Shown: positions 1 to 64,000 of the stretch, in pieces
How positions within the stretch are numbered: the stretch's first letter is position 1
Layout of the letters: the number at the start of each line of letters is the position of its first letter
Assembly (NCBI GenBank): GCA_937863565.1
Contig: CALMGJ010000012.1
Location: 124,001-188,000, forward strand
Direction: 5' to 3'
Length of the DNA: 64,000 nucleotides
Source: an uncultured bacterium
GTDB taxonomy: Bacteria > AUK180
Notes under the pieces: generated by a model
Told to the model about the DNA's origin: nothing
The model's database searches: none
The model's input: the letters and a program-made list of their open reading frames with translations, nothing else
Position numbers and translations under genes: made by a program

Positions 1-335
1 AACTTGATCTCGGGCATGTACTCGATCTCGAATTTCGCGGTGCCTTCCGAGAGTTTGAACTCCTTGAGGCCGAAATGGATAGGGTCTTTCTTATCGGCGA
101 TCAGTTTCTGGTAGAAATCCCGTACGATGTCCTCCTGAATGGCCTGATCGATATAATCCCTGAACATCGAGATCACTACATATTCGGGCGCTTTGCCCTT
201 TCTGTATCCGGGTATGTTCTGGCTGCTTTTGATCTTCTGGATCAGCGCGCTTCTTTTAGCGGCTACTTCCTCTTTCGTGAAGACGATATCGTATTCCGTA
301 AGATAGTCCTTTACAGACGCTTCTTTGTATTCCAT
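1..335 (-). CDS. tig: Trigger factor, N-terminal part (runs off the window's left edge)
   Basis: Not in ORF track. Manual reverse translation from ATG at 335 gives MEYKEASVKDYLTEYDIVFTKEEV...NIPGYRKGKAPEYVV, containing the TF ribosome-binding signature GFRxGKxP. AGGAG RBS at 341-345; follows tRNA-Leu as is common. Confidence 0.9.
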   Translation of the reverse strand, partial: MEYKEASVKDYLTEYDIVFTKEEVAAKRSALIQKIKSSQNIPGYRKGKAPEYVVISMFRDYIDQAIQEDIVRDFYQKLIADKKDPIHFGLKEFKLSEGTAKFEIEYMPEIK

Positions 336-351
336 GCGAACTCCTAACAAT

Positions 352-436
352 TGGTGCGAGAGGTGGGACTTGAACCCACACCCGTTTCCGGACAGGATCC
401 TAAGTCCTGCGTGTATGCCAATTTCACCACTCTCGC
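352..436 (-). tRNA. tRNA-Leu(TAG)
   Basis: Reverse complement GCGAGAGTGGTGAAATTGG...CAGGA-CTTAGGA-TCCTG, long variable arm, GGTTCAAGTCC, encoded CCA. Confidence 0.95.
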
Positions 437-438
437 GA

Positions 439-513
439 TGGTGGGCTGTGAAGGGCTCGAACCTTCAACCTACTGATTAAGAGTCAGTTGCTCTACCATT
501 GAGCTAACAGCCC
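439..513 (-). tRNA. tRNA-Lys(CTT)
   Basis: Reverse complement GGGCTGTTAGCTCAATGGTAGAGC-ACTGA-CTCTTAA-TCAGT...GGTTCGAGCC...CAGCCCACCA. Confidence 0.95.
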
Positions 514-519
514 TGTTAC

Positions 520-595
520 TGGGGTGGGTGATGGGGGTTGAACCCACAACCGACGGAGCCACAGTCCGTTGCTCTGCCATTGAGCTACACCCACC
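520..595 (-). tRNA. tRNA-His(GTG)
   Basis: Reverse complement G-GTGGGTGTAGCTCAATGGCAGAGC-ACGGA-CTGTGGC-TCCGT...CACCCAC-C-CCA, with the His-specific G-1 and C73. Confidence 0.95.
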
Positions 596-761
596 ATCGG
601 CAAAATAAAAGCAATTATAGCAAAATATCGTTTTTTAGTCAAATAATTTGTAAAAACCGTTATAATTCCGCAAATACGGAAAAATCGCTCCGTTTTTCAA
701 AGGAAAACTTCCCTTTTTTTAGTGAAATACTGTATAATTATTATAAAAAGGGAGCAAAGGA

Positions 762-1172
762 ATGAATACTGAAGAAGAACGCGAATTCTACGGTAATGAC
801 GGTCGGGAAAAGGAGGAGGTCCGCTGGGAAAAAAAACCTATTGGCCTGCTCATCCGTATCATATTATGTATATGCGGTGTCCTGATGCTGAAAAAGTACT
901 GGCCTCAGATCGCAACGGGCACGATTGAATGGGCGCAGGGCGCAAGAGGTGATCCCGAGTATTCTTATATCTATCGCACTGTTGGGCCTGAAGGCCTGAT
1001 CGCCGCAGCTGTTACCTTCATCGGCTGGGCTGTCGGTTTTCTAGGTTTTGCCGTTTTTCCCAGATTCTGCGTTAAAAATATCAAGTATGTTGTTCTGTGG
1101 TATATCATTTGTATAATCGCGATGTTCGCAATGCGGCATTTTTCAATCCATATCGCAACCCTGAAAAGCTGA
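762..1172 (+). CDS. Hypothetical membrane protein
   Basis: 136 aa, about three hydrophobic segments, GGGAG RBS upstream; no family recognised. Confidence 0.6.
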   Translation: MNTEEEREFYGNDGREKEEVRWEKKPIGLLIRIILCICGVLMLKKYWPQIATGTIEWAQGARGDPEYSYIYRTVGPEGLIAAAVTFIGWAVGFLGFAVFPRFCVKNIKYVVLWYIICIIAMFAMRHFSIHIATLKS

Positions 1173-1173
1173 C

Positions 1174-1656
1174 ATGAGGATTACCGGATTCATAGCTGTC
1201 CACCGGGGCGGAACGCTGACAAAAGAAAAACACCGCCTTCTGATGAAGTGGGCCCGCATCTGCGCGGAACATGTCCTTCCATTACTCGGCAGTAATATCG
1301 ACAGAAGATTGGTCTATGCGCTCAAGACCGCATCGGAATGGGAGGCGGGGAAAACGCCGACAGGTGCCGCGATGAAGGCGTCACTGGGCGCTCATGCCGC
1401 GGCAAGGACATATACCGATTCGGCGAAGACAGCCGTTGCCCGAGCGATCGGTCAAGCCGTCGCAACCGCCCATATGGCGGAACATTCCCTCGGCTCGGCA
1501 TTGTATGCCCTGAAAGCGGTTGCTCTTTCCGGCGGTTCAGTGAAAAAGGAAGGAAAATGGCAGTGCGGGCAGATCCCCGCAGGCCTTAAAATCCTTGTGA
1601 AGCGCGCTCTTTCGGAAAAAGGGAAACACTTCCGTTTGCCCAAAAATCCTCTTTGA
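1174..1656 (+). CDS. Putative immunity protein (Imm5-like helical family)
   Basis: WARICAEHVL and AVARAIGQAVATAHMAEHSLGSALYA resemble Imm5-like proteins as recalled. Confidence 0.65.
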   Translation: MRITGFIAVHRGGTLTKEKHRLLMKWARICAEHVLPLLGSNIDRRLVYALKTASEWEAGKTPTGAAMKASLGAHAAARTYTDSAKTAVARAIGQAVATAHMAEHSLGSALYALKAVALSGGSVKKEGKWQCGQIPAGLKILVKRALSEKGKHFRLPKNPL

Positions 1657-1678
1657 TCTTCACGATTAACTCCAGATC

Positions 1679-1709
1679 GGAAATTTCACCTTTTTCAACC
1701 TCCGTCCCT
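1679..1709 (-). repeat. GGGACGG-core repeat, inverted copy
   Basis: Reverse complement AGGGACGGAGGTTGAAAAAGGTGAAATTTCC is 30/31 identical to 15104-15134. Confidence 0.9.
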
Positions 1710-1727
1710 CTTTACGTCCCTCCTTAC

Positions 1728-1860
1728 TCACTGCGCCGCGCCCCTAACCTCTAGCCTCTTTTGTAATTCTCCATTCTCCATTCTCAATTGTTAATTTAAT
1801 TAAACTTTTCACTCTTCACTCTTCACTTTTCACTATTTCTCGCCTCCCGCCTCTTTTCCT
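1728..1860 (-). repeat. Heptamer-periodic intergenic tract, reverse orientation
   Basis: ATTCTCC/ATTCTCA and TTCACTC/TTCACTT units, plus TCACTGCGCCGCGCCC whose reverse complement occurs at ~29402. Confidence 0.75.
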
Positions 1861-1888
1861 TGTATTTTGGTAGAATTAGTGGTATAAT
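1860..1888 (+). promoter_or_regulatory. Sigma70-type promoter ahead of the hsd remnant-pAgo-Sir2 block
   Basis: TTGTAT-N17-TATAAT with extended -10 TG. Confidence 0.6.
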
Positions 1889-2004
1889 TATAATCATGAA
1901 GATGATTTGCGTTCATAAAGGGCAATATAGTGACATTACGGAGACATTATTCAAACCATTCCGTGTAAAATTTGTCCTCCGAAAATATAAAGACCAGATA
2001 AAAT

Positions 2005-2476
2005 ATGAATAACACAAATATTAATCCTGAAGGTGAAGCCAGAAACTTCATTGATAGTAATAGGGTTATTCTATAAGCAAGGAGTGAAGGCAAATGTCAT
2101 TTTCTTTGATAATCATCCCGCGAGTGAAAAACCCTGGACAAAAGAGGTCTGGATTTATGATTTCCGTACAAATATTCATTTCACTTTAAAGGAAAATACA
2201 ATGAAGTTTGAAGATCTGAATGATTTTATTCATTGCTACAATCCGGAAAACAGAAAAAAACGGGAAGAAACAGAACGATTTAAGAAATTCACCTATGAAG
2301 AAATAATCGCAAGAGATAAGACCAGTCTTGATATATTCTGGCTTAAAGATGAGAGTCTAACTGATCTTGAAAATCTGCCGGAACCCGATGTGATCCTTTC
2401 GGAAATAGTAGAAAATCTTCAAAATGCATTGGAGCAAATAAAAAATATAAATGGAGGTAAATTAAAAGATGAATAA
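2005..2476 (+). pseudogene. hsdM: Type I R-M remnant: HsdR-like N-terminal stub (2005-2076) joined to an HsdM C-terminal fragment (~2063-2476)
   Basis: GLFYKQGVKANVIFFDN...VWIYDFRTNIHFTLK...RDKTSLDIFWLKDESL...LPEPDVI is the C-terminal region of HsdM. SAM-binding and NPPF motifs are absent. A different frame from ATG 2005 gives MNNTNINPEGEARNFID, like HsdR N-termini. Confidence 0.8.
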
Positions 2477-4331
2477 TATAACAGAAAACACTATAACATT
2501 GAATTTTTTACCACTAAATACAAAAGAATTTTCATTCCAGTGCTTTAGAAAAAAGATTGAGAAAGAAGAAGATTTGCTAGTATTTCCACAATATGTTTTA
2601 AGAGATGCAGATAGGGAAAGTAAAGATTTATATCATATATCATTCAACGAAGTAGATAATTTCGAAAAATATCTGTGTAAATCTACGATAAACACTAATT
2701 TAACAAAATATTACCTATTAAAATTACTCGAAAATAATTCTGCAATACAAAAAAAATATATAGAGGAGAAAAAAGATATTATAGTAAAGAGTAAAGATAT
2801 AAAATATATTCTTGAAGAAAATCCACTAGGATACAGAATAATATCTATGACTCCATACTATTTAAAAGGTATATCCCAATATGGTTATTTAATCGATTAT
2901 CGTTTTATTAGGAAAAAGGGGATTCCATTTGATAGAAAAATATTGCGAATGTCTTTAAGTATGGATGAATATTATAGATCAAATAGTAATTATCATATTG
3001 ATAAATATAGCTATATTACTTCTTTTATTGAACAAAACAAAAATAATCTTTTTAAATTAAATAGAGATATTTATATAGAAAATATAATGTATCCGATTGA
3101 ATCATATAAGTTAAAAGTAAAGAAGTATATTGTAAATAATAACGAAGAAGGTAATTCGCAATATATGTCAATTATTACACATGGTCCATACAAAAATATT
3201 AATGGTAATCCTAGATATTATTTTATTTTTAAGGAAGAACATCGTCAATATGTGAATAATTTAATTGAAGCATTGAATGGGAATAAATATTCAACATTTC
3301 CAGGAATAAAAAAATTCAATATGCAAAATATTACAAAGGATAATGTGTTTCCGCTTGTCATTGATAATTTTGATTATACTCTAAATGAAGATAAAATCAA
3401 TAATTTAATTAATGAGAGACAAGAGAGGGCAATAGCAATATTTATCTTCCCTGAAAAAGAAGAAAAATATTACTATGAGATTAAATGGATTTTTATTAAT
3501 AAGAATATACCCACTCAAGGAATACACACAGAAACAATTTTTGATGAAAACCAATTGAAGTGGTCTATATCAAGTATTGCTCTTCAATTATTCTCGAAAT
3601 TGGGTGGCATCCCGTGGCGCCTAGTTCCGAGTAACGAAAGGTGTTTAATAATTGGAATGGGACAATCAATTAAACGAGATACTGATACGAAAAAGATAAA
3701 TAAGTATTATGCATATTCTATTTTAATTGATTCTTCTGGGGAATATAAAAAATTAGTGCCTTTGGCAGATGCAGAAACTCTATCAGACTATATTAAAGCT
3801 ATTACAACAAATGTCATAAAAATCATTTACGAAACCAATGAATATAGAAAAATTACTATTCATGTCCCACAAAAGATTCCTAAAGAAGCAATTGATAATT
3901 TAAAAAAGGTATTAGAAGGTAATAATCAGTCGCGCGAGTTGGTTATTATTCGAATAAATGATAAATCTAAGTTCTTTGGATATAATATACAAATAAATTC
4001 CCTTATTCCATTTGAAAGTAGTTATATAAAGTTGAGTAACTATGAATATTTGCTGTGGACAGAGGGTCTTAGCTATCATAATAGAAAAGCAGTTAAGCGT
4101 TATGCTAATCCTTTATATATAGATTTTATCTATTCAAAGAACCAGATTAATCACAACCTGTATTTGCAAGATATCCTTAATTTATCGGGTGCAAATTGGC
4201 GTGGTTTTAATGCGAAAAATTTACCGATATCTATATTCTATCCCCAATTGATATCTAGATTCAATAAGTATTTCAGCTTATATAAAATTGATATGTTAGA
4301 AAAGGAATCAGATATTCCGTGGTTTTTATAA
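2469..4331 (+). CDS. Prokaryotic Argonaute, long-B type, catalytically inactive PIWI
   Basis: 620 aa. MID Y-K-Q-K residues (YYEIK...IPTQ...FSKLGGIPW). PIWI IIGMGQS and ITIHVPQK lack the catalytic Asp residues. LSGANWRGFNAKNLPISI and a C-terminal PWFL. Confidence 0.9.
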   Translation: MNNITENTITLNFLPLNTKEFSFQCFRKKIEKEEDLLVFPQYVLRDADRESKDLYHISFNEVDNFEKYLCKSTINTNLTKYYLLKLLENNSAIQKKYIEEKKDIIVKSKDIKYILEENPLGYRIISMTPYYLKGISQYGYLIDYRFIRKKGIPFDRKILRMSLSMDEYYRSNSNYHIDKYSYITSFIEQNKNNLFKLNRDIYIENIMYPIESYKLKVKKYIVNNNEEGNSQYMSIITHGPYKNINGNPRYYFIFKEEHRQYVNNLIEALNGNKYSTFPGIKKFNMQNITKDNVFPLVIDNFDYTLNEDKINNLINERQERAIAIFIFPEKEEKYYYEIKWIFINKNIPTQGIHTETIFDENQLKWSISSIALQLFSKLGGIPWRLVPSNERCLIIGMGQSIKRDTDTKKINKYYAYSILIDSSGEYKKLVPLADAETLSDYIKAITTNVIKIIYETNEYRKITIHVPQKIPKEAIDNLKKVLEGNNQSRELVIIRINDKSKFFGYNIQINSLIPFESSYIKLSNYEYLLWTEGLSYHNRKAVKRYANPLYIDFIYSKNQINHNLYLQDILNLSGANWRGFNAKNLPISIFYPQLISRFNKYFSLYKIDMLEKESDIPWFL

Positions 4332-4342
4332 GAGAGAAACAA

Positions 4343-5392
4343 ATGAAATTTTCAAGAGATGATTTAATTATTTTAATTGGTGCAGGAGCAAGCAAGGATG
4401 CAGGTATATTAATATCAAGTGATATGGAAAGAGAGTTAGAAAAACTTGTAAATGAAAATATTGACTGGAAAAAATATAATGATCTATTCTATTTAATAAA
4501 AAGTGGTACAATTTATTCAAACAGTTTAATCCACAAAGAGATTTCATTCAATATTGAAACATTATTAATTGTGTTAGAAGAAATGGAAAAGAAAGTCCAA
4601 CATCCCCTATATCCATTTATTGGCTCTTGGAATATTAGATTTAGTGAGGTAATAAGAGATAATTTTGAGCTTATTAAGAATTTCAAGAAAGATATTATTA
4701 AAGAATTAAAAAAATGGGTAAATATGAAGGATAAATCAAAAGCTCGTTACTATCAGAATTTAAAAAGATTTCAACAGGAAACATCATATCCCCTAAGATT
4801 ATTTAGTTTAAATTATGACTTGTGTGTTGAATCATTGTCAAAAGATTCTAGCGAACCATTTTTAATTGAGCGCGGATTTGATGATAAAAAAGAGTGGGAT
4901 TATAAACGATTTTCTGAGCTTCCAGCAGAGGCACAACCCAATATTTATCTATATAAAATACACGGTTCATTAGATTGGGAGAGAGATTATAATACTGGTA
5001 TAGTATCATATATAGATACTATTGCAGAAATTCCAGATTTAATATTTGGTACTCAGTATAAGCTTCAATATGTAGATCCATATTTATTTCTCTTCTCAGA
5101 ATTGCGTCATTATGTATTTAAAGCAAAAATTATTATATGTATTGGATATAGTTTTTCAGATGAGCATGTTAATGCAATCTTATCACAAGCACTAAAATAC
5201 AGTAGAAAAGTAAAATTATTTTCTGTATCACTAAATATAAATAAAAAAAATATTGCAGGAATACTACAGGTACCAGATGAGGATCAAATAATTACAGAAC
5301 ATAATGTATATGCCAAAGACTTTTTTGAAAATCTATCACTTAAAAAAATAGAGAACATGTATAAGATGGACAAAAATGATGATGTTGTATAA
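4343..5392 (+). CDS. SIR2-like (SIR2_2) NADase effector associated with pAgo
   Basis: IILIGAGAS, FSLNYDLCVE, LYKIHGSLDW and CIGYSFSDEHVN motifs. ATG 4343, 11 nt after the pAgo stop, preferred over GTG 4319. Confidence 0.9.
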   Translation: MKFSRDDLIILIGAGASKDAGILISSDMERELEKLVNENIDWKKYNDLFYLIKSGTIYSNSLIHKEISFNIETLLIVLEEMEKKVQHPLYPFIGSWNIRFSEVIRDNFELIKNFKKDIIKELKKWVNMKDKSKARYYQNLKRFQQETSYPLRLFSLNYDLCVESLSKDSSEPFLIERGFDDKKEWDYKRFSELPAEAQPNIYLYKIHGSLDWERDYNTGIVSYIDTIAEIPDLIFGTQYKLQYVDPYLFLFSELRHYVFKAKIIICIGYSFSDEHVNAILSQALKYSRKVKLFSVSLNINKKNIAGILQVPDEDQIITEHNVYAKDFFENLSLKKIENMYKMDKNDDVV

Positions 5393-5520
5393 GAATGGAA
5401 ATTTATTAAGAATACAGGGAATCCAGAGAATTGGGGGATGGTTGGTGCTTTTGTTGCAAAATAAGATGGGCATTAACCCATATTAACTCGATCCGCCATT
5501 CCGGAGCGATGGTTCTTTAA

Positions 5521-5559
5521 GCCAATATGCTTGAAAAATCCCCGTAAAAGTGCTAAAAT
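5521..5559 (+). promoter_or_regulatory. Repeated promoter module, copy 1
   Basis: GCCAATATGC-TTGAAA-N17-TAAAAT with extended TG; 33/34 identical to 12069-12102. Confidence 0.75.
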
Positions 5560-5626
5560 AAAAAAATGATTAGGTATGCTGCTCATAGGATATCTTGTTT
5601 GATTATTAAAACATATATCTTGTGAT

Positions 5627-8608
5627 ATGTTTATTCCAAGTTACATATTAACACATCTCCTTATTGGTGTAATTCTACAGCCTACAGAAAAGTGGCTCGC
5701 TTGGATACCTCTATTAAATATTATCTTACTAATACGTAATTTGGGGAGGAGATGGCCATATGCAATTTTATTAGTCATTCCGTATATTAATATTATATAT
5801 TTATTATATTTAATCAATTACTTTACTCCACATAACAAAAATGCACATAATCAAAAGCCCTCTGCTCAGAGAAATGGCAATGAATATCAAGAAAAACACA
5901 ATAATAAGGTAATTCTTGATAATGTGTTCCTCAACGAAAAAGAGGCACAAATAATAACGAAAAAAAATGAAAATGATATTAATGAAATTCCAGAGAAAAT
6001 AGGACCTATAGGACATAATAGTAATGAAAACAGTAAGGGGCAAATCAATAATAATATACATACGAAAATTACCGAAAAACTTAAAAATAACCAAGAGGAA
6101 ACCGCCACAAATGAATATCAAGGAAAATTTAATGATAAGGCTATTCTTGATGACATGCTTCCTAACGAGAAAGACGAAGCACAAATAACGATTAAAAAAA
6201 AATATACAATAAGGGAAAGTATTAATTATAATGGGTTCTTTGATAATATTTATATTCATGACAATTTATGGGAATACATAAAAACAAAGGAGAAGTTAAA
6301 AAAGAGATTATCTTACTTAATAAATAGAATAGAATTTAATTACTTGAATGAAAATCATGTACAGAAAAAAAACGCTAAACGATTAAAAAACTCTTATAAA
6401 ATATACTGGAACGATAAATTTAGGTTATTATATGACATCAATAATCAAGACAATATAATTACGGTGAGGCTTTATGAAATTGTAAACCATACTCATGGTG
6501 AAATACTTCATAAACATAATTACAACAAACAATTGGATGATATGTTAGATATATCTGAATTTAAAGATGATTCAATTTATATCGAGGAAACTATAGATGA
6601 TCATGAAGAAAAAATATATTACCCACTATTTAGAGAATGGACTCCCTTGGATGAAGAATATCTCGTCGACACAAGGGCAGATCTTCCTTGGATGCTTGTT
6701 CCCGAACAAAAGAATATTGTGGGTATTAAGGGCCCCGTTCTATTAAAGGGGAGTGCCGGGAGTGGGAAAACCACGATATCAATTTATAGATTGCTTCAAT
6801 ATCACCAGTACAATAAGATGGGTAGAAATATATATTTAACATATACTCCACATTTAAAGAAATATGCAAAGGAAATATATGATTCTCTTTTGCGGAATAA
6901 TCATGAAGAAGTAAGTGAATTTTATACATTAGAGGAAAAATTCAGAGATATTTTAGGAGAGAACTCTAAGAAATTTAAAGAAGAAGATAAGTTGACATTC
7001 TTGTATTTTAGAGAAATACCTTTTCTAAAAGCAGTGAGTAAGAAATATAACTTAGAAATGCTATGGGAGGAATTTAGAGGTGTTATTAAGGGAGCATTCC
7101 AACAATCAGAACTTGAAAAGGGTGCTTTAAGTTTTGATGAGTATTTAGAAATTCCATCGAAGCAATCATTAATTAAAAGTGATAAAGAACATATATACGA
7201 ATTATTTACAAAATACGAGAACCACAAGATAAATAAGGGATATTGGGATGATTTGGATCTAGTAATTGAAGTGAATCGTAAAATAAAAGAAAATAATGAG
7301 CAAATTCAGCAGTATTCTCAAGTCATCGTAGACGAGGTTCAAGATTTGACCAGCCTGCACTTATTTATTATATTACAAATGGCAAGTAATCCCGATGGAA
7401 TATTTTTATGTGGAGATTCCCAACAAATAATACATCCCAATAGATTCGAATGGGAACGGACTAAACAATTGATATATAAGTATTTAACTAAATATAAAAC
7501 TAATAACACAAGCTACTACAACAAGATTAAGGTAGAGCTGCAGGAATTAAAAATTAACTATAGATCTTCTAAACAAATTGTAGACATCACGAACAGATTA
7601 AGTGAATGGAGAAATAAGGAGTTTAGAGAAAGTAATAATAAATTAGAAGCAATATTTAGTGAAGAAGATATAGTTGTTATAAATGAAGAATATTTTAAGA
7701 ATGTCTATAGTGATACAAATGTATTAAGTCATCAAATAATGATTCTTGTTATGTCCGAAACAGCAAAATTGCAAGCATCTACGTTGTTTTTTAATAATAA
7801 AAAAAATATTTTCACTATAGAAGAAGCAAAGGGTCTAGAAAGTAAACATGCAATAGTGTTTAAATTTTTCCAAGATATTGATATTAATTTCCTTGAAGGA
7901 ATAAATGCAAAGGATGAGCATAGGAAAAAATTTATTGTAAGTATATTGAATGTTGCGATAACAAGAGCAAGAAAAAATTTAATATTTATCGAAGAGAAAT
8001 GGCCATCATGGTATGAACCCCTTTCGAATATTGACTATATTCACAATGATAATGCGAATGACATCTTACTAAGAATATTTGGTGAAAAAAGTTCAAAGGA
8101 GGATTTTAATAAATATGCTGTTGAATTAGAAAAAAGAGAATTATTTACTAAAGCGGCTGAATACTACTTTGCTAGTTTTGACAATACTAATGGAAATCGG
8201 TGTATGGCAGTATATTGTGAAAAAAAATATGAATATGAGAAAGCAGGAGATTTTTATGAGAAAGCGGGTTTATATATTAAGTCTCTCAATTGTTACGAGA
8301 AGGTAAAAGAATATAAAAAGGCATTTAATGTTATTATCAATAATGATGATAATAATAAAAACAATGAAATTGCTAAGAAAGTAGAGATGTATTTAAATGA
8401 TATTAAGATAATATCAAAATTGGGAGGATATGGAGAAATTATTTCTCAAGCAATATTAAGAAATAATAATAATATTGACATTGCACACCTATTTGATTAT
8501 TCATTAAATAGATACAGATTGTATTCGGATCTATTATCACAGAGAATACAATATCCTAAAAAATCCTTTGAGATAATATTAGATCGAATAATATCGTTAG
8601 AGAATTAA
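5627..8608 (+). CDS. Membrane-anchored RelE-like / UvrD-type SF1 helicase / TPR-like fusion protein
   Basis: Hydrophobic N-terminus (WLAWIPLLNI...LLVIPYINII), Asn/Lys-rich linker, RelE-like segment (KRLKNSYKIYWNDKFRLLYD...LYEIVNH), SF1 motifs GSAGSGKT, VDEVQD, GDSQQ, NYRS, TIEEAKGLE and LNVAITRAR, then helical repeats (AAEYY, AGDFYEKAG). Confidence 0.8.
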   Translation: MFIPSYILTHLLIGVILQPTEKWLAWIPLLNIILLIRNLGRRWPYAILLVIPYINIIYLLYLINYFTPHNKNAHNQKPSAQRNGNEYQEKHNNKVILDNVFLNEKEAQIITKKNENDINEIPEKIGPIGHNSNENSKGQINNNIHTKITEKLKNNQEETATNEYQGKFNDKAILDDMLPNEKDEAQITIKKKYTIRESINYNGFFDNIYIHDNLWEYIKTKEKLKKRLSYLINRIEFNYLNENHVQKKNAKRLKNSYKIYWNDKFRLLYDINNQDNIITVRLYEIVNHTHGEILHKHNYNKQLDDMLDISEFKDDSIYIEETIDDHEEKIYYPLFREWTPLDEEYLVDTRADLPWMLVPEQKNIVGIKGPVLLKGSAGSGKTTISIYRLLQYHQYNKMGRNIYLTYTPHLKKYAKEIYDSLLRNNHEEVSEFYTLEEKFRDILGENSKKFKEEDKLTFLYFREIPFLKAVSKKYNLEMLWEEFRGVIKGAFQQSELEKGALSFDEYLEIPSKQSLIKSDKEHIYELFTKYENHKINKGYWDDLDLVIEVNRKIKENNEQIQQYSQVIVDEVQDLTSLHLFIILQMASNPDGIFLCGDSQQIIHPNRFEWERTKQLIYKYLTKYKTNNTSYYNKIKVELQELKINYRSSKQIVDITNRLSEWRNKEFRESNNKLEAIFSEEDIVVINEEYFKNVYSDTNVLSHQIMILVMSETAKLQASTLFFNNKKNIFTIEEAKGLESKHAIVFKFFQDIDINFLEGINAKDEHRKKFIVSILNVAITRARKNLIFIEEKWPSWYEPLSNIDYIHNDNANDILLRIFGEKSSKEDFNKYAVELEKRELFTKAAEYYFASFDNTNGNRCMAVYCEKKYEYEKAGDFYEKAGLYIKSLNCYEKVKEYKKAFNVIINNDDNNKNNEIAKKVEMYLNDIKIISKLGGYGEIISQAILRNNNNIDIAHLFDYSLNRYRLYSDLLSQRIQYPKKSFEIILDRIISLEN

Positions 8609-8618
8609 GGAGTTATAT

Positions 8619-9359
8619 ATGGATTATGAAAATGCTAAAAATGACATTGTAAGTTTAGGGGGAAAAATTGATAAACATGATTCGCTTTTATTGAAATTAC
8701 TAACGACATTTAGCAAATTTGAAGAAAATATCAAAGGAATACTAGATGCACAAAATATTATAGCAAATAAAATGAATGAAGTTAGTCGAACATATTCTGA
8801 GTTCAATAATCGTTTAAAAAATATAATGACAGAACATGATAATATTATGAAAAGCACAAAAGATGCCAGAGCCAATAGTATACGAGAAATCAATGAGGAA
8901 ACGCAACAACAAATGAAAAAAATAATGGACAATGCTTTACTAAATTCGAAAAATTCAATGTCAGATTTCAACAAAATACTTCAAGATGAAATTAATAAAG
9001 TGGAGGAAAAAATGAATATTTTAAGGAATCGAATTATCGAAATAAATAATGAAAACAAGAAACTAGAAAGTAAATTGAATGATAATGAAAATAATATATA
9101 TAAATTGAATGCTGGTATAAATAATATGAAAAGCAATTTGGATGTATATTCAAAAGAAATAGAAGATATTACAAATAATACTGTAATGTTGGTGCAGAAT
9201 AAAGGAAAAGCTATTATTAATGAAATTAATGATATTATTGAGCAACATAAAAAAGCACTTGATAATTATGCCGGTGAAATGGATAAGAGGCATACTTCAT
9301 TTTTAGATAAGATCAAAAGTTATATTAATGGTATCCGAAATAATATAAAAGAGAAGTGA
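8619..9359 (+). CDS. Coiled-coil hypothetical protein
   Basis: 246 aa, heptad-like, no Pro; AGGAG RBS overlapping the helicase stop, 10-nt gap. Confidence 0.75.
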   Translation: MDYENAKNDIVSLGGKIDKHDSLLLKLLTTFSKFEENIKGILDAQNIIANKMNEVSRTYSEFNNRLKNIMTEHDNIMKSTKDARANSIREINEETQQQMKKIMDNALLNSKNSMSDFNKILQDEINKVEEKMNILRNRIIEINNENKKLESKLNDNENNIYKLNAGINNMKSNLDVYSKEIEDITNNTVMLVQNKGKAIINEINDIIEQHKKALDNYAGEMDKRHTSFLDKIKSYINGIRNNIKEK

Positions 9360-9467
9360 AAACAAGGGAGTACAGATTAAAAATGCAAGAAGATAAAATG
9401 AAATATTTGAATTATATTCACGGAAAATGAAAGAAATGGCGATTGCCTTAAAAGCAAAATGAAGAAA

Positions 9468-9496
9468 AGGGGACGGTGTTATACTTATTATACTTA
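9468..9496 (+). repeat. GGGACGG-core repeat, divergent copy
   Basis: AGGGGACGGTG followed by tandem 9-mers TTATACTTA TTATACTTA. Confidence 0.6.
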
Positions 9497-9530
9497 TCCA
9501 GGTCATTTTACCGGCAACAAATGGTATATT

Positions 9531-9553
9531 AAGCCAATATGCTTGAAAAATCC
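9531..9553 (+). repeat. Repeated promoter module, copy 2 (truncated)
   Basis: AAGCCAATATGCTTGAAAAATCC identical to 5519-5541, then diverges. Confidence 0.75.
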
Positions 9554-9684
9554 TAAGAAGACTTTTTAATATTTGCATATGTGAAAGATATGGCTTTATA
9601 ATATATTTCTTAAGATGGTTTAGTTAAAACAAATAAGTGTTATTCAAAAAACATTAAATGTGAAAGAAATGGTATAATACAAAC

Positions 9685-10449
9685 ATGAGCATATTGATAA
9701 TTCCATGCTACATTAAAAATGCCTATGATGAAAAATGTATTCATAGATTACTTGAAAGTGTAACAAGACAAACAACCCCTTTTGAAAAAGTACTTGTAGT
9801 AGATGATGCCAGTAAATATGCTTATCCTATTTATCAGAAAGAAGTAGAAAAAATAACTATAGCCTCTAATTCTGGACCGGCAAGAGCAAGAAATATCGGG
9901 ATTGAGAAGGCAATCTCATTAAATATAAAGAATATTCTTTTTACAGATCATGACTGTGTTTTAGATGAGAATTGGAATAAAGAGATGTCCAATTGTTTAG
10001 ATAATAACAATTTCGGCGCTGTAGGTGGGATGACATATTCATTCGGAAAAACTATTTATGATAAGTATCACGATTTCAATGGAACTTTAAATGGAAAGTG
10101 GCTTCTACCAAAGAAGCAAGAGTTATGGTATATGCCATCTTTGAATTTTGGTATGAAATCTTATGTTGCAACAGAATTCATTTATGATGAAAAATTTCCT
10201 ACTGCCGCCGGAGAGGATGTTGATTTATGCTTGAGACTGCGAAGCAAATACAAGATAGGTTTTTGTCCCAAGGCTAAATTGTGGCATGATTATGGTTATA
10301 AGGGGCATTATAAGGATTTTAATAAATTCGTAAAACTTTTTATGAAATATAAAAGCTCCAGTGCCACTCTATATGAAGGACATACTGTATTATTGTGGGA
10401 TTCTTCAGAATCGATATATCCTGGAAATATGTATGAGTCTAATATATAA
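9685..10449 (+). CDS. Glycosyltransferase family 2 (GT-A)
   Basis: IIPCY, VVDDAS, GPARARNIG, FTDHDC (DxD), GEDVDLCLRL. Confidence 0.85.
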   Translation: MSILIIPCYIKNAYDEKCIHRLLESVTRQTTPFEKVLVVDDASKYAYPIYQKEVEKITIASNSGPARARNIGIEKAISLNIKNILFTDHDCVLDENWNKEMSNCLDNNNFGAVGGMTYSFGKTIYDKYHDFNGTLNGKWLLPKKQELWYMPSLNFGMKSYVATEFIYDEKFPTAAGEDVDLCLRLRSKYKIGFCPKAKLWHDYGYKGHYKDFNKFVKLFMKYKSSSATLYEGHTVLLWDSSESIYPGNMYESNI

Positions 10450-11449
10450 TATAAAATTTACTAAATCTTCATTTATTAATATATTCAATGACTATTATAG
10501 CGAAGTAAAACACTTCGCAAGAAGAATAAGGAACCCTCTTCTTAAAATATTGATGATCATACTTAAATCAATTGAATGGGGAATTTATCATTGGTATAAA
10601 TCATCGATTAGGCGATTTTATGGAGTAAGAGGAAATGAATTGATTTTCAATATTACTAAGAGATGTAACGAGAAATGTGCAAAATGTGGAATATGGAAAA
10701 ATCCTGAAAAAGATGATGAAAGACTAAGTATTGATGTATTTATCCAATGTTTAAATGCCCTCAAGAAAAACCTATATCAAGTAACTATTACTGGCGGAGA
10801 ACCGCTACTATTTAAGGATGAGATACTGAAAATTGCTAAAGAGGCAAGAGAAAACAACATCCCGGTTGTAACTGTTACAAATGGAGTATTATCAGATGAA
10901 ATATTCGTTCAAAAATATGGGGAAATGAAACATATATTAGTATTTTCGATTGATACGCTGAATAAAGAAAAATGGAAGATATTGCGAGGTACAGCATCAT
11001 ATAACATTGTGATGAATAACCTAAATATTGCGAAAAAAATTCTTGGTAAAAGATTGCAGATTCAGACAGTTTTAGCTAAAGAAAATAAAGACGATATTAA
11101 CGAAATTGTTACTTATTGCAAAAAGAATAATTTAAAACACACAATACAACCATATATGGATTTTGGAGGACATTTACATCCAGTAGAGAAATCAAGCAAT
11201 AATACATCAAATATGCCATGTGCAGCAAGAAAAAATATTGTCATTTTGCAAAATGGGGATGTAATAAAGTGCTTTGATCATTATCGTATTCCATATGCAA
11301 AACTCCCATTAGGTAATATTAAACATGAAGACATTATTACGATATTATGTAAAAGGCGCTCTATTGAAGTATCCAGAATAATGAAATACTGTAATCTGCC
11401 ATGTAAGAATCTTTCGTGTAACATTCCTGCGACAGAGTTCTATGATTAA
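10433..11449 (+). CDS. Radical SAM protein with SPASM/twitch-like C-terminus
   Basis: CNEKCAKC (CxxxCxxC), TGGEPLL, VTNG, FSIDT, and C-terminal C...GDVIKC...LGNI...CNLPCKNLSC. ATG 10433 preferred over GTG 10361. Confidence 0.85.
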   Translation: MSLIYNIKFTKSSFINIFNDYYSEVKHFARRIRNPLLKILMIILKSIEWGIYHWYKSSIRRFYGVRGNELIFNITKRCNEKCAKCGIWKNPEKDDERLSIDVFIQCLNALKKNLYQVTITGGEPLLFKDEILKIAKEARENNIPVVTVTNGVLSDEIFVQKYGEMKHILVFSIDTLNKEKWKILRGTASYNIVMNNLNIAKKILGKRLQIQTVLAKENKDDINEIVTYCKKNNLKHTIQPYMDFGGHLHPVEKSSNNTSNMPCAARKNIVILQNGDVIKCFDHYRIPYAKLPLGNIKHEDIITILCKRRSIEVSRIMKYCNLPCKNLSCNIPATEFYD

Positions 11450-11993
11450 TTATTCCCATAACGATATTATTTTGATAAGAGGCGCACCAACAGCCGGGAA
11501 AACACAGTTATCTAAAAATCTGATTAAATATTACGATAAAGGAGTACGAATTGAAATTGATACATTACGCGCAATGGTCATAAAGCCCAAATGGACTAAT
11601 CAAATAGAACATAAGAGAATATTAAATCTATCAATAAAATTAGTAGAAGGGTTTCTAATAATGCAATTTAGCCCCATAATAATTGTAGATACATTTAGTG
11701 GAAATAAACAGAATGGTTATATAAAATTGCTCAAAGAGAATATACCGGCTGTTCAAATATATAGAATCGGATTATTTGCGGATAAAGAAACAATAATTAA
11801 AAGAGTTGCTGAAAGAAATGTTGATGAGTTCAAAGATGTTGAATGTTGTATAAAATTAAATAATGAAATAATAAATTCTAAAGATGATAATGAATTAAAA
11901 TTAAATACCAGCAAATATTCAATATGCAAATCCTCCAAGATTATTTATGATTATATTGAAGAATCTAAGAAGAAAATATATAGAAGAAAGTAA
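11442..11993 (+). CDS. P-loop kinase-like protein (AAA_33/nucleotide-kinase fold)
   Basis: IILIRGAPTAGKT, IEIDTLR, IIVDT, lid-like IIKRVAER; 8-nt overlap with the rSAM gene. Confidence 0.75.
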   Translation: MINYSHNDIILIRGAPTAGKTQLSKNLIKYYDKGVRIEIDTLRAMVIKPKWTNQIEHKRILNLSIKLVEGFLIMQFSPIIIVDTFSGNKQNGYIKLLKENIPAVQIYRIGLFADKETIIKRVAERNVDEFKDVECCIKLNNEIINSKDDNELKLNTSKYSICKSSKIIYDYIEESKKKIYRRK

Positions 11994-12068
11994 ACACGGA
12001 TCTGAAAAACTGTAGCAGTATCTATTTCTTAAAATAGAATAGGCTTTACTGAATTAAGGGGTTATTAC

Positions 12069-12102
12069 GCCAATATACTTGAAAAATCCCCGTAAAAGTG
12101 CT
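12069..12102 (+). repeat. Repeated promoter module, copy 3
   Basis: GCCAATATACTTGAAAAATCCCCGTAAAAGTGCT, 33/34 identical to 5521-5554. Confidence 0.8.
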
Positions 12103-12218
12103 TAAATATTATCAAATGAAAAGGGTTGCTATTCAAAGTAGAATATTTTCTGAAAATCGAGGGTGGTACTTCAGAATTATAAAGAAATTATTGAAAAGGA
12201 AAAAATAAGGAGGCGAAT

Positions 12219-14039
12219 GTGGCGACACAATCAAGTAGCGCACAAAACCGAGTATTAGGAGATTGGTATAACATGATTAAACTTGGGCAAATTAAACTAC
12301 CTAGATTTCAAAGAATGGAAGCATGGGATAGAAATAGAATAAAAAATTTTATCGATACGATATTTAAAAACCTACCAGTTGGAGTAGCCCTTGTATATGA
12401 AAAGGGAGATAAAGACAATTTTATTAGTAGGTTTATTTCAACTGCAGAACCGGATACAACTGAAAGACATACGGAATATTTACTGGATGGTCAGCAACGA
12501 TTAACTGCTTTATGGAGGGTTCTTCACAATAATTATGAAAGTGAAAAATATTTTTTGTACCTGCCGGAATATGATAATTACGATGATGGAATAGAATATG
12601 AAGAAATGACAGTATATTGTCAGGCTCGGTGGTCAAAAAAAGAGAAACAATATCCTTTATGGGCTGATGATCCTGGAATTTGTTATAAAAAGGGACTAAT
12701 ACCAACCGAATTATTTAATCCGGAATTTGGCGAAGTTAAAACAAATGAATGGATCGACCTAGCGACGAGCAATCTTAAACCAATGAATAAAGCAGATCCG
12801 GATATTATTGATAAAATAGAAAAATACAACAGTGTTAAAACAGATCTTCAAAAAATTATTATGCAAACTAGAGAAAGCTTAAAGCATTTTAATTTGCCGT
12901 ATTTATCATTACCCGTATCAACACATAAAGAGATAGCCTTGCAGGTGTTTATCAATATGAATACAAACAGCAAACCACTTTCATTATATGATATCATTGT
13001 TGCCGAGGTTGAAGGAGAAAAAGGTGAATCTCTACATGAACTACAGGACACTTTGGATAGACGAAACGAAAATATAAAAAGATACTTTGATTTATCAAAT
13101 TTAATACTATCAACTTCTGCCTTATTACAAAATAAACTGCCCAATAATCGCGGAATGCTTGAAATGAATAAGGCCATAATGGTAGAAAAATGGGAGACGC
13201 TATGTATATGTTTAGAAAGAATGGCGGAATTTCTTGAACGGAACAGGATATATGATAAACAGAGACTTCCTACAAATGCTGTTTTGGGAGTAATTGCAGC
13301 GAGTTATTCCGAAATACCTGATACAGGAGATTTAAGAGGGAAGTGGGAACTTCTTTTAAAAAAATATTTGTGGTCTTCATTTTTTACAGATCGTTACGAG
13401 AATTCAGCAGCTTCGAAAGCATTTGTTGATTATCAAAATATTATAAATATTATTAAAGGAAATACTAAAGAAGATGGTTCTTTATATGAAGAGCAAGACG
13501 TTCCTGTATTAAATAGAAAAGAACATCCCCTTGCAGATGTAGAAGAACTATTGACTATTGGATGGCCAAAACAGGAAACAATTCGAGGCAGAGGTATCTT
13601 GGCAGTAGCGAATTACATGGGTGCACAAGATTTTGCCGATGGGCAACCCTTAAACCAGTATAATATTGATAAAAGAGAATACCATCATTTATATCCGGAT
13701 GCACTATTAAAAGAGGCAAAAATCGATAGCTATAAAGCCCTTAACTGCGCATTGATAACCTGGAAAACAAATAGAATAATTGGGCGAACTGATCCATTAA
13801 CATATATCAAAGAACGTTCTGAATGGACAGATGAAGCTATAGTGGAAAAAAGATTAAGAAGCCATATAATACCGGTGAAAGAGCTCAAAACAGGTGGTTA
13901 TGAAAATTATACTGGAGAAGATAAAATCAATAAGATAAAAGTCGATTACGAGAACTTTTTAAATCAAAGGGCTCAACGAATAGTTAAAGCGGCATACGCG
14001 TTAGCGAATGGAGAGGAAATTGACAATATATTTGAATAA
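12219..14039 (+). CDS. DUF262 / GmrSD-like type IV restriction protein with C-terminal HNH-like motif
   Basis: LPRFQRMEAW, LLDGQQRLTAL, FINMNTNSKPLS (DUF262); EYHHLYP...LNCALITWKTNRII; AGGAGG RBS before GTG. Confidence 0.85.
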   Translation: MATQSSSAQNRVLGDWYNMIKLGQIKLPRFQRMEAWDRNRIKNFIDTIFKNLPVGVALVYEKGDKDNFISRFISTAEPDTTERHTEYLLDGQQRLTALWRVLHNNYESEKYFLYLPEYDNYDDGIEYEEMTVYCQARWSKKEKQYPLWADDPGICYKKGLIPTELFNPEFGEVKTNEWIDLATSNLKPMNKADPDIIDKIEKYNSVKTDLQKIIMQTRESLKHFNLPYLSLPVSTHKEIALQVFINMNTNSKPLSLYDIIVAEVEGEKGESLHELQDTLDRRNENIKRYFDLSNLILSTSALLQNKLPNNRGMLEMNKAIMVEKWETLCICLERMAEFLERNRIYDKQRLPTNAVLGVIAASYSEIPDTGDLRGKWELLLKKYLWSSFFTDRYENSAASKAFVDYQNIINIIKGNTKEDGSLYEEQDVPVLNRKEHPLADVEELLTIGWPKQETIRGRGILAVANYMGAQDFADGQPLNQYNIDKREYHHLYPDALLKEAKIDSYKALNCALITWKTNRIIGRTDPLTYIKERSEWTDEAIVEKRLRSHIIPVKELKTGGYENYTGEDKINKIKVDYENFLNQRAQRIVKAAYALANGEEIDNIFE

Positions 14040-14119
14040 CCTATCTTTGAATGGTTAAATAATCCAATGGAGCGCAATATTAAAAAACCAATTCGCTTTC
14101 CACAAAAAGGAGAAGATCT

Positions 14120-15100
14120 ATGACATTACTAGAATTGGCCTATAAAGTTTTAAAGAAAACAAAGCGTCCGATGAACAATAGAGAGATATGGGAATATGGA
14201 AAACGGCATGGTTTTTTCAAAGAATCTGATTTTCAAGGACAAACACCTTGGAGTTCTCTCGGTGCTCAAATATATGTGAACATGAAAAATAATAAAGATT
14301 GTGTTTTTGCGATAACAGAAACACGCCCAAGAAGATTTTTATTAAAATCATGGGGAAATTATAAGAAAAGACCCGGTGATTCTCATAAAAATGATATTAA
14401 AAGAAATAAACACATCTCTCAACAGCAATTGGTAATGGAGTATGCGGAGAATCTTTCATCCGAACTATTTTATACCAACAAAGAGGTTATTCTGAATTTT
14501 ATAAAAGGAAAGCAGGGCATATACGCTCTATATCATGGGAATAGATTATTTTATGTCGGGTTGGCTTCCTATATGCACATCAGATTAAAACAGCATCTAA
14601 ATGATCGTCTTGCCGATAAGTGGGATAGATTCAGCATATATCTCACAAAAAATACCGAATACCTGAAAGAGATGGAATCTCTGGTTCTGAGGATAGCGCA
14701 TCCGGTAGGGAACAAGGCCGGCGGCAAATTCGTTGCGGCAAAACACTTAATGAGTGAGATCAAACAGTACTATTTCGAGCAAAAGACGAAAGAGGCACAC
14801 AAATTATTCGGGGATGCTTATTCTGAAAAAAAGAAAACGGATAAGAAAGTCAAACAAGAAGGAACATCAAAACTGACTATGACAAAAATCCCGATTAAAA
14901 TGACATATAAAGGTAATGTGCATCAAGGATATTATTTCCCGAGCGGACAAGTAAAGACACATAATACGATGTATAATTCACCAACCGCCGCTGCGCTATC
15001 TAATATGCCGGGCAGACCAGCTGTAAACGGCTGGATAAAATGGAAATATAAAGACCAATCCGGGAAATGGATCCTCCTTGATAATTTAAGAAAAAAATAA
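14120..15100 (+). CDS. HARE-HTH / GIY-YIG / RAMA-like nuclease
   Basis: N-terminal LAYKVLKK...GQTPWSSLGAQIY (HARE-HTH), central GIYALY...FYVGLA...RLKQH...KEMESL (GIY-YIG), C-terminal YNSPTAAA...VNGWIKWK (RAMA-like). Confidence 0.75.
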   Translation: MTLLELAYKVLKKTKRPMNNREIWEYGKRHGFFKESDFQGQTPWSSLGAQIYVNMKNNKDCVFAITETRPRRFLLKSWGNYKKRPGDSHKNDIKRNKHISQQQLVMEYAENLSSELFYTNKEVILNFIKGKQGIYALYHGNRLFYVGLASYMHIRLKQHLNDRLADKWDRFSIYLTKNTEYLKEMESLVLRIAHPVGNKAGGKFVAAKHLMSEIKQYYFEQKTKEAHKLFGDAYSEKKKTDKKVKQEGTSKLTMTKIPIKMTYKGNVHQGYYFPSGQVKTHNTMYNSPTAAALSNMPGRPAVNGWIKWKYKDQSGKWILLDNLRKK

Positions 15101-15103
15101 ATC

Positions 15104-15134
15104 AGGGACGGTGGTTGAAAAAGGTGAAATTTCC
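15104..15134 (+). repeat. GGGACGG-core repeat
   Basis: AGGGACGGTGGTTGAAAAAGGTGAAATTTCC, 3 nt after the stop of the GIY-YIG gene. Confidence 0.9.
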
Positions 15135-15182
15135 TGAAGGGTGGATCCGTACGAAATGAGTAATAATTTAAAGGAGAAATAA

Positions 15183-15509
15183 ATGATTGTAACAACAACG
15201 GAGACGGTAGAGGGCAAGAAGGTCGGCAGATATCTCGGACTGGTCCACGGAGAGACGATATACGGGATGAACATAATAAAGGATTTCTTCGCGTCCATTA
15301 CCGATGTTATCGGAGGAAGGGCCGGCGTATATGAAGACGGCTTGAGAAAGGCCAGGGATAACGCCCTTTCGGAGATGGAGGGCAATGCCGTGAAACTGGG
15401 CGCGGATGGGATCATCGGGTTGAAATACGACGCGGAAGTGATATCCTTTGCACAGGGCGGACATATGCTCATCTATACCGTCACCGGCACGGCGGTGAAA
15501 TTAAGTTAA
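15183..15509 (+). CDS. YbjQ / UPF0145 family protein
   Basis: MIVTTTETVEG...GLVHGETIYGMNIIKDFFASITDVIGGR...LGADGIIG...TGTAVKL. Confidence 0.9.
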   Translation: MIVTTTETVEGKKVGRYLGLVHGETIYGMNIIKDFFASITDVIGGRAGVYEDGLRKARDNALSEMEGNAVKLGADGIIGLKYDAEVISFAQGGHMLIYTVTGTAVKLS

Positions 15510-15510
15510 T

Positions 15511-15552
15511 AGGGGACGGTAATCGGGGACGGTCGTTGAAATTGTTAAGTAA
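15511..15552 (+). repeat. Tandem GGGACGG-core repeats
   Basis: AGGGGACGGT-AATC-GGGGACGGTC-GTTGAAATT-GTTAAGTAA, 1 nt after the YbjQ stop. Confidence 0.75.
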
Positions 15553-15844
15553 ATATGAGCAGATAAACAAGAATAAAAAGAGGATAATATCGGTATCGGA
15601 TCTTAGGGAATACGAATACTGCAGTATATCCTGGTGTACCACGAAAGGTCTTGGCGGTCACACTAAGAAAAATATTAGCGTAAAAGATAAGAAAGATCAT
15701 ATGAGAGATCTCAGTGTTTCCGATAAAATGAAGACAAGAGGGGATATTGGGCATTGGCTCTATGAGGTAAAAAGAATGTTGGCGATATTGTTTTTCCTGG
15801 CTATTATGGGCGGAATACTGTGGATATTATTGAAGGTCATCTGA
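15536..15844 (+). CDS. Cas4-like nuclease N-terminal half with C-terminal TM helix
   Basis: ISVSDLREYEYCSISW resembles the Cas4 motif carrying the first Fe-S Cys; RGDIGH; hydrophobic tail. TTG start is uncertain. Confidence 0.55.
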   Translation: MKLLSKYEQINKNKKRIISVSDLREYEYCSISWCTTKGLGGHTKKNISVKDKKDHMRDLSVSDKMKTRGDIGHWLYEVKRMLAILFFLAIMGGILWILLKVI

Positions 15845-16338
15845 AAGAGCTCATTATTTTGGGAATATGGCTGATCTCAATGATCATACTGTATATTGCC
15901 ATCTTCGGACAAAGGATATACGGACAATTCACAAAAGGATCATTGAAGTATGAGCGCGAGAACTGCATTATCTTCGGTAAACCGGACAGAATAGTGAAAA
16001 AAGGCGGGCAAACCGTGATATATGAATATAAAACAAGAAAAGCGCCACCCAAACCCTATGGTGATCATATAATGCAAATTGGAACTTATTTTCTGCTTTT
16101 CGAGAATACTTACCGGAAAAGGGCTGATTTCGGGATAATAAAATATAAAGACAGGGAGTTTAGGATAGAAAATTCCAGTGGACTTAGAGAACAGGTGCTG
16201 AATAAAATAGATCTATTCATTAAAGAGACGGAAGACCCCGAGAATATCTTAAGGAATCACAATAATTACGGCAAATGCCATAATTGCCAATACAAAGCCC
16301 TTTGTGCTTCATTTTTAGGTAAGAGGGACATTGATTGA
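15820..16338 (+). CDS. Solo Cas4-like PD-(D/E)XK nuclease with N-terminal TM helix
   Basis: GKPD...IYEYKT, HIMQIGTY (QxxxY) and C-terminal KCHNCQYKALC. Confidence 0.8.
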   Translation: MDIIEGHLKELIILGIWLISMIILYIAIFGQRIYGQFTKGSLKYERENCIIFGKPDRIVKKGGQTVIYEYKTRKAPPKPYGDHIMQIGTYFLLFENTYRKRADFGIIKYKDREFRIENSSGLREQVLNKIDLFIKETEDPENILRNHNNYGKCHNCQYKALCASFLGKRDID

Positions 16339-16358
16339 AATCGAGGGTGAGAAGAATC

Positions 16359-16370
16359 GGGACGGTTCTT
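16359..16370 (+). repeat. GGGACGG-core repeat, short variant
   Basis: GGGACGGTTCTT, 20 nt after the Cas4-like stop. Confidence 0.45.
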
Positions 16371-16446
16371 ATTTTCCGGCGGAAAAGTATAAAAAACCTT
16401 GATTTTGTTTCTAATATATGTTATAAATAACTAATAAGAGAAACAT

Positions 16447-17073
16447 ATGAGGTTTCTGGAGTTCAAAAAGAGACTTATTGACCTGCCCGTATTCGGCCTT
16501 TCCGATATAAGGAAGTCGGCACCCGATCTCGATCCCCGCCGTCTTTATGAATGGGGGAAGAAGAGATATATCATCAAGGTGCATAATGGGCATTATGTCT
16601 TTGCCGAGAAGATCGCGGAACCGGAGATGTTCTTTCTCATAGCGAACAAGATATACAGGCCGTCATATGTATCGCTTGAATCCGCCCTCAGCATATATGG
16701 TCTGATACCGGAACATCCGTATACCGTGACATCGGTGACGACGAGAAAGACCTCCGCTTTTGAAACGCGCGCGGGGAATTATTCATACAGAAAGATAAAG
16801 AAGGAATTGTTTTTCGGATATCAGGTAAAGAAGAACGGTCAGGGTGAATGGCTCCTTGCCTCGCCGGAAAAAGCATTGCTGGACTATATTTATCTGAATG
16901 CGAACATTGAAGATGCAGACGATATCGAGGGACTCAGGATCAATATGGATGAATTGCGTTCCCGCGTGAGCGCCGCGATACTCGGGAATTATACTTCGCT
17001 CATCGGCAATGAAAGAGTGTCAAGATGCGTGAAGATACTGATGAAGGAGGCCGGAAATGTTCGATTATCGTGA
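16447..17073 (+). CDS. abiEi: Type IV TA antitoxin, AbiEi-like
   Basis: wHTH-like N-terminus, PSYVSLESALSIYGLIPE, ASPEKALLD; overlaps the downstream AbiEii. Confidence 0.85.
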   Translation: MRFLEFKKRLIDLPVFGLSDIRKSAPDLDPRRLYEWGKKRYIIKVHNGHYVFAEKIAEPEMFFLIANKIYRPSYVSLESALSIYGLIPEHPYTVTSVTTRKTSAFETRAGNYSYRKIKKELFFGYQVKKNGQGEWLLASPEKALLDYIYLNANIEDADDIEGLRINMDELRSRVSAAILGNYTSLIGNERVSRCVKILMKEAGNVRLS

Positions 17074-17836
17074 GATAGCGAAATTCTACCCGGAGAAGGA
17101 GCGCATATTTAAAAGGCAGCTGCTACGGGAATATCTGCAGTATAAGATACTTGATATCATTTATGGCACTGAAGCGGGGCAGAAGGCGGTCTTCATCGGC
17201 GGCACTGCGATAAGGATAGCATACGGATCTCGCAGGTTCTCGGAGGATATTGATCTTGACGGCCGAAACCTTTCACTCGAAAAATTTAAGGAATTATCGG
17301 AAGTTGTGAAAAGAGAACTCGAATATGACGGTTATGCCGTAGAAATGAAAGTCGTTGCCAAAAACGCTTTCAGATGCTATCTCAAATTCCCGAGACTCCT
17401 TTACGATATGGAGATGTCCGGTTATGAGGAGGAGAAGATACTCATACAACTCGATTCCGAAGAACAGCCCTATGAATATGAACCGGAGGAATTCCTTCTG
17501 AATAAATTCGCCATCCTCTCAAAGATATTCGTGGCGCCTCCCGCTATCCTTCTTTCGCAGAAAATAGCGGCATTCCTCAAAAGAAAGCGGACGAAGGCGC
17601 GGGATATGTATGATATTGTGTATCTATATTCACTGACTACTCCCGATCAGGGGTATCTTGAAAGTGTTCTCGGTATCAAAGATAAGGACGCTTTAAGATC
17701 CGCGCTTTTAGAGAAATGCTCGGGGCTCGACCTTGATGCGATGAAAAAAGAAATAGAGGTGTTCCTTATTGAACCAAAGGATGCGAAGATGATAGGAATG
17801 TTCCCCGAATTCATGAAAAAGAAGTTGACGATCTAA
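17057..17836 (+). CDS. abiEii: Type IV TA toxin, AbiEii nucleotidyltransferase
   Basis: FIGGTAIRIAYGSRRFSEDIDLD, QKIAAF, KARDMYD. Confidence 0.9.
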   Translation: MFDYREIAKFYPEKERIFKRQLLREYLQYKILDIIYGTEAGQKAVFIGGTAIRIAYGSRRFSEDIDLDGRNLSLEKFKELSEVVKRELEYDGYAVEMKVVAKNAFRCYLKFPRLLYDMEMSGYEEEKILIQLDSEEQPYEYEPEEFLLNKFAILSKIFVAPPAILLSQKIAAFLKRKRTKARDMYDIVYLYSLTTPDQGYLESVLGIKDKDALRSALLEKCSGLDLDAMKKEIEVFLIEPKDAKMIGMFPEFMKKKLTI

Positions 17837-17837
17837 G

Positions 17838-17866
17838 AGGGGACGATGGTTGACAATGTTGACAAT
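17838..17866 (+). repeat. GGGACG-core repeat
   Basis: AGGGGACGATG-GTTGACAAT-GTTGACAAT, 1 nt after the AbiEii stop. Confidence 0.8.
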
Positions 17867-18044
17867 AATAAGCGGATAAATACATAAATATTCGGTGATA
17901 ATCAATTAAATTCAAAAATGGGGCATCGCGATCTTATGTAAAAAGCGTTTTACGGCATTTTCATAATTTCAACCGAAAGCGGAAGGATAAGATGCCTTTA
18001 CAAAAGAACGCGGCTGTGCTATAATGGACTAAAAGGAGTGAGCG

Positions 18045-19016
18045 ATGAAAAAATTCCTGCAGAAAAACGACATAATGTCATTTTGGATACTTGCGATCCT
18101 GCTTTCAATTCTGCTGATACCGGCCTTCATTGCCGTTGATAATAAATATCCCGATACATTTAAAGAAGTGGATAAGATCACGCAGGGCAAGGGGTACAAT
18201 ACCAATATTGTCTATTCAGTGCCGATAGTCGGGAAGGTCAAAGGCGGCCTCTGTTGGATATTTATGCTTCTGGTGCTTCCCTTCACGGCATCGCTCTCGG
18301 CCATGATAATGGCCTCTATCACAAAAGGGAAGGACGGTCTCAAGGAGCTTTTCTCGCGTTTCCGGTTCTGGGCTCCGGATATCGGCTGGAAAAAGGGTAT
18401 CAAGATTTGGCTTCAGGCGATCGGGGTACTGCTGTTCATTAACATGCTCAATTCGGTAATGCTCAATTGGGAAGCAGAAGTACCCAAGGGGGATCTTTTT
18501 ACGTTCAACTCTGTTTACGGCTTCCGGGAAATGGTCTTTATTTTCATTACGAGCCTGTTCTTCGACGGCGGAGGCCTTATGGAAGAGGTCGGATGGAGGG
18601 GATTTGCGCTTCCCCGGCTTCAGAAAAAATTCACTCCGCTGAAAGCGAGCATTATCCTTGGCTTGATATGGGCCATATGGCATATGCCGGTCAAGATCAG
18701 TCAGGTGAATCCTTTCAGCGATCTTGCCGGGTTTTTGTTCTTCTATCTTATTTTCTCCATCATATGCATTCTGTTCACTATCGTAATAGTCTATTTCTAC
18801 AACCGCCTTGGCGGAAGCATACTTGTGGCCATCGCGATCCACGGCATGATAAACGATTCTGCCGGCATTCAAAGGATCTTCAATGCGCCCGGCCTTGAAA
18901 TAACCGGCAGCATGGCAACATTTATCCATATTATCCCATTTTTGGTTGCGGCCTTGATCATTCTGTACATCGATCCGAATCTCGGATTAAAGAGAACGGG
19001 AGTTGAGAAAGTGTAA
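18045..19016 (+). CDS. CPBP family intramembrane glutamic endopeptidase (CAAX/Abi protease)
   Basis: MEEVGWRGF, IWAIWH, AIHGMIND; multiple TM segments. Confidence 0.9.
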   Translation: MKKFLQKNDIMSFWILAILLSILLIPAFIAVDNKYPDTFKEVDKITQGKGYNTNIVYSVPIVGKVKGGLCWIFMLLVLPFTASLSAMIMASITKGKDGLKELFSRFRFWAPDIGWKKGIKIWLQAIGVLLFINMLNSVMLNWEAEVPKGDLFTFNSVYGFREMVFIFITSLFFDGGGLMEEVGWRGFALPRLQKKFTPLKASIILGLIWAIWHMPVKISQVNPFSDLAGFLFFYLIFSIICILFTIVIVYFYNRLGGSILVAIAIHGMINDSAGIQRIFNAPGLEITGSMATFIHIIPFLVAALIILYIDPNLGLKRTGVEKV

Positions 19017-19018
19017 CC

Positions 19019-19049
19019 AGGGACGGTGGTTGAAAAAGGTGAAAATTCG
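19019..19049 (+). repeat. GGGACGG-core repeat
   Basis: AGGGACGGTGGTTGAAAAAGGTGAAA identical to the first 26 nt of the 15104 copy; 2 nt after the CPBP stop. Confidence 0.9.
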
Positions 19050-19072
19050 GAGAAGACAAAAGGGGGAGCCGG

Positions 19073-19450
19073 GTGCACTGGTATTTCAGGGTATTGAGTA
19101 AATACGCCTGCTTTGAAGGACGGGCCTCCAGAAGAGAATTCTGGACATTCCATATATACGATTCGATCATATTAATACTGGCAATCATGGCCGATCAATA
19201 TTACGGATTGGCCTTCAAAGGTATTGATATAGGAATGGCTACACTTATCTATGGTTTGATAAGACTCATTCCGATCTATGCCGTGATCGTGAGAAGGCTT
19301 CACGACACAGGGAAAAGCGGCTGGTATTATTTCATACACCTCATTCCATTCGCGGGTCCAGTATTGCTTCTTATCGCGTACCTGACCCCGGGTAATACAG
19401 GGCCGAATCAATACGGCCCCGATCCCCTTACCGAGAATGAATTTCAATAA
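19073..19450 (+). CDS. DUF805 membrane protein (YhaH/YhaI-like)
   Basis: KYACFEGRASRREFW, VRRLHDTGKSGW, GPNQYGPDP. Confidence 0.9.
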   Translation: MHWYFRVLSKYACFEGRASRREFWTFHIYDSIILILAIMADQYYGLAFKGIDIGMATLIYGLIRLIPIYAVIVRRLHDTGKSGWYYFIHLIPFAGPVLLLIAYLTPGNTGPNQYGPDPLTENEFQ

Positions 19451-19469
19451 GAGGGACAAGACAGTGAGG

Positions 19470-19800
<331 letters not shown>

Positions 19801-19805
19801 AGGAG

Positions 19806-20675
19806 ATGATGATGAAAAAGGATAGAATAGTGAGGCGGACAATAATCCTTATGCTGCTGATCCCCGTGTATATTATGTTGACCGGGGCTTCGACGATCAA
19901 ACCGTGCCGAGGGATATTCAATGAACAAACAGATATCTTCCTCGGCTTGCCGGGCATTATCGATGTGCGGGCTTTACTTTTAAAAAGTCTGACTCAAAAT
20001 TCCGGAGAGATAATCATAAACGGAACAATTATTGAAAGGGAAGAAAAATGGGACCGCCGCCCGAATGAATTGATGGGACGCCCCGATATCCTGAAGGAGA
20101 TTATTCTTTCGGTGAATGTGGATTCTGTAGTCCAGGGCCATATTCCGCCGGGAATCGTTCTCGTTTCCATAAAGGGGCGGGAATTAATAATTGAATACAA
20201 AGCCGTGCCGAGGGGTGCCCGCGGCGTCTTCCGCCTTAAAGGCGAGAAACCTCCGTATACTTTGACGGCATTTGAAAAGAAAGGTACGGACGTGAAGATC
20301 AAAGAAAAGCCCGGCAGTAAACCGAAGGACGGGAACAAACCGAAACCCTCTCCAGAACCATACCTTAACCCCAAGGGAGAACTTACCGAAGCGCAAATGG
20401 ATGAAATGCTGAAAACGCCGGAAAGAATATTGGGGAAATTCATTAAGGGTTCGAAATCATTCCAGATAAAAGCGGTCAAGACGATCGCCCGGGAATACGG
20501 AATGATAGAAGCGAGTATTAAAATTATGATAACGAACACAGGCCCGAGACCTCCGGAGGGCGGTTATGTGCTCTGGGGCGTGAAGGGGAAGATCAAGGGC
20601 AAGTGGCATATCTGGCAGGGAGGAAAGATAAAAAAGGGAGAGGAACTTGATGATCCGCACAGATATGACAAGTAG
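19806..20675 (+). CDS. Hypothetical exported protein
   Basis: Signal-peptide-like N-terminus and Pro/Lys linker (KPGSKPKDGNKPKPSPEP); no family recognised. Confidence 0.6.
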   Translation: MMMKKDRIVRRTIILMLLIPVYIMLTGASTIKPCRGIFNEQTDIFLGLPGIIDVRALLLKSLTQNSGEIIINGTIIEREEKWDRRPNELMGRPDILKEIILSVNVDSVVQGHIPPGIVLVSIKGRELIIEYKAVPRGARGVFRLKGEKPPYTLTAFEKKGTDVKIKEKPGSKPKDGNKPKPSPEPYLNPKGELTEAQMDEMLKTPERILGKFIKGSKSFQIKAVKTIAREYGMIEASIKIMITNTGPRPPEGGYVLWGVKGKIKGKWHIWQGGKIKKGEELDDPHRYDK

Positions 20676-20725
20676 AAATGAACAATGAATAATTGGGAAT
20701 TGAGAATTGACAATTGAGAATTGAG
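20676..20725 (+). repeat. Heptamer repeat tract
   Basis: AATGAAC AATGAAT AATTGGG AATTGAG AATTGAC AATTGAG AATTGAG. Confidence 0.85.
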
Positions 20726-20738
20726 GAAAAGAAAGGTC

Positions 20739-22559
20739 ATGAATGATGTATTTGACCTGCGCGCGCTTTATATCTCTTCTTTAATGAAAAGATCGGATAT
20801 TTATTTTCTCACCGGTCAGGTTGATAAGGCATTATCGGATAATGAAGAAGTGATCCGTTCGGCGAAAGATACGGCTCTTCGCGCTAAAGCTCAGTTGAAG
20901 GGTGCGGAGATGCACAGGTCGCTGGCGAATTATGAGGAGGCGATGAAGATCCTTTCTTCCGATACGCTAAAGAAAGCGGCTCGCAATGACGGGGCGCATG
21001 CCTTCATAAGCGCTGAGACGGATGTGATAACAGCTTTGATATTGAAGGCTCAAGGCAATATCGATGAAGCGGAGAAAAAATGCCGCGATGCGATCGAAGG
21101 AATCGAGAGGGCCGCGCCCGCCTCCGATCTTTTCAACAGGGAGTGGATATTGCTGAAAGCGTATAATAATCTCGGGACCATAGGGTTGGACAGGGGTAAA
21201 TTCGATTCGGCGCTGCATAATTATTCAAAATCTCTGGACATTGCGAAAAAGATCAATGACATTCTCTCCATGGGAAAGATTTACGGCAATATGGGAAATA
21301 TCAGTCTTTACCTTTGGCGCAATGCCGATGCGGTAAAAAATTATGAGAAAGCGCTTGAGATATTCTCCAGAACGGGCGATCTCATCGGGATGGGGCTCGT
21401 TTACGGGAATCTCGGGCTGATCTATAAAAACGAAGGGAAATACAGGCTTGCCAAAACGTACTATGAAAAGTGCCTTGTGATAAATGAAAAGACCAAAGAC
21501 CGCGGCGGACTTGCAAGGAATTCGGGCAATCTCGGGACGGTCTGTGAAAGGCTGGGCGACAGGAAAAAGGCATTGTATTACTACAATATAAGTCTGAAGA
21601 TCAATTTGGAGATGAAGGATATAATGGGCATAGGAAAGGTTTACGGGAATCTCGGATATTTCTATTCCGGTACGGGAGATTTGACACGTTCACGGCTTTG
21701 CTTTTTAAAATCAGTGAATTATTCGGAAAGAGCCTCGGATAAACTTTCCATGAGCATCGCATTGAACGATCTTGCAATGCTTTCCGGCAGGAAAATGAAA
21801 TTCGGGCCCGCCTTCGCCTATCTGAAAAGATCGGGGAAGATCTCACGGGAGATCAATGACATGAAGGGACTTTCCTTTGCCCTCTCCGATATGGGGACTA
21901 TGTTCTCAAGAATGGGAGAATATAAGAAGGCCGCCAAGTGCTATTTAGAAAGTCTTGAATGCTCTTTGAAAGAAGGTTTCAAAACGGGGATCCATGCCGG
22001 TTCCCTGCTGCTCGGCATTGCCTTGATGGATGATGGGGATCTCGAAAGATCGCATAAATATCTCGAGGATGCGCAAACAATGCACTCCGGGAGGGAAATG
22101 GACAATTGGGGAGCATTATGCATTATCTACAATGCGCTTCTGAAATTATTAAGAGGAAAGAGCGAGAAAGACTATTACCTTGCCCTGAAGGAGTATTCGG
22201 GTTCCCGGGAATACGGCAGATTTTTAAGCTCCGATACGGATAAAATAGAATTCCTTTTGGCTTCCGCCCGTTTTGAGAGAGAGTATTTCACGAAGTCTCC
22301 CGGAAAAAAAGAACACTTCAAAAACGCAAAAAAATATTATATGGCGGCGGCGAAGATTTTTTCCGGTAAAGAGTATCAGGATTATAAAGCGGATGCTCTG
22401 AGCGGTCTGGCCGCTCTTCTGACCTTTGCTGCTGCCGGGAACGAGGGAAAGAAAGATGCGCGAATGAAGGAACAGGCGGCACGGGCGATGAGCGCGGCCA
22501 GAAAGATATATTTAAAATACGGACTTAAGAAGAAAGCGGCGGAAAACAATGAAAACTGA
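20739..22559 (+). CDS. Tetratricopeptide repeat protein (TPR_12-like)
   Basis: Repeated YNNLG/YGNLG...A...Y.K.L.I units. ATG 20739 preferred because TTG 20721 lies in the repeat tract. Confidence 0.85.
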   Translation: MNDVFDLRALYISSLMKRSDIYFLTGQVDKALSDNEEVIRSAKDTALRAKAQLKGAEMHRSLANYEEAMKILSSDTLKKAARNDGAHAFISAETDVITALILKAQGNIDEAEKKCRDAIEGIERAAPASDLFNREWILLKAYNNLGTIGLDRGKFDSALHNYSKSLDIAKKINDILSMGKIYGNMGNISLYLWRNADAVKNYEKALEIFSRTGDLIGMGLVYGNLGLIYKNEGKYRLAKTYYEKCLVINEKTKDRGGLARNSGNLGTVCERLGDRKKALYYYNISLKINLEMKDIMGIGKVYGNLGYFYSGTGDLTRSRLCFLKSVNYSERASDKLSMSIALNDLAMLSGRKMKFGPAFAYLKRSGKISREINDMKGLSFALSDMGTMFSRMGEYKKAAKCYLESLECSLKEGFKTGIHAGSLLLGIALMDDGDLERSHKYLEDAQTMHSGREMDNWGALCIIYNALLKLLRGKSEKDYYLALKEYSGSREYGRFLSSDTDKIEFLLASARFEREYFTKSPGKKEHFKNAKKYYMAAAKIFSGKEYQDYKADALSGLAALLTFAAAGNEGKKDARMKEQAARAMSAARKIYLKYGLKKKAAENNEN

Positions 22560-22610
22560 ATAATGAACAATTGACAATGGACAATGGACGATTGATAATT
22601 AGACGAAGGG
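22555..22610 (+). repeat. Heptamer repeat tract
   Basis: AATGAAC AATTGAC AATGGAC AATGGAC GATTGAT. Confidence 0.8.
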
Positions 22611-22626
22611 AAGTTAAAAATAAGAA

Positions 22627-23697
22627 ATGAAAAATATAAATATTGAATTCCTTTATTATAAAGCTCTTATGGAAAGGGGCGATGTTTACAGGTTCATTGG
22701 CAATTCCGTTTCGGCAAGAAACGATTATGAAATGAGCCTGAAAATAGCCGAAGCAATGCCGGATCCGCTGTTTACTGTTAACATCCTTGAGAAATTGAAC
22801 TTGGCGCTGCATCAGATAAACGATTTTAAAGGCTGTTTGAATGTTCTGGAAAGAGCTCTGACCATTTTACAGAGAATGAACAATAAAAAGGAGCTCGCAA
22901 GTATACTGGGGAATATCGGGAATGTCCTGGAAGATATGGGGCGGTACAATGAAGCCAGAGACAAATTCAAAGAGGCTGAATCTTTGCTTGAGGGGATCGA
23001 TGCTCCGGAATTATTTTGTGAGTTGTTCTCACATCTTGGTCTTCTGTCCGAAAAAGAAGGTAAATTCGAAGAAGCTCTTAAATACCATCAGGACTCCCTG
23101 CGGATCAGGGTCCGTATAGGGAATATCGTAAGTATAGCTCACGAATTTGCCAATATTGGGAATGTTTATTTAAATACAGGAAAATATGATGAAGCACTGA
23201 AACAATATAAAAGGGCACTGGATATATTCATTAAAACCGGAATGCAATATGGTCAAGGCCGCGTTACGAACAATATCGCCGGCATATATATAATGTTAAA
23301 AACATATGATGAAGCAGCTAAATGTTACAAGCGTGCGTCGAGAATATACCTGCATATGGGGGATATGCTCGGGTATGCCACTACATTAAGCGGCATAGGG
23401 TATGCAAGATTGTTCAAGGGGAAGATCAATGAGGCTCTGAGATATTTTAAAATGCAACTTAAGATCGCCCGGGAAGCGGGTCATGCGCCGACTTTGCTCA
23501 TTGCACTTCTGAATGCAGCAAGAGCTCATTGCGAGGCATTAGACAGGAAAAACTGTGAAAAAAACCTTCAAGAGGTTGAAAATAATGTGGAGAAACTTGG
23601 TTCAAAAGCAGCTATGGATAATATGCGTGATAAAGTAACCGGAATGAGAAAAAGGCTGGAGGAGTACGAAAAAAAAGCGAATATTAAAAAGAATTGA
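22627..23697 (+). CDS. Tetratricopeptide repeat protein
   Basis: LGNIGNV, ANIGNVYLNTGKYDEAL, NNIAGIY repeats. Confidence 0.85.
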   Translation: MKNINIEFLYYKALMERGDVYRFIGNSVSARNDYEMSLKIAEAMPDPLFTVNILEKLNLALHQINDFKGCLNVLERALTILQRMNNKKELASILGNIGNVLEDMGRYNEARDKFKEAESLLEGIDAPELFCELFSHLGLLSEKEGKFEEALKYHQDSLRIRVRIGNIVSIAHEFANIGNVYLNTGKYDEALKQYKRALDIFIKTGMQYGQGRVTNNIAGIYIMLKTYDEAAKCYKRASRIYLHMGDMLGYATTLSGIGYARLFKGKINEALRYFKMQLKIAREAGHAPTLLIALLNAARAHCEALDRKNCEKNLQEVENNVEKLGSKAAMDNMRDKVTGMRKRLEEYEKKANIKKN

Positions 23698-23856
23698 GAA
23701 ATGAGAGCCGGGTGAGACGTAATGAACAATGAATAATGAAGAATGAAAAATGAAAACGAATATGAAAAATAAAGGAATAGGGAATAGCCCGGATAGAGAC
23801 AATATTGAATTATTAGGAAAAAAAACGTATATTTAAGAAAGTCGCTGAGGACGAGA

Positions 23857-26829
23857 ATGAAAAAGTTCGCAGTTGGGATTTTAATACTGTTTATATATGC
23901 CGGCGCATATACCGCTGATTTTATCGTTACTAATACTAATGATTCCGGCGCCGGTTCTCTTCGACAGGCCATCGCAGATGCTGAGGGGAATACCGGACCG
24001 GATATGATAACGTTTTCCTGTACCGGGACGATATGCATCACTTCCCAATACAATGTCGGCCTTTCTTCCGGAGGTATAAGCATCTTAGGGGATACAGCCC
24101 ACGGGATCATTATTGACGGAACAAATAACAATACGGCCGGCGCGCTCAATTGCTTCAGATTGTATAATAATATCACGCTCTCCGGCCTCGTTATTGTTGG
24201 TTCGCATTCAAACGGGATCTTCGTATACGGAAATAACAATAAAGTGGAGAACTGCTATATCGGAGTAGATTCTGACGGCGTTACCGCGCATGGGAATACG
24301 GAAGAAGGTATTTATATCTATGCCGACAGCGCTAATAATATCATAGGCGGCTCCCCGGAGAAAGGCAATGTGATCTCAGGGAACGGCCAAAGCGGCGTGA
24401 AACTATGGGGTGTCAGCAATAGCAACAATGAAGTAAGCGGAAATCTCATAGGGACCGATCATACGGGGAGTACCGCTGTTCCCAATGCCATATACGGCGT
24501 AAATGTGCAAAACTTCGGAACGGGTAATGTGCTCGGAGGTGATATAGATCTGAAGCCTAATGTTATCTCGGGGAACGATTCTTACGGCATATTCTTAAAG
24601 AGTCTGATAAATTATCCGGAAAGCATATCCGTTATCGGCAATCTAATCGGAACTGACATCACAGGGACTTCGGCTATCCCGAATGGCGGATGCGGAATTT
24701 ACTTGAAGCAGGTCACCAATTTCACGGTAGGCAGTACAGTTGAAAGTGAAAGGAACGTGATCTCCGGAAATCCTGACGGTGTGATAATTTATAATTGCAG
24801 TAATGTGAGCATTACAGGCAATTATATCGGAATAAATATCGACGGAACGGCTATTTTAGGCAATACATCAAACGGTATCCGTATCGAACAGTGCACTTCC
24901 GGGAACACCATAGGCGGCAGTATGGACGGCGCAGGGAATGTGATCGGCGGGAACACAAACGGCATCTATCTTACATCCACGTGCACGGAGAATTATATTG
25001 CCGGGAATTACATAGGGACTGATAGAGCAGCTACTGCGGACCTCGGCAATACAGGATACGGCATATATCTTTACGCTTCTCATTATAATATTATCGGCGG
25101 CCCCGGCGTATTTGAAAAGAACCTTCTATCCCGTAACAACATGAGCGCGATCGAGCTGGAATTCGCAGATTATAACACTATGTCCGGAAATGAGATATTG
25201 TACAATGAGCTTTCAGGCATCCATCTCTATTATGCCGATTATAATATTGTGGGCACATCCGGCGCGGGCAACTGTATATCAGGCAACAGCACCGACGGGA
25301 TCCATGTAGACCGCAGCTATGGGACTATTGTGAAGGGGAACCTGATAGGTACCGGGACTGACGGCATATCGAAATACGGCAATGGACAGTATGGCATCAA
25401 TGACGACTGGAGCTCATTGCAAACCCAGATCGGCGGCTCCGCTCCAGGTGAAGGGAATGTGATCTCGGGGAACGGTTCGGACGGCATCTACAATTACGGA
25501 GTGTCTTTCATTTACGGGAATTTCATCGGAACTGATGAATCGGGTCTTCTTGATCTCGGTAACGGAGGATACGGCATTCAAGTGAGATGTTCTGCCGTCA
25601 TAGGAGGCCGATCGGCGGGTGAAGGCAATATCATCGCATACAATGCTCTGACCGGCGCAGGTTCCCATTATACGAATGATGCGATGGTCGTAGGGAACAG
25701 TTTTTACGGCAATGGAGGCCTCGGGATCGATTTCGGCGATCTCGGACCCGAAGAGAACGATTACGGGGATAACAATTCTCCGACGAATTATCCCGAATTC
25801 ACGATAACGCGGACCGGATTAAATACATTTTCCATAGAGATATTCAACTGGCGCGACGTTGATGTGGATATGTATTTTGTGTCATCAGCCACTCTCGGGA
25901 TCCTCGATGCAGCAGATCCCTCCGGTTACGGTGAGGCATATGAGCTTTTTTACTCCACTACTCTTGCGGCAGGATATGTTACGATAGATGATTTCAATTT
26001 CCCGAACGATGCGGTTATCTGCATGACGGCAACAAGCGCATCTGCGGAGAACACGTCGGAGTTCAGTTATAACCGGCCGATGCCGGGCCAAATTATCAGT
26101 GTGGCCGCTGAGGCAGAGGATCTGCCTTATTATACCAAAGTGGGAACAGGAAACTTACATTTCATGACACTTACGCTTACTCCTTCAATGCCCTATGATG
26201 AACTTACCGGAATGGAATTTACGCTTGGCGGTACAGCACAGGAAGGAGATCTTGAAAGAATAGTTGTTTACATAGATGACGGGAACGGGATCTTAGCTCC
26301 GGAGACGGATACGGTTGCCGGTACCGCAACATTCACTGCGGATATAGCAAAAATACTTTTCCAGGATATAATATTCGGGGAATCTCCTATTCTCATGTTC
26401 GTTGTTGCAGACATTGCCGCCGATGCTCAATTGGATGACGAGATCGCGGTTTCACTGACCTCTTCATCTTCGTTTGAATTTAAGGATCCGACGACCTCGG
26501 CAACGGGCTCCTTTCCGGCGACATCGGACCGGACCGTGCTGATGGATTACGAGAACACGCTTGACGGGCTTTCAGTATATCCGAACCCGGCGGTCCTTGG
26601 CACCGGCGCGAACGCTATCAGGTTCAACGGCCTCACCCGTTCGGCGGTGATAGAGATATTCGATATTTCAGGCAAAAAGGTCTTCGGAACAGAAACCTTC
26701 AATGACTTGTACTATGATTGGAATATCACTGATAATAACGGTGAAAGGATCTCTTCCGGAATCTATGTATACTGCGTGAAAAGCGGAGAAACCCGGAATG
26801 TGACGGGTAAGATCTCGGTTATTAAATAA
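23857..26829 (+). CDS. Secreted parallel beta-helix protein with T9SS type-A/FlgD-like C-terminal domain
   Basis: Signal peptide, VTNTNDSGAGSLRQAI, repeated GNVISGN/GNxIGTD, C-terminal VYPNP...IFDISGKKV...W..TDNNG...SGIYVY...GKISVIK. Confidence 0.85.
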   Translation: MKKFAVGILILFIYAGAYTADFIVTNTNDSGAGSLRQAIADAEGNTGPDMITFSCTGTICITSQYNVGLSSGGISILGDTAHGIIIDGTNNNTAGALNCFRLYNNITLSGLVIVGSHSNGIFVYGNNNKVENCYIGVDSDGVTAHGNTEEGIYIYADSANNIIGGSPEKGNVISGNGQSGVKLWGVSNSNNEVSGNLIGTDHTGSTAVPNAIYGVNVQNFGTGNVLGGDIDLKPNVISGNDSYGIFLKSLINYPESISVIGNLIGTDITGTSAIPNGGCGIYLKQVTNFTVGSTVESERNVISGNPDGVIIYNCSNVSITGNYIGINIDGTAILGNTSNGIRIEQCTSGNTIGGSMDGAGNVIGGNTNGIYLTSTCTENYIAGNYIGTDRAATADLGNTGYGIYLYASHYNIIGGPGVFEKNLLSRNNMSAIELEFADYNTMSGNEILYNELSGIHLYYADYNIVGTSGAGNCISGNSTDGIHVDRSYGTIVKGNLIGTGTDGISKYGNGQYGINDDWSSLQTQIGGSAPGEGNVISGNGSDGIYNYGVSFIYGNFIGTDESGLLDLGNGGYGIQVRCSAVIGGRSAGEGNIIAYNALTGAGSHYTNDAMVVGNSFYGNGGLGIDFGDLGPEENDYGDNNSPTNYPEFTITRTGLNTFSIEIFNWRDVDVDMYFVSSATLGILDAADPSGYGEAYELFYSTTLAAGYVTIDDFNFPNDAVICMTATSASAENTSEFSYNRPMPGQIISVAAEAEDLPYYTKVGTGNLHFMTLTLTPSMPYDELTGMEFTLGGTAQEGDLERIVVYIDDGNGILAPETDTVAGTATFTADIAKILFQDIIFGESPILMFVVADIAADAQLDDEIAVSLTSSSSFEFKDPTTSATGSFPATSDRTVLMDYENTLDGLSVYPNPAVLGTGANAIRFNGLTRSAVIEIFDISGKKVFGTETFNDLYYDWNITDNNGERISSGIYVYCVKSGETRNVTGKISVIK

Positions 26830-26916
26830 AACCGTCGGTATGAGGAAAAGGATTGATCTATATGAAAAGGAAGGTAAGAAGGGGAGATAATCTCCCCCGC
26901 ACTTATTCTTTTGAAG

Positions 26917-26945
26917 TTGTAATATTACTCTTTATCTTATATAAT
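26917..26945 (+). promoter_or_regulatory. Sigma70-type promoter
   Basis: TTGTAA-N17-TATAAT upstream of 26983. Confidence 0.55.
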
Positions 26946-26982
26946 ACAGCATGCATGACATGTTCATGATCAAGGAGATAAT

Positions 26983-27507
26983 ATGCTGAAACTCATCGTC
27001 AAATTCCTAAAAGTGATCAATTCAAACGCGGCCATCGGCACTGTGGCGTACAGTATGGCCCTTGGCGCATTAATGGCACAGTATCCCTCTGCCAATATTC
27101 AGTGGATCGGTCTTCTTGTGCTTGTTCTTTTTATATTTAAAATGAATTTCCAGGCATTCCTTCTTTCATTCATAGTCTTCGGATTAATTCCGGCTTTTCT
27201 CCATCCCGCGGCGAATGCGATAGGGAATGTATTGCTTGCAAATCCTGCATATAAGGATATGTGGACAGAATTATACAATTCCCCCTTCGGGTATCTTACG
27301 GGATTTTATAATACCGTGATATTGGGAATGACCGCGCTTTTCATACCTGCATTCCTCATACTGTTCATTTTATTCCTTCTTTTCGTGAAGGTATACCGCG
27401 AGAAATTAAGGGATAAAGTCGCTCAAAGCAAACCCTATAAAGTGTTTGTTAAGATACCGCTCATTTCGAAGATGTTGGCGCTCGCTTCAAAACTTCATAT
27501 GGATTAG
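26983..27507 (+). CDS. TIGR03546-like membrane protein
   Basis: LKVINSN...WTELYNSPF..LTGFYNTVILG...VYREK resembles TIGR03546; paired with the downstream gene. Confidence 0.75.
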   Translation: MLKLIVKFLKVINSNAAIGTVAYSMALGALMAQYPSANIQWIGLLVLVLFIFKMNFQAFLLSFIVFGLIPAFLHPAANAIGNVLLANPAYKDMWTELYNSPFGYLTGFYNTVILGMTALFIPAFLILFILFLLFVKVYREKLRDKVAQSKPYKVFVKIPLISKMLALASKLHMD

Positions 27508-27515
27508 GAGCAGAT

Positions 27516-29321
27516 ATGAAAGAGAAGAATAAAAGGAAAGCGGATCTCGGTTGGCTGAAAATAGTGTTTCTAATAGTCATTGTGACGTCAGGCATATTCG
27601 CATACGGGAAGGTTGCCGGACTTATACGCAGCGGCATAAAGGCCGCTTTGGAATCATCCTTCAATGCTCCGGCCGAAGTATCGGCAGTGAAGTGGACCCC
27701 GATGAGCATAAGCATCGGAAGAATAGCCGTGGTCGGCGAGAATGCCGAAAAATACCTTTTCGTATTAAAAAAATTAAGGGCGGAGATCTCATTCAATCAT
27801 CTGATCAGAAAATCGCTTACTGTGAAGGATATCAACCTCGATCTTGATATGACGGAAAAAGTCCCGGAGGCTTCAAAACAGGCATACAGGGAAATACTGG
27901 CCAAGATGCAAGCGGAAAAAGAAGAGATAGAAAGGAAGAAAGAGGGCGAAAAACAGATCTCTGAGCAGAAGCAGGCGGACGTGAAGGAGGAGATCAAAAG
28001 GCTGTTCAGCGAATACATAAGTAAAAAACAGGCCGAGATAGATGATTTCCGCAAAAGTTCGGAAGGGATTGCGGCAAGATCCGTTGAAATAAAGAATGAG
28101 TCCGAAACTCTTATCCCCAAAATGGATAAAGCTAAAGAAGACCTCATTACCCTTGAACAGAACATAGAAAAGGCATATAAGGAAAAAGACGCTAAAAAGA
28201 TCACGGAGAAATTAAAAGAGATCGATGCCCAAAAGAAGACGCTCGATGCGCTAAAAAAAGAATCGGAAACGATTGTAAAGAAGATCTCTGAAGTCAAGAA
28301 AGAGATCGTCTCGACAAAGGAAGGGATAAGCGCCTATGTGAAGAATATCAAGGACAATTATAAAGAGATCATACTTGCCGATATCGGTTTTCTGAAAGAC
28401 CAGATCCCATCGCTTGCAAATATCTATGCGGGCAAAGATCTTCTATATCAGTACGGGAAACTAAAAAGCCTATATGAAAAAGTGATGATTATAAAGGCAA
28501 AACTCGGAAAAGACGAAGAGGATGAAAAAGAGGTTAAAAAGAAAAAGAAAAAAGCGGGTCGGGATCTCGTGTTCCCCTTAAGGTCGCCAATGCCGAAATT
28601 CTGGTTGATGAAAGGCCGTGCTGAAATAAGAACGGAAGAACTCGTCTTTAGAGGAGATCTTAAAAATATCACATCTTCCAATAAAGAGATCAATGCGCTC
28701 ACTGAAATACTTCTTCACGGACAAAAGAATACTTATGAAGTGGATGTGAACACATATTTTAACGATGAGAATTTCTACGGTGATATCAGCGCGAAGAACT
28801 TCACGATCAACGGAATGGACTTAAGTGTTGTGATACTTGGAAAGGCCTCAGTGAATTATAAATTGGAATATAAGATAGCGCCTGAGGGGGCCATTGATCT
28901 TAAAGCGGATATTTTCTCTGCTGAATATGAAGGGACCGGTCCGCTCTTTCAGTTGATAAGCAATATAAAGGAATTCTATCTCAATGCGTCCGGCGAGGAA
29001 AAAGAAGGCAAATGGATCATAAACGCTAAAAGCGATCTGGATGCGAAGGTGAGAGAGAACCTTGCTAAAGAACTTGCCGAAAAGAAGAAAGAGGCCGTAT
29101 CCTATGCGGAGAAGATGTTCGATGAATGGTATGAAAAGAATATCCCTGCCCAATACGATATTTTGGGGAAGAACTCCGATATGATATCGGGCCTTGCTGA
29201 TCCCGCGGAGCGTAAAAAAGCATTGGATAAACTATACTCGGACCTGAAAACAAAGGCGAACGGATATTTGGATGAATTGAAGAAAGGCGCGATAAATGAG
29301 GGGATAAAGAAATTGTTCTGA
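27516..29321 (+). CDS. TIGR03545-like protein (N-terminal anchor, long coiled coil)
   Basis: TM anchor, coiled-coil middle, GRDLVFP...PKFWL...GDLKNITS, SDLD motif; synteny with the TIGR03546-like gene. Confidence 0.7.
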   Translation: MKEKNKRKADLGWLKIVFLIVIVTSGIFAYGKVAGLIRSGIKAALESSFNAPAEVSAVKWTPMSISIGRIAVVGENAEKYLFVLKKLRAEISFNHLIRKSLTVKDINLDLDMTEKVPEASKQAYREILAKMQAEKEEIERKKEGEKQISEQKQADVKEEIKRLFSEYISKKQAEIDDFRKSSEGIAARSVEIKNESETLIPKMDKAKEDLITLEQNIEKAYKEKDAKKITEKLKEIDAQKKTLDALKKESETIVKKISEVKKEIVSTKEGISAYVKNIKDNYKEIILADIGFLKDQIPSLANIYAGKDLLYQYGKLKSLYEKVMIIKAKLGKDEEDEKEVKKKKKKAGRDLVFPLRSPMPKFWLMKGRAEIRTEELVFRGDLKNITSSNKEINALTEILLHGQKNTYEVDVNTYFNDENFYGDISAKNFTINGMDLSVVILGKASVNYKLEYKIAPEGAIDLKADIFSAEYEGTGPLFQLISNIKEFYLNASGEEKEGKWIINAKSDLDAKVRENLAKELAEKKKEAVSYAEKMFDEWYEKNIPAQYDILGKNSDMISGLADPAERKKALDKLYSDLKTKANGYLDELKKGAINEGIKKLF

Positions 29322-29324
29322 GCG

Positions 29325-29680
29325 GCAGCAATGAAAATGAAAAATGAATAGTGAAAAGTGAGAAGAGAGGATAGAGGTTGGAAGCTGGAGGTTAGAGTAT
29401 AGGGCGCGGCGCAGTGAAGAGAGTTGAAAGTTGAAAGTTGAGAGTCGGTCGAAACGAAGTGAAGAGAGAATACGGTAGATGGCATATTAGATCATTACAC
29501 AGTTAAAGGGTTAACGGGTTCAAATAAGGAATAATAATTTTAATAACTCGTTAACTCGCAGGCAAGCTTCTTGCCAACTCGTTAACCGTGTAATAGATAA
29601 TACTTTCATGTGCAACTCTTTAACTGAATGATAAAGCGAAGCGCATTGAACATTGAATAGTTAAAAGTGAATAGTGAGAA
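29325..29680 (+). repeat. Mosaic 7-mer/8-mer repeat tract
   Basis: AATGAAA/AGTGAAA/AGTTGAA units; 29502-29537 is 34/36 identical to 19547-19582; inverted AACTCGTTAACTCG units. Confidence 0.8.
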
Positions 29681-30893
29681 TAAGACAATGCTGAGGATGA
29701 AAAAAAGGAAAGAAAGGCCTGATCTGCTCCCATTGAGTGCAGAGGGGAAATCTTATATCCTTTTCAATCTTGCCCACACCTATCTGGCAGTATCCGATTA
29801 TGATAAAGCGGAAGAAGTGTTTTGGTCGGCGGTAAGGAACGCAGAAAAAAACAACGGGCAAAAAACAAAAGAGTATGCAGCTTCTTCATTATTTTATATA
29901 GGGCATATCTATTCTATAAAAAGGGATATCGAAACTGCAAGGAAGTGCATGAAAAGATCGACGCACCTGGCCGATTCGATAGGATATTCCGAGATATATG
30001 TAAAAAATATCATTGCGGATGCGATGATCGATCTTGACCTGGGTGAATACGCGTTATCTCTGGGTAAGATCGAGGCTCTAATGAAAAGGAAAGATGTAAG
30101 ACACGATGAACAGAATATTCTAAAGGTTTTTAATGCCAAGGCAACTGTGCTTTTATGGAAGGGCGAACCAAAGAGGGCCCTCCCGATATTTCTCAGGGCC
30201 TTGAAGATGTCGGAGAGCAGCGGAGACCGGTATTTCCGTTCCGCGCTTTACGATAATATCGGACAGACTTACAGTGATCTGGGTCAATATAAAAAAGCTC
30301 TCGAATACTATTTTCTTGCAGTGAGAACAGATGAAAGCTCGGGCAATCAGAGCGGTCTCATATCTGAATACACGAATATCGGAGTGGTCTATAAATTCCT
30401 GAACGACCCGAAAACCGCCCTCATTTATCTTAAAAAGGCCATGAATATCGTAAGAAGAACCGGCCACCTTAAAACGGAGCATATACTATACTGCAATATC
30501 GGAAGCATTCTTTACGATCTTGGCAAAATAGAGGAGGCCCGCGGGATCATCGAGAAAGCGCTTGCCCTTGCCCGTAAAGTAGGGGATAAAAATACGGAAG
30601 GCATCAATCTCGGGAATCTTGCCGGCGTTCTGGCTAAATGCGGTGACATGAAAGGCGCCCTTGATTGCCATTTGAAGGCAATGAAACTTCATAAAAAAAT
30701 TGATTTTAAGCAGGGGCTTGCCTATGACCTTATCAATGTTGCCGAGATCTTGAAGAGCAATGGCGATTTAAAAGGGTCCCTGGAATACTACAGGGAGGCC
30801 CGTTCGCTTATTGAAAAATATGGCGTGGTTGCTCCTGACTATGATGTGAACAGGTTAACGGAGATCATGAAGGAAATATCCAAAATGACGTAA
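29667..30893 (+). CDS. Tetratricopeptide repeat protein
   Basis: YDNIGQTY, YTNIGVVY, YCNIGSIL, LGNLAGVL repeats; start may be a downstream ATG (29688). Confidence 0.85.
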   Translation: MNSENKTMLRMKKRKERPDLLPLSAEGKSYILFNLAHTYLAVSDYDKAEEVFWSAVRNAEKNNGQKTKEYAASSLFYIGHIYSIKRDIETARKCMKRSTHLADSIGYSEIYVKNIIADAMIDLDLGEYALSLGKIEALMKRKDVRHDEQNILKVFNAKATVLLWKGEPKRALPIFLRALKMSESSGDRYFRSALYDNIGQTYSDLGQYKKALEYYFLAVRTDESSGNQSGLISEYTNIGVVYKFLNDPKTALIYLKKAMNIVRRTGHLKTEHILYCNIGSILYDLGKIEEARGIIEKALALARKVGDKNTEGINLGNLAGVLAKCGDMKGALDCHLKAMKLHKKIDFKQGLAYDLINVAEILKSNGDLKGSLEYYREARSLIEKYGVVAPDYDVNRLTEIMKEISKMT

Positions 30894-30904
30894 AACGGAA
30901 CCAG

Positions 30905-31306
30905 ATGAAGCTCTGGACGCTGCATCCCAAGTATCTCGATGCCAAGGGGCTTCTGGCAGTTTGGCGCGAGGGGTTACTTGCGAAAAAGGCGCTGCTGGGC
31001 AGAACGAAAGGATACATGCATCATCCGGAATTATTACGCTTCAAAAAAAGCGGCTCCCCTATCAAGGCGATCAATGCATTCCTTTATCGTATTTATCTCG
31101 AATCTTTGGAAAGAGGCTATAATTTCGATGCAAGCAAGATCAAAACAGAGAGAAATCCGGGGATGATCGCCGTTGCGCCGGAACAAGTATTATCCTAAGC
31201 AGAACATCTTCTTGGGAAATTGAAGGAGAGGGATAAAAGGAAGTACACAGAACTGAAAAGAACCAGGAAAATAAAGATCAATGAAATATTCAGATTATCA
31301 GGATAG
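30905..31306 (+). pseudogene. Pyrimidine-dimer DNA glycosylase / T4 endonuclease V-like, internal TAA at 31196-31198
   Basis: MKLWTLHPKYLDAKGLLAVWREGLLA...GYMHHPEL. The same frame continues past the TAA as AEHLLGKLKERDKRKY...IFRLSG to TAG 31306. Confidence 0.8.
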
Positions 31307-31326
31307 TAAAAGAAGGAATATATATC

Positions 31327-32469
31327 TCAGTTGCCGAGCGCTTCGAGCTTGGAGCGGTAGATCTCCTTATCAATAAAATCGACTTTCCCGGCGATATCGA
31401 GTATCGCCTTAAGGACCTTCCTTTGAAGCGGTTTATTATCCATTTGTTCGAGAAGCTCTAAGGCACCGTTGTAATTCTCATAAGCTTTTCCCCAATTGCA
31501 TAAAAGATCGTATGACTCAGCGATATTGAGCATTGTTTTTAAAACGGAAGCTTTATGACCTATTCCCATGTAAAGCGACAGAGCTCGCTTGAAGTACTTC
31601 AGCGCGATATCTTCACGTTTGAAACGGCTGTGGAAAACGGCTATATTGTTAAGCGTTGTAGCCTCCCCGTAAATGTCGCCGATCTCCCTTTGAATTGTAA
31701 GCGCTCTGCGAAAATACAAAAGTCCTTTTTTGCTCTCGCCGGTTTCAAGAAAGACTCTGGCAGTATTAATATAACTGTAAGAAGCCTCCTTTCTCAATCC
31801 GGTCTTAAGATAAAGATGCAAAGACCGCTCAAAGAGAGGAAGACTTTGAATAAACTCGCCTTTTCTTGCGTGGATCATCCCTATATTATTCAAGGTCTGC
31901 GCAATGCCGTGAAGCTCATTGATCCTCTCTCTTATCTCGAGAGACTTTTGGTAGAATTCACTCGCCTTAACGTGATCATTCTTATAAGCATGGACGTATC
32001 CGATATTATTGTAAACGGTAGCAAGAAAAGAAGTGTAGGAAGAAAGATCCCCATTTTTTACAGCCTGCTCATAGGCGGGTTCCAAGTAGTGCACGCATTT
32101 CATCAGGTATTCCAATTCAAGGTCGAGCTTTCCCATGATCCCGTGATAAAAGCCGATAAGATGATATGCTTTCGTTGCTTCCTTGTAGAGTTTCAGTTTT
32201 TCATATATTGCGCAAGCTTCAACTACGGCATCTTTCATCTCCTTGTATCTTCCCGAGGCCTCATAAATGGTCCCTGCGTGCACGAGAATATTGGCAAGAT
32301 TGTTCATATCCGGTAATTTACGGCTGCGTACAAGCGCTTCCGAAATGTCGGCGATAGCTTCCGCGAACTGCCCGATATGGAGATGAACGAATGCCCGGTC
32401 AGAGTAGACGACGATAATGCCATATTCCGGCGGAAGGTCTGTGGCGCTTTCCTGCAAGTTGTTTCCCAT
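31327..32469 (-). CDS. Tetratricopeptide repeat protein
   Basis: YNNIGYVH, LNNIGMIH, LNNIAVFH repeats. Confidence 0.85.
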   Translation of the reverse strand: MGNNLQESATDLPPEYGIIVVYSDRAFVHLHIGQFAEAIADISEALVRSRKLPDMNNLANILVHAGTIYEASGRYKEMKDAVVEACAIYEKLKLYKEATKAYHLIGFYHGIMGKLDLELEYLMKCVHYLEPAYEQAVKNGDLSSYTSFLATVYNNIGYVHAYKNDHVKASEFYQKSLEIRERINELHGIAQTLNNIGMIHARKGEFIQSLPLFERSLHLYLKTGLRKEASYSYINTARVFLETGESKKGLLYFRRALTIQREIGDIYGEATTLNNIAVFHSRFKREDIALKYFKRALSLYMGIGHKASVLKTMLNIAESYDLLCNWGKAYENYNGALELLEQMDNKPLQRKVLKAILDIAGKVDFIDKEIYRSKLEALGN

Positions 32470-32578
32470 ATAATTGAATAATACGGTAAAACCGGATCGC
32501 AGTCAAGCGAAAAATGTTTTCTAAAAAACGCCGTCTGTGATATACTCTTAAAACGAATAAAATATAAGGGAGAAGAAT

Positions 32579-33898
32579 ATGGAAATGGAAAGAAGGGAAT
32601 TTAAAGAGTTGAAAACCAAGAATGTTAAGTTCATCCGGCCTTTGATGACCGACATACTCGGCAATATGCTAGATTTCACTATCCCGATCGACGAAGGACC
32701 GTCAATGGTCAAGAACGGCAAAGGATTTGACGGATCATCGATCGAAGGTTTTGCCAGAACGGAGGAAAGCGACCTCAGATTCGACCCCGACATGGAAACC
32801 GTGACCGTTCTTCCTTGGGAATATAAAACAGAGGATTATACATGGCGCGAAGCGATCCTGTTCGGTAGGATCCTTGATTCGAACTGCGTTGAATATGCAG
32901 GCGATACGAGGGGGTTTTTGAAGAATATTCTGGATAAATATGCCGATATAGGGGCAATGAAATGCGGTGCCGAACTTGAATTTTTCGTATTCGAGAACAA
33001 TAGAACACCATCCCATACGGATGACGGAGGATATTTCCGTTCCGGTGCATTCGGTGAGATCAGAAAAGAATCTCAGCTGATGCTGAACGAGATGGGGATA
33101 AAAACTGAATTCGACCACCATGAAGTATCGCCGAGCCAGCATGAAGTGGATCTTGTTTATGATGACGCAATGAAGATGGCGGACAAGATAATCTTGAGTA
33201 AATATGTGATCAAGAAGATCGCCAGGAAATTCGGAGCCCATGCTTCTTTCATGCCGAAACCCATATCCAATATCAACGGGAACGGAATGCATGTGCATAT
33301 ATCGCTCTGGAAGAACGGCCGGAACCTTTTCTTCGATGAAACAAAGAAGGGGCTCAGCGATATGGCGAGATCTTATATAGCCGGACTTATCAAGTACGGA
33401 AAGGAGATACAGGTAACACTGAACCAGTGGATAAACTCATATAAAAGACTTACTCCGGGCTATGAGGCCCCTACCTATCTGGTTTGGGGAACGAAGAACC
33501 GCTCCGCGTATATCAGGATCCCTGAATACCTTAAAGGGAATGAAAGCGCTACGAGAATCGAGGTCAGAAGCCCCGACCCGGCCTGCAATCCGTATCTTGC
33601 TCTTGCCATGGTCCATGCGGCGGGCATGAAGGGCATTGAAGAAAAACTTGAACCTGCAGCTGCGATCGAACGCGATGTTTTCCATATGAGCGCTGATGAG
33701 CGTAAAGCGATAGGGATTCAGGAACTCTCCGCATCGATATTCGAAGCGCTGGAGTTGTTCGAGCGAAGCGAATTCGTAAGATCCGTTCTGCCTGAGCATA
33801 TATACAAGAAACTGCTCGAGAACAAGAAAATAGAGTGCGCGAATTTCAATAGATATGTGACCGACTACGAGATAAAGAACTATTACAGTACGCTGTGA
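32579..33898 (+). CDS. glnA: Glutamine synthetase type I
   Basis: FDGSSIEGF, GAELEFF, HHEVSPSQHE, FMPKP, NGNGMHVH, NRSAYIRIP, RIEVRSPDPACNPYL. Confidence 0.95.
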   Translation: MEMERREFKELKTKNVKFIRPLMTDILGNMLDFTIPIDEGPSMVKNGKGFDGSSIEGFARTEESDLRFDPDMETVTVLPWEYKTEDYTWREAILFGRILDSNCVEYAGDTRGFLKNILDKYADIGAMKCGAELEFFVFENNRTPSHTDDGGYFRSGAFGEIRKESQLMLNEMGIKTEFDHHEVSPSQHEVDLVYDDAMKMADKIILSKYVIKKIARKFGAHASFMPKPISNINGNGMHVHISLWKNGRNLFFDETKKGLSDMARSYIAGLIKYGKEIQVTLNQWINSYKRLTPGYEAPTYLVWGTKNRSAYIRIPEYLKGNESATRIEVRSPDPACNPYLALAMVHAAGMKGIEEKLEPAAAIERDVFHMSADERKAIGIQELSASIFEALELFERSEFVRSVLPEHIYKKLLENKKIECANFNRYVTDYEIKNYYSTL

Positions 33899-33899
33899 A

Positions 33900-33980
33900 G
33901 AAGTGAATAATGAACAATGAAGAATGAGGAATGCGAAGAAGAGGCTTGGAGCGAAAAGAAGTGAACAGCGAAAAGTGGAA
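33900..33980 (+). repeat. Heptamer repeat tract
   Basis: AGTGAAT AATGAAC AATGAAG AATGAGG ... AGTGAAC AGCGAAA AGTGGAA. Confidence 0.7.
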
Positions 33981-34184
33981 TAGGGGGCGGTCTAACTTCA
34001 GCAGGCCGGGAAAAGCTGTAGTAAATTAATGTAATAAGGATGATTTTCCGGAGAAAGATAGGAATATTCGAAAGAACCAAAAGATAAGAAATGTCCTGAA
34101 AAGTGGAATATTTTTCAAAAAAACGGCCCTATTTCTTAAAAAATCATTGATATATTTTCAATTTATGCTACAATGTTTACTTAC

Positions 34185-34257
34185 GGGCCTGTAGCTCAAT
34201 TGGTAGAGCTCCCGGCTCATAACCGGGTGGTAGTAGGTTCGAATCCTACCGGGCCCA
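34185..34257 (+). tRNA. tRNA with CAT anticodon, most likely tRNA-Ile2; CCA not encoded
   Basis: GGGCCTGTAGCTCAATTGGTAGAGCT-CCCGG-CTCATAA-CCGGG...GGTTCGAATCC...CGGGCCCA. G1-C72 is paired (not initiator) and the GGCTCATAACC arm is Ile2-like. Promoter TTGATA-N16-TACAAT at 34147-34174. Confidence 0.9.
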
Positions 34258-34322
34258 TTAAAAAAAAGAAGGTACCCGTATGAACGGAAAAAAAGTTTAT
34301 TTAATCATAAAAGGGGAAGTGG

Positions 34323-35045
34323 ATGGTCGCGAACAAAATTGCGGATATTCTCTCTGTACTCTACCAAGTTAAAGAGATCAACGATAAGATCTCTTCGCAT
34401 TTAGCAAAGAAGGATGCTCTTTTAGTCAATGTTAATAAATACGAGGAAGAACTGAAGAAGTTAGAAGAAGAGTATGCCGATAAAGAAGAAGAAAAGAAAA
34501 AGAAGCACAAGAAACAAAAGGACCTCGAAGCCCAAGTGGCTAAATACGAAACGGACATCCTTAACCTTGAAGGCTCGCGCACCAGCATTAAAACTAATGA
34601 TGAATATTTCAAACTGATCGAAAAGATCGATCACCTTAAAAACCAGAAAGACGAAACGGAACTCCAGATCCTCACTATCATGGAGGAGTTCGAGGAATAT
34701 CAGAGGATATTCAAGGAACTTGAAACAAAAAAGAACTCCAGCGTCAAGAAGATCAATGAAGAACTTTCCAAGATAAAAAACGAGATAGAGACTTGCGACA
34801 GCGAACTTGGCGGATTATACAAGGACAAAGAGGACAATATTGCCGAGCTTTCCGATAAGGTCAAACAGACCTACCTTAAACTCGAACAGAGATATCCGAA
34901 CGACCCGATCACTTTTTTACACGACAATACTTGTACCGGATGCAATATGAGCGTTCCTCCCCAGGTGCAGGTGAATATTAAAATGGCGGAGAAACTCGAG
35001 AACTGCCAGAATTGCGGAAGATACCTCCTTGTAAAAAAGGAATAG
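34323..35045 (+). CDS. Coiled-coil protein with C4-type zinc ribbon (DUF164/CdsZ-like)
   Basis: Long coiled coil, CTGCNMSVPPQ...CQNCGRYL. Confidence 0.85.
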   Translation: MVANKIADILSVLYQVKEINDKISSHLAKKDALLVNVNKYEEELKKLEEEYADKEEEKKKKHKKQKDLEAQVAKYETDILNLEGSRTSIKTNDEYFKLIEKIDHLKNQKDETELQILTIMEEFEEYQRIFKELETKKNSSVKKINEELSKIKNEIETCDSELGGLYKDKEDNIAELSDKVKQTYLKLEQRYPNDPITFLHDNTCTGCNMSVPPQVQVNIKMAEKLENCQNCGRYLLVKKE

Positions 35046-35087
35046 AACTAAGCCCCGCACCGAAAGGTTCAGCGGAGGAGGTTATAT

Positions 35088-35348
35088 ATGAGAAAGAACG
35101 TGGGAAAAACTGACATCGTAATACGGGTGATCCTGAGTGCGGCATTCATAGCGCTGGCCCTTTACCTGAACATCTGGCTGATACTGATCGTTCCGGCCAT
35201 CCTTCTTGCGACGGCCATCTTTAGATTCTGCCCGCTGTACGCGATCTTCGGAATTAAAACATCCCGGCCTTGCTGCGGAAAAAGCGGCACTGAAGAACAC
35301 AAAGAAGAAGGCGGCTGCGGCTGCGGCTGCCATGGGAAGAATGGCTAA
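35088..35348 (+). CDS. DUF2892 (YgaP-like) membrane protein with Cys-rich tail
   Basis: MRKNVGKTDIVIR...FCPLYAIFGIKT. Confidence 0.85.
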   Translation: MRKNVGKTDIVIRVILSAAFIALALYLNIWLILIVPAILLATAIFRFCPLYAIFGIKTSRPCCGKSGTEEHKEEGGCGCGCHGKNG

Positions 35349-35655
35349 ATACCTGATGGTCATCACGACCTCATCGGAGAAGACCGATCTCCAGCGTTTA
35401 TCGAGAGATCTTCTCGATAAAAGATACGCGGCATGCGTGCAGATATTCGGCAATATAGAAAGCAGCTATATTTTTAAAGACAAAGTTGAATTCTCGAAGG
35501 AATGGATCTGCTTCATAAAAACGAAAAGGGCAATGTATAAAAAAGTCGAAGCAGTGATAAAAGCCAATCATTCCTATGAAATACCGGAAATAATCGCCAT
35601 TCCCATTGAAACGGGTTTCCCACCCTATTTCGATTGGATCGATTCCGTCATCTGA
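35341..35655 (+). CDS. cutA: Divalent-cation tolerance protein CutA
   Basis: YAACVQI...SSYIF...IKT...HSYEIPEII; start at ATG 35341. Confidence 0.9.
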   Translation: MAKYLMVITTSSEKTDLQRLSRDLLDKRYAACVQIFGNIESSYIFKDKVEFSKEWICFIKTKRAMYKKVEAVIKANHSYEIPEIIAIPIETGFPPYFDWIDSVI

Positions 35656-36306
35656 TCAGCGGCTGCGCTCGACACCGATCTTGGGGCATAGGCCATCGAC
35701 AGGACATTTCGAACATTCAGGAGAAACGGGTTTGCAGAGAGCCTGCCCCATCTTCACGAGCATTTCATTATATTCCTTCCAGTATTTCTTCGGGAGAAAT
35801 TCCTTGAGAGCCATCTCGGTCTCATCCGGAGTTTTCGTCATCACAAAACCGAGCCGGTTGGAGATCCTGTGAACATGTGTATCGACACAGATGCCGTATT
35901 CGTCGAAGGCCTCGATGAGAACAAGATTGGCCGTCTTGCGTCCCACGCCGGGAAGTGCGAGGAGAGCATCCATGTCGTTCGGGACTTTTCCGCCGTGCTT
36001 TTCAATGAGGATGCGCGAAACCTCTTTGATACCTGCGGCCTTCCTTCGGAAGAATCCGACCGGGAATATGATACGCTCCAGCTCTTTTTGGGGTACGGCA
36101 ATGACCTCTTCAGGAGTGGATGCTCTGGAGAAAAGCCGGATGGACGCCTCAAGGGTGACCTTGTCTTTTGTGCGAAGGGATAGAAGAGTGGATATAAGGA
36201 TCTTGAACGGATCATTGTCCCGGTGCGCAATAAGCGTTACAACAGGCGTTAGCAATTTAAGGGATTCCTTTCTCAGAATAGCTATGATCCGGTCCGTTCT
36301 ATTCAT
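35656..36306 (-). CDS. nth: Endonuclease III
   Basis: LLSLRTKD, Hh[18 protein letters not shown], Fe-[18 protein letters not shown]. Confidence 0.95.
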
Positions 36307-36385
36307 AAGAGATTATACTGTAAATTATATTATTTCACGTAACTTTTTGCTTTTTGCATCGTTTTATTGTTAAAGAGGTAAAAAT

Positions 36386-37696
36386 ATGCGGACCATACGT
36401 ATCCTACTGATACTTCTCGCTGCGATCGGTTCGGCCCCGGCCTTTCCTGAAAAAGACCTGAACGCTCTTTATGAACATGCACTGAAAAAGAGCGATTCTG
36501 TTAAAACTGCGCGTTTGAATTATGAGCGTTGCCGCCTTTTAGCTCGCCGCGCCGTCTCGGATCTCCTTCCCTCGCTCAGCCTGGGCAGCGGCCTTTCTCA
36601 AAGCTGGTCATCCGAAAGTGATTATGCGCCTTCATCCGAGAACGGTTCATTCTCGGCCGATATCTCCTTTAATCTCAAGCTTCTGGACGGTTTCAGCAAT
36701 ATCTATGCTTTGAAGAATGCACGGCTCGAGCTCGAGAGCGCCGAAATAGCGCTCAGGGAGAGTATGCAATCCATCTTCACCGCTACGGCGGAATGTTATC
36801 TTGACATTCTTTACAATGCGGAGACAATCAAATATTTCGAAGAGCAAAAGGCTGTGCTCGAGACCCGGAAGAAAGAAGCTGAAAAGCTCATTGAACTGGG
36901 CCTTGGGATCGCAAGCGACATGCTTACCGTGGACATCGACCTTCTCGGCAATGACAGAGAACTCATGGCCGCCGGGAATGCTTACTCGAAAAGCGTTCTT
37001 CTTATGACGAAGCTCACCGGTCTGAACGAGGATTCATTAAAAGGCCTTAGGGACGAAGTCACCCTTGAAGAGATCGGAAAGATCGCAGGCCTGCCGCAAG
37101 AGCTAGATTATGATACGCTCTGGAATAATGCCCTTGAAAAAAGACCCGATATCGCAAAGAAGAACATTGATCTTACGATGTCCCGGAACAGTGTAAAAAC
37201 ATCTTCTGCCATTTTCTTCCCGACTATTTCCGCCGGCGGCGGATATTCGGTCTCCGGCGAGAATTTCACGGCAGACAGAAGAGGATTCTCTGCCAGGGTC
37301 TCTCTGGATATCCCCATCATTTCGAATGCATGGAAGAACATTTTGAACATTATGATCAATAAAAACGGACTGGAATCCAAACGTGTGGAATTGAACGCTC
37401 TTCTTGACGATGCCGCATACGAGATACGGGCATGCCTTATGAACTATGAAGAATCGCTCAAGGGTTTGGAGATCTCAACGGCCACCTTGGAAAAATCAAG
37501 AATAACCCTCTCCATATCCAAAGAGAAATATTCACTGGGAGGGATCAAGCTTCTCGACCTTCAGCAAGTCGAACTGAACTATAAGAACTCGATGAACACT
37601 CTTCTTAAAGATAAATACCAGCTGATGAAGAATATATTGCTGCTCTCGGCCGCAGCCGGATATTTGATGGATATCGGAGGGATCGATGAAAAATAA
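36386..37696 (+). CDS. TolC family outer-membrane efflux protein
   Basis: Signal peptide, duplicated OEP pattern (LLPSLSLG / FFPTISAG, RPDI), operonic with MacAB-like genes. Confidence 0.85.
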   Translation: MRTIRILLILLAAIGSAPAFPEKDLNALYEHALKKSDSVKTARLNYERCRLLARRAVSDLLPSLSLGSGLSQSWSSESDYAPSSENGSFSADISFNLKLLDGFSNIYALKNARLELESAEIALRESMQSIFTATAECYLDILYNAETIKYFEEQKAVLETRKKEAEKLIELGLGIASDMLTVDIDLLGNDRELMAAGNAYSKSVLLMTKLTGLNEDSLKGLRDEVTLEEIGKIAGLPQELDYDTLWNNALEKRPDIAKKNIDLTMSRNSVKTSSAIFFPTISAGGGYSVSGENFTADRRGFSARVSLDIPIISNAWKNILNIMINKNGLESKRVELNALLDDAAYEIRACLMNYEESLKGLEISTATLEKSRITLSISKEKYSLGGIKLLDLQQVELNYKNSMNTLLKDKYQLMKNILLLSAAAGYLMDIGGIDEK

Positions 37697-38762
37697 AAAG
37701 GTTTTAATTGCGTCGCTTTTAATAATTGTGATCATTGCTATCGCTCTGATAAGCGGCTGCGGGAAGAAGAGCAAAACACCGCCTTATGAAACTGTGGCGG
37801 CAACAAGAGGCGATATCAGGAACAGCATCAGTTCCTCGGGACGTGTTGAAGCAAAAGCTCTGGTCAGCATTAAATCCGAGATCGGCGGAACGATCCAGAC
37901 CATCACGGTAGATGAGGGAGATACGGTTAAAAAAGGCCAGATAATCGCGACGCTCCAGTCCACCGACGCGGAACTCGGATACCGCGAGGCGAGAGTGAAC
38001 TATGAATTGAAGAAGAACGATTACGAAAGGCAGAAAAATCTCTATGACAAGAATTTTATTTCCAAAAGCGAGATGGAGCAGGCATCCCTTGCAATGGAAA
38101 TGGCGGAGATCTCCTATTTGAAAGCGAAGGAGAGTCTTGAAGATACGAAGATCTATGCGCCTATGAGCGGGATCGTTGTTCAAAAACTGCTCGAAGCCGG
38201 GGATGTTATTGCGGGCGGAAAGAACGCGATCACTTCAGGCAACGATATAATGACGATAGCGGACCTTTCCAAAAAATACGTGCGCGTCAATCTCGACGAG
38301 ATCGATATCACAAATGTCAAGACCGATATGGATGTGAATATACTTGTTGATGCATTCCCCGAAGATGTTTTCAGAGGTAAGGTCGTCCGTGTGTGCCCTA
38401 TGGCATCTTTAAGCAATGAACTTGCATATTTTGACATTCTTGCTGAAGTATTCGATATGAAAGACAAGCTCAAGATCAACATGTCTGCGGATATCGAATT
38501 CATTATTGGAGAGAAAAAAGATATTGTTATGGTCCCGACTGAAGCTCTCAAGGGAAGGAACGGACATTTCATGGTGCTTGTCCTCGAACCCGGAAGAACA
38601 AAACCGACCCCGCGTGAAGTGAAAACAGGGATTGAAGCCAATGGAATGGTCGAGGTGATATCCGGCGTGAATGAAGGCGATAATGTGGTCACCAAGATAA
38701 ATATCACCTTGAAGAAAACGGCTTCGAAATCGATAATGCCCCGTCCCGGAAGAAGAAGATGA
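37686..38762 (+). CDS. Efflux periplasmic adaptor (MacA-like)
   Basis: IKSEIGGTI...VDEGDTVKKGQ, IYAPMSGIV, VEVISGVNEGD. Confidence 0.9.
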   Translation: MKNKKVLIASLLIIVIIAIALISGCGKKSKTPPYETVAATRGDIRNSISSSGRVEAKALVSIKSEIGGTIQTITVDEGDTVKKGQIIATLQSTDAELGYREARVNYELKKNDYERQKNLYDKNFISKSEMEQASLAMEMAEISYLKAKESLEDTKIYAPMSGIVVQKLLEAGDVIAGGKNAITSGNDIMTIADLSKKYVRVNLDEIDITNVKTDMDVNILVDAFPEDVFRGKVVRVCPMASLSNELAYFDILAEVFDMKDKLKINMSADIEFIIGEKKDIVMVPTEALKGRNGHFMVLVLEPGRTKPTPREVKTGIEANGMVEVISGVNEGDNVVTKINITLKKTASKSIMPRPGRRR

Positions 38763-39454
38763 ACGACAGGATCATAGCGCGCCTGTCCGGCGTTACAAAG
38801 ATCTACAAGATGGGAGAGTATGAGCTCCGCGCCCTTGACGGAGTAGATCTGGAGGTCCGGGAAGGCGAATTCATCGCCGTGATGGGACATTCAGGCAGCG
38901 GTAAATCCACATTGCTCAATGTGCTTGGAATGCTGGATTCCCCGACCGGAGGAAGTTATACTTTTGACGGAGCTAATATTGAGAAATACGATGATGATCA
39001 AAAGGCCGATCTCAGGCTGAAGACCCTCGGGTTCATTTTTCAGAATTTTAATCTTCTGCCGAGGATCTCGGCTCTTGAGAATGTGGAACTACCTTTAATA
39101 TACAGCGGGGTCTCTCCGAAGGAACGTATGAAGAGAGCTCTTGAAGCGCTTAAGGCTGTGGGAATGGAGTCGCGTTCAAACCACAAACCCAATGAACTCT
39201 CCGGGGGGCAGTGCCAGAGAGTGGCAATTGCGCGAGCACTGATCAATGAACCCAAGATCGTTTTTGCCGATGAGCCGACGGGTAATCTTGATACGGCTTC
39301 GAGTAAGGATATCATGAGCATTCTGAGCGGGATGAATAAATCCGGGAAAACAATAATAATGGTCACTCACGAGTCCGATATCGCGACTTATGCCGGAAGA
39401 AGGATATTCCTAAAGGACGGCAAGATCATCGGCGGAGGCGGAAATGAAACTTAA
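38759..39454 (+). CDS. ABC transporter ATP-binding protein (MacB/LolD-like)
   Basis: [37 protein letters not shown]. Confidence 0.95.
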
Positions 39455-40652
39455 AGAGCATCTCAAGATATCATTCAGGTCTTTAAGATCGAATCCCATG
39501 CGTTCCGTGCTGACGATGCTCGGCATCATAATCGGCGTTTCTTCCGTGATAGTCATGATCGCTTTAGGGAATGGCGCGAAGAAGCAGACGCAAGCGCAGA
39601 TCCAGACGATGGGGACAAATCTTATCACGGTCTTTGTCGGCGGATGGCATCATGCCGCTCCCGGCGCCAGTGCGCAAGAACCTCTTTCAGAGGATGATTA
39701 TGAATCCCTTAAAAAAGAGATGAAATATGCGGCTGAAATATCTCCGGAGATGTCTTCTAATCTTCAGGTCAAATACTCGAATGTGACTTTGAGTGCAAGT
39801 ATCAGAGGAGTGCTCCCGAGTTATGAAGCGGTGAAGAACCTAAAAGTGGCAAAGGGCAGGTTTATAACCGATTCAGACAATAAAAGTTCCAAAAAAGTAT
39901 GTGTTCTGGGAGGCACGGTCGCGAGCGAACTTTTTAAGTCGATCGAACCCGTAGGCAACAAGATACGCATCAAGAATCACAGATTCGAAGTCATAGGGGT
40001 TCTGGAGACAAAAGGCGAGGGCGGTTTCGGCGGTGATGACGATACCGTGGTGATACCGTTCAATACCGCAAAATTAAGACTGATCCAGAGGGCAAATCTT
40101 TCGAGGATCTCGATTATGGCTGATAAGGAAGAAAATACAGATGCAGCTATCGCGGAAGCCGAAACGATACTCCGGAAAAGAAGGAATATTACGGACCCCT
40201 CGAACGATAATTTCATGATTCGCAGCCAGAAAGAACTCCTTGATACGATGACGGGCGTTATGAACGTAATGACAACCCTTCTTGCGGGAATAGCCCTTGT
40301 CTCACTGATCGTCGGAGGTATAGGCATCATGAATATCATGCTCGTTACCGTTACGGAGAGGACCAGAGAGATCGGCATAAGAAAAGCCATAGGCGCCAAA
40401 AGCAGGGATATCCTGCTTCAGTTCATGATCGAATCGATGACATTGAGCCTTTTGGGCGGCTTGACCGGCATAGCGCTCGGACTCGGCATTTCATATATGG
40501 TTCCCGTCAGCACCGGTTATGCTACAGCGGTGACGGTAAATTCGATAGTGCTCGCCTTCACATTCTCCGCATCCATAGGGCTCTTTTTCGGGATCTATCC
40601 GTCGAGGAAGGCCTCGAAGCTCAATCCGATAGACGCGCTGAGATACGAATAA
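39444..40652 (+). CDS. ABC transporter permease (MacB-type)
   Basis: RSVLTMLGIIIG, GGIGIMNIMLVTVTERTREIGIRKAIGA, PIDALRYE. Confidence 0.95.
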   Translation: MKLKEHLKISFRSLRSNPMRSVLTMLGIIIGVSSVIVMIALGNGAKKQTQAQIQTMGTNLITVFVGGWHHAAPGASAQEPLSEDDYESLKKEMKYAAEISPEMSSNLQVKYSNVTLSASIRGVLPSYEAVKNLKVAKGRFITDSDNKSSKKVCVLGGTVASELFKSIEPVGNKIRIKNHRFEVIGVLETKGEGGFGGDDDTVVIPFNTAKLRLIQRANLSRISIMADKEENTDAAIAEAETILRKRRNITDPSNDNFMIRSQKELLDTMTGVMNVMTTLLAGIALVSLIVGGIGIMNIMLVTVTERTREIGIRKAIGAKSRDILLQFMIESMTLSLLGGLTGIALGLGISYMVPVSTGYATAVTVNSIVLAFTFSASIGLFFGIYPSRKASKLNPIDALRYE

Positions 40653-40659
40653 AAAAATA

Positions 40660-40750
40660 AAAATACAGATTAAACGGTTGAATTATTACGAGTTAACGTG
40701 TTAACGCGTTGGAATATGGGATGATGATCCTTTAAAACCCGTTAACCCGA
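40660..40750. repeat. GTTAAC 8-mer repeat element
   Basis: GAGTTAACGTGTTAACGCGTT ... AACCCGTTAACCCG, related to 19516-19570 and 29500-29590. Confidence 0.65.
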
Positions 40751-40880
40751 AGGCGGTCATCCGCCAACCCGCAATAAAATAACTCTTTTTGTTAAACACT
40801 GTTGCATTAAGCACAATGTATCATACACTGAAAGCAGCCGCGGCGTTTTAATATTCCGCCGGAAAATGTTATAATAAACC

Positions 40881-42065
40881 GTGAAAAGAGTTCTGTCCAA
40901 TTCAGTTATACTTCTGGTATCGAATATAACAGGAAAGATCATCTTCTTCCTTGCAACGCTGCTTATAATAAGAAATGCCGATTATACGGAATACGGAGAG
41001 TTCAATTATTTATTTTCGATCGCTGCGGCCCTTGCCGTATTCCTGGACCTCGGGATCGATAAGATATTCATAAGAGAGATTTCGCGGGATCTTCCGGAAA
41101 AGAACAACCTATTCCATTTGATAGTTTTTAAAATCGGCATCTACGCGCTTCTGGCTGCGATTATGTTTTTATGGGGGCCAAAGAAGCCCGTATTCTTCAT
41201 TCTCCTTTCCGCAGTTTTCTTGAAATCCGTTTACAATGCATGCGTATGCGTAATAGAAGCTCGTCAAAAAATGGCAAGGGAAGCGTTCCTGATACTCACA
41301 GGGAATATTGCGTTCCTTGTTCTTGTTCTTTTAAAACCCGGGAATATCGTCTCCGTATCATACGCGTACCTTGCTTCTGCGGCTTTGCAGGTAGCCGGGG
41401 GACTCATTCTTGCCGGCCCGGTCGCGATGCGTGCGGGTTCTTTTTCCAAGATCATCAAATACCTCAAAGCGGGGATCCCTATCGGGATCATAATCATTTG
41501 CGGCGGCATTGAGTTCAGGCTTGACAGTATAATCATAGGCTCTTCCATCGGCATGCAGGCGAGCGGGTATTACGGCTCCGTATATACGGTAATGGCCGCT
41601 CTCATGATGGTACCGAATGCTTTTACAGCAGCACTTTATCCTCATATATCATCGGGACGGGATGCCGGTAAGTTGGATGAAAATATAGCAAGATCCGTAA
41701 TCATACTGACAGTGGCCGCTATTGCCGTACTTATTCCCGGCTGGCTGGCAGCAGGCAGACTTCTCCCGATCCTTTTCGGAAAAACGGTGCCGGAACAGGT
41801 CCCGATCCTCCGCCTGCTTCTGCTTTCAGTTGTTCCGATCTTTTTTTCAGCAAGCTACATCTTTTACCTTTACAGCAGGAACCTTCAATCGAAAGCGCTT
41901 TTTATCGTTTCCTTGAAACTTGCCATGAATGCGGTCCTGAATATCATTCTTATTCCGAAATTCGGGATCACAGCCGCGGCATGGGTGATGCTCTTTACGG
42001 AATGTATAGGTGCATTCGCATTCAGACAGATCTATATAAAGAACAGGAAAATGAATGAAGGATAA
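40881..42065 (+). CDS. Oligosaccharide flippase (Wzx-like)
   Basis: EYGEF...DLGI...REISR, LDSIII...GYYGSVY, LNIILIPKFGITAAAW. Confidence 0.85.
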   Translation: MKRVLSNSVILLVSNITGKIIFFLATLLIIRNADYTEYGEFNYLFSIAAALAVFLDLGIDKIFIREISRDLPEKNNLFHLIVFKIGIYALLAAIMFLWGPKKPVFFILLSAVFLKSVYNACVCVIEARQKMAREAFLILTGNIAFLVLVLLKPGNIVSVSYAYLASAALQVAGGLILAGPVAMRAGSFSKIIKYLKAGIPIGIIIICGGIEFRLDSIIIGSSIGMQASGYYGSVYTVMAALMMVPNAFTAALYPHISSGRDAGKLDENIARSVIILTVAAIAVLIPGWLAAGRLLPILFGKTVPEQVPILRLLLLSVVPIFFSASYIFYLYSRNLQSKALFIVSLKLAMNAVLNIILIPKFGITAAAWVMLFTECIGAFAFRQIYIKNRKMNEG

Positions 42066-45000
42066 AAAGCATAATATCGCGGGGATGGATTACATTCTTG
42101 AGCGGTACGCTGCCGGCCATAATGAAGGCGAAATGGAGTCAGTATGCCTTTTTACGGACATTTCAGGGTTCACTGAACTTACAGCAGAGTTGATGAGGTC
42201 CGGCCCGGCCGGAGCAGAGAAATTATCGCAATTCATAAACGGCGTTTTCTCTCTGCTTGTTGAATCGGTTTATTCATACGGCGGGTTCATTCCCGTTTTT
42301 GCAGGAGACGCCTTTTATGCCATTTTCCCGGGTGACAAGAAACTGCACGCTGTTGCCGCAGCGCTTTATATAAGGGAAACGATCAAGATGATCACATCCT
42401 TCCATCCTGAATTATCCTCCCATGTATTCGCTGTGCGCACCGGTCTCTCTTCAGGTTTGGTCAGATGGAAGATCAGAGGTATTCCGGGGAAGAAGTTCTA
42501 TTATTTTGATGGCCCGGCCATAAAAAGCGCTGCCTTTAATCAGGGAATGTGCGAAAAGGGCCAGATAATGGCGGACAGGATCTTCGCGTCGGCAACATCC
42601 GGCGCTCCGGTCACATGGGCGGACCACTTGGCGCGGAAAATACTAGTAAACGCACAACTTCCGTTCGAACCGGTACCGGTGGCAACCCGGTCTCTTCCGG
42701 CAACTGCGCAAGACTTTTATCTTTATAATAGAACATCGGGGATATTGGTTCCCGGTGAATTCAGAAAGATCGTATCCGTTTTCGTGAATTTTGAAAAAGA
42801 AGAGGATCACGAAGATACGATAGACAGAATACTCTCATTGAGCGAAGAGTATGATGCGTTCTTCAATATGGTGGATTTCGGGGATAAGGGTCCGCTGGCC
42901 TATATTATACTGGGTGCCCCCAAATGCTATGAAGACGATGAGCGCCGCGCCGTTATGTTCGCAAAAGACCTTGTGCGGGATAGAAAAGGAATCAGGGCGG
43001 GGATCAGCTCCGGCATTGCATATTTCGGTATTGTGGGATCATTGACCGCATCGGTATATACGGCTTTAGGAAAAGAAGTGAACCTGGCGGCCCGGCTGAT
43101 GCAAAAAGCAGAACAGGGGAGCGTTCTTGTTTCGGCTTCGGTGAGAGATGCCGCCGGCAAGCACTTCAAGATGGAGGCCAATCCTCCGATGCCGTTGAAG
43201 GGAATAGGAGAAAAAGTAAGAACATACACTGCCCGAGAAGAGATAAAAGAGATCTGGGAAGGCCGTGGGAAGAAATACCTGTATGGCCGTGAGAAGGAAA
43301 TGCAATCCGTAAAATCAGCCATGCTGAAAGTATACGGAGGCAGCTTCGGAGGCATTGTGGTCATTTACGGCGAACCGGGAATGGGTAAAACGAGTTTTCT
43401 GAAACAGTTAGAAGAGCTGTTGGAACCGGGAACGAAGACCGTTTATATGAAAACGGACAGCATTCTGAGGAAAAGCCTTTTCCCGTTCATGGAATTCTTC
43501 GGCTCATATTTCGGCAGCGACAAAGGCACTGCCGACAGGGCTTCTTTCGAATCTGCGTGGAGCACACTTACGGAGGCCTCCCGAAAAATCGAGTCTCTTT
43601 CAGATGAACTCGCACTGAGAAAACCGTATATCAAACATTTTCTCGGATTGGATGATGGTTCTGCTCTTACCGAGATGGATCATAAACAGGTCACTGAGAA
43701 CATTTTCTGGGGGATGAAGGCGGTATTCAAGGCAATGAGCCTCACGGCCCCGCTTGTGATCATTCTCGAGGATATTCAATGGCTTGACAGAGAATCCTCC
43801 GCTTTTTTAAAAAAATTCCTCATTAATCTGGATGAGCATCCCGTGCTTCTCATCGCAACTTCAAGATACAATGATGACGGGAGCGCTCCCGTCCTAAGTT
43901 TCCCGAAAGATATCCCCTCCCGGGTCATTGAACTGCGAAGTTTGGCTCGCGAGGATCTGGAGAGGATCATCGCAGACAATCTTGGGAACTCACCTTCCGG
44001 TGAACTGCTGGAGGCAATATCCGAACGCTCTTTCGGGAATCCGTTCTTTACAGAACAGATCACCCTCTATCTCAGGGAAAATGCGCTGATAAAAGTGCGC
44101 GCCGGGATCGCATTCTTATCCGGAGATATGAACGCGCTTCCTGGGAACATCAATACGATCCTTACTTCCAGAGTGGACAGGCTTTCCGGAGAGCTTAAAC
44201 AGATCATGCGCAGCGCAAGCGTTCTGGGGAACGAATTCAATATTGTTATACTTTCAAGGATGCTGAGAGGGGAGGACTTAACAGAACCGTTGAATGACGG
44301 GGCAAAGGAACAGGTCTGGGAAAAAGTGTCGAATATCAAATATATATTCAGCCATGCTCTTCTCCGTGAAACTGTTTACGGAATGCAGCTTCACGAAAGC
44401 CTGAAGAAACTTCACATCATCGCCGCCGAAGCCTTCGAAGAGCTGTATCCGGAAGAAGCGCTCTTTGATATTGCCTTCCATTATGACAAAGCCGCCTCAA
44501 GCGTTAAAGCTAGGGAGTATATTGAGAAAGCCTTTAAACGCTCCGAAAGAACCGAGAAGAACGATGAAGCGCTTTATTGCGCCGAAGCAGCGTTGAAATA
44601 TGCGTCCGATGAAAAAGATATTCTCATTTGGGAGGAAAGAGTGGCCATATATAAAACCGTATTCGGCCAATGGAATGAGGCTCAGGCGATACGGGAGAAG
44701 ATCCTGGGAAAACTCCCCCCGGCGTTGACAGAATTCAAAATGAGCGTGATAAAATCCCTGATCGATATCTATTCGAGCAGGGGAGACACGGCTAAGGCCG
44801 ACGACCTCATTGCCCGTACGTTCAGAGATATCGAAACTCAAGACGTTCCAAGATATTTCTATTATGCCGCGGTGCAGGAGAATGTCAGCAATGAATACTT
44901 CAAAGGCAATTATGACAAAGTGCTTGCATTAAGCGATAAGATACTGGAAGAACTGGGTTCTGTCAAGAACGAGTATTACGGGGCTTTCATGTACAATAAA

Positions 45001-45984
45001 GCCATGGCCTATATGAATACCGGCAGATTCGCAAAATCGCTTGAATGCTTTAAGGAAGCTTTAGAGGCAGTGGGAAGTCCGGGAAATCGGATTCGAACGA
45101 ACTGCAATATCGGGCTGATATATTATTCGATGGGGGAGCACGAAAAAGCCGAGCAGGTACTCCTGGAAACTTTAGCATCGGCGGATAAATTGGGAATGAA
45201 ACCGATCGCCGGCCATTTGAGCGGAAGCCTATCCTTCATGTACTCGCAGATAGGGGATCCCGCTGCTGCACAGCGGTATGCGGTGCGTTCAGCCGAGATA
45301 TCGTTGGAGATAGGCGACAAAAGAGGTTTGTGCAGAGCCTACTGCGGATTGGGAGGTCTTCTTGTAAACAAGAGAAGATACAGGGAAGCCCTGGAATATT
45401 TTGTCAAGATACGGAAATTAAATGAAGAAATAGGTTCGCTCGAATATGATATCGTAGCGGACCTCGGCATGGGTGAATGCTACAGGGGAATGAAAAAATT
45501 CCACAAAGGCCTGTCCGCTTTTAAAGATGCCCGGTCCAATGCGCACAAATGCAATGACTCCATGAACGAATATCAGGCTTGCAACGGTTTATTCAGGATC
45601 TATTACTCTCAGACGGAGTACCGGAAGGCACTTAACATATCCCGGGAAGCGGCAGCGATCGCCCGCCGGATGAACGATACAGCCCATCTTGCAGATCAGC
45701 TGGTAAATGCGGGAGAAGTATTTTTTATGATGAGAGATTATATCCGCGCCTTAAGAAGTTTCAAGGCGTATTTCAAGCTCAGCAGTGAAAATAACTTCGA
45801 TGTTTTCCGGAATGCGTATTTTCTTATGACGAAAACCCTGATCAAGAATAAGCTCATAAAAGAAAAAAGGGACAGAGCCGTTCTTGCCGGATACCTTGTT
45901 AAAGCACTTGAAGAGGCGAAGATATATAAAGACGAAAAACAAATATCCCGTCTGGAGAAGCTGAGGATCAGATTCGGCCTTTGA
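42055..45984 (+). CDS. Tandem class III nucleotide cyclase / STAND ATPase / TPR protein (soluble-AC-like architecture)
   Basis: FTDISGFT, FAGDA; second domain GDKG...YTALGKEVNLAARLM; GEPGMGKT, ILEDIQWLD, GNPFF; C-terminal TPRs. Confidence 0.9.
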   Translation: MKDKKHNIAGMDYILERYAAGHNEGEMESVCLFTDISGFTELTAELMRSGPAGAEKLSQFINGVFSLLVESVYSYGGFIPVFAGDAFYAIFPGDKKLHAVAAALYIRETIKMITSFHPELSSHVFAVRTGLSSGLVRWKIRGIPGKKFYYFDGPAIKSAAFNQGMCEKGQIMADRIFASATSGAPVTWADHLARKILVNAQLPFEPVPVATRSLPATAQDFYLYNRTSGILVPGEFRKIVSVFVNFEKEEDHEDTIDRILSLSEEYDAFFNMVDFGDKGPLAYIILGAPKCYEDDERRAVMFAKDLVRDRKGIRAGISSGIAYFGIVGSLTASVYTALGKEVNLAARLMQKAEQGSVLVSASVRDAAGKHFKMEANPPMPLKGIGEKVRTYTAREEIKEIWEGRGKKYLYGREKEMQSVKSAMLKVYGGSFGGIVVIYGEPGMGKTSFLKQLEELLEPGTKTVYMKTDSILRKSLFPFMEFFGSYFGSDKGTADRASFESAWSTLTEASRKIESLSDELALRKPYIKHFLGLDDGSALTEMDHKQVTENIFWGMKAVFKAMSLTAPLVIILEDIQWLDRESSAFLKKFLINLDEHPVLLIATSRYNDDGSAPVLSFPKDIPSRVIELRSLAREDLERIIADNLGNSPSGELLEAISERSFGNPFFTEQITLYLRENALIKVRAGIAFLSGDMNALPGNINTILTSRVDRLSGELKQIMRSASVLGNEFNIVILSRMLRGEDLTEPLNDGAKEQVWEKVSNIKYIFSHALLRETVYGMQLHESLKKLHIIAAEAFEELYPEEALFDIAFHYDKAASSVKAREYIEKAFKRSERTEKNDEALYCAEAALKYASDEKDILIWEERVAIYKTVFGQWNEAQAIREKILGKLPPALTEFKMSVIKSLIDIYSSRGDTAKADDLIARTFRDIETQDVPRYFYYAAVQENVSNEYFKGNYDKVLALSDKILEELGSVKNEYYGAFMYNKAMAYMNTGRFAKSLECFKEALEAVGSPGNRIRTNCNIGLIYYSMGEHEKAEQVLLETLASADKLGMKPIAGHLSGSLSFMYSQIGDPAAAQRYAVRSAEISLEIGDKRGLCRAYCGLGGLLVNKRRYREALEYFVKIRKLNEEIGSLEYDIVADLGMGECYRGMKKFHKGLSAFKDARSNAHKCNDSMNEYQACNGLFRIYYSQTEYRKALNISREAAAIARRMNDTAHLADQLVNAGEVFFMMRDYIRALRSFKAYFKLSSENNFDVFRNAYFLMTKTLIKNKLIKEKRDRAVLAGYLVKALEEAKIYKDEKQISRLEKLRIRFGL

Positions 45985-46117
45985 TGCCTTCAAAATCCCA
46001 AATGCACCGCTGTACTCCATAAATATCCTTTTTATGGGAAAAAACTTCTATTCTAACATCGGGCAGGCAAAGTCCTCAAAACATTTAATTTTTTGTGAAT
46101 TTATGCTAAAATAACGT

Positions 46118-47212
46118 ATGAGCAGATATTTTCTCAAAAAACTTCAAAACGGGCTGAAAGATCTCATTCCTCAGGCATTTTTGCCGGCCGGGTATGCCCT
46201 TTTCCCCTCGAGAATAGATATCGAACTCACGCATAATTGTAATCTCCGTTGCGTGATGTGCTCTTTTGTGGAAGGTTCGCAGATCAACAAGGCATTCTCG
46301 AACGAAAAAAGAAGCAAGCATGAATACCAGGCGGACCTCCCTTCCCTCGAAGAATGGGACAAATTCTTCTCGGGCATAAGAAGAAGATCTCCGGTTATCA
46401 ATATAAGCGGCGGTGAACCCATGCTCCATCCGGGTTTCCGGGACATTGCGGCAATGCTTAAAAAGTACGGTTTCACTGTAACGATGACCACGAATGCGAC
46501 ACTGATCGATGAAGATATGGCGGATTTCGTATCAGCGCATTTTGACGCTATCGTGATCTCCGTTGACGGGAATAGGGAAGTGCATGACAGGATAAGAAAT
46601 TCTCCGGGAGCATTTGAAAAAACCTATAAGGCTATCGGGCTTCTGAACGAACTGAAAAAGAAGAGAAAGGTCCGCACTCCGCGGATCACGATAAATTCAA
46701 CGATATCCTGGGAGAACTGCGCCGATCTCTCTTTTGCGGGTGAACTTTACGGCCGTTTTGCTCCGTATAAATGGAATATTTCACACCTGTTCCTCGGGAA
46801 CGGCGATACTGCGGACAGGATAGAGGACCTGTACGGGCAAAGAAATGATCTTGAGGCGTTGCAGGAGATCTATTCGAGAATAGACCCGGACCTTATCTAC
46901 GAAGAGGTGTTAAAACTCAAAAAAAGCCCTGCCGGGAAACACTTGAGCTTTCTTCCCTCTATGACAAAAAAGGAGATGCGTAAATTCTATAAAGAACCGC
47001 GAATTGCCTTGAGAAAGAAGTGCCGGTATCCGTTCCGTTCCTGCGTTATTCAGGGCGACGGCAGCGTGATAACATGCATGTATTTCAAAATGGGCAGCAT
47101 ACGGGACGACTTTCACTTAATATGGGATTCGCATATTTACAGGGATTTCCGGCAAGCCCTGAGTAGAGAACTCTTTTCCAAATGCTCGAGGTGCTGCGGA
47201 TTATATGAATAA
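46118..47212 (+). CDS. Radical SAM / SPASM protein
   Basis: CNLRCVMC, SGGEP, TTNAT, ISVDG, CRYPF...GSVITC...CSRCC. Confidence 0.85.
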   Translation: MSRYFLKKLQNGLKDLIPQAFLPAGYALFPSRIDIELTHNCNLRCVMCSFVEGSQINKAFSNEKRSKHEYQADLPSLEEWDKFFSGIRRRSPVINISGGEPMLHPGFRDIAAMLKKYGFTVTMTTNATLIDEDMADFVSAHFDAIVISVDGNREVHDRIRNSPGAFEKTYKAIGLLNELKKKRKVRTPRITINSTISWENCADLSFAGELYGRFAPYKWNISHLFLGNGDTADRIEDLYGQRNDLEALQEIYSRIDPDLIYEEVLKLKKSPAGKHLSFLPSMTKKEMRKFYKEPRIALRKKCRYPFRSCVIQGDGSVITCMYFKMGSIRDDFHLIWDSHIYRDFRQALSRELFSKCSRCCGLYE

Positions 47213-48530
47213 AAAAACCTTAACGGTCTTATCGGATCTGATCGCCGCCGAGGTCATCGCGTTTTTCGCCTATAATATCAAATTCGGTTTTGCCGTTCCG
47301 GAATCTCACGGTACTGCATTCATTGCAATGCTGTCCGTTCCCGCTCTTTTCATTATATTCAATCTGTTCCTGGGCGTATACGCAGAAGGATATATTGATC
47401 TCGACATCATGGGCAACCTGTTCATATCGAGCGCTCTCTCGCATGCGGTGCTTCTTGTCATTCTTGTGATCGTCAGGATATATGTTAAGACCATTGAATA
47501 CTCTACGGTCATTCTGCTCCTTTCCGCGCTTTTTATCCCTATTTTGTGTTCGCTCGTGCATCTGCTATTATCGAATATCTTCTATATTCCGCGGGAAAAA
47601 CCCAGGATCTTGATCTGCGGCGCCGAAAAAGATGATGCGGAATTCTTCGAGAAGAACATGCGGTTCATCAAAAAGGAATATTCCGTTTCCGGCGTTATCG
47701 GTAGCAGGATCGGGGACATCCCGCCGATTGAAAGAGAGGGGGATATATTCTCCGTGATCGAACAGTACGGCATCACTAAGATATTATTCGGCAGCGGGGT
47801 CACTTCCGCGGAAATAGAACGCTTCGTTTATTCTTCGTCTATATTCTCTCTCTCTCTTCTTTTCATTCCCGGCGCTTATGAGAAGATATCAGAATGGGGA
47901 AAGGTCAAACCGCTTTCCTCCGTCCCGCTTTTCGAACTGGACACAAAACCGGTCAAGAGCTTCGACCTTCTGCTACAGAGGATCTTTGACATTGTGATAT
48001 CACTGACCGCTCTGATCGTTTTCCTTCCCTTCGGACTGCTCTTCTCTTTTCTCATCGCCGTGGATTCTCCGGGGCCCGTGTTCTTCAGGCAGGTCAGGAC
48101 CGGCAGATACGGGAAAAAATACAATATCATTAAGTTCAGGACTATGTTCAAGGATGCCGAGTCGGCGACCGGCCCCCAGTGGGCGGAGGAGAACGACAGG
48201 AGAGTGACAAAAGTGGGGCGGTTCTTAAGAAGGTCCGGCATTGATGAGATACCTCAGTTCCTTAATGTTCTCATCGGGCAGATGTCGGTCGTGGGGCCGC
48301 GACCGGAAAGGCCGTATTTCATCGAGAAGCACACTGTATTGAAAGGCATAAGAATGCTCGTCCTTCCCGGAATAACGGGCCTTGCGCAGGTTTCAGGCAG
48401 TTATGACCTTAAACCGGAAGAAAAATTCAAATACGATCTCTACTTCATAAACCATTTTTCCATGATCCTGTATTTTTTGATAATAATAAAAACCGTTTTT
48501 ATAATGCTAACGGGGAAGGGTAAAAGATGA
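47205..48530 (+). CDS. Polyprenyl-phosphate glycosylphosphotransferase (WcaJ/WbaP-like)
   Basis: RIFDI, KFRTM, RVTKVGRFLRRSGIDEIPQ, MSVVGPRPERP, PGITGLAQV. Confidence 0.9.
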   Translation: MNKKTLTVLSDLIAAEVIAFFAYNIKFGFAVPESHGTAFIAMLSVPALFIIFNLFLGVYAEGYIDLDIMGNLFISSALSHAVLLVILVIVRIYVKTIEYSTVILLLSALFIPILCSLVHLLLSNIFYIPREKPRILICGAEKDDAEFFEKNMRFIKKEYSVSGVIGSRIGDIPPIEREGDIFSVIEQYGITKILFGSGVTSAEIERFVYSSSIFSLSLLFIPGAYEKISEWGKVKPLSSVPLFELDTKPVKSFDLLLQRIFDIVISLTALIVFLPFGLLFSFLIAVDSPGPVFFRQVRTGRYGKKYNIIKFRTMFKDAESATGPQWAEENDRRVTKVGRFLRRSGIDEIPQFLNVLIGQMSVVGPRPERPYFIEKHTVLKGIRMLVLPGITGLAQVSGSYDLKPEEKFKYDLYFINHFSMILYFLIIIKTVFIMLTGKGKR

Positions 48531-49432
48531 AAAGAATAATTGTCATTTCGCTGATCGTTGGATTTCTGACCGGCTTTCTGTTCTTCGTATTCGGCGCGAA
48601 AGGTATTTTCGTAGAGAACATGAAGCTCGCTTATCTGCAGAAGCTTTCGATATCGTATGCCAATCTCGGAACGAAGGCGCTTTATTACGGCCAAAAGGAG
48701 TATGGCATCTTCACTTACGCCGATATCATAGCGGCGTCCGGGCTCAGAGAGAAGATCTCGGAGAGATTCCCGGAACTTAAAATCCGCGGTTTGTGCATCG
48801 ATGCCAACGAGGACAGGAAGATGCTCTATATCGAGATAATGACCGGGTGCCGGAAGATCGAAGCACCTGAGATCCTTCAGGATTTCGTGAACGGTCACCT
48901 GGCCGGCCTTTTTACTTCCCTGACCGCTTCTGATATGGAATATATTAAAGCCGAAAAGGAAGCCCTCGCCGCAAGGATAAAGAAGACCCAGGAAGATATC
49001 GATAAGGCTTTTAAACTCGATATTCCCGCCAGATACGGTGAAATGTACCGTAACTACAAACTGCCTTACGGCAATGCACCGACTCCGGGAGACATACAAT
49101 TCCCTGACAGGCCGGGATACTCGGTATCATCATTGCTTCTCGATGCACTTCCGCGTCCGGAAAAGGATTTCAGGGCTCAATTCGATGACGTCATGACCTC
49201 GTATATTTACGATCTTCACCTTTACAATATCATGATCGCACAGTCTCTATACCTTGAAAGCCTGGAGAATGATATAGGCCTTCTGAACGCTTCCAAACTT
49301 CCTCCTGTCGCTTTTATCGGGGCAGAGGAATACAGGTCATCCGGAAAAACGCTTCTTCTGAGATCCCTGATCGCAGCCGCCGCTGCAATGATTTTGTTGT
49401 TCACAGTTCTGTATGTCATTAAAAAGGATTGA
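48527..49432 (+). CDS. Putative Wzz-like chain-length determinant
   Basis: N- and C-terminal TM helices around a coiled-coil region; position in the polysaccharide operon. Confidence 0.5.
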   Translation: MKRIIVISLIVGFLTGFLFFVFGAKGIFVENMKLAYLQKLSISYANLGTKALYYGQKEYGIFTYADIIAASGLREKISERFPELKIRGLCIDANEDRKMLYIEIMTGCRKIEAPEILQDFVNGHLAGLFTSLTASDMEYIKAEKEALAARIKKTQEDIDKAFKLDIPARYGEMYRNYKLPYGNAPTPGDIQFPDRPGYSVSSLLLDALPRPEKDFRAQFDDVMTSYIYDLHLYNIMIAQSLYLESLENDIGLLNASKLPPVAFIGAEEYRSSGKTLLLRSLIAAAAAMILLFTVLYVIKKD

Positions 49433-50705
49433 GGCCGCCCTCATTATCCTTAACCTTGCAGTATTTTTCATAGACATAAGACTCGCTGTCCTGCTGGGGG
49501 TCATACTTACCCTTCTCTATATAAAAACATCTCCCGGAAAAGCGCTGATCCCGATCACGGTAATGACCTTCATGGAGCTCGGGACCGGCATCTCTCCAGG
49601 AGGCATCCCCTTAACGGTGGCCAAGATAGGGCTTGGATTGCTTCTTCTGCTTTATATCAGAGAAAACCTCCCGCTGAGGAACACCGCCTTCTTGCTGCCC
49701 ATACTGACTTTCGGAGCGCTTTTCCTCTTTCATCTGGCTTTTACACACGACCGGGAAACGGCGCGGTGGACATTGACGATCTGGGGAAATGTACTTTACT
49801 TTTTCGTAACCTTCAATCTATGCGCGGGAAAGAAAGAGAATTTCTCTTTCCTGGTAAAAGGCATTTTCATGGCGCTCATCTTTAATTCCCTGATGGCTTT
49901 ATACCAGGGAATATCGGGCGGACATACCATACACGGTTTTGGCCTGAATAACGATCTTCACCGCTTTGAGAGATTTCTGAATTTTATACGTCCTTCGGGC
50001 TTCTTCCAGAATACGAACCTTCTCACCGTGTTTCTTTTGCCTGCTTCGCTTTTTATTTTTCCTCTCACGGAAAAGAAATTCCGCCCGCTCTTTATTTTCC
50101 CGGCCGCGGCATTTCTTATCACTTTCTCGAGAAGCGCCTGGATAGCGCTGATCTTCTCTGTGATAGTGATCGCCATATCTATGAGGAAAAAAGGTATCGC
50201 TCTGATCGCTTTGCTCGCGGCGGTATTCCTGTTCTCGCCTTTTTCAAAAAGGTTTTTCGAAAGCGACCCACAGCGCTCGGTGGAATATTCCGATCTCGGG
50301 AGGAAGTACGCTTACAGCGCAGCACTTTCCGAGATCAAAAGCGATCCCGTGATCGGAACAGGTCCGGGGCGTTTGAAAATGGTCTTTTCCAAATATGCCC
50401 CTTACCATCTTCCCATGAAAGAGCTCTTTACCCACAGTACATATCTTTCTGTTCAGGGTGAAACGGGCATATTAGGTTTTGCAGCTCTTCTTTCAATGAT
50501 GCTGCTTTCGCTGCATTCATTGTGGCGGAAGTTCGCGGGCCGTGAATATCACGTGGCAGGATTGTTCTCGATTTTTATATTCATGCTGTTTTTCGATCTT
50601 CAATGGGAACCGCAGTTCTGGCTTATCATCCTGCTCAGCGCACTTGCCGGACCCGATGGGAAGGAAAATGACATTCTCTATAGTGATCCCGTTCTACAGC
50701 AATAA
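49413..50705 (+). CDS. O-antigen ligase/polymerase family protein
   Basis: RPSGFFQNTN, TFSRSAW, PVIGTGPG, HSTYLSVQGETGILG; many TM segments. Confidence 0.85.
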   Translation: MSLKRIEAALIILNLAVFFIDIRLAVLLGVILTLLYIKTSPGKALIPITVMTFMELGTGISPGGIPLTVAKIGLGLLLLLYIRENLPLRNTAFLLPILTFGALFLFHLAFTHDRETARWTLTIWGNVLYFFVTFNLCAGKKENFSFLVKGIFMALIFNSLMALYQGISGGHTIHGFGLNNDLHRFERFLNFIRPSGFFQNTNLLTVFLLPASLFIFPLTEKKFRPLFIFPAAAFLITFSRSAWIALIFSVIVIAISMRKKGIALIALLAAVFLFSPFSKRFFESDPQRSVEYSDLGRKYAYSAALSEIKSDPVIGTGPGRLKMVFSKYAPYHLPMKELFTHSTYLSVQGETGILGFAALLSMMLLSLHSLWRKFAGREYHVAGLFSIFIFMLFFDLQWEPQFWLIILLSALAGPDGKENDILYSDPVLQQ

Positions 50706-51546
50706 AAGCGTTCTTTCGAACCTGCTGGATTCGATAGAGAGGACAGGCTGTTCCGGTACGGAAGTGATCGTAGTATGCGACGGGAACGAGGAACCGGATT
50801 ATCACGGTTCTGCCATCGATCTTTGCATTATTAAAAATGAAAAGAATCTCGGATACGGGCTCTCGGCAAACAAGGGCGCAGCTTCCGCACGAAATGAATG
50901 GATCTGCATTTCAAATTCCGACATCGTCCTTCCGGCAGATTTCTTTCCCGCTTTGCGAAGAGAGATCTCGCGGAATCCCTATGCGGATGTTCTTCAGCCG
51001 GCTCTTTATGACGCAGGATCCGTTTTCGATCCATTCTCGAAAAGACGCCTTCCACGCAAATACGATTTTCTGCTGATGCCTTTTTATTATTATATGAGCC
51101 ATTACGGAGGATTGTTCTACGGAACAAAGTACAGTGAGCCGATCGAATGCGGAAAAGGTGCTTTTATAGTGATCAAGCGCTCGGTCTTTCTTGAAGCCGG
51201 GGGTTTCTCTTCCGACTACAGGATGTTCTGGGAAGATGTGGACCTTTTTGCGAAATTGCGTGCACACGGGCACAGGGCCGTATTCCTGAAGCGTCCCTCC
51301 GTAACGCATTTAGGGGGCGCAACAGTGAACGCTATGAGGATACGTTCCAATATGGATGAACTGGCAAGCCGTGCGAAATACTTCGAGAAGTGGCACCGGG
51401 TGCCGCGCCGTGCCGTATACCTGGCGGAGATCGCCGGCAGTATCCTGAAATTCATTTTCTCGCTTCTTCTTTTCAAGCGCTCATCATTTATTTTCTATCC
51501 GGTCTTCATATCGAAGGCTTTAAAAGCGACATTCGGACGACCATGA
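50668..51546 (+). CDS. Glycosyltransferase family 2
   Basis: SIVIPFY, NLGYGLSANKG, SNSD, FWEDVDL; start at ATG 50668. Confidence 0.85.
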   Translation: MTFSIVIPFYSNKSVLSNLLDSIERTGCSGTEVIVVCDGNEEPDYHGSAIDLCIIKNEKNLGYGLSANKGAASARNEWICISNSDIVLPADFFPALRREISRNPYADVLQPALYDAGSVFDPFSKRRLPRKYDFLLMPFYYYMSHYGGLFYGTKYSEPIECGKGAFIVIKRSVFLEAGGFSSDYRMFWEDVDLFAKLRAHGHRAVFLKRPSVTHLGGATVNAMRIRSNMDELASRAKYFEKWHRVPRRAVYLAEIAGSILKFIFSLLLFKRSSFIFYPVFISKALKATFGRP

Positions 51547-52634
51547 TAATCTACATTCTGGGAAAGTTCCCTCACTACTCGCAAACCTTCGTAACAGATG
51601 AAGTAAAAGGATTTTCGGAAAAACGTGAAACGGAGGTATTCTCCCTTCTTCCGGCGGACCCTACAGGCATCATCCGGTCGTCGCCGCGTTTTCCGGTTCA
51701 TTTTAAGATCTTTACGGGATATCTCATCAAGATCCTTTCGCGATCGGTAAATTACACGGAGCTTGCAGGCTATGCCTATGCACTGAAGTGGGCTTTCGCC
51801 GCGGCCTCCAGGATACCTTCCGGCGCTGTATTAAGGATACATCTTCCGAAATATTCGGGGTTGGCCGCGCTTGTCATATCCAAGATAAAAAAGATCCCCT
51901 ATGTTCCCGTGTTCCATTCCTACGATCTTTTCGGCCATAATCCATTTCTGCTCGAGATCTGCCGTAATGCTGAATATGTGGAAACCATCTCCGAATACAA
52001 CCGGCAAAGGATAAAAAGCATTACCGGGATCGATGCGGTCGTTCTCCGGTGCGGAGTGGACACAGGCAGGATCCGCTTCACCTCCGAAAAAAAAAGATAC
52101 GGCGTTTTCGCAGGCAGACTTCACCGTACAAAAGGCCTCGACCGGCTGGTCCGCATCTTCGCCGGTTCCGGCATTGAGATCAAAGTTGTCGGCGGGGGCG
52201 ATGTACGCGCATACCGGAAGATCATGAAAAGAGGAAATATTAAAGCAGAGTTCACAGGGCCGCTGCCTCATGATGAAGTCATTAAGATCATTCAGGATGC
52301 GGCTTTTCTGATATTGCCGTCCCGGATATCCCGTAACGGGGACCGCGATGGGATCCCCGTCGTCCTTATGGAGGCGATGGCTGCCGGGACCCCTGTGGTC
52401 ACTACTGCGGTCTCCGGAATACCGGAACTCGTAAAGAACGGGAGAACGGGATATATTTTCGAACGCGACGAAGAAGCGAGACAAATATGCCTCCGGCTCA
52501 TTGAAGAATATCCTTCCGGCACTGCGGAAACGGCAAGAGCTTTTGTAGAAGAACACTATAATATCACGAAGAACATAGAGGAGAAATACAGGATCCTGAA
52601 TGAGATTATTATTCGCGATCGACTCACTGACTAA
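51543..52634 (+). CDS. Glycosyltransferase family 4 (WcaL-like)
   Basis: FPHYSQTFV, GRLHRTKG, RDGIPVVLMEAMAAG; start at ATG 51543. Confidence 0.9.
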   Translation: MIIYILGKFPHYSQTFVTDEVKGFSEKRETEVFSLLPADPTGIIRSSPRFPVHFKIFTGYLIKILSRSVNYTELAGYAYALKWAFAAASRIPSGAVLRIHLPKYSGLAALVISKIKKIPYVPVFHSYDLFGHNPFLLEICRNAEYVETISEYNRQRIKSITGIDAVVLRCGVDTGRIRFTSEKKRYGVFAGRLHRTKGLDRLVRIFAGSGIEIKVVGGGDVRAYRKIMKRGNIKAEFTGPLPHDEVIKIIQDAAFLILPSRISRNGDRDGIPVVLMEAMAAGTPVVTTAVSGIPELVKNGRTGYIFERDEEARQICLRLIEEYPSGTAETARAFVEEHYNITKNIEEKYRILNEIIIRDRLTD

Positions 52635-53610
52635 GGGCGGCGCCGAAAGGGTCGTCGTAAATCTTGCCTGTTATTTCCGGGGTCTCGGCCACGAAGTCCA
52701 TATCGCCGTTCTTTTTCCGGATCTGGAACTGCGCAATGAACTTCCCGGAGACATTCCCGTTCACATTATAAGGAAGCGAGGCCGATTCGATTGGCGTGTC
52801 CTTTTCAAGATGAGGGATCTGATAAGGAAGATAAAACCCGATCTGATAAATACGCATCTTTTCACGGCATCCTTGTGGACGAAGATCGCCTGTATAGGGA
52901 ACCGCATACCCATTTATGTCACTTATCATAATGTGCTCTGGGAAGAAGAATGGTATACGCCCTTCCATAAAATGGCCAATCTGCTACTCAAAAGACGCGT
53001 AAAAACGCATATTTTCGTCGGCGACGATGTGGCCCTCTTTTTCCTGAGGATCGAAGATTTGAGAGGAAAGGTCGTCTACAACGGTATCGATGTCGAAAAA
53101 TACAGATATAATCCGAGAAGAGAAATGAGCAGGCTTTTTTTTGTGGGCCGGCTCATTGAGCGGAAGGGCGTACGAGACCTTTTCAAGATCATGGACCGGT
53201 TGGGGAGGGAGCATACGTTAAGGATCTGCGGTCATGGGCCTTTGGCAACCCTTGTAAGGAGCAAACTCCGACCGGGCATCGAGTTTTACCCTTCATGCGA
53301 TCCCTCGGCTTTCTTTTCAGAAGAGGGGATACTGCTGCTGCCTTCTTACTGGGAGGGATTCGCTCTTGTTGTGCTGGAAGCCTTCGCTTCAGGGATGCCC
53401 ATCATAGCATACCGTGCAAAAGGCCTGGTTAATCACCCGCTCAGGGCGTATATCGATTTCGTGCCGCGAGGCGATATCGGGGCGTTCACGGAAAAGATCA
53501 GGTCTATGGCCTATGACAGGGAAAAAGCGGAAATGGCACGACATATAGTGGAAGAAGAATTCTCTATCGTTTCAATGGGAAAAAGATATAAGGAGATATT
53601 CGGTATATGA
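52600..53610 (+). CDS. Glycosyltransferase family 4
   Basis: GGAERV, YNGID, GRLIERKG, PSYWEGFALVVLEAFASG. Confidence 0.9.
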   Translation: MRLLFAIDSLTKGGAERVVVNLACYFRGLGHEVHIAVLFPDLELRNELPGDIPVHIIRKRGRFDWRVLFKMRDLIRKIKPDLINTHLFTASLWTKIACIGNRIPIYVTYHNVLWEEEWYTPFHKMANLLLKRRVKTHIFVGDDVALFFLRIEDLRGKVVYNGIDVEKYRYNPRREMSRLFFVGRLIERKGVRDLFKIMDRLGREHTLRICGHGPLATLVRSKLRPGIEFYPSCDPSAFFSEEGILLLPSYWEGFALVVLEAFASGMPIIAYRAKGLVNHPLRAYIDFVPRGDIGAFTEKIRSMAYDREKAEMARHIVEEEFSIVSMGKRYKEIFGI

Positions 53611-54704
53611 TCATAGTAGGATCGTTATTTGTTTTAAGCGGAATTCTGCTTTTGTATCAGTTGCTTCTTCCGGTGATCTATGCGGTTTTAGGATCATTGA
53701 AAAAACAAGATCCGGAAAAAGATTACACCCCGGCTTCCGCAAGCGTGATCGTAGTCACGCGCAACAGCGCGGACAGGATATCGGAAAGGGTGAAGAATAT
53801 TCTTGAACGGAAATATCCGGGAATAGAATTGGAGGTCATCGTACTTGCGGATAAAAGTGACGATGAGACGGCCCGAGTGGTTAGCGCCCTCCCGGGCATA
53901 GTGGCTTATTGTTCGGAAACGCGGAAAGGAAAAGCACCGCTCATCAATATCGGAGCGGAACTGGCCAAAGGAGATATTCTTGTCTTCACTGATGATAATT
54001 CCGCTTTTGAACCGGGAGCGATTGCCGAACTGCTGAAACCGTTCTACTATGCCGGCACCGGAGGCGCATGCGGCCGGCTGATATTGAAAGGCGGCAATCC
54101 GGCAGAAAAGATATTTCAGAACATGGAGAACTTCTTCAAATCCGTCGAAGGCAAATATGGCGCAGTAGCCGGCGCATACGGATCGATATTCGCGATAAGG
54201 AAAAGCAAGTTTGTAAGACTTCCCGAGGACAGGATGATCATGGATGATTTTTACACTACGCTCAATGTGATCTCGGCAGGGGACAAGTTCGTATTCTGTA
54301 AAAAAGCCGCATGTACGGAAGCATATAACAGAACAGGAAAGGCCGATCTTCAGAGAAAGAAGAGGATCGGGACGGGGAATTCGAATGCGCTTCCGCTGAT
54401 AGAGGCCACGATATCGACCTCGCGCAATCTTTTATTCCCGTTCTTCATCTTTTCGCATAAACTGCTGCGCTGGTTCACCGCCCCTATTATGTTCTTGTTC
54501 TTCATCACGAATATGATGCTCCCGCTTGAGAACAGCGCTGCGCTCTTTCTACTCTTTGCGGTTCAACTAATCATCTATATTTCTTCGGCGGTTGTTGCGG
54601 CTGCCGGCATGAAGATCCCAAATCCTCCGGCGGCATGGTTATGTCTTTTCATGGGGTTCATTGAGGGAAAGGATATTAGAAGCCGGCCATATTGGGATAA
54701 CTGA
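53607..54704 (+). CDS. Membrane glycosyltransferase family 2
   Basis: DKSDDET, GKAPLIN, VFTDDN, GSIFAIR, MDDF, SHKLLRW. Confidence 0.85.
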   Translation: MIIVGSLFVLSGILLLYQLLLPVIYAVLGSLKKQDPEKDYTPASASVIVVTRNSADRISERVKNILERKYPGIELEVIVLADKSDDETARVVSALPGIVAYCSETRKGKAPLINIGAELAKGDILVFTDDNSAFEPGAIAELLKPFYYAGTGGACGRLILKGGNPAEKIFQNMENFFKSVEGKYGAVAGAYGSIFAIRKSKFVRLPEDRMIMDDFYTTLNVISAGDKFVFCKKAACTEAYNRTGKADLQRKKRIGTGNSNALPLIEATISTSRNLLFPFFIFSHKLLRWFTAPIMFLFFITNMMLPLENSAALFLLFAVQLIIYISSAVVAAAGMKIPNPPAAWLCLFMGFIEGKDIRSRPYWDN

Positions 54705-54766
54705 CCGGCGAAAGCGTTCTTCGGAAAACAGCACTGCCGAAAGTGTTCTTCAAAAAATAGCACCGC

Positions 54767-54810
54767 AAAAAAAAAGGGATATAGGACGCTTGCGCAATTC
54801 CTATATCCCT
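54767..54810 (-). terminator. Intrinsic terminator of the histone-like gene
   Basis: 12-bp stem AGGGATATAGGA / TCCTATATCCCT followed on the minus strand by a T run. Confidence 0.85.
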
Positions 54811-54835
54811 TCGTTCTTACCCGGTACCTAAAGGA

Positions 54836-55009
54836 TTACTTTTTGGTAGCTTTTTTAACGGGCTTCTTTGCTACGGTCTTTTTTGCCGCAGGCTTCTTTG
54901 CTACTGTCTTCTTTGCTACTGTTTTCTTCGCAGCAGCTTTCTTCGGTGCCGCTTTCTTTACGGCAGGCTTTTTGGCAGCAGGTTTTTTCGTCGCTTTCTT
55001 AACAGCCAT
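54836..55009 (-). CDS. 57-aa Lys/Ala-rich histone H1-like protein
   Basis: Not in ORF track. MAVKKATKKPAAKKPAVKKAAPKKAAAKKTVAKKTVAKKPAAKKTVAKKPVKKATKK; GGAGG RBS 6 nt upstream; own terminator. Confidence 0.85.
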   Translation of the reverse strand: MAVKKATKKPAAKKPAVKKAAPKKAAAKKTVAKKTVAKKPAAKKTVAKKPVKKATKK

Positions 55010-55308
55010 GTGAAACCTCCTAATGTTTCATTCTGATTATGTATAACAAAAAAAATGGAAATTGCAAATTAATTCATTTAAAAAAAATGCATATGGAAGC
55101 ATATTAGAATTATGAAGATCTCCACGGAATTTATAAGTAACGATATATACGCCGCATAAGAAAAGATAAAAATACATATAAAGATATAGTAATACGTAAA
55201 AAAATAAATAAAAACATGACGGTGAAGAAAAATAGTGTCCTTTCGCGAACCCATGCGAACAAAAAAAATGATTTTCAAAAAAAAATGAAATATGATAAAA
55301 TATAATCG

Positions 55309-57123
55309 ATGAATGAAAAAGAGACGCTGAGGAACATCATCTTCACGCTGATTGAGAAGAATATATTCACATCGATCGACCAGGGACTTCCATTCTATAT
55401 TTTCATAATTGATGAAGAGGGGAACGAGTTCATTCCTATCCAGTACAAGGAATGTCAGGAAGAGGATCCGGCAACAACTTACGACAAATGCAAGAAGTTC
55501 TGGGCCGATCAGGTTGAACTCGGGAAGATGATGAACGATGTGATATGCTCGAAGTGCTCATGCGGATTCAATACGCTTCAGATCCCGATAAGGATAAACG
55601 AAAAATTCGTTGGTATAATAGGCGGATGCATTCCGAAGAAAGTGATACATGAAAGGGCCGTGGAGAAGACCATCGCCCTTTTCAAGGGAGTGTCGAACAT
55701 AATAGAATTGCTGGGCAACAAGGATTACTACAGCACTCAGATGATAACCCACCTGTCCTCTTTCATTACGGACATTAACAGGGGATATAATATCAACGAT
55801 CCGAACAGTATATTCATTTCCCCGGTAAGGACCGTTCAGAACATACTCGGCGAATTCTCCCATGCGATCGAACACGCAGCATGCTATATCTTTCTGGCAA
55901 CTGACGAGCAGAATAAATTCCTCCTTATCTCGAGGGATAAGGCAGATACTCTCTTCACGGACGGAGTGGACTATTTTGTAGAGAACATGAAACCCGGAGA
56001 TAAACTTATGGCAGATAATCCGTTGTTCAATATAATCAATCTTGACGGCCGCGTTTATCCCATAAAGAACAGCAGTGAGACGAAGAATATAGGATACCTG
56101 TTCCTAGAAGAGAGCATACATTTATCCAGGATAGAGATAATCGAAGAATATGTCGAGATCATATTGCTCCTGTTCTCTTCCGCGTACGGGAATTCAATGA
56201 TGTTCACGAACATCGCCAGAGCGGGGAAGAGCATATACGACCTTCTTGTTGTGAATTTCTATAAACTGCAGCAGATGCTGTTTCAACATGACAATACCAT
56301 GAGCGGAACTGCGGACCACGGTATCGGAAATATAAACAAATACGGGGATGTTTTCATAAAAGAGAATGCCGATACCAGGGATGATGTCTTCCGTAATTTT
56401 AATTTCCCGGGGAAGATCAGATACCTGAGGCGGCATGAACTTCTTGAAAACAAGTATGAGAAAGTGGGCGAAACGATCTATGTCAAACGCGCTTCCCCTA
56501 TGTCGGAAGATGAAAAAATCGAATTGAAAACGGCCGTTGTAAGGCATCAGATGTACAAAAGACTGATAACGATCTATTACTCTTTCGTCTTCACTCTTGT
56601 TAAGGGCAATGAGATAAAGGATCCATTTAAAGCAGGCAAAGTGCATGAGATCATTGAGATGGCCGAGGCGGTAGCGCATTCGATGAAAATAAAAAGAGAG
56701 GACATCGAAAAGATCCGTTTCGCGGCATATCTGATGGATGTAGGTATGATAGGAATATCCGATTCCATATTGGACAGCGAGAAAAAACTTACTCCGGAGG
56801 AATATGAAAAGATACGCCGTCACCCCCAGATCTCCCATTCGCTTCTGGGGAACTTCCCGTTCTTCAATGAGATCGTTGATATACTCGAAGGCCATCATGA
56901 GAAATGGGACGGGAGCGGATACCCGGCCGGTCTGAAAGGGACCGGTATCCCTGTCGGCGCAAGGATACTGAATGCCGTGGAAACCTACATCTCTCTCAAG
57001 CACAACAGAAAATTCCGCGAAGCGCTGAGCGATGAAGAGATATATACAATAATGGAAAAGGAGAAGGAGAAGAGCTTCGATCCGGATATCACGGACATTA
57101 TCCTGGGGATGATAAAAAAATGA
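55309..57123 (+). CDS. PocR-like sensor plus degenerate HD-GYP domain protein
   Basis: CSCGFNTLQIPIRINEKFVGII (PocR-like); YLMDVGM in place of HD-x-G-K; HHEKWDGSGYP retained. Confidence 0.8.
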   Translation: MNEKETLRNIIFTLIEKNIFTSIDQGLPFYIFIIDEEGNEFIPIQYKECQEEDPATTYDKCKKFWADQVELGKMMNDVICSKCSCGFNTLQIPIRINEKFVGIIGGCIPKKVIHERAVEKTIALFKGVSNIIELLGNKDYYSTQMITHLSSFITDINRGYNINDPNSIFISPVRTVQNILGEFSHAIEHAACYIFLATDEQNKFLLISRDKADTLFTDGVDYFVENMKPGDKLMADNPLFNIINLDGRVYPIKNSSETKNIGYLFLEESIHLSRIEIIEEYVEIILLLFSSAYGNSMMFTNIARAGKSIYDLLVVNFYKLQQMLFQHDNTMSGTADHGIGNINKYGDVFIKENADTRDDVFRNFNFPGKIRYLRRHELLENKYEKVGETIYVKRASPMSEDEKIELKTAVVRHQMYKRLITIYYSFVFTLVKGNEIKDPFKAGKVHEIIEMAEAVAHSMKIKREDIEKIRFAAYLMDVGMIGISDSILDSEKKLTPEEYEKIRRHPQISHSLLGNFPFFNEIVDILEGHHEKWDGSGYPAGLKGTGIPVGARILNAVETYISLKHNRKFREALSDEEIYTIMEKEKEKSFDPDITDIILGMIKK

Positions 57124-58820
57124 ATATAGGCATCGTGCTCTCTTTTATATTCAGCATGCTGGTCTTTCTCGCGGCAGGGAACAGCAGACATATTCCCAAC
57201 AGGGTAAGCATTCCCCTTACCTTCCTTCTTCTTTTCATCGGCACAAAGATCTTCGGCAGGGAGATACCTTACTGGATGATAATAATTGCCTGGGGTATCC
57301 TGAACTATGCAATATCCTCCATAAAGATGCAGAAACTCCTACGGCTCTTCCTGTATGCTCTTTCTTTCACCGCTATCTTCTTCATTTCGGGACTGAAGCT
57401 TGTGATCGCGCCCGGCGGCCCTACAATATGGAGCTTTACTCTCACAGTTGTCTTTTTCTTGTTCAATATGTACCTTTTCTCTTTTCTCTCGGAGCTTTCA
57501 GGTTTTTCCAACGGCATCTTCTTCATAATTTCCCTTTCCCTTTTTGTGGGGCTCAAGTTCATCATCGGGATCGAAACAGAAGAACTGATGCTTGTGGCGT
57601 TCATGCTCGGAGTTTCACTGGGCATTTTCATCTTCGAAATGGCCAATCCCGATTACCGTTTGAACCGCGCCGATGGCAAGTTCATGGGTTTCATGGTATC
57701 GCTCATCTCCATTTCGGCTAACGCTAAGACGATCTTCTTCGAAACGGTCGTGATCCCTCTTTCGGCACTTCTTATCATTGTAGCCGTATACTTCGGAGTG
57801 ATGTTCTCCAATTTCAGGAGAAAGATGAACAGGCATGAAGGCGGTTATATAGTAAAATATTCACGATTCGATATCTTCCTCTTCGTATACTTCTTGCTTA
57901 TCACCGTATCCCTTATCGGCATATTCCTCAAAGAGATAGGGATACCCAGATATGTCGCTCTCATTATCTCGCTTATCTTCATCGTCATGAATTACATTCT
58001 CTTCAGAAAATTCCTGCACGCGAAAAAAGTGGCCGTGAAAGAGAACGAACCTGTAGTGAAGATCCTGGGAATATCAATAGATAATCTTTCAATGGACCAG
58101 ACCGTCGATCTTATAAAGAATGCTGTTCAAAACAGCGAGAAGATGTTCGTTGCCACCGTGAACCCCGTGATGATCATTAATGCTCTGGAGAATCGGCGCT
58201 TCGCCGCGGCACTCGATTCCGCCTTGATAAAGATCCCCGACGGGATCGGCGTTGTTTTTGCCGCAGATTTTCTCGGTATACCCCTCAAGGAACGCGTTCC
58301 CGGCATCGAGGTCATCGAAAGGATCCTGAACGATCCTCCGAAGAAGAACATGAAAGTGCTGATGTTCGGTTCAGCTAGGGGCACGGCAAAAAAGTTCCGT
58401 GACCAGATGCGGGAGAAATTCCGTCAGAGCTGCACGGATTGCGAAGTTCGGGATAGCGGAGGGATCGATTTCACCGTTAAAGACGGATACCTGACCTATC
58501 AGGAAAGAGAGGCCCTTCGGCGGGAATTGCGTTCCGGGGAAACGGGATACGACCTTATACTGGTAGCCTTAGGATCGCCTTCACAGGAACTTTGGATAGC
58601 AAATGAACTGGAAGTGGTGGAGAAAGGCGTGTTCATAGGAGTGGGTGGAAGTTTTGACGTTCTGTCCGGGAATAAAAAACGTGCATCCGAATCGATGCGC
58701 AAACAAGGATTTGAATGGGTGATAAGGATAATGCAGGAACCGTTCAAGAGAATCCCTCAGATAGGACAGATAACAAATTTCATATTGAAAGTCGTAATAG
58801 AAAGGATAGGGGATTTCTGA
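57120..58820 (+). CDS. Fusion of a degenerate WecA/TagO-like membrane domain and a WecB/TagA/CpsF glycosyltransferase
   Basis: Multi-TM N-terminus; C-terminal ATVNP, PDGIG, RVPGIE, ALGSPSQE, GVGGSFDVLSG, FEWVIR. Confidence 0.8.
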   Translation: MNIGIVLSFIFSMLVFLAAGNSRHIPNRVSIPLTFLLLFIGTKIFGREIPYWMIIIAWGILNYAISSIKMQKLLRLFLYALSFTAIFFISGLKLVIAPGGPTIWSFTLTVVFFLFNMYLFSFLSELSGFSNGIFFIISLSLFVGLKFIIGIETEELMLVAFMLGVSLGIFIFEMANPDYRLNRADGKFMGFMVSLISISANAKTIFFETVVIPLSALLIIVAVYFGVMFSNFRRKMNRHEGGYIVKYSRFDIFLFVYFLLITVSLIGIFLKEIGIPRYVALIISLIFIVMNYILFRKFLHAKKVAVKENEPVVKILGISIDNLSMDQTVDLIKNAVQNSEKMFVATVNPVMIINALENRRFAAALDSALIKIPDGIGVVFAADFLGIPLKERVPGIEVIERILNDPPKKNMKVLMFGSARGTAKKFRDQMREKFRQSCTDCEVRDSGGIDFTVKDGYLTYQEREALRRELRSGETGYDLILVALGSPSQELWIANELEVVEKGVFIGVGGSFDVLSGNKKRASESMRKQGFEWVIRIMQEPFKRIPQIGQITNFILKVVIERIGDF

Positions 58821-60386
58821 TCAGTTTGTTTTAAAAAGAATTGTTATTTCGTTATTTCCCAGCATTATGGTGTCATTGTCGGAAAGCACCGTTTTCGTCA
58901 CTCTCTGGCCGTTAAGGAAAGTGCCGTTCACAGAAGTGTCCAGAATAAAATAATTTTCGCCCTCGAAGACCAGCTTGAAATGTTTCCGGGATATCATCTT
59001 ATTGGAGGGAAAAAGTTCATTTCGCCCGAAAGGGATCTCCGAACCTGTGAGCAATATCTCTTTCCCGTTGAGCGGTCCGCTGGAAACGACGAGTTTGAAA
59101 ACATGTTTGAACTTGCCGGATCTCCCGATCCCGGTTATCTCATAGAATTCGGAAGGTATCTGCATCTTCGGGATATCCATAGCCGTGATCTCTTTGGTGA
59201 TCGTAAACTCGGGGCGTTTAGAGATAAGCTGGACGGTTTCGCCGGATTTTTCCCCGATGACGTCCTTACTCGCAACATAAGGCAGAACGGGAATGTCCTT
59301 TATCCCTGAAAAATAGATCACGCCGGCTTTGGATAAAAGAGTGGGAAGGGATTTAATATGGGCACCGTCCACTATCAGAAGCCAGTTAAGGTTCTTATAA
59401 TTCGAGATGAGGTCAAGATTATCGGTGAGCATGGAAAGAAAATTCGGAAGATCGACCAGATCGAGGACCACAAGCATCTCTTTCTTATAGTTGCTTACGG
59501 AAAGGTTCAGGACCTTTTTCAGGATAATAAGCGTTTCCAGTTCCTTGTAACTCACATCGTAGTTTTTAGAAATGTAAAATGAAGTGATATTATGAAAGGT
59601 GGAGAGCTTCATGAGAAGGTCCTCCGAGAACTCGATGCCCGAGAAGTAGAATTCCCTGTATTTGGTGAACCGTGCTTTAACCTTCGAGGTGAACTTTTCG
59701 ATCTCCTCGGGAGTGGTATTGAGTTTTGATGCCATCTGCTTAAAGGAATCAAGCAATTCGAACAACTCGTTCAGGTTCGCCAACTTTATATTCTGCTTCA
59801 GGATGATGCCTACAAGGTATTTAATGAAATTGATATCATTCTTGACAAAGATCGGATTCGCGGTCTCATTGATGAAATTCGCATAGAATTCAAAATATTC
59901 ACCCGCAAAGTCCTTACTTTTCAAAAAATCCAGCGTCAGCGGTGTATTGTAAGAAACCCTGTGTCCGTGAAAACCTTCGAACAGCAGGAAGTACTTCAGT
60001 TTTTTCGAGAAATTATTGAATGAATTAGCCGAACCGTAGCGCTCTATCATCTCCTTGAAGCGGGCTGAGAATTCCAAAGCTTTCAGTTCGGGGAACTCTC
60101 CATCTTCGCAAGGAATGGATAGGGCGATCTCGTCGGAATTATCCGGATCGAAAGCAAGACCGGTTGAAGAAAGATGGCCATGGTTGTCTATTATGAAAAT
60201 ATCGTCTTCCTGGAGGTAGAACTCTTCCACCACGGATTTGGCGAGAGCATATCCCTGCACCGGATCGTTGAATAATGACAGCATGATCGTACCATTCTTA
60301 TTAATGAGCGTTTGATGGTCAGGTGTTTTCTTAGTTATAGTGTCCTGAGCGTTTTTTAGTACCTTACCGAGATTTATAATCTTCAT
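58821..60386 (-). CDS. FHA domain protein
   Basis: C-terminal FGR...ISRKH...SVNGTFLNG...LSDNDTIMLG; N-terminal ~420 aa unassigned. Confidence 0.8.
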   Translation of the reverse strand: MKIINLGKVLKNAQDTITKKTPDHQTLINKNGTIMLSLFNDPVQGYALAKSVVEEFYLQEDDIFIIDNHGHLSSTGLAFDPDNSDEIALSIPCEDGEFPELKALEFSARFKEMIERYGSANSFNNFSKKLKYFLLFEGFHGHRVSYNTPLTLDFLKSKDFAGEYFEFYANFINETANPIFVKNDINFIKYLVGIILKQNIKLANLNELFELLDSFKQMASKLNTTPEEIEKFTSKVKARFTKYREFYFSGIEFSEDLLMKLSTFHNITSFYISKNYDVSYKELETLIILKKVLNLSVSNYKKEMLVVLDLVDLPNFLSMLTDNLDLISNYKNLNWLLIVDGAHIKSLPTLLSKAGVIYFSGIKDIPVLPYVASKDVIGEKSGETVQLISKRPEFTITKEITAMDIPKMQIPSEFYEITGIGRSGKFKHVFKLVVSSGPLNGKEILLTGSEIPFGRNELFPSNKMISRKHFKLVFEGENYFILDTSVNGTFLNGQRVTKTVLSDNDTIMLGNNEITILFKTN

Positions 60387-60542
60387 ATTTTAAATTTTAT
60401 AAAAATAACAAAAAAAAGTCAATAGAATACGATTTTTTGCGAAATTCCACTCCCGACCCGCCGCCTTCGGAAAAAGGGTCTCTATTACATTATTATATAA
60501 TATGGGATTTTGGGATTCCGGTGAATTTTGGTAAAATCAATC

Positions 60543-61163
60543 ATGAAAAAGACGCCGGATATTTCACTGAAAAGATTGTTGCTTTACCGTAAGTGCCTTA
60601 TCGGGATGGAGAATGACGGGATCGCCCTGACATCTTCGCGGAAAATGGGGGATCTTCTTTCCGTAAATCCAGATACGGTCCGCAAGGACATTTCCTTATT
60701 GTGCGGATGCCAGGGAAGAAAGGGTATCGGGTATGATGTGAGGACCCTTCGCGAAAGCGTGGAAAAATACCTTGGCATGAATGAACCGAAAAATATCATC
60801 ATATGCGGCGTGGGCAATATCGGGCAAGCGCTTTTGAACTATCAGCAATGGGCTTCGAGGGGATTCAGGATCACCGCAGCCTTTGACCGGGACAAGAGGA
60901 AAACGGCCAGGGCCATAAACGGCATCCCTGTAATGGAAGACGAACAGATGGCCGATTATCTGCGGGATAACAAGATCGATATTGCCGTTGTTTCGGTCTC
61001 TTCTGAATCTACAAAGGAAAAGATAATGGAACTGTACGCTTTCGGGATAAAGTCTTTTTATGTTATCTCTTCAAGGGTGATCGAAGCTCCGGCGGACGCC
61101 CAGATAGAATATCTTGATATGGTAGCGCCTCTGGAGATATTGATCCATAAAAAAAGAACATAA
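60543..61163 (+). CDS. rex: Redox-sensing transcriptional repressor Rex
   Basis: RLLLYR, SSRKMG...VRKDIS...GRKGIGYDV, CGVGNIGQAL, AAFD; ATG 60543 preferred over TTG 60528. Confidence 0.9.
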   Translation: MKKTPDISLKRLLLYRKCLIGMENDGIALTSSRKMGDLLSVNPDTVRKDISLLCGCQGRKGIGYDVRTLRESVEKYLGMNEPKNIIICGVGNIGQALLNYQQWASRGFRITAAFDRDKRKTARAINGIPVMEDEQMADYLRDNKIDIAVVSVSSESTKEKIMELYAFGIKSFYVISSRVIEAPADAQIEYLDMVAPLEILIHKKRT

Positions 61164-61395
61164 CCGTCATCGCGAAGGGAAATATATACGGTATAGGATA
61201 TCCATTATTGGACTGCAGCGGACTGCCAATAGAGCTTCTGCTGAGATCCCGTTATAAATGCCGATATACAGGATAATTCGCGGAGTTTCCATTTTTTTCG
61301 TCACCCGCGGGCACCTGTTCCGGACGAGACTTCCGGCCGAGACGGTCTGCCGCGTTACGAGAGGCAAAGATCCGGAGAATTTTTACAAACTGTAT

Positions 61396-61424
61396 TTGAA
61401 AAATATTAGTTAATATGGTATAAT
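61396..61424 (+). promoter_or_regulatory. Sigma70-type promoter of rpmB
   Basis: TTGAAA-N17-TATAAT with extended TG. Confidence 0.7.
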
Positions 61425-61459
61425 AACATTTACTTATTAAACTTTATTAGGAGTTTATT

Positions 61460-61648
61460 ATGGCTAAGGTATGCGAGATTTGCGGCAAGGGCGCTGTCTC
61501 AGGAAACAATGTTTCTCACGCACTGAACAGAACGAAGAGGGTCTTCAAGGCTAACCTCCAGACCTTCATGGTCCTTGAATCCGGCAAAAAGGTTAAAAAA
61601 ACTGTTTGCACTAAATGTTTGAAAGCGGGTAAAGTCCGCAAAGCATAA
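61460..61648 (+). CDS. rpmB: 50S ribosomal protein L28
   Basis: [10 protein letters not shown]...[19 protein letters not shown]...CTKCLK. Confidence 0.95.
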
Positions 61649-61657
61649 GGAGTCTTT

Positions 61658-62980
61658 ATGTCCAATATCAAACCACAAGAGGTTCATGGCGTTTTATCCA
61701 AATATATGCTCGCCGACGGAATGGAATTCGTTGTTGATCTCGACAGATCGCACGGATGCTATTTGAACGACCTGAATACGGGAAAGGAGTATCTTGATTT
61801 CTTCACGTTCTTCGCATCGCTTCCCATCGGCTTCAATCACCCCGACCTCATGACGAAAGAGTTCAAAGAGAAGCTTGCGAGAGCGTCGGTGAACAAACCT
61901 TCCAACTCGGACCTGTACACCGTGGAAATGGCGGAATTCGTCGAGACCTTCTTCAGGGTCGCCGTGAAAAGTACCGATCTTAAACATCTTTTCTTCGTTG
62001 ACGGCGGCGGCCTCGCGGTTGAGAACGCCCTCAAGACCGCTATGGATTGGAAAGTGAGGAAAAATTTCGCAAAAGGTTTGAAAACGGAAAAAGGACATAA
62101 GATAATACATTTCCAGGAAGCATTTCACGGCAGAACGGGATACACGCTCTCGCTTACGAATACGGCTGATCCCAGAAAATACATGTACTTCGCGAAATTC
62201 GACTGGCCCAGGGTCCTGAACCCCAAAGTTAAATTCCCTTTGAACGAGATTAATCTTGCGGATGTGAAAAGGAAAGAAGAGGAATGTATCGCACAGATCA
62301 AGAACATCCTCGCGCAGGACAAGGACGATATCGCCGCTTTTATCATGGAACCTATCCAGGGAGAAGGCGGAGACAATCATTTTAGACCCGAGTTCGTGAA
62401 ACAGATCAGAGCGCTTGCCGACGAGAACGATTTCCTTCTTATATTCGACGAAGTGCAGACCGGCATGGGCCTTACCGGTAAATGGTGGGCTTACGAGTAT
62501 TTCGGAGTTCCTGCCGACATCATCGCTTTCGGCAAGAAATCTCAAACCTGCGGTATTGCCGCTTCCAAGAGAGTGGAGGAAGTCGAGAAGAACGTATTCG
62601 CGGAATCTTCGAGGCTCAATTCCACATGGGGCGGCAATCTTACCGATATGGTAAGAGCAAAGAAATACCTTGAAGTCATCGAAAAGGAAAAACTCGTCGA
62701 GAACGCCGCGAACATGGGGAAATATATGACGGATTCCCTGCTCGCGCTCGGCACTAAATACCCGAAGATAACAAATATCAGAGGAAAGGGCCTCATGATA
62801 GCATTCGATTTCGAAACATCGGAAATAAGGAACAAGGCCGTGGACGAGATCAAGAACAATGGCGTTCTGGTCCTTCCCTGCGGCAATAGATCGATACGCC
62901 TGAGACCCGCTCTCAATGTTGCGAAGAAAGAGTGCGACCAGGCGCTCACCGCTTTCGAGAACGCTTTCAAGGCGGTTTAA
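61658..62980 (+). CDS. lat: L-lysine 6-aminotransferase (class III PLP enzyme)
   Basis: MLADG, YLDFFTFFAS, KPSNSDLY, LAVENALKTAMDWK, EPIQGEGGD, DEVQTG, FGKK, RLNSTWGGNL. Confidence 0.9.
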   Translation: MSNIKPQEVHGVLSKYMLADGMEFVVDLDRSHGCYLNDLNTGKEYLDFFTFFASLPIGFNHPDLMTKEFKEKLARASVNKPSNSDLYTVEMAEFVETFFRVAVKSTDLKHLFFVDGGGLAVENALKTAMDWKVRKNFAKGLKTEKGHKIIHFQEAFHGRTGYTLSLTNTADPRKYMYFAKFDWPRVLNPKVKFPLNEINLADVKRKEEECIAQIKNILAQDKDDIAAFIMEPIQGEGGDNHFRPEFVKQIRALADENDFLLIFDEVQTGMGLTGKWWAYEYFGVPADIIAFGKKSQTCGIAASKRVEEVEKNVFAESSRLNSTWGGNLTDMVRAKKYLEVIEKEKLVENAANMGKYMTDSLLALGTKYPKITNIRGKGLMIAFDFETSEIRNKAVDEIKNNGVLVLPCGNRSIRLRPALNVAKKECDQALTAFENAFKAV

Positions 62981-63038
62981 ACAACCCGAGTATTTATGTT
63001 TATATGCATTAAGTTCATTACTTTGTTGCGGAGGAAAA

Positions 63039-63467
63039 ATGAAAACTATTTTGCAGAAACCCGGAAGGGTTAAAAGAAAATGGTGGATAATCGACGCCGA
63101 GAAAAAAGTCCTCGGCCGACTCGCCGTCAAAGTGGCTGAGAAGATCAGCGGACGGGGCAAGATCGATTATACGCCGCATGTTGACGGCGGAGATTTCGTT
63201 ATAGTCATCAATGCCGAAAAAGTGAAGATCACCGGCAGTAAAATGGCCGAGAAAGTTTACTACACATATTCCGGATATCTTGGACATCAGAAGAAGATAA
63301 CACTTCAGGAACTGATGAAAAAGAAACCCGAGCTCGTCATCGAGCACGCGGTCAAGGGTATGATAAATAGGAACAAACTCAAAGCCAAGATGCTTAAGAG
63401 ACTTAAGATATTCGCCGGCCCCGAGCACAGACATCAGGCGCAGAATCCTGAAGTCCTCGATTTATAA
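63039..63467 (+). CDS. rplM: 50S ribosomal protein L13
   Basis: WWIIDA...LGRLA, YTPHVDGGDFVIVINA, AVKGM; ATG 63039 with GGAGG RBS. Confidence 0.95.
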   Translation: MKTILQKPGRVKRKWWIIDAEKKVLGRLAVKVAEKISGRGKIDYTPHVDGGDFVIVINAEKVKITGSKMAEKVYYTYSGYLGHQKKITLQELMKKKPELVIEHAVKGMINRNKLKAKMLKRLKIFAGPEHRHQAQNPEVLDL

Positions 63468-63479
63468 TGGAGGTTATCA

Positions 63480-63875
63480 ATGGAAGGGTTTAACGGATGG
63501 TATGCCACCGGCAGACGCAAGACCTCTGTCGCCAGAGTGTTCATGAAAAAGGGAAGAGGGAAGATCATTGTGAACGATAAAGATTACAAAGAAGTATTCG
63601 GCCGCTTCGATCAGAGGGAGAACATTCTTTCACCCCTAAAGATCACGAACTCCGAGACCTCGTTCGATCTTTTGATCAATGTGAGCGGCGGCGGATTAAC
63701 GGGCCAGGCCGACGCTATCAAGCTCGGCATAGCAAGAGCACTCGTTGAATACAATGAAAAATTCAAAGAGATCCTGAAAAAATACAATCTGCTCACGAGA
63801 GACCCCAGAATGACCGAAAGGAAGAAACCCGGTCAGCGCGGCGCTCGGGCAAGATTCCAGTTCTCCAAGAGATGA
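63480..63875 (+). CDS. rpsI: 30S ribosomal protein S9
   Basis: TGRRKTSVARV, GGGLTGQA, LLTRDPR, FQFSKR. Confidence 0.97.
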   Translation: MEGFNGWYATGRRKTSVARVFMKKGRGKIIVNDKDYKEVFGRFDQRENILSPLKITNSETSFDLLINVSGGGLTGQADAIKLGIARALVEYNEKFKEILKKYNLLTRDPRMTERKKPGQRGARARFQFSKR

Positions 63876-63891
63876 TGGAAAGGAGCAAGTG

Positions 63892-64000
63892 ATGAGAGAG
63901 ATCACCAAAGAAGAATTGAAGGAAGCGAAGATCTACTTCGGGCACAGAACTTTCAAATGGCACCCCAAGTTCAAGCCGTTCATCTATAAAAAACAGTTCG
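63892..64000 (+). CDS. rpsB: 30S ribosomal protein S2, N-terminal part (runs off the window)
   Basis: Manual translation MREITKEELKEAKIYFGHRTFKWHPKFKPFIY, a divergent form of EAGVHFGH...WNPKM; AGGAG RBS. Confidence 0.85.
   Translation, partial: MREITKEELKEAKIYFGHRTFKWHPKFKPFIYKKQF

Follow-up and report, generated by a model that had tools for sequence, protein, structure and literature searches.

TIRYTs (TIR-associated tyrosine transposases, where TIR is a terminal inverted repeat) and TIRtrons are characterized by the TIR motif GGGGWSAS and by moderately abundant TIR families, according to the main text of Di Nocera (2013, PMC3733652). Among TnpA-Y1 proteins, subclass 2.1 is marked by NHVH, by FQ or W[EQ], by Y[IV]HLNP and by a C-terminal Bac_DnaA_C, HTH_23 or HTH_28 domain (Quentin 2018, PMC6006769), and it is equivalent to the Group 1 RAYTs of Bertels (PMC5581495). 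In the passages concerned, Quentin et al. found that GGGG[AT][CG]A[CG] does not resemble DnaA boxes, and they did not settle what the C-terminal domain does (PMC6006769).

Here we analyze a 64,000-nucleotide stretch of DNA from an uncultured bacterium (the window) together with its genome assembly and related genomes. A short module that recurs in the window is, from its sequence context, very probably the TIR of RAYT-like HUH/Y1 TIRYTs with a C-terminal HTH, and the window copies would be solitary TIRs.

Results

The octamer GGGACGRT occurred nine times in the window, on the plus strand throughout, where 2.94 ± 1.72 occurrences were expected; none of 100 shuffles reached nine. This confirmed the co-oriented repeats reported by a first-pass annotation. 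The long ORFs, too, lie on the plus strand from 762 to 31198. By inspection of the flanks, seven of the nine matches were assigned to a module of ∼29 nt consisting of the core GGGACG(G/A)T and two tandem 9-mers, five of them as full modules and two (15513 and 16359) as bare cores (Table 1). The other two matches, at 21534 and 24025, fall within long ORFs, lack the tandem repeat and are most likely due to chance. All copies in the annotation's list proved real, but it had missed a full minus-strand copy (1680-1708) and a degenerate one at 16325.

Table 1. Module copies in the window and Y1 transposase genes of the same genome
Feature	Position	Strand	Remarks
Full module, GAAA type (core GGGACGGA + GGTTGAAAAAGGTGAAATTTC)	1680..1708	-	nhmmer E 2.7e-5
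Partial core GGGACGT, separated by 6 nt from the 1680-1708 copy downstream of it	1714..1720	-	
Full module, TATAC type (GGGACGGT + GTTATACTTATTATACTTATC)	9470..9498	+	nhmmer E 0.0096
Full module, GAAA type	15105..15133	+	nhmmer E 1.9e-7
Bare core GGGACGGT, 3 nt past the YbjQ stop (YbjQ 15183-15509)	15513..15520	+	
Full module with divergent 9-mers (CGTTGAAATTGTTAAGTAA)	15526..15553	+	nhmmer E 1.9e-4
Partial: degenerate copy (GGGACATTGATTGA...), then bare core 16359-16366	16325..16366	+	E 15, alone not significant
Full module, TTGACA type, 3 nt past the AbiEii stop (17057-17836)	17840..17868	+	nhmmer E 6.1e-6
Full module, GAAA type	19020..19048	+	nhmmer E 9.1e-7
Resident Y1_Tnp gene	C29:77365-78216	-	Inverted modules at C29 +77337/-78269
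Resident Y1_Tnp gene	C30:61637-62500	+	Inverted modules at C30 +61592/-62535

The annotation had also placed the cores right behind the stops of unrelated genes, and this held (stop/core at 15100/15105 for HARE-HTH/RAMA, 15509/15513 for YbjQ, 17836/17840 for AbiEii and 19016/19020 for CPBP). The 1680-1708 copy lies 24 nt past an Imm5-like ORF, to which it is antisense, and marks the left edge of a 13.4-kb low-GC island whose defence genes include a short pAgo with SIR2 and GmrSD. The 15105 copy stands at the opposite, right edge, with its core 4 nt past the stop of the HARE-HTH/RAMA ORF (14120-15100); the two bracketing copies are of one type and are identical at 28 of 29 nt. The 9470 copy, within the island, recurs as an identical 29-mer at C10 -139393. 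The bare core at 15513 is 13 nt ahead of the module at 15526, whose divergent form occurs once in the genome. Upstream of the AbiEi/AbiEii pair, a PD-(D/E)XK/Cas4-like ORF (15820-16338) runs into the degenerate copy at 16325 and stops at that copy's own TGA. Behind AbiEii homologs of three related genomes a module stands at the equivalent place, with different tandem repeats in each. The 19020 copy lies 3 nt past the stop of a CPBP/Rce1-like ORF (18045-19016) and 53 nt ahead of a DUF805 ORF.

As the first reading of the sequence had stated, the module has no hairpin (z-scores of -0.44 to +1.37 in ten single-strand DNA folds covering both strands). No terminator-like or promoter-like consensus match overlapped any solitary copy at 9300-19500.

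A profile scan of the genome and a stop-proximity test had been suggested with the annotation. The scan found 27 module copies (nhmmer E<0.01). Six of them fall in the window, where 0.76 would be expected, and five at 9.4-19.1 kb, where the expectation is 0.12; the supposed hotspot is indeed enriched, but the module extends beyond it: the remaining 21 copies are elsewhere in the genome, and some of them adjoin genes of a housekeeping type (a tmRNA gene, homocysteine methyltransferase/MTHFR, an FeS-assembly protein and a Na/Ca exchanger). The GAAA subtype (n=12) matches the TIRs of a Y1 gene on C29 and the TTGACA subtype (n=8) those of a Y1 gene on C30, and for seven copies (TTGCA, TATAC and further types) the assembly, at 95.5% completeness, contains no matching gene. 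Four of the 27 flank the two Y1 genes; the remainder are doublets, solitary or next to a partial copy. Both resident types are dispersed over the genome as solitary and as paired copies. Three doublets, on C10, C11 and C25, are convergent, with spacers of 193-205 bp. The outer flank of the core is mostly W-T-R.

The genes on C29 and C30 lie between inverted modules and have their own 9-mer type each. Their products are HUH/Y1 transposases, 283-287 aa long and ending in a helix-turn-helix domain. Judged by sequence, they bear out the earlier proposal that a mobilising enzyme, perhaps a REP-associated HUH/Y1 protein, is encoded elsewhere. Both proteins matched Pfam Y1_Tnp at 51-56 bits (cut-off 23), with a weak HTH_23 match. 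Their best NCBIfam model was REP_Tyr_transpos (NF047646), at 70.0 and 65.3 bits and hence under the cut-off of 80, and the NCBIfam IS200 model gave only 20-23 bits (cut-off 55). In an AlphaFold model (pLDDT 86.6), the best PDB match was 4er8_A (E 5.6e-8), a REP-associated tyrosine transposase in complex with a REP hairpin, and IS200/IS605-type HUH/Y1 folds took ranks 2-20.

All 9 genomes of the class that were analyzed contained homologs, with paralog numbers ranging from 2 to 15. We compared 29 full-length genes, 27 from other uncultured genomes plus the two resident ones. H60-V-H62 and Y119 (within KYxHxNPV) are invariant in all 29 sequences, and the alignment contains the motifs NHVH, HVFQ and KY[MI]H[ML]NPV. 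The core is present on both sides of 23 of the 29 genes (21 of 27 excluding the resident pair), only upstream of two, only downstream of two and on neither side of two. In the variable part, the two arms of a gene share 88% identity, and arms of different genes share 49%. A tandem repeat at least 75% identical was seen in 34 of 50 arms, compared with 6% after shuffling, and was weak in the other 16; its period is 9 in 25 arms, 8 in eight and 10 in one. These results demonstrated that the core is conserved across genomes and that the tandem 8-9-mers are gene-specific and matched between both arms. A doublet common to two related genomes, G001 and G004, has undergone concerted change in both arms, and the solitary copies of G001 are of the same type as its own TIRtrons (L075 and L089).

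In partial Mantel tests, TIR distance correlated with C-terminal distance when N-terminal distance was controlled for (r 0.145, p 0.014), and at least as strongly with N-terminal distance when the C-terminal one was controlled for (r 0.215, p 0.002). Because the C-terminal domain is not singled out, the covariation of TIR and protein sequences may be simple co-divergence.

Pfam matches to the C-terminal part of the 29 sequences were HTH_23 (16), HTH_38 (11), HTH_28 (8) and Bac_DnaA_C (2). When the C-terminal 84 residues were compared with 48,161 chains, the top four were all DnaA domain IV: 1l8q (Z 8.4, rmsd 2.0, 83 aligned), 3pvp (Z 8.0), 8btg (Z 7.9) and 1j1v (Z 7.7), and such Z values (7.7-8.4) are middling, within the range reached by common helical arrangements. 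A Foldseek search gave nothing at E below 0.7 to back this match.

The core end lies at the stop codon of a co-oriented gene, or a few nt from it, much more frequently than chance would predict. The stop-to-core gap is exactly 3-4 nt for 5 of the 27 copies of this genome (null 0.76%, P 1.7e-6), and of 63 copies at loci in other genomes, 20 lie 0-12 nt past a stop (null 2.3%), among them outer ends of whole TIRtrons. ORF calling was crude (longest ORFs from 90 aa upwards, “coding” fraction 96%), and the P values given here are rough because related genomes are not independent samples. Three ORFs end in the module's TGA, and two take its first G for TAG. This abutment seems not to have been published, and the main text of PMC3733652 contains no report of it for TIRs. 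Since the core end faces the stop of a co-oriented gene and the window genes are all on the plus strand, the plus orientation common to the window's GGGACGRT copies follows.

The cassette array proposed in the annotation would read the direct copies behind genes as recombination sites, with the Y1-HTH enzymes excising and re-inserting the gene between two same-strand cores as a single-stranded circle. Defence islands of this lineage would then be built by an HUH-based counterpart of the integron, with the 13.4-kb pAgo/SIR2/GmrSD island, YbjQ, AbiEi-AbiEii and CPBP as cassettes. We consider this candidate mechanism very unlikely. Co-oriented copies 3-4 nt past the stops of unrelated genes, the stops supplied by the module and the crowding of five copies into 9.7 kb (0.12 expected) would suit it, but whole TIRtrons are equally stop-adjacent, so the adjacency belongs to element ends and not to cassettes. 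AbiEi/AbiEii followed by a module recurs in four genomes, which represent two genera and differ in the upstream neighbours, and the low-GC island lies between nearly identical copies; however, at the one variable spot that could be aligned, upstream of AbiE in three related genomes, the breakpoints do not track the motif. A copy is present there in one genome only, and the edges of a 6.9-kb insert in another carry none. YbjQ homologs in G001 and G002 (50-52% identity) have no copy, nor is there one behind the G001 CPBP ortholog (61% identity). Duplicated short-flank-plus-core units (15513/15526, 1714/1708, L016 and L038) can be counted in favor of cassettes; on the other side are the absence of paralogs, elsewhere in this genome, of the genes between copies, the antisense orientation of the genes between same-strand copies on C10, the stable inheritance of an orthologous solitary copy in G001 and G004, and the location of 21 of the 27 copies outside the window.

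It is highly improbable, in our view, that the Y1-HTH proteins are immobile, domesticated regulators for which solitary modules serve as operators of neighbouring genes or as 3'-end marks. Domestication has been argued for RAYTs (Bertels 2017, PMC5581495). Both resident TIRtrons and 2 of 21 others have, inside the 9-mers (frequent readings TTGACA, TTGAAA and TTGCAA), a -35-like hexamer at a distance of 17 nt from a TATAAT-like box, the end of which is 5-6 nt ahead of the ATG, and binding at this candidate site would autoregulate the gene. Solitary copies and TIRtron genes also occupy orthologous places in relatives, as expected of vertical inheritance, but 2-15 paralogs per genome and copies differing between genera fit ongoing turnover; moreover, the solitary copies at 9300-19500 are free of promoter- and terminator-like matches, as noted above, and the genes adjoining copies have no common function.

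An alternative sigma factor promoter, suggested by the GG-N10-GC spacing that the TTGCA type shares with sigma-54 sites (consensus TGGCACG-N4-TTGCW), by rpoN in the genome and by the single mismatch of GGGACGGTTGTTGCA to that consensus, is almost certainly not the explanation, as TTGC is at the -12 place in only 3 of 27 copies (TTGA or TATA in the others), copies lie in convergent pairs around a gene or with their 3' side towards gene ends, and covariation of two arms has no place in a promoter model.

Discussion

The identification of the module as a TIR leads to the following proposal. Gene and TIRs would together make up a TIRtron, and the solitary TIRs would be REP-like in role, with direct repeats instead of a hairpin. 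Each monomer of a dimeric enzyme would bind one 9-mer through its DnaA-domain-IV-like C-terminal domain, which would position the active site of the Y1 domain at the conserved core, with cleavage and joining at the outer edge of the core. Copies spread by the enzyme would persist where insertion is harmless, directly behind genes. The window copies would then be solitary TIRs of the two resident TIRtrons and of types without a gene in the assembly, and their clustering would reflect an accessory region that is tolerant and of recent assembly, with all its genes in a single orientation. To our knowledge, the Y1 enzymes studied to date act on single-stranded hairpins; because the module has none, the coupling of a double-strand-binding HTH to a single-strand nuclease is offered as a conjecture. 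The pairing of tandem 9-mers with a predicted DnaA-domain-IV-like fold seems not to have been published.

Of the systems compared, integron attC sites resemble the module as repeated sites right behind the stops of unrelated, co-oriented accessory genes. Unlike attC, the module forms no imperfect palindrome or hairpin, and its enzyme would be Y1/HUH rather than an IntI tyrosine recombinase; recombinase families were absent from the long ORFs scanned at 1-32.5 kb, and no sign of moving cassettes was seen. IS200/IS605 elements (IS608, ISDra2) have the HUH/Y1 catalytic fold in common with the proteins described here, and they insert directly beside a short flanking sequence, as the present elements would. 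However, they carry one-strand subterminal hairpins, no inverted ends and no HTH, and encode proteins of ∼130-150 aa, whereas here the proteins have 283-287 aa, the ends are inverted and hairpins are lacking.

Classical REP/RAYT and REPIN systems (E. coli TnpA-REP, 4er8) include the best structural match and likewise have the gene between inverted repeats; their repeats are scattered, mostly behind genes, and within a genome the type of repeat varies together with the type of enzyme. In contrast, the module has neither palindrome nor GTAG tag, the REP_Tyr_transpos cut-off is missed, there is an extra DNA-binding domain, and doublet spacers are 160-205 bp.

The family on C29 and C30 is, on sequence grounds, a member of the known but little-studied TIRYT/TIRtron class, a REP-like system without hairpins. 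As in the TIRtrons described in the main text of PMC3733652, a RAYT-like Y1 gene lies between long inverted repeats rather than REP hairpins, extra TIR copies occur as singles, dimers and groups (here 27 copies), and the TIR start is G-rich (GGGGWSAS as published, (G)GGGACGG here). With its preceding G (at 9470, 15526 and 17840), the core GGGACGGT becomes GGGGACGG, which agrees with GGGGWSAS at 7 of 8 positions. The present TIR differs in being two-part, with an 8-nt conserved core and two gene-specific tandem 8-9-mers, an arrangement with no mention in that main text, where “direct repeat” occurs 0 times, “tandem” is used in other senses and the TIRs are listed in Figure 9 and the supplements. 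The hosts differ as well: they belong to an uncultured class whose genomes each carry 2-15 paralogs.

As far as subclass 2.1 is described in the relevant parts of PMC6006769, it shares with this family NHVH, the Tyr motif (Y[IV]HLNP there, KY[MI]H[ML]NPV here), FQ instead of W, long proteins, the C-terminal HTH types and the lack of REP hairpins; its flanking 16-mers number ∼12 per replicon, compared with 8 and 12 copies of the two types here. The proteins of this family are longer (266-290 aa versus a published median of 238), and, unlike in Quentin et al., the candidate sites of the C-terminal domain are the tandem 9-mers adjoining the core.

Copies of the Repeat in the Window

The repeated motif (see the table) is genuine and clearly exceeds chance. 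GGGACGRT matches the window nine times, always on the forward strand, compared with 2.94 ± 1.72 times in shuffled sequence (0 of 100 shuffles reached nine). The flanks of these matches revealed a module of ∼29 nt in which the core, GGGACG(G/A)T, is followed by two tandem 9-mers, after which the module types (GAAA, TTGACA, TTGCA, and TATAC) are named. Two of the nine matches, at 21534 and 24025, fall within long ORFs, lack the tandem repeat, and were taken as chance. All forward-strand copies listed in the first-pass annotation proved to be real, but it had overlooked a reverse-strand module, the partial core beside it, and a degenerate copy. Its gene names for the four ORFs that precede copies were confirmed, and so was the placement of the copies just behind stop codons: the cores begin 3–4 nt past the stops of the HARE-HTH/RAMA, YbjQ, AbiEii, and CPBP ORFs.

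Module copies, Y1 genes, and neighboring features (window positions unless a contig is named)
Feature	Position (nt)	Strand	Remark
Full modules	9470, 15105, 15526, 17840, 19020 (starts)	+	
Bare cores	15513, 16359	+	
Full module	1680–1708	−	GAAA type
Partial core	1714–1720		beside the full module at 1680–1708
Degenerate copy	16325		PD-(D/E)XK ORF reads through it
HARE-HTH/RAMA ORF	14120–15100		precedes copy
YbjQ ORF	15183–15509		precedes copy
AbiEii ORF	17057–17836		precedes copy
Rce1-like CPBP ORF	18045–19016		precedes copy
Three tRNA genes	355–594	−	1.1 kb left of low-GC island
Low-GC island	∼1.7–15.1 kb		25–35% GC
Piwi-domain and SIR2_2 genes	2469–5392		25–31% GC block
β-Helix (NosD-like) protein	23857–26829		990 aa
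Y1 gene	C30:61637–62500	+	TTGACA-type modules around it
Y1 gene	C29:77365–78216	−	GAAA-type modules around it
Third Y1 gene	C13:15560–16504	−	different inverted repeat

A few flank bases and the core are duplicated 12–17 nt upstream of the full module at window positions 15513–15533 and 1701–1720 and in the flanks of two other examined loci, L016 and L038. These loci are unrelated, and the short duplications may have been left behind by repeated cutting and joining at the core.

Other readings of the module were rejected. A sigma-54 promoter was considered, and rpoN is present, yet the −24/−12 spacing fits only the three TTGCA-type copies. No consensus match to a sigma-70 promoter or a terminator overlaps the solitary copies, and an Rfam search over 1–32 kb for a known RNA family yielded only the three tRNAs. 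An opposite-strand mini-ORF encoding the peptide SPFSTNVP was discarded because other subtypes give unrelated residues in the same frame. The window also encodes a β-helix protein with a type IX secretion sorting domain (Por_Secre_tail/CHU_C), with several TPR proteins around it.

Distribution of the Module in the Genome

The whole assembly (2.27 Mb, 38 contigs) was then searched. The bare 8-mer was uninformative at this scale (154 matches versus ∼113 expected from composition); an nhmmer profile built from 21 copies gave 46 matches at E up to 100 and 27 at E < 0.01, the latter comprising 12 GAAA, 8 TTGACA, 3 TTGCA, 2 TATAC, and 2 other copies. The window holds 6 of the 27 copies, with 0.76 expected (Poisson P = 1.4e-4), and its 9.4–19.1-kb segment holds 5, with 0.12 expected (P = 1.6e-7). 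The profile scan that the first-pass annotation had proposed therefore bears out the enrichment in the window but not confinement to the hotspot. Elsewhere, copies adjoin an MFS transporter and the tmRNA gene (contig C30), a methyltransferase, a glycosyltransferase, and a Fic protein (C10), a homocysteine methyltransferase/MTHFR fusion (C25), DUF975 (C11), a Na/Ca exchanger (C2), and an FeS-assembly protein and an AMP-binding enzyme (C38). A replication-strand bias was rejected, the GC-skew sign around the 27 copies being mixed (14 positive, 12 negative, and 1 zero).

Convergent Modules Enclose Y1 Transposase Genes

A candidate for the mobilizing enzyme that had been suspected to be encoded elsewhere, for example a REP-associated HUH/Y1 transposase, was found: on C29 and C30, convergent copies enclose two ORFs whose products both match Pfam Y1_Tnp and, weakly in the C-terminal part, HTH_23. 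The best NCBIfam model for both proteins is REP_Tyr_transpos (65–70 bits; cut-off 80), and the IS200 model gives 20–23 bits. A one-genome-per-species scan with these two proteins yielded 40 loci, all in uncultured genomes and often several per genome, and homologs occur in all nine genomes of the class (2–15 matches each). Of 29 full-length genes, two of them from this genome, 23 are flanked on each side by the core in inverted orientation, forming terminal inverted repeats (TIRs); two have it upstream only, two downstream only, and two on neither side, a contig end truncating two of these incomplete layouts. The variable part of the TIR is on average 88% identical between the arms of one gene versus 49% between genes. 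A tandem repeat at least 75% identical is found in 34 of 50 arms (period 9 in 25, 8 in 8, and 10 in 1), compared with 6% after shuffling of the variable part.

In the related genome G001, solitary copies have the same repeat types as its own genes at loci L075 and L089. In a doublet common to G001 and a second relative, G004, the flanks, cores, and spacer are conserved; the repeats of both arms are CTGTTTTT in one of the two genomes, whereas the arms of the other have TAATTCTT/TAGTTTTT. Because both arms differ together, the arms and the resident type change in concert.

The third Y1 gene is distant (26% identical). A second repeat family, AAGGTACCTGGTCTTTA(C/T)(A/T)TTTTAC, flanks it in inverted orientation (C13:15547–16560, L012) and has 11 copies in the genome, often directly after TAA, with one copy 8 nt past the TATAC-type module at C10 −139393. 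Runs of AGTGAA-like short repeats (AGTGAATAGTGAACAGTGAA...) were seen at window positions 1750–1850 and 19470–19710, on C6, C11, C16, C31, and C37, at the contig ends of C10 and C15, and at L065 of G001; with other mosaic repeats they occupy many intergenic regions of the genome and its relatives, often beside TIR copies, in a BIME-like patchwork. The downstream arm of the C30 element begins 6 nt past the 3′ CCA of tmRNA (L002 3536–3888; tag peptide ADNYAYAA). Mobile DNA has a classic insertion hotspot at the 3′ end of the tmRNA gene.

The Core End Lies at Stop Codons

ORFs were called crudely, as the longest of at least 90 aa, and the YbjQ copy was left out of the count owing to a spurious overlapping ORF. 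In this genome, the distance from a co-oriented stop to the core is exactly 3–4 nt for 5 of the 27 copies (null 0.76%; P = 1.7e-6), and the core lies within −15 to +12 nt of such a stop for 9 of 27 (null 12.6%; P = 0.004). In 81 loci of other genomes (382 kb, 63 core-plus-tandem instances), the core lies 0–12 nt past a co-oriented stop in 20 of 63 instances against a null of 2.3%, although P = 1e-17 overstates the evidence because several loci are orthologous; in five further instances the module's own TGA ends the ORF. The enrichment near stop codons that had been put forward as a check thus exceeds the null in both samples. The flank trinucleotide next to the core is mostly TTA, ATA, TTG, or ATG, and TA|G forms TAG across the junction.

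Stop-adjacent instances include the outer ends of complete TIRtrons (gene plus TIRs), at both ends in L028 and L038, indicating that the adjacency is a property of the element's end. The uniform orientation of copies in the window follows from this placement, because all genes there are on the forward strand.

Direct Copies as Cassette Boundaries

The same adjacency, together with the local copy density, had been read as a sign that direct module copies delimit movable gene cassettes in an array. We consider this very improbable, as the copies are spread across the genome. In favor of cassettes, a module follows AbiEi/AbiEii in four genomes, with different repeats; however, the variable spot preceding AbiE is 0.4, 0.85, or 6.9 kb long in the three genomes compared, only one of which has a copy there, and the edges of the 6.9-kb insert carry none. 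Breakpoints do not track the motif at this single variable spot, which was compared within a sister genus; relatives of the present genome share 64–68% identity with it, and only over a few genes. No copy is present at the YbjQ homologs of G001 and of a further relative, G002, which also led us to reject the gene and motif as a stable unit, or at the CPBP ortholog. Of 67 stretches in metagenome contigs that match the CPBP peptide pattern, none contained a CPBP relative by tblastn. A distant YbjQ-domain paralog in G004 has a copy, which is also present at the G001 ortholog but is split there by a 27-bp insert. An orthologous solitary copy stably inherited in G001 and G004 argues against cassettes. 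The insert (L072, G001:C86, ∼1830–1860, versus L071, G004:C5) contains a small palindrome, TCCCGAAAC...GTTCCGGGA, and from its sequence appears to be a third kind of small element targeting the 9-mer region.

The remaining point in favor of cassettes is the low-GC island (genome 47% GC), which is bracketed by GAAA-type copies. These copies, at 1680–1708 (−) and 15105 (+), are inverted and identical at 28 of 29 positions, and their cores face the island (13.4 kb). The cargo comprises a Piwi protein with SIR2, a UvrD-like helicase, a GT2, a radical-SAM enzyme, GmrSD, and the RAMA protein. The gene for the 620-aa Piwi-domain protein (a short prokaryotic Argonaute) lies between those for a 147-aa N6_Mtase fragment, which precedes it, and a 357-aa SIR2_2 protein, which comes next; by domain content, the Piwi and SIR2_2 genes look like a short-pAgo/SIR2 defense pair.

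A Possible Mode of DNA Recognition

The HUH motif (H60-V-H62) and Tyr119 in KYxHxNPV are invariant in all 29 sequences. The C30 protein model (pLDDT 86.6) has as its best PDB match 4er8_A, the E. coli REP-associated transposase with a REP hairpin (E = 5.6e-8), with IS200/IS605 transposases next. Pfam matches to the C-terminal part of the 29 sequences comprise HTH_23 (16), HTH_38 (11), HTH_28 (8), HTH_7 (6), and Bac_DnaA_C (2). The last 84 residues modeled alone reached pLDDT 90.7. Foldseek gave no match to this domain at E below 0.7, and exhaustive structural alignment against 48,161 chains placed DnaA domain IV in all top four positions: 1l8q (Z 8.4, rmsd 2.0, 83 residues aligned), 3pvp (Z 8.0, 70 aligned), 8btg (Z 7.9), and 1j1v (Z 7.7, 70 aligned); the fifth match was unrelated (Z 6.7). 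Because a Z near 8 can come from a common helical arrangement, the resemblance to DnaA domain IV is a consistent lead rather than proof.

Ten folds of the module as a single strand revealed no hairpin (z-scores −0.44 to +1.37). Y1 transposases are dimers. We propose that each subunit would bind one 9-mer through its DnaA-like domain, whereby the HUH/Tyr site would meet the core; a hairpin-free Y1 enzyme could in this way locate its DNA with a DnaA-like domain on 9-bp sites and perform catalysis at the core. Partial Mantel tests failed to single out the C-terminal domain as the correlate of the TIR: TIR distance correlated with C-terminal distance given the N-terminal (r = 0.145, p = 0.014) and with N-terminal distance given the C-terminal (r = 0.215, p = 0.002), so the covariation could be plain co-divergence.

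A −35-like hexamer within the 9-mers, 17 nt from a TATAAT-like box ending 5–6 nt before the ATG, is present in both genes of this genome and 2 of 21 others, and 10 of 23 genes have a Shine-Dalgarno-like sequence instead. Autoregulation through the TIR may thus be possible but is not general; a leaderless promoter inside the TIR was rejected as a general rule, being strict in only 4 of 23 genes.

Comparison with Known Repeat-Transposase Systems

In this lineage, dozens of paralogs, all with the same 8-nt core and each with its own 9-mer pair, constitute a natural experiment, which gives a concrete, testable model of DNA recognition by a hairpin-free Y1 enzyme. That the core end sits so close to stops suggests a target rule that may be new. 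Where genes are dense and all on one strand, as in defense islands, stop-adjacent repeats can also mimic cassette boundaries, a useful caution in scans for new recombination systems.

The largest group of RAYTs is that of the TIRYTs (Group 1 RAYTs, subclass 2.1). A literature search on TIRYT, TIRtron, and TnpAY1 found no functional study of them, and the running text of the published accounts does not mention a two-part TIR, gene-specific tandem 9-mers, or a stop-codon rule. Two features may therefore be undescribed: tandem 9-mers specific to each gene in combination with a DnaA-like domain, and the position of the core end at stop codons.

As described in the text of Di Nocera et al. (2013, PMC3733652), RAYT-like genes with long flanking inverted repeats were named TIRtrons and their products TIRYTs; the TIRs have a common GGGGWSAS motif and form moderately abundant families as singles, dimers, and groups. 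The text of Quentin et al. (2018, PMC6006769) defines TIRYTs as subclass 2.1, with NHVH, Y[IV]HLNP, a C-terminal Bac_DnaA_C/HTH_23/HTH_28 domain, and no REP, and leaves the role of that domain open because the G-rich TIR motif is unlike the DnaA box. The flanking 16-mers of the group occur ∼12 times genome-wide, according to the text of Bertels et al. (2017, PMC5581495). Since every defining feature of TIRYTs and TIRtrons that could be tested was found here, the window motif belongs to this known kind.

Follow-up and report, generated by a model that had tools for sequence, protein, structure and literature searches.

The operon and its surroundings

The window analysed here, a stretch of 64,000 nucleotides from an uncultured bacterium, contains three overlapping genes that encode a family-2 glycosyltransferase (GT2), a radical SAM (rSAM) enzyme and a small kinase, preceded by a promoter-like module:

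9529..9572, + strand: promoter-like module (TTGAAA, 18 nt, TAATAT) of repeat family D2, from the alignment of three upstream regions
9685..10449, + strand: soluble family-2 glycosyltransferase of the GT-A fold, 254 aa (Pfam PF00535)
10433..11449, + strand: radical SAM enzyme, 338 aa (Pfam Radical_SAM and SPASM, homologue alignment, AF2 model)
11442..11993, + strand: P-loop kinase, polynucleotide-kinase-like, 183 aa (Pfam AAA_33, PDB profiles, PHROG, alignment)

ORFs were called at 9685-10449 (254 aa), 10361/10433-11449 and 11442-11993 (183 aa), and the ATG at 10433 was taken as the start of the rSAM gene because 23 of 24 aligned homologues have the same N-terminus, the remaining one being N-terminally shorter. 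The GT2 and rSAM genes overlap by 17 nt and the rSAM and kinase genes by 8 nt (window positions 9685-11993). These coordinates and overlaps, together with the Pfam domains, agree with a preliminary description of this DNA, which had proposed overlapping genes for a GT2, a CxxxCxxC rSAM enzyme with a cysteine-rich tail and a protein of the kinase fold. The GC content is 27-32% across 9-12 kb and ~46% beyond the AT-rich defence island, and the genes around the triad encode Piwi and SIR2, a UvrD-like helicase, GmrSD_N, HARE-HTH/RAMA, Cas4-like and AbiEii proteins, so that the placement of an AT-rich triad within defence genes was also correct. As had been noted too, flippase, polymerase and sugar-nucleotide genes are missing among the ORFs scanned (762-30893 of the window), and no Rfam match was found near the triad, either in the window or in 10 further loci.

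None of the 19-residue hydropathy windows resembles a membrane span in any of the three proteins. The highest Kyte-Doolittle means are 0.62 for GT2, 1.09 for the rSAM enzyme and 1.66 for the kinase, whose maximum falls within a strand terminating in the conserved DTFSG motif. Because both membrane spans and a transporter are lacking, the pathway should be cytoplasmic. We found no conserved short ORF (15-70 aa) up- or downstream of the triad, and therefore no precursor peptide.

The promoter-like module is present in three copies (5517-5560, 9529-9572 and 12065-12108; a consensus scan matched 9543-9572), and the whole assembly (2.27 Mb) contains its 21-nt core at three sites, all within the island, compared with 0 occurrences of the reversed control. 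This is in line with the repeated module described earlier around the triad. The module is private to the triad and two defence operons of the window and, judging from its sequence, the copy upstream of the triad is a putative promoter. Finally, the triad does not correspond to any named system, as the preliminary description had supposed: PADLOC-DB 2.0 (2023) holds no name for it, its three proteins fall below every cut-off of NCBIfam 20.0, and no account of it was found in full-text searches of the literature (mostly outside subscription journals).

Conservation, mobility and genomic context

We analysed 80 metagenome loci containing a homologue of the rSAM gene. Gene order and strand are constant over all of them: whenever the contig extends far enough, a GT2 homologue is found upstream (78 of 78) and a kinase homologue downstream (77 of 77). 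When ORFs of at least 60 aa were clustered, only the triad and its shadow frames were found in more than four of the 80 loci, so there is no fourth conserved gene, and no conserved nuclease, reader, exporter, regulator or resistance gene accompanies the triad. Furthermore, over 57 sets the pairwise identities of each protein correlate with those of the other two (Spearman 0.60, 0.51 and 0.76; Mantel p = 0.005, 199 permutations, two protein pairs tested). The triad is a discrete co-evolving operon, conserved in order and composition, and its conservation as a unit had been set as a check beforehand.

The rSAM gene is carried by none of eight genomes from the phylum of the window, and its matches include records from Methanoperedens, Anaeromyxobacter and Bacteroidales. 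The matches amount to at least 330 rSAM clusters (90% identity), and there is also a short sister family of the rSAM enzyme (P0163, P0165 and P0169). A search of named-genome contigs with one of the proteins retrieved only an unrelated rSAM protein (33% identity), and the triad rSAM was found in 0 of 401 genomes of the phylum of this match, a set that lacks a positive control. The GC content of the triad spans 29-68% and frequently lies under that of the flanks. In L083, an IMG/VR contig with the same DNA as L061, the triad lies beside a large serine recombinase, and clear phage genes were not seen in its 11.7 kb. The triad is best explained as an autonomous, horizontally mobile operon of bacteria and archaea with a sporadic distribution. 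GT2 retains 58-75% identity over hosts of 29-68% GC, a degree of conservation uncommon among defence genes. Moreover, GT2 has been independently inactivated five times (L004, L037, L065, L048/L049 and L076), twice by nonsense codons at the adjacent positions 145 and 146, compared with one inactivation of the kinase and none of the rSAM gene in the same survey; this fits with a costly first step.

Regarding the context, several triad loci are near-duplicates and six were dropped. A defence-type neighbour was found at 22 of 63 loci and 41 are without one, according to a tally of the domain names of 177 nearest neighbours that has no background control (PADLOC thresholds of 1e-12 in one batch and 1e-20 in the other). 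These neighbours include Pycsar, LmuB, type II and III restriction-modification, DarT, SspB with GmrSD, McrBC, SNF2-PLD, NERD-UvrD, MksE, HEPN and STAND genes. Transposase, integrase or resolvase genes are found at 11 of the 63 loci and sugar-nucleotide or capsule genes at only 3-4. The triad thus recurs among defence and mobile genes and only seldom in polysaccharide loci, so that the preliminary description was supported on this point, and GT2 does not belong with the glycosyltransferases of polysaccharide loci, whose typical genes are missing from the window and present at only those 3-4 loci elsewhere.

Instead of having an immune function, the triad could be a small-molecule pathway that rides in variable regions and makes a natural product for competition, a cofactor or a protective metabolite, with the kinase perhaps acting in self-resistance. 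The 41 loci without a defence-type neighbour, the flanks made in several cases of plain housekeeping genes (ThrRS, PdxJ, PurL-like) or metal-resistance genes, the high sequence conservation of the triad and its absence from 50,697 phage and 72,556 plasmid records speak for such a pathway. We count the 41 loci, the housekeeping flanks, the conservation and the absence from phage and plasmid records also against the antiphage interpretation proposed below. The same can be said of the occasional tailoring genes of the operon, which are typical for natural-product clusters, and of MftF, a cofactor glycosyltransferase, being the best named relative of GT2 (see below). However, the 80 loci show no conserved exporter, regulator or resistance gene, the spread is sporadic (0/8 relatives and 0/401 genomes in another phylum), the triad frequently adjoins Pycsar, Lamassu, restriction-modification, Ssp, DarT and McrBC genes, and in the window two defence operons have the same private promoter-like module as the triad. 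We consider a non-immune role unlikely.

The three enzymes and their relatives

GT2 matches Glycos_transf_2 (PF00535) with an E value of 1.8e-15 (57.7 bits, cut-off 23.3) and contains the invariant motifs D88-H89-D90 (DxD) and E177-D178-x-D180; the AF2 model gave Foldseek matches to generic GT-A enzymes (E 1e-10 to 1e-9). According to this, it belongs to the inverting GT-A class of GT2 enzymes. Identity to 19 aligned homologues is 58-71%, residues 121-151 and 204-254 are near-invariant, and an ESM Atlas search retrieved generic GT2 clusters and nothing else. Its best NCBIfam match, and also that of fused archaeal homologues among named proteins, is MftF of the mycofactocin pathway, in which a SPASM rSAM enzyme (MftC) and a soluble GT2 likewise act on a small molecule. 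Nevertheless, the triad is not a mycofactocin system: GT2 reaches 67 bits with MftF (cut-off 280) and the rSAM enzyme 41.6 with MftC (cut-off 265), there is no conserved precursor ORF (MftA), chaperone (MftB), peptidase or dehydrogenase, and the triad has a kinase and is mobile and sporadic. It is not an arsenosugar pathway, which has the rSAM enzyme ArsS and an MftF-like glycosyltransferase, either (TIGR04167, 39.4 bits against a cut-off of 300; TIGR04283, 28.6 against 182).

The rSAM enzyme matches Radical_SAM (E 9e-20) and, slightly above the cut-off of 21.5, SPASM (21.7 bits). The CxxxCxxC motif is formed by C78, C82 and C85, and six C-terminal cysteines are invariant or nearly so with the spacing C263-x11-G-x4-C280, C306 and C320-x3-C324-x4-C329. 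A two-helix extension at the N-terminus (about residues 14-54) is specific to the family. The core motif, the cysteine-rich tail and the fold similarity to BlsE, MoaA, SkfB, SuiB, anSME and BtrN (Z 13.7-19.7) place it in the SPASM/twitch subgroup. BlsE, MoaA, SkfB, SuiB and viperin are tied as the closest neighbours of the AF2 model (Z 18.7-19.7) and three of these five, BlsE, MoaA and viperin, use nucleoside or nucleotide substrates. No single characterised enzyme stands out in the fold searches with the GT2 and rSAM models, and profile searches against PDB sequences gave core-domain matches alone, such as that to MoaA (E 1.3e-10, residues 69-253 only). The enzyme is not a MoaA-type GTP 3',8-cyclase (61.2 bits, cut-off 284), and its database clusters have generic or automatic names ('radical SAM protein', 'MoaA', '7-carboxy-7-deazaguanine synthase').

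Viperins convert NTPs into 3'-deoxy-3',4'-didehydro-NTPs. Like the triad, prokaryotic viperins (pVips) consist of an rSAM enzyme without a sensor in defence islands, sometimes with a kinase, and make an antiviral nucleotide analogue constitutively; residues 72-235, the core of the rSAM enzyme, are matched by the pVip models of PADLOC (63.1 bits, E 6.6e-18). However, in agreement with the preliminary description, the triad enzyme is not a viperin: it reaches 56.5 bits with NF038283 (E 2.4e-15, residues 72-233), whose NCBIfam cut-off is 180, and it has the N-terminal two-helix extension and a SPASM/twitch tail with six conserved cysteines where viperins have a C-terminal extension without auxiliary Fe-S cysteines. 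Furthermore, it is obligately linked to GT2, its predicted partner, and the accompanying kinase is polynucleotide-kinase-like and not an NMP kinase.

Because of its SPASM/twitch architecture, with SuiB, anSME and SkfB among the top folds, the rSAM enzyme could alternatively be a protein or peptide maturase similar to anSME, RiPP enzymes or those of HXS (HxsA-D). The latter is an antiphage defence built on SPASM-type rSAM enzymes in which, according to PMC13128918 (Nat Commun 2026), HxsB and HxsC mature a defence effector. The substrate would then be either the C-terminal tail of GT2 or an unlinked protein, on which glycosylation and phosphorylation would also act. HxsC is indeed the best NCBIfam model for the triad enzyme, although the score of 66 bits is far under its cut-off of 267.9. 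Moreover, the triad lacks a second rSAM enzyme, an HxS-repeat effector and the small HxsD partner, having a glycosyltransferase and a kinase instead, and across the 80 loci there is no conserved partner gene or small ORF (15-70 aa) that could encode a precursor, so that it is not an HXS system.

The tail of GT2 deserves attention in this context since it is near-invariant and yet modelled with low confidence when GT2 is taken alone. The joint prediction of GT2 and the rSAM enzyme gave an ipSAE of 0.74, compared with 0.01 for the best of three controls, with at least 65% of contacts agreeing between runs and a partner pLDDT of at least 75; out of 157 solved complexes 116 attain this mark, as do 2 out of 215 mismatched pairs, counts that are only roughly valid here because our own alignments were used. 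GT2 is thus predicted to bind the rSAM enzyme, the score expressing the confidence of the model itself and not a measured interaction. The predicted interface is formed by residues 124-132 and 215-247 of GT2 and the N-terminal helices 28-56 of the rSAM enzyme, that is, by family-specific invariant parts of both proteins, and GT2 residues 230-247 would contact rSAM residues 266-279 and 302-318, beside the auxiliary-cluster cysteines. These contacts and the GT2 tail speak for a maturase. Against this, two Thermoplasmatota proteins (P0307 and P0188) carry a GT2 41-42% identical to that of the triad fused to an rSAM-like domain, including the N-terminal helices, that has lost the cluster cysteines. 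Hence radical chemistry is dispensable at least in that branch, and the contact between GT2 and the rSAM enzyme can be structural.

Additional genes have been inserted in two of the 80 operons, between the rSAM and kinase genes: a NodU/CmcH-type carbamoyltransferase (L035, Pfam 1.4e-47) and a Methyltransf_24 gene (L072). A Methyltransf_24-type domain is also found fused to an rSAM homologue (P0134) and to a GT2 homologue (P0308), and a search for rSAM fusions of 593 aa or longer was negative. In our judgement a carbamoyltransferase is atypical of peptide pathways and, all in all, a maturase function is quite improbable.

The kinase passes a single curated cut-off, that of Pfam AAA_33 (E 1.8e-6, 28.8 bits, cut-off 27), and has a weak Zeta_toxin match. 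Its conserved motifs are a Walker A (G14-x-P16-x-x-G19-K20), D40-x-x-R43, D83 and R121/R125. Among solved structures the best profile match is 2bdt, an uncharacterised protein from Bacillus halodurans (6.9e-9), followed by Pnkp1 (1.3e-3) and PSTK (3.6e-3), and the PHROG 'polynucleotide kinase' is matched with an E value of 2.4e-7. The Walker A, the D-x-x-R (aligned to D-D-F-R in the marginal match to Pnkp1) and the lid arginines are in register with Pnkp1, and in Pnk enzymes we take the Walker A, the Asp of D-x-x-R and the lid arginines to be the catalytic elements. Nevertheless, unlike T4 Pnk and bacterial Pnkp, the triad kinase has no phosphatase or ligase domain, and its scores are marginal.

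Polynucleotide kinases and PSTK being the nearest named relatives of the kinase, the triad might modify nucleic acids. P-loop kinases, transferases and rSAM enzymes all take part in phage hypermodification. By analogy, a hydroxyl of DNA or RNA, or a hydroxymethyl base, would receive a phosphate from the kinase and a sugar from GT2 and would be rearranged by the rSAM enzyme, much as in phage thymidine hypermodification or in a protection or RNA-repair system. The three proteins have basic isoelectric points (pI 8.1, 9.4 and 9.5), and GmrSD and McrBC, restriction enzymes aimed at modified DNA, are adjacent in several loci. We think this improbable, as none of the three proteins has a recognised DNA- or RNA-binding domain, no conserved nuclease or reader accompanies them, the phage collection (50,697 records) does not contain the triad, and the NodU-type carbamoyltransferase and Methyltransf_24 insertions point to the hydroxyls of small molecules. 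The pairing with the adjacent DUF262/GmrSD nuclease that the preliminary description had suggested was not sustained, since a GmrSD gene adjoins the triad in only three of 64 cases (the window, L035 and L067); GmrSD was consequently rejected as a general partner. That description had left open whether the triad makes a sugar or nucleotide inhibitor or modifies DNA: the first part is supported by the optional carbamoyltransferase and methyltransferase genes, and the second found no positive support.

A putative small-molecule pathway

Altogether, the triad is probably a small-molecule pathway and, provided that this is so, a role in defence or conflict is the better guess. Our main reading, to which we give a probability of about 0.4, is a cytoplasmic pathway of three enzymes for a phosphorylated, radical-remodelled and possibly nucleoside-like glycoside used in conflict with phages. 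GT2 and the rSAM enzyme would operate as a physical complex in which GT2 takes a sugar from a nucleotide-sugar donor and attaches it to a small acceptor that may be a nucleobase or nucleoside. The rSAM enzyme would then remodel the glycoside by hydrogen abstraction, for example through dehydration, oxidation or decarboxylation, and the kinase would phosphorylate a hydroxyl of the product, either activating it as a nucleotide-like antimetabolite or protecting the producer. In some lineages the product may be further tailored by an O-carbamoyltransferase or a methyltransferase. Its action in conflicts with phages or mobile elements would be a constitutive chemical defence following a logic like that of the prokaryotic viperins. 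In favour of this reading we count the conservation of the unit, its mobility and settings, the predicted complex together with the archaeal fusions, the tailoring genes, the neighbours of the rSAM enzyme that use nucleosides or nucleotides, the motif shared by the kinase and Pnkp1 and the repeated inactivation of GT2. Among the data that we count against it are the absence of a sensor, regulator or exporter, the fold search with the rSAM enzyme, which does not discriminate since SkfB and SuiB, both RiPP maturases, rank level with the nucleotide enzymes, the low number of operons with tailoring genes (2/80) and the loss of the cluster cysteines in the archaeal fusions. The chemistry as a whole is proposed by analogy.

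The closest precedent for the proposed chemistry is found in blasticidin S and mildiomycin biosynthesis, where a sugar-nucleotide transferase makes a pyranosyl nucleoside and a twitch-type rSAM enzyme remodels its sugar. For blasticidin S, PMC3715490 describes how a synthase joins free cytosine with UDP-glucuronic acid and how BlsE, an rSAM enzyme, acts on the product; the enzymes of these early steps are the CGA synthase BlsD and BlsE. BlsE is the top fold neighbour of the triad enzyme (Z 19.7, tied with four others), but their sequence relation is weak (profile E 1.4e-5), and the blasticidin S genes are located in large actinomycete clusters whereas the triad is a mobile cassette of three genes.

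A bolder version of the main reading, which we regard as doubtful, is that the triad represents a third mechanistic class of rSAM-based immunity after the viperins and HXS, in which a GT2-rSAM metabolon and a polynucleotide-kinase-like enzyme would use common nucleotide-sugar precursors to make a tailored and phosphorylated antiviral compound resembling a nucleoside. The cassette would then be common to Bacteria and Archaea, and carbamoyl and methyl tailoring might diversify the product against phage counter-measures, a suggestion that we hold equally tentatively. Should the main reading hold, a small and transferable cassette would supply a new scaffold for antivirals or antimetabolites, and it would be a new case of immunity through small-molecule synthesis in both bacteria and archaea. 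Its size of only three genes allows a direct test by expression, mutants and metabolomics, in which diagnostic mass shifts would be expected from the variants with four genes. That GT2 and the rSAM enzyme are predicted to form an obligate pair is in itself an unusual enzymology that makes a structure worthwhile, and the pairing outlasts the loss of the Fe-S sites in the archaeal fusions.

A conserved and mobile gene triad

The triad comprises genes for a soluble GT-A family-2 glycosyltransferase (GT2), a radical SAM enzyme (rSAM) and a polynucleotide-kinase-like P-loop kinase:

9685-10449, +, GT2 gene (254-aa ORF)
10433-11449, +, rSAM gene (338 aa; longer ORF 10361-11449)
11442-11993, +, kinase gene (183-aa ORF)

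The rSAM gene is placed from the ATG at 10433 because this corresponds to the N-terminus shared by 23 of 24 aligned homologues, the other being N-terminally shorter, and with this start the overlaps of 17 nt (GT2/rSAM) and 8 nt (rSAM/kinase) in the preliminary description are confirmed. Pfam recognised Glycos_transf_2 in GT2 (E 1.8e-15), Radical_SAM in rSAM (E 9e-20) with SPASM barely at its cut-off (21.7 versus 21.5 bits), and AAA_33 in the kinase (E 1.8e-6), where Zeta_toxin also matched weakly. No membrane-span-like segment was found in any of the three proteins.

In a set of 5.8 billion proteins rSAM has at least 330 homologous clusters; the best 120 show 52-61% identity and lengths of 316-349 aa. 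The edge of the family is sharp: in a whole-library profile search only 23 representatives reach E 1e-30. Besides a single full-length 50% cluster there are one divergent member, P0159, and a sister family of shorter proteins that lack the N-terminal extension. From a metagenome scan we took the best 80 of 167 rSAM relatives as loci, several of them near-duplicates, so that counts over loci are not all independent. Of these best 80, 78 have a homologue of GT2 (58-85% identity) immediately upstream and 77 a homologue of the kinase (32-50% identity) downstream, with constant order and strand; the contig begins within the rSAM gene in the two loci lacking GT2 (L052 and L070) and stops at the rSAM gene in the three lacking the kinase (L032, L058 and L076). 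Clustering of all ORFs of at least 60 aa gave no further gene common to more than four of the 80 loci, and no conserved short ORF flanking the operon was found in the metagenome loci. Pairwise identities of the three proteins correlate over 57 sets (0.60, 0.51 and 0.76; Mantel p = 0.005 for the two protein pairs tested). The GC content of the triad ranges from 29% to 68% among loci, often lower than the flanks; the rSAM gene is absent from all eight other genomes of the window's phylum, and among the named records with homologues are Methanoperedens, Anaeromyxobacter oryzae and Bacteroidales. As a unit, the triad is discrete, conserved and mobile.

Eleven loci (L024-L029, L037, L051, L077-L079) share conserved DNA within 500 nt 3' of the kinase gene, recognisable from short frames that match on both strands. 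Rfam gave no hit in the seven of these loci that were scanned, and the shared DNA may represent a repeat element or an RNA that has not been annotated. In L038 (11008-12174) the kinase ORF runs on for ~245 residues past the kinase domain, an extension without a Pfam match.

A putative small-molecule pathway

GT2 is 58-71% identical over 19 aligned homologues, with invariant D40-D41, D88-H89-D90 and E177-D178-x-D180 motifs. Its fold matches are generic GT-A, solved GT2 sequences match its N-terminal half only, and residues ~121-151 and 204-248 are nearly invariant and of low confidence in the model of GT2 by itself. The rSAM protein carries the C78/C82/C85 motif, a SPASM-like tail (C263-x11-G-x4-C280, C306, C320-x3-C324-x4-C329), numerous invariant basic residues and, at the N-terminus, a conserved pair of helices. 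Prediction of a GT2-rSAM complex scored 0.74 (best of three controls, 0.01); in the calibration 116 of 157 solved complexes attained this mark, against 2 of 215 mismatched pairs. Since the prediction used our own alignments, these figures apply only approximately. Between runs at least 65% of contacts agree, with a partner pLDDT of 75 or more. The predicted interface joins GT2 124-132, 183-188 and 215-247 to rSAM helices 28-56 and to rSAM residues 266-279 and 302-318, which adjoin the auxiliary-cluster cysteines, and it is built from family-specific elements of both proteins. The model supports binding of GT2 to rSAM and does not show it. HXS-type protein maturation (PMC13128918) is a rival reading kept in play by the predicted contact of the GT2 tail with the SPASM region; we consider it quite improbable.

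Furthermore, a GT2 (41-42% identical) is fused in two Thermoplasmatota proteins (P0307, 543 aa; P0188, 520 aa) to a domain homologous to rSAM from the N-terminal helices onward and lacking CxxxCxxC and the C-terminal cysteines, probably a pseudo-enzyme partner kept for binding. As GT2 is fused to a domain without these cysteines, its association with rSAM is old and at least partly structural.

Additional enzymes occur with some triads. Between rSAM and kinase, L035 carries a NodU/CmcH-type carbamoyltransferase of 579 aa (Pfam 1.4e-47 and 9e-27; best NCBIfam name NodU, far below cut-off) and L072, in the same position, a Methyltransf_24 gene of 210 aa; the rSAM of the Methanoperedens record P0134 reads through into this same methyltransferase, and Methyltransf_24 domains are fused to a GT2 homologue in P0308 and to a distant rSAM in P0215. 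Carbamoyltransferases and methyltransferases of such types usually decorate small-molecule hydroxyls.

The kinase has a Walker A motif, D40-x-x-R43, D83 and R121/R125, and the D-x-x-R of Pnk is catalytic. Among solved sequences the uncharacterised 2bdt (E 6.9e-9) is closest to the kinase, then Pnkp1 and PSTK, and in PHROGs it matches polynucleotide kinase (E 2.4e-7). Modification of nucleic acids by the triad appears improbable to us, and the evidence is explained most economically by a cytoplasmic small-molecule pathway of three enzymes: GT2 would make a glycoside, rSAM would remodel it while bound to GT2, the kinase would phosphorylate it, and carbamoylation or methylation could follow as an optional last step. 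The best structural neighbours of rSAM are tied (BlsE Z 19.7, MoaA 19.2, SkfB 19.1, SuiB 19.1, viperin 18.7). In the blasticidin pathway, according to PMC3715490, a synthase joins UDP-glucuronic acid to cytosine and the radical SAM enzyme BlsE acts on the product. This precedent, together with the nucleotide-handling neighbours of rSAM and the kinase type, suggests by analogy a nucleoside-like product.

In the loci examined for decay rSAM is never broken and the kinase once (L044). Independent breaks of GT2 arose by deletion at the 5' end in L004 and internally in L037, by a frameshift in L065, and by stop codons in L048/L049 (TAA at codon 146) and L076 (TAG at codon 145). The genes with nonsense codons are otherwise intact (L048 5112-5861, L049 4097-4846, L076 60-809), and their adjacent stops could reflect recent inactivation or an unexplained hotspot.

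Neighbouring genes and known systems

We scanned a maximum of two neighbours per side, each of 120 aa or longer, with Pfam and with PADLOC (E 1e-12 and 1e-20 in two batches). After six near-duplicate loci were dropped (L021, L025, L049, L057, L065, L066) and with eleven loci having no qualifying neighbour, the census held 177 proteins from 63 loci. The neighbourhood scoring proposed earlier gave a defence-type neighbour in 22/63 loci, a raw count judged from domain names without background control, and in 13/63 on a strict reading. These neighbours include Pycsar cyclase and effector (L008), LmuB (L019), type II restriction-modification (L020, L078), DarT (L028), SspB and GmrSD (L035), SNF2-PLD (L037, L051), STAND/AAA_21 (L042), MksE (L063), NERD-UvrD and GmrSD (L067), a type III enzyme (L068) and McrBC (L069), the remainder being HEPN, McrB-like AAA_5, Schlafen, WYL and others. 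Because the census had no background control, defence enrichment is plausible rather than demonstrated. Transposase, integrase or resolvase neighbours occur in 11/63 loci. Sugar-nucleotide or capsule neighbours occur in 3-4 of the 63 (L004, L005, L053, perhaps L017); the triad is not embedded in polysaccharide loci, in agreement with the preliminary description. The suggested pairing with the adjacent DUF262 nuclease is not general, since a GmrSD gene adjoins the triad in only 3/64 cases (the window, L035 and L067).

By analogy with viperins, the neighbouring genes and the scattered, mobile occurrence of the triad suggest a role in phage conflict. To the combined statement of a small-molecule pathway, possibly with a nucleoside-like product, and this role we assign a probability of about 0.4; the same chemistry with no immune role seems rather unlikely.

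No NCBIfam cut-off is reached by the triad rSAM, which scores 66 bits with HxsC, 61 with MoaA and 56.5 with viperin, and the triad also fails the MftC/MftF cut-offs of mycofactocin, MftF being always the best named relative of GT2 and far below cut-off, and those of arsenosugar enzymes. It falls within the SPASM/twitch subgroup and GT2 in the broad sense only. No PADLOC-DB 2.0 model matches GT2 and only a marginal one matches the kinase. No description of the triad was found in the main texts of openly accessible papers. We rate the triad as a candidate case of a known principle, immunity or conflict through enzymatic small-molecule synthesis; it may represent a distinct class.

The AT-rich island

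The triad lies in a stretch (~2-15 kb) of 27-36% GC, the rest of the window being mostly 40-50%. Pfam and PADLOC bear out its placement in a defence island:

355-594, -, three tRNA genes, ~1.4 kb left of the island
2033-2476, N6_Mtase fragment, left edge of the island
2469-4331, Piwi-domain protein, next to the SIR2 protein
4319-5392, SIR2 protein (PADLOC Aga_SIR2, E 1e-108)
5517-5560, 9529-9572 and 12065-12108, three copies of a 44-nt module
5627-9359, helicase operon (993-aa UvrD-like helicase core protein, then 246-aa coiled-coil protein)
12219-14039, GmrSD_N protein
14120-15100, HARE-HTH and RAMA protein, resembling PADLOC PDC-S14
15183-15509, YbjQ-like
15820-16338, Cas4/PD-(D/E)XK-like nuclease
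16447-17073, ORF without assignment, followed by the AbiEii gene
17057-17836, AbiEii toxin gene

The left edge (2033-5392) resembles a defence system of the short Argonaute-SIR2 type, and the last two genes are possibly an AbiE pair. The repeated module noted earlier does exist in three copies, preceding three separate operons (helicase/coiled-coil, triad and GmrSD), and its 21-nt core is private to the island, with three occurrences in the 2.27-Mb assembly and none for the reversed control. Its layout is a GCCAATAT-N-CTTGAAAAATCC core followed by a -10-like box, and from its hexamers we infer that it is a promoter. Sharing of the module could mean that the operons are co-regulated or that the island was put together cassette by cassette.

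The helicase protein has hydrophobic N-terminal segments and is GajB-like in PADLOC, and its gene contains a 109-nt direct repeat (5879-5987 and 6110-6218, 71% identical). Outside the island lie genes for an immunity protein resembling Imm5, for three TPR-rich proteins and for a NosD/beta-helix protein of 990 aa (1174-1656, 20721-23697, 29667-30893 and 23857-26829).
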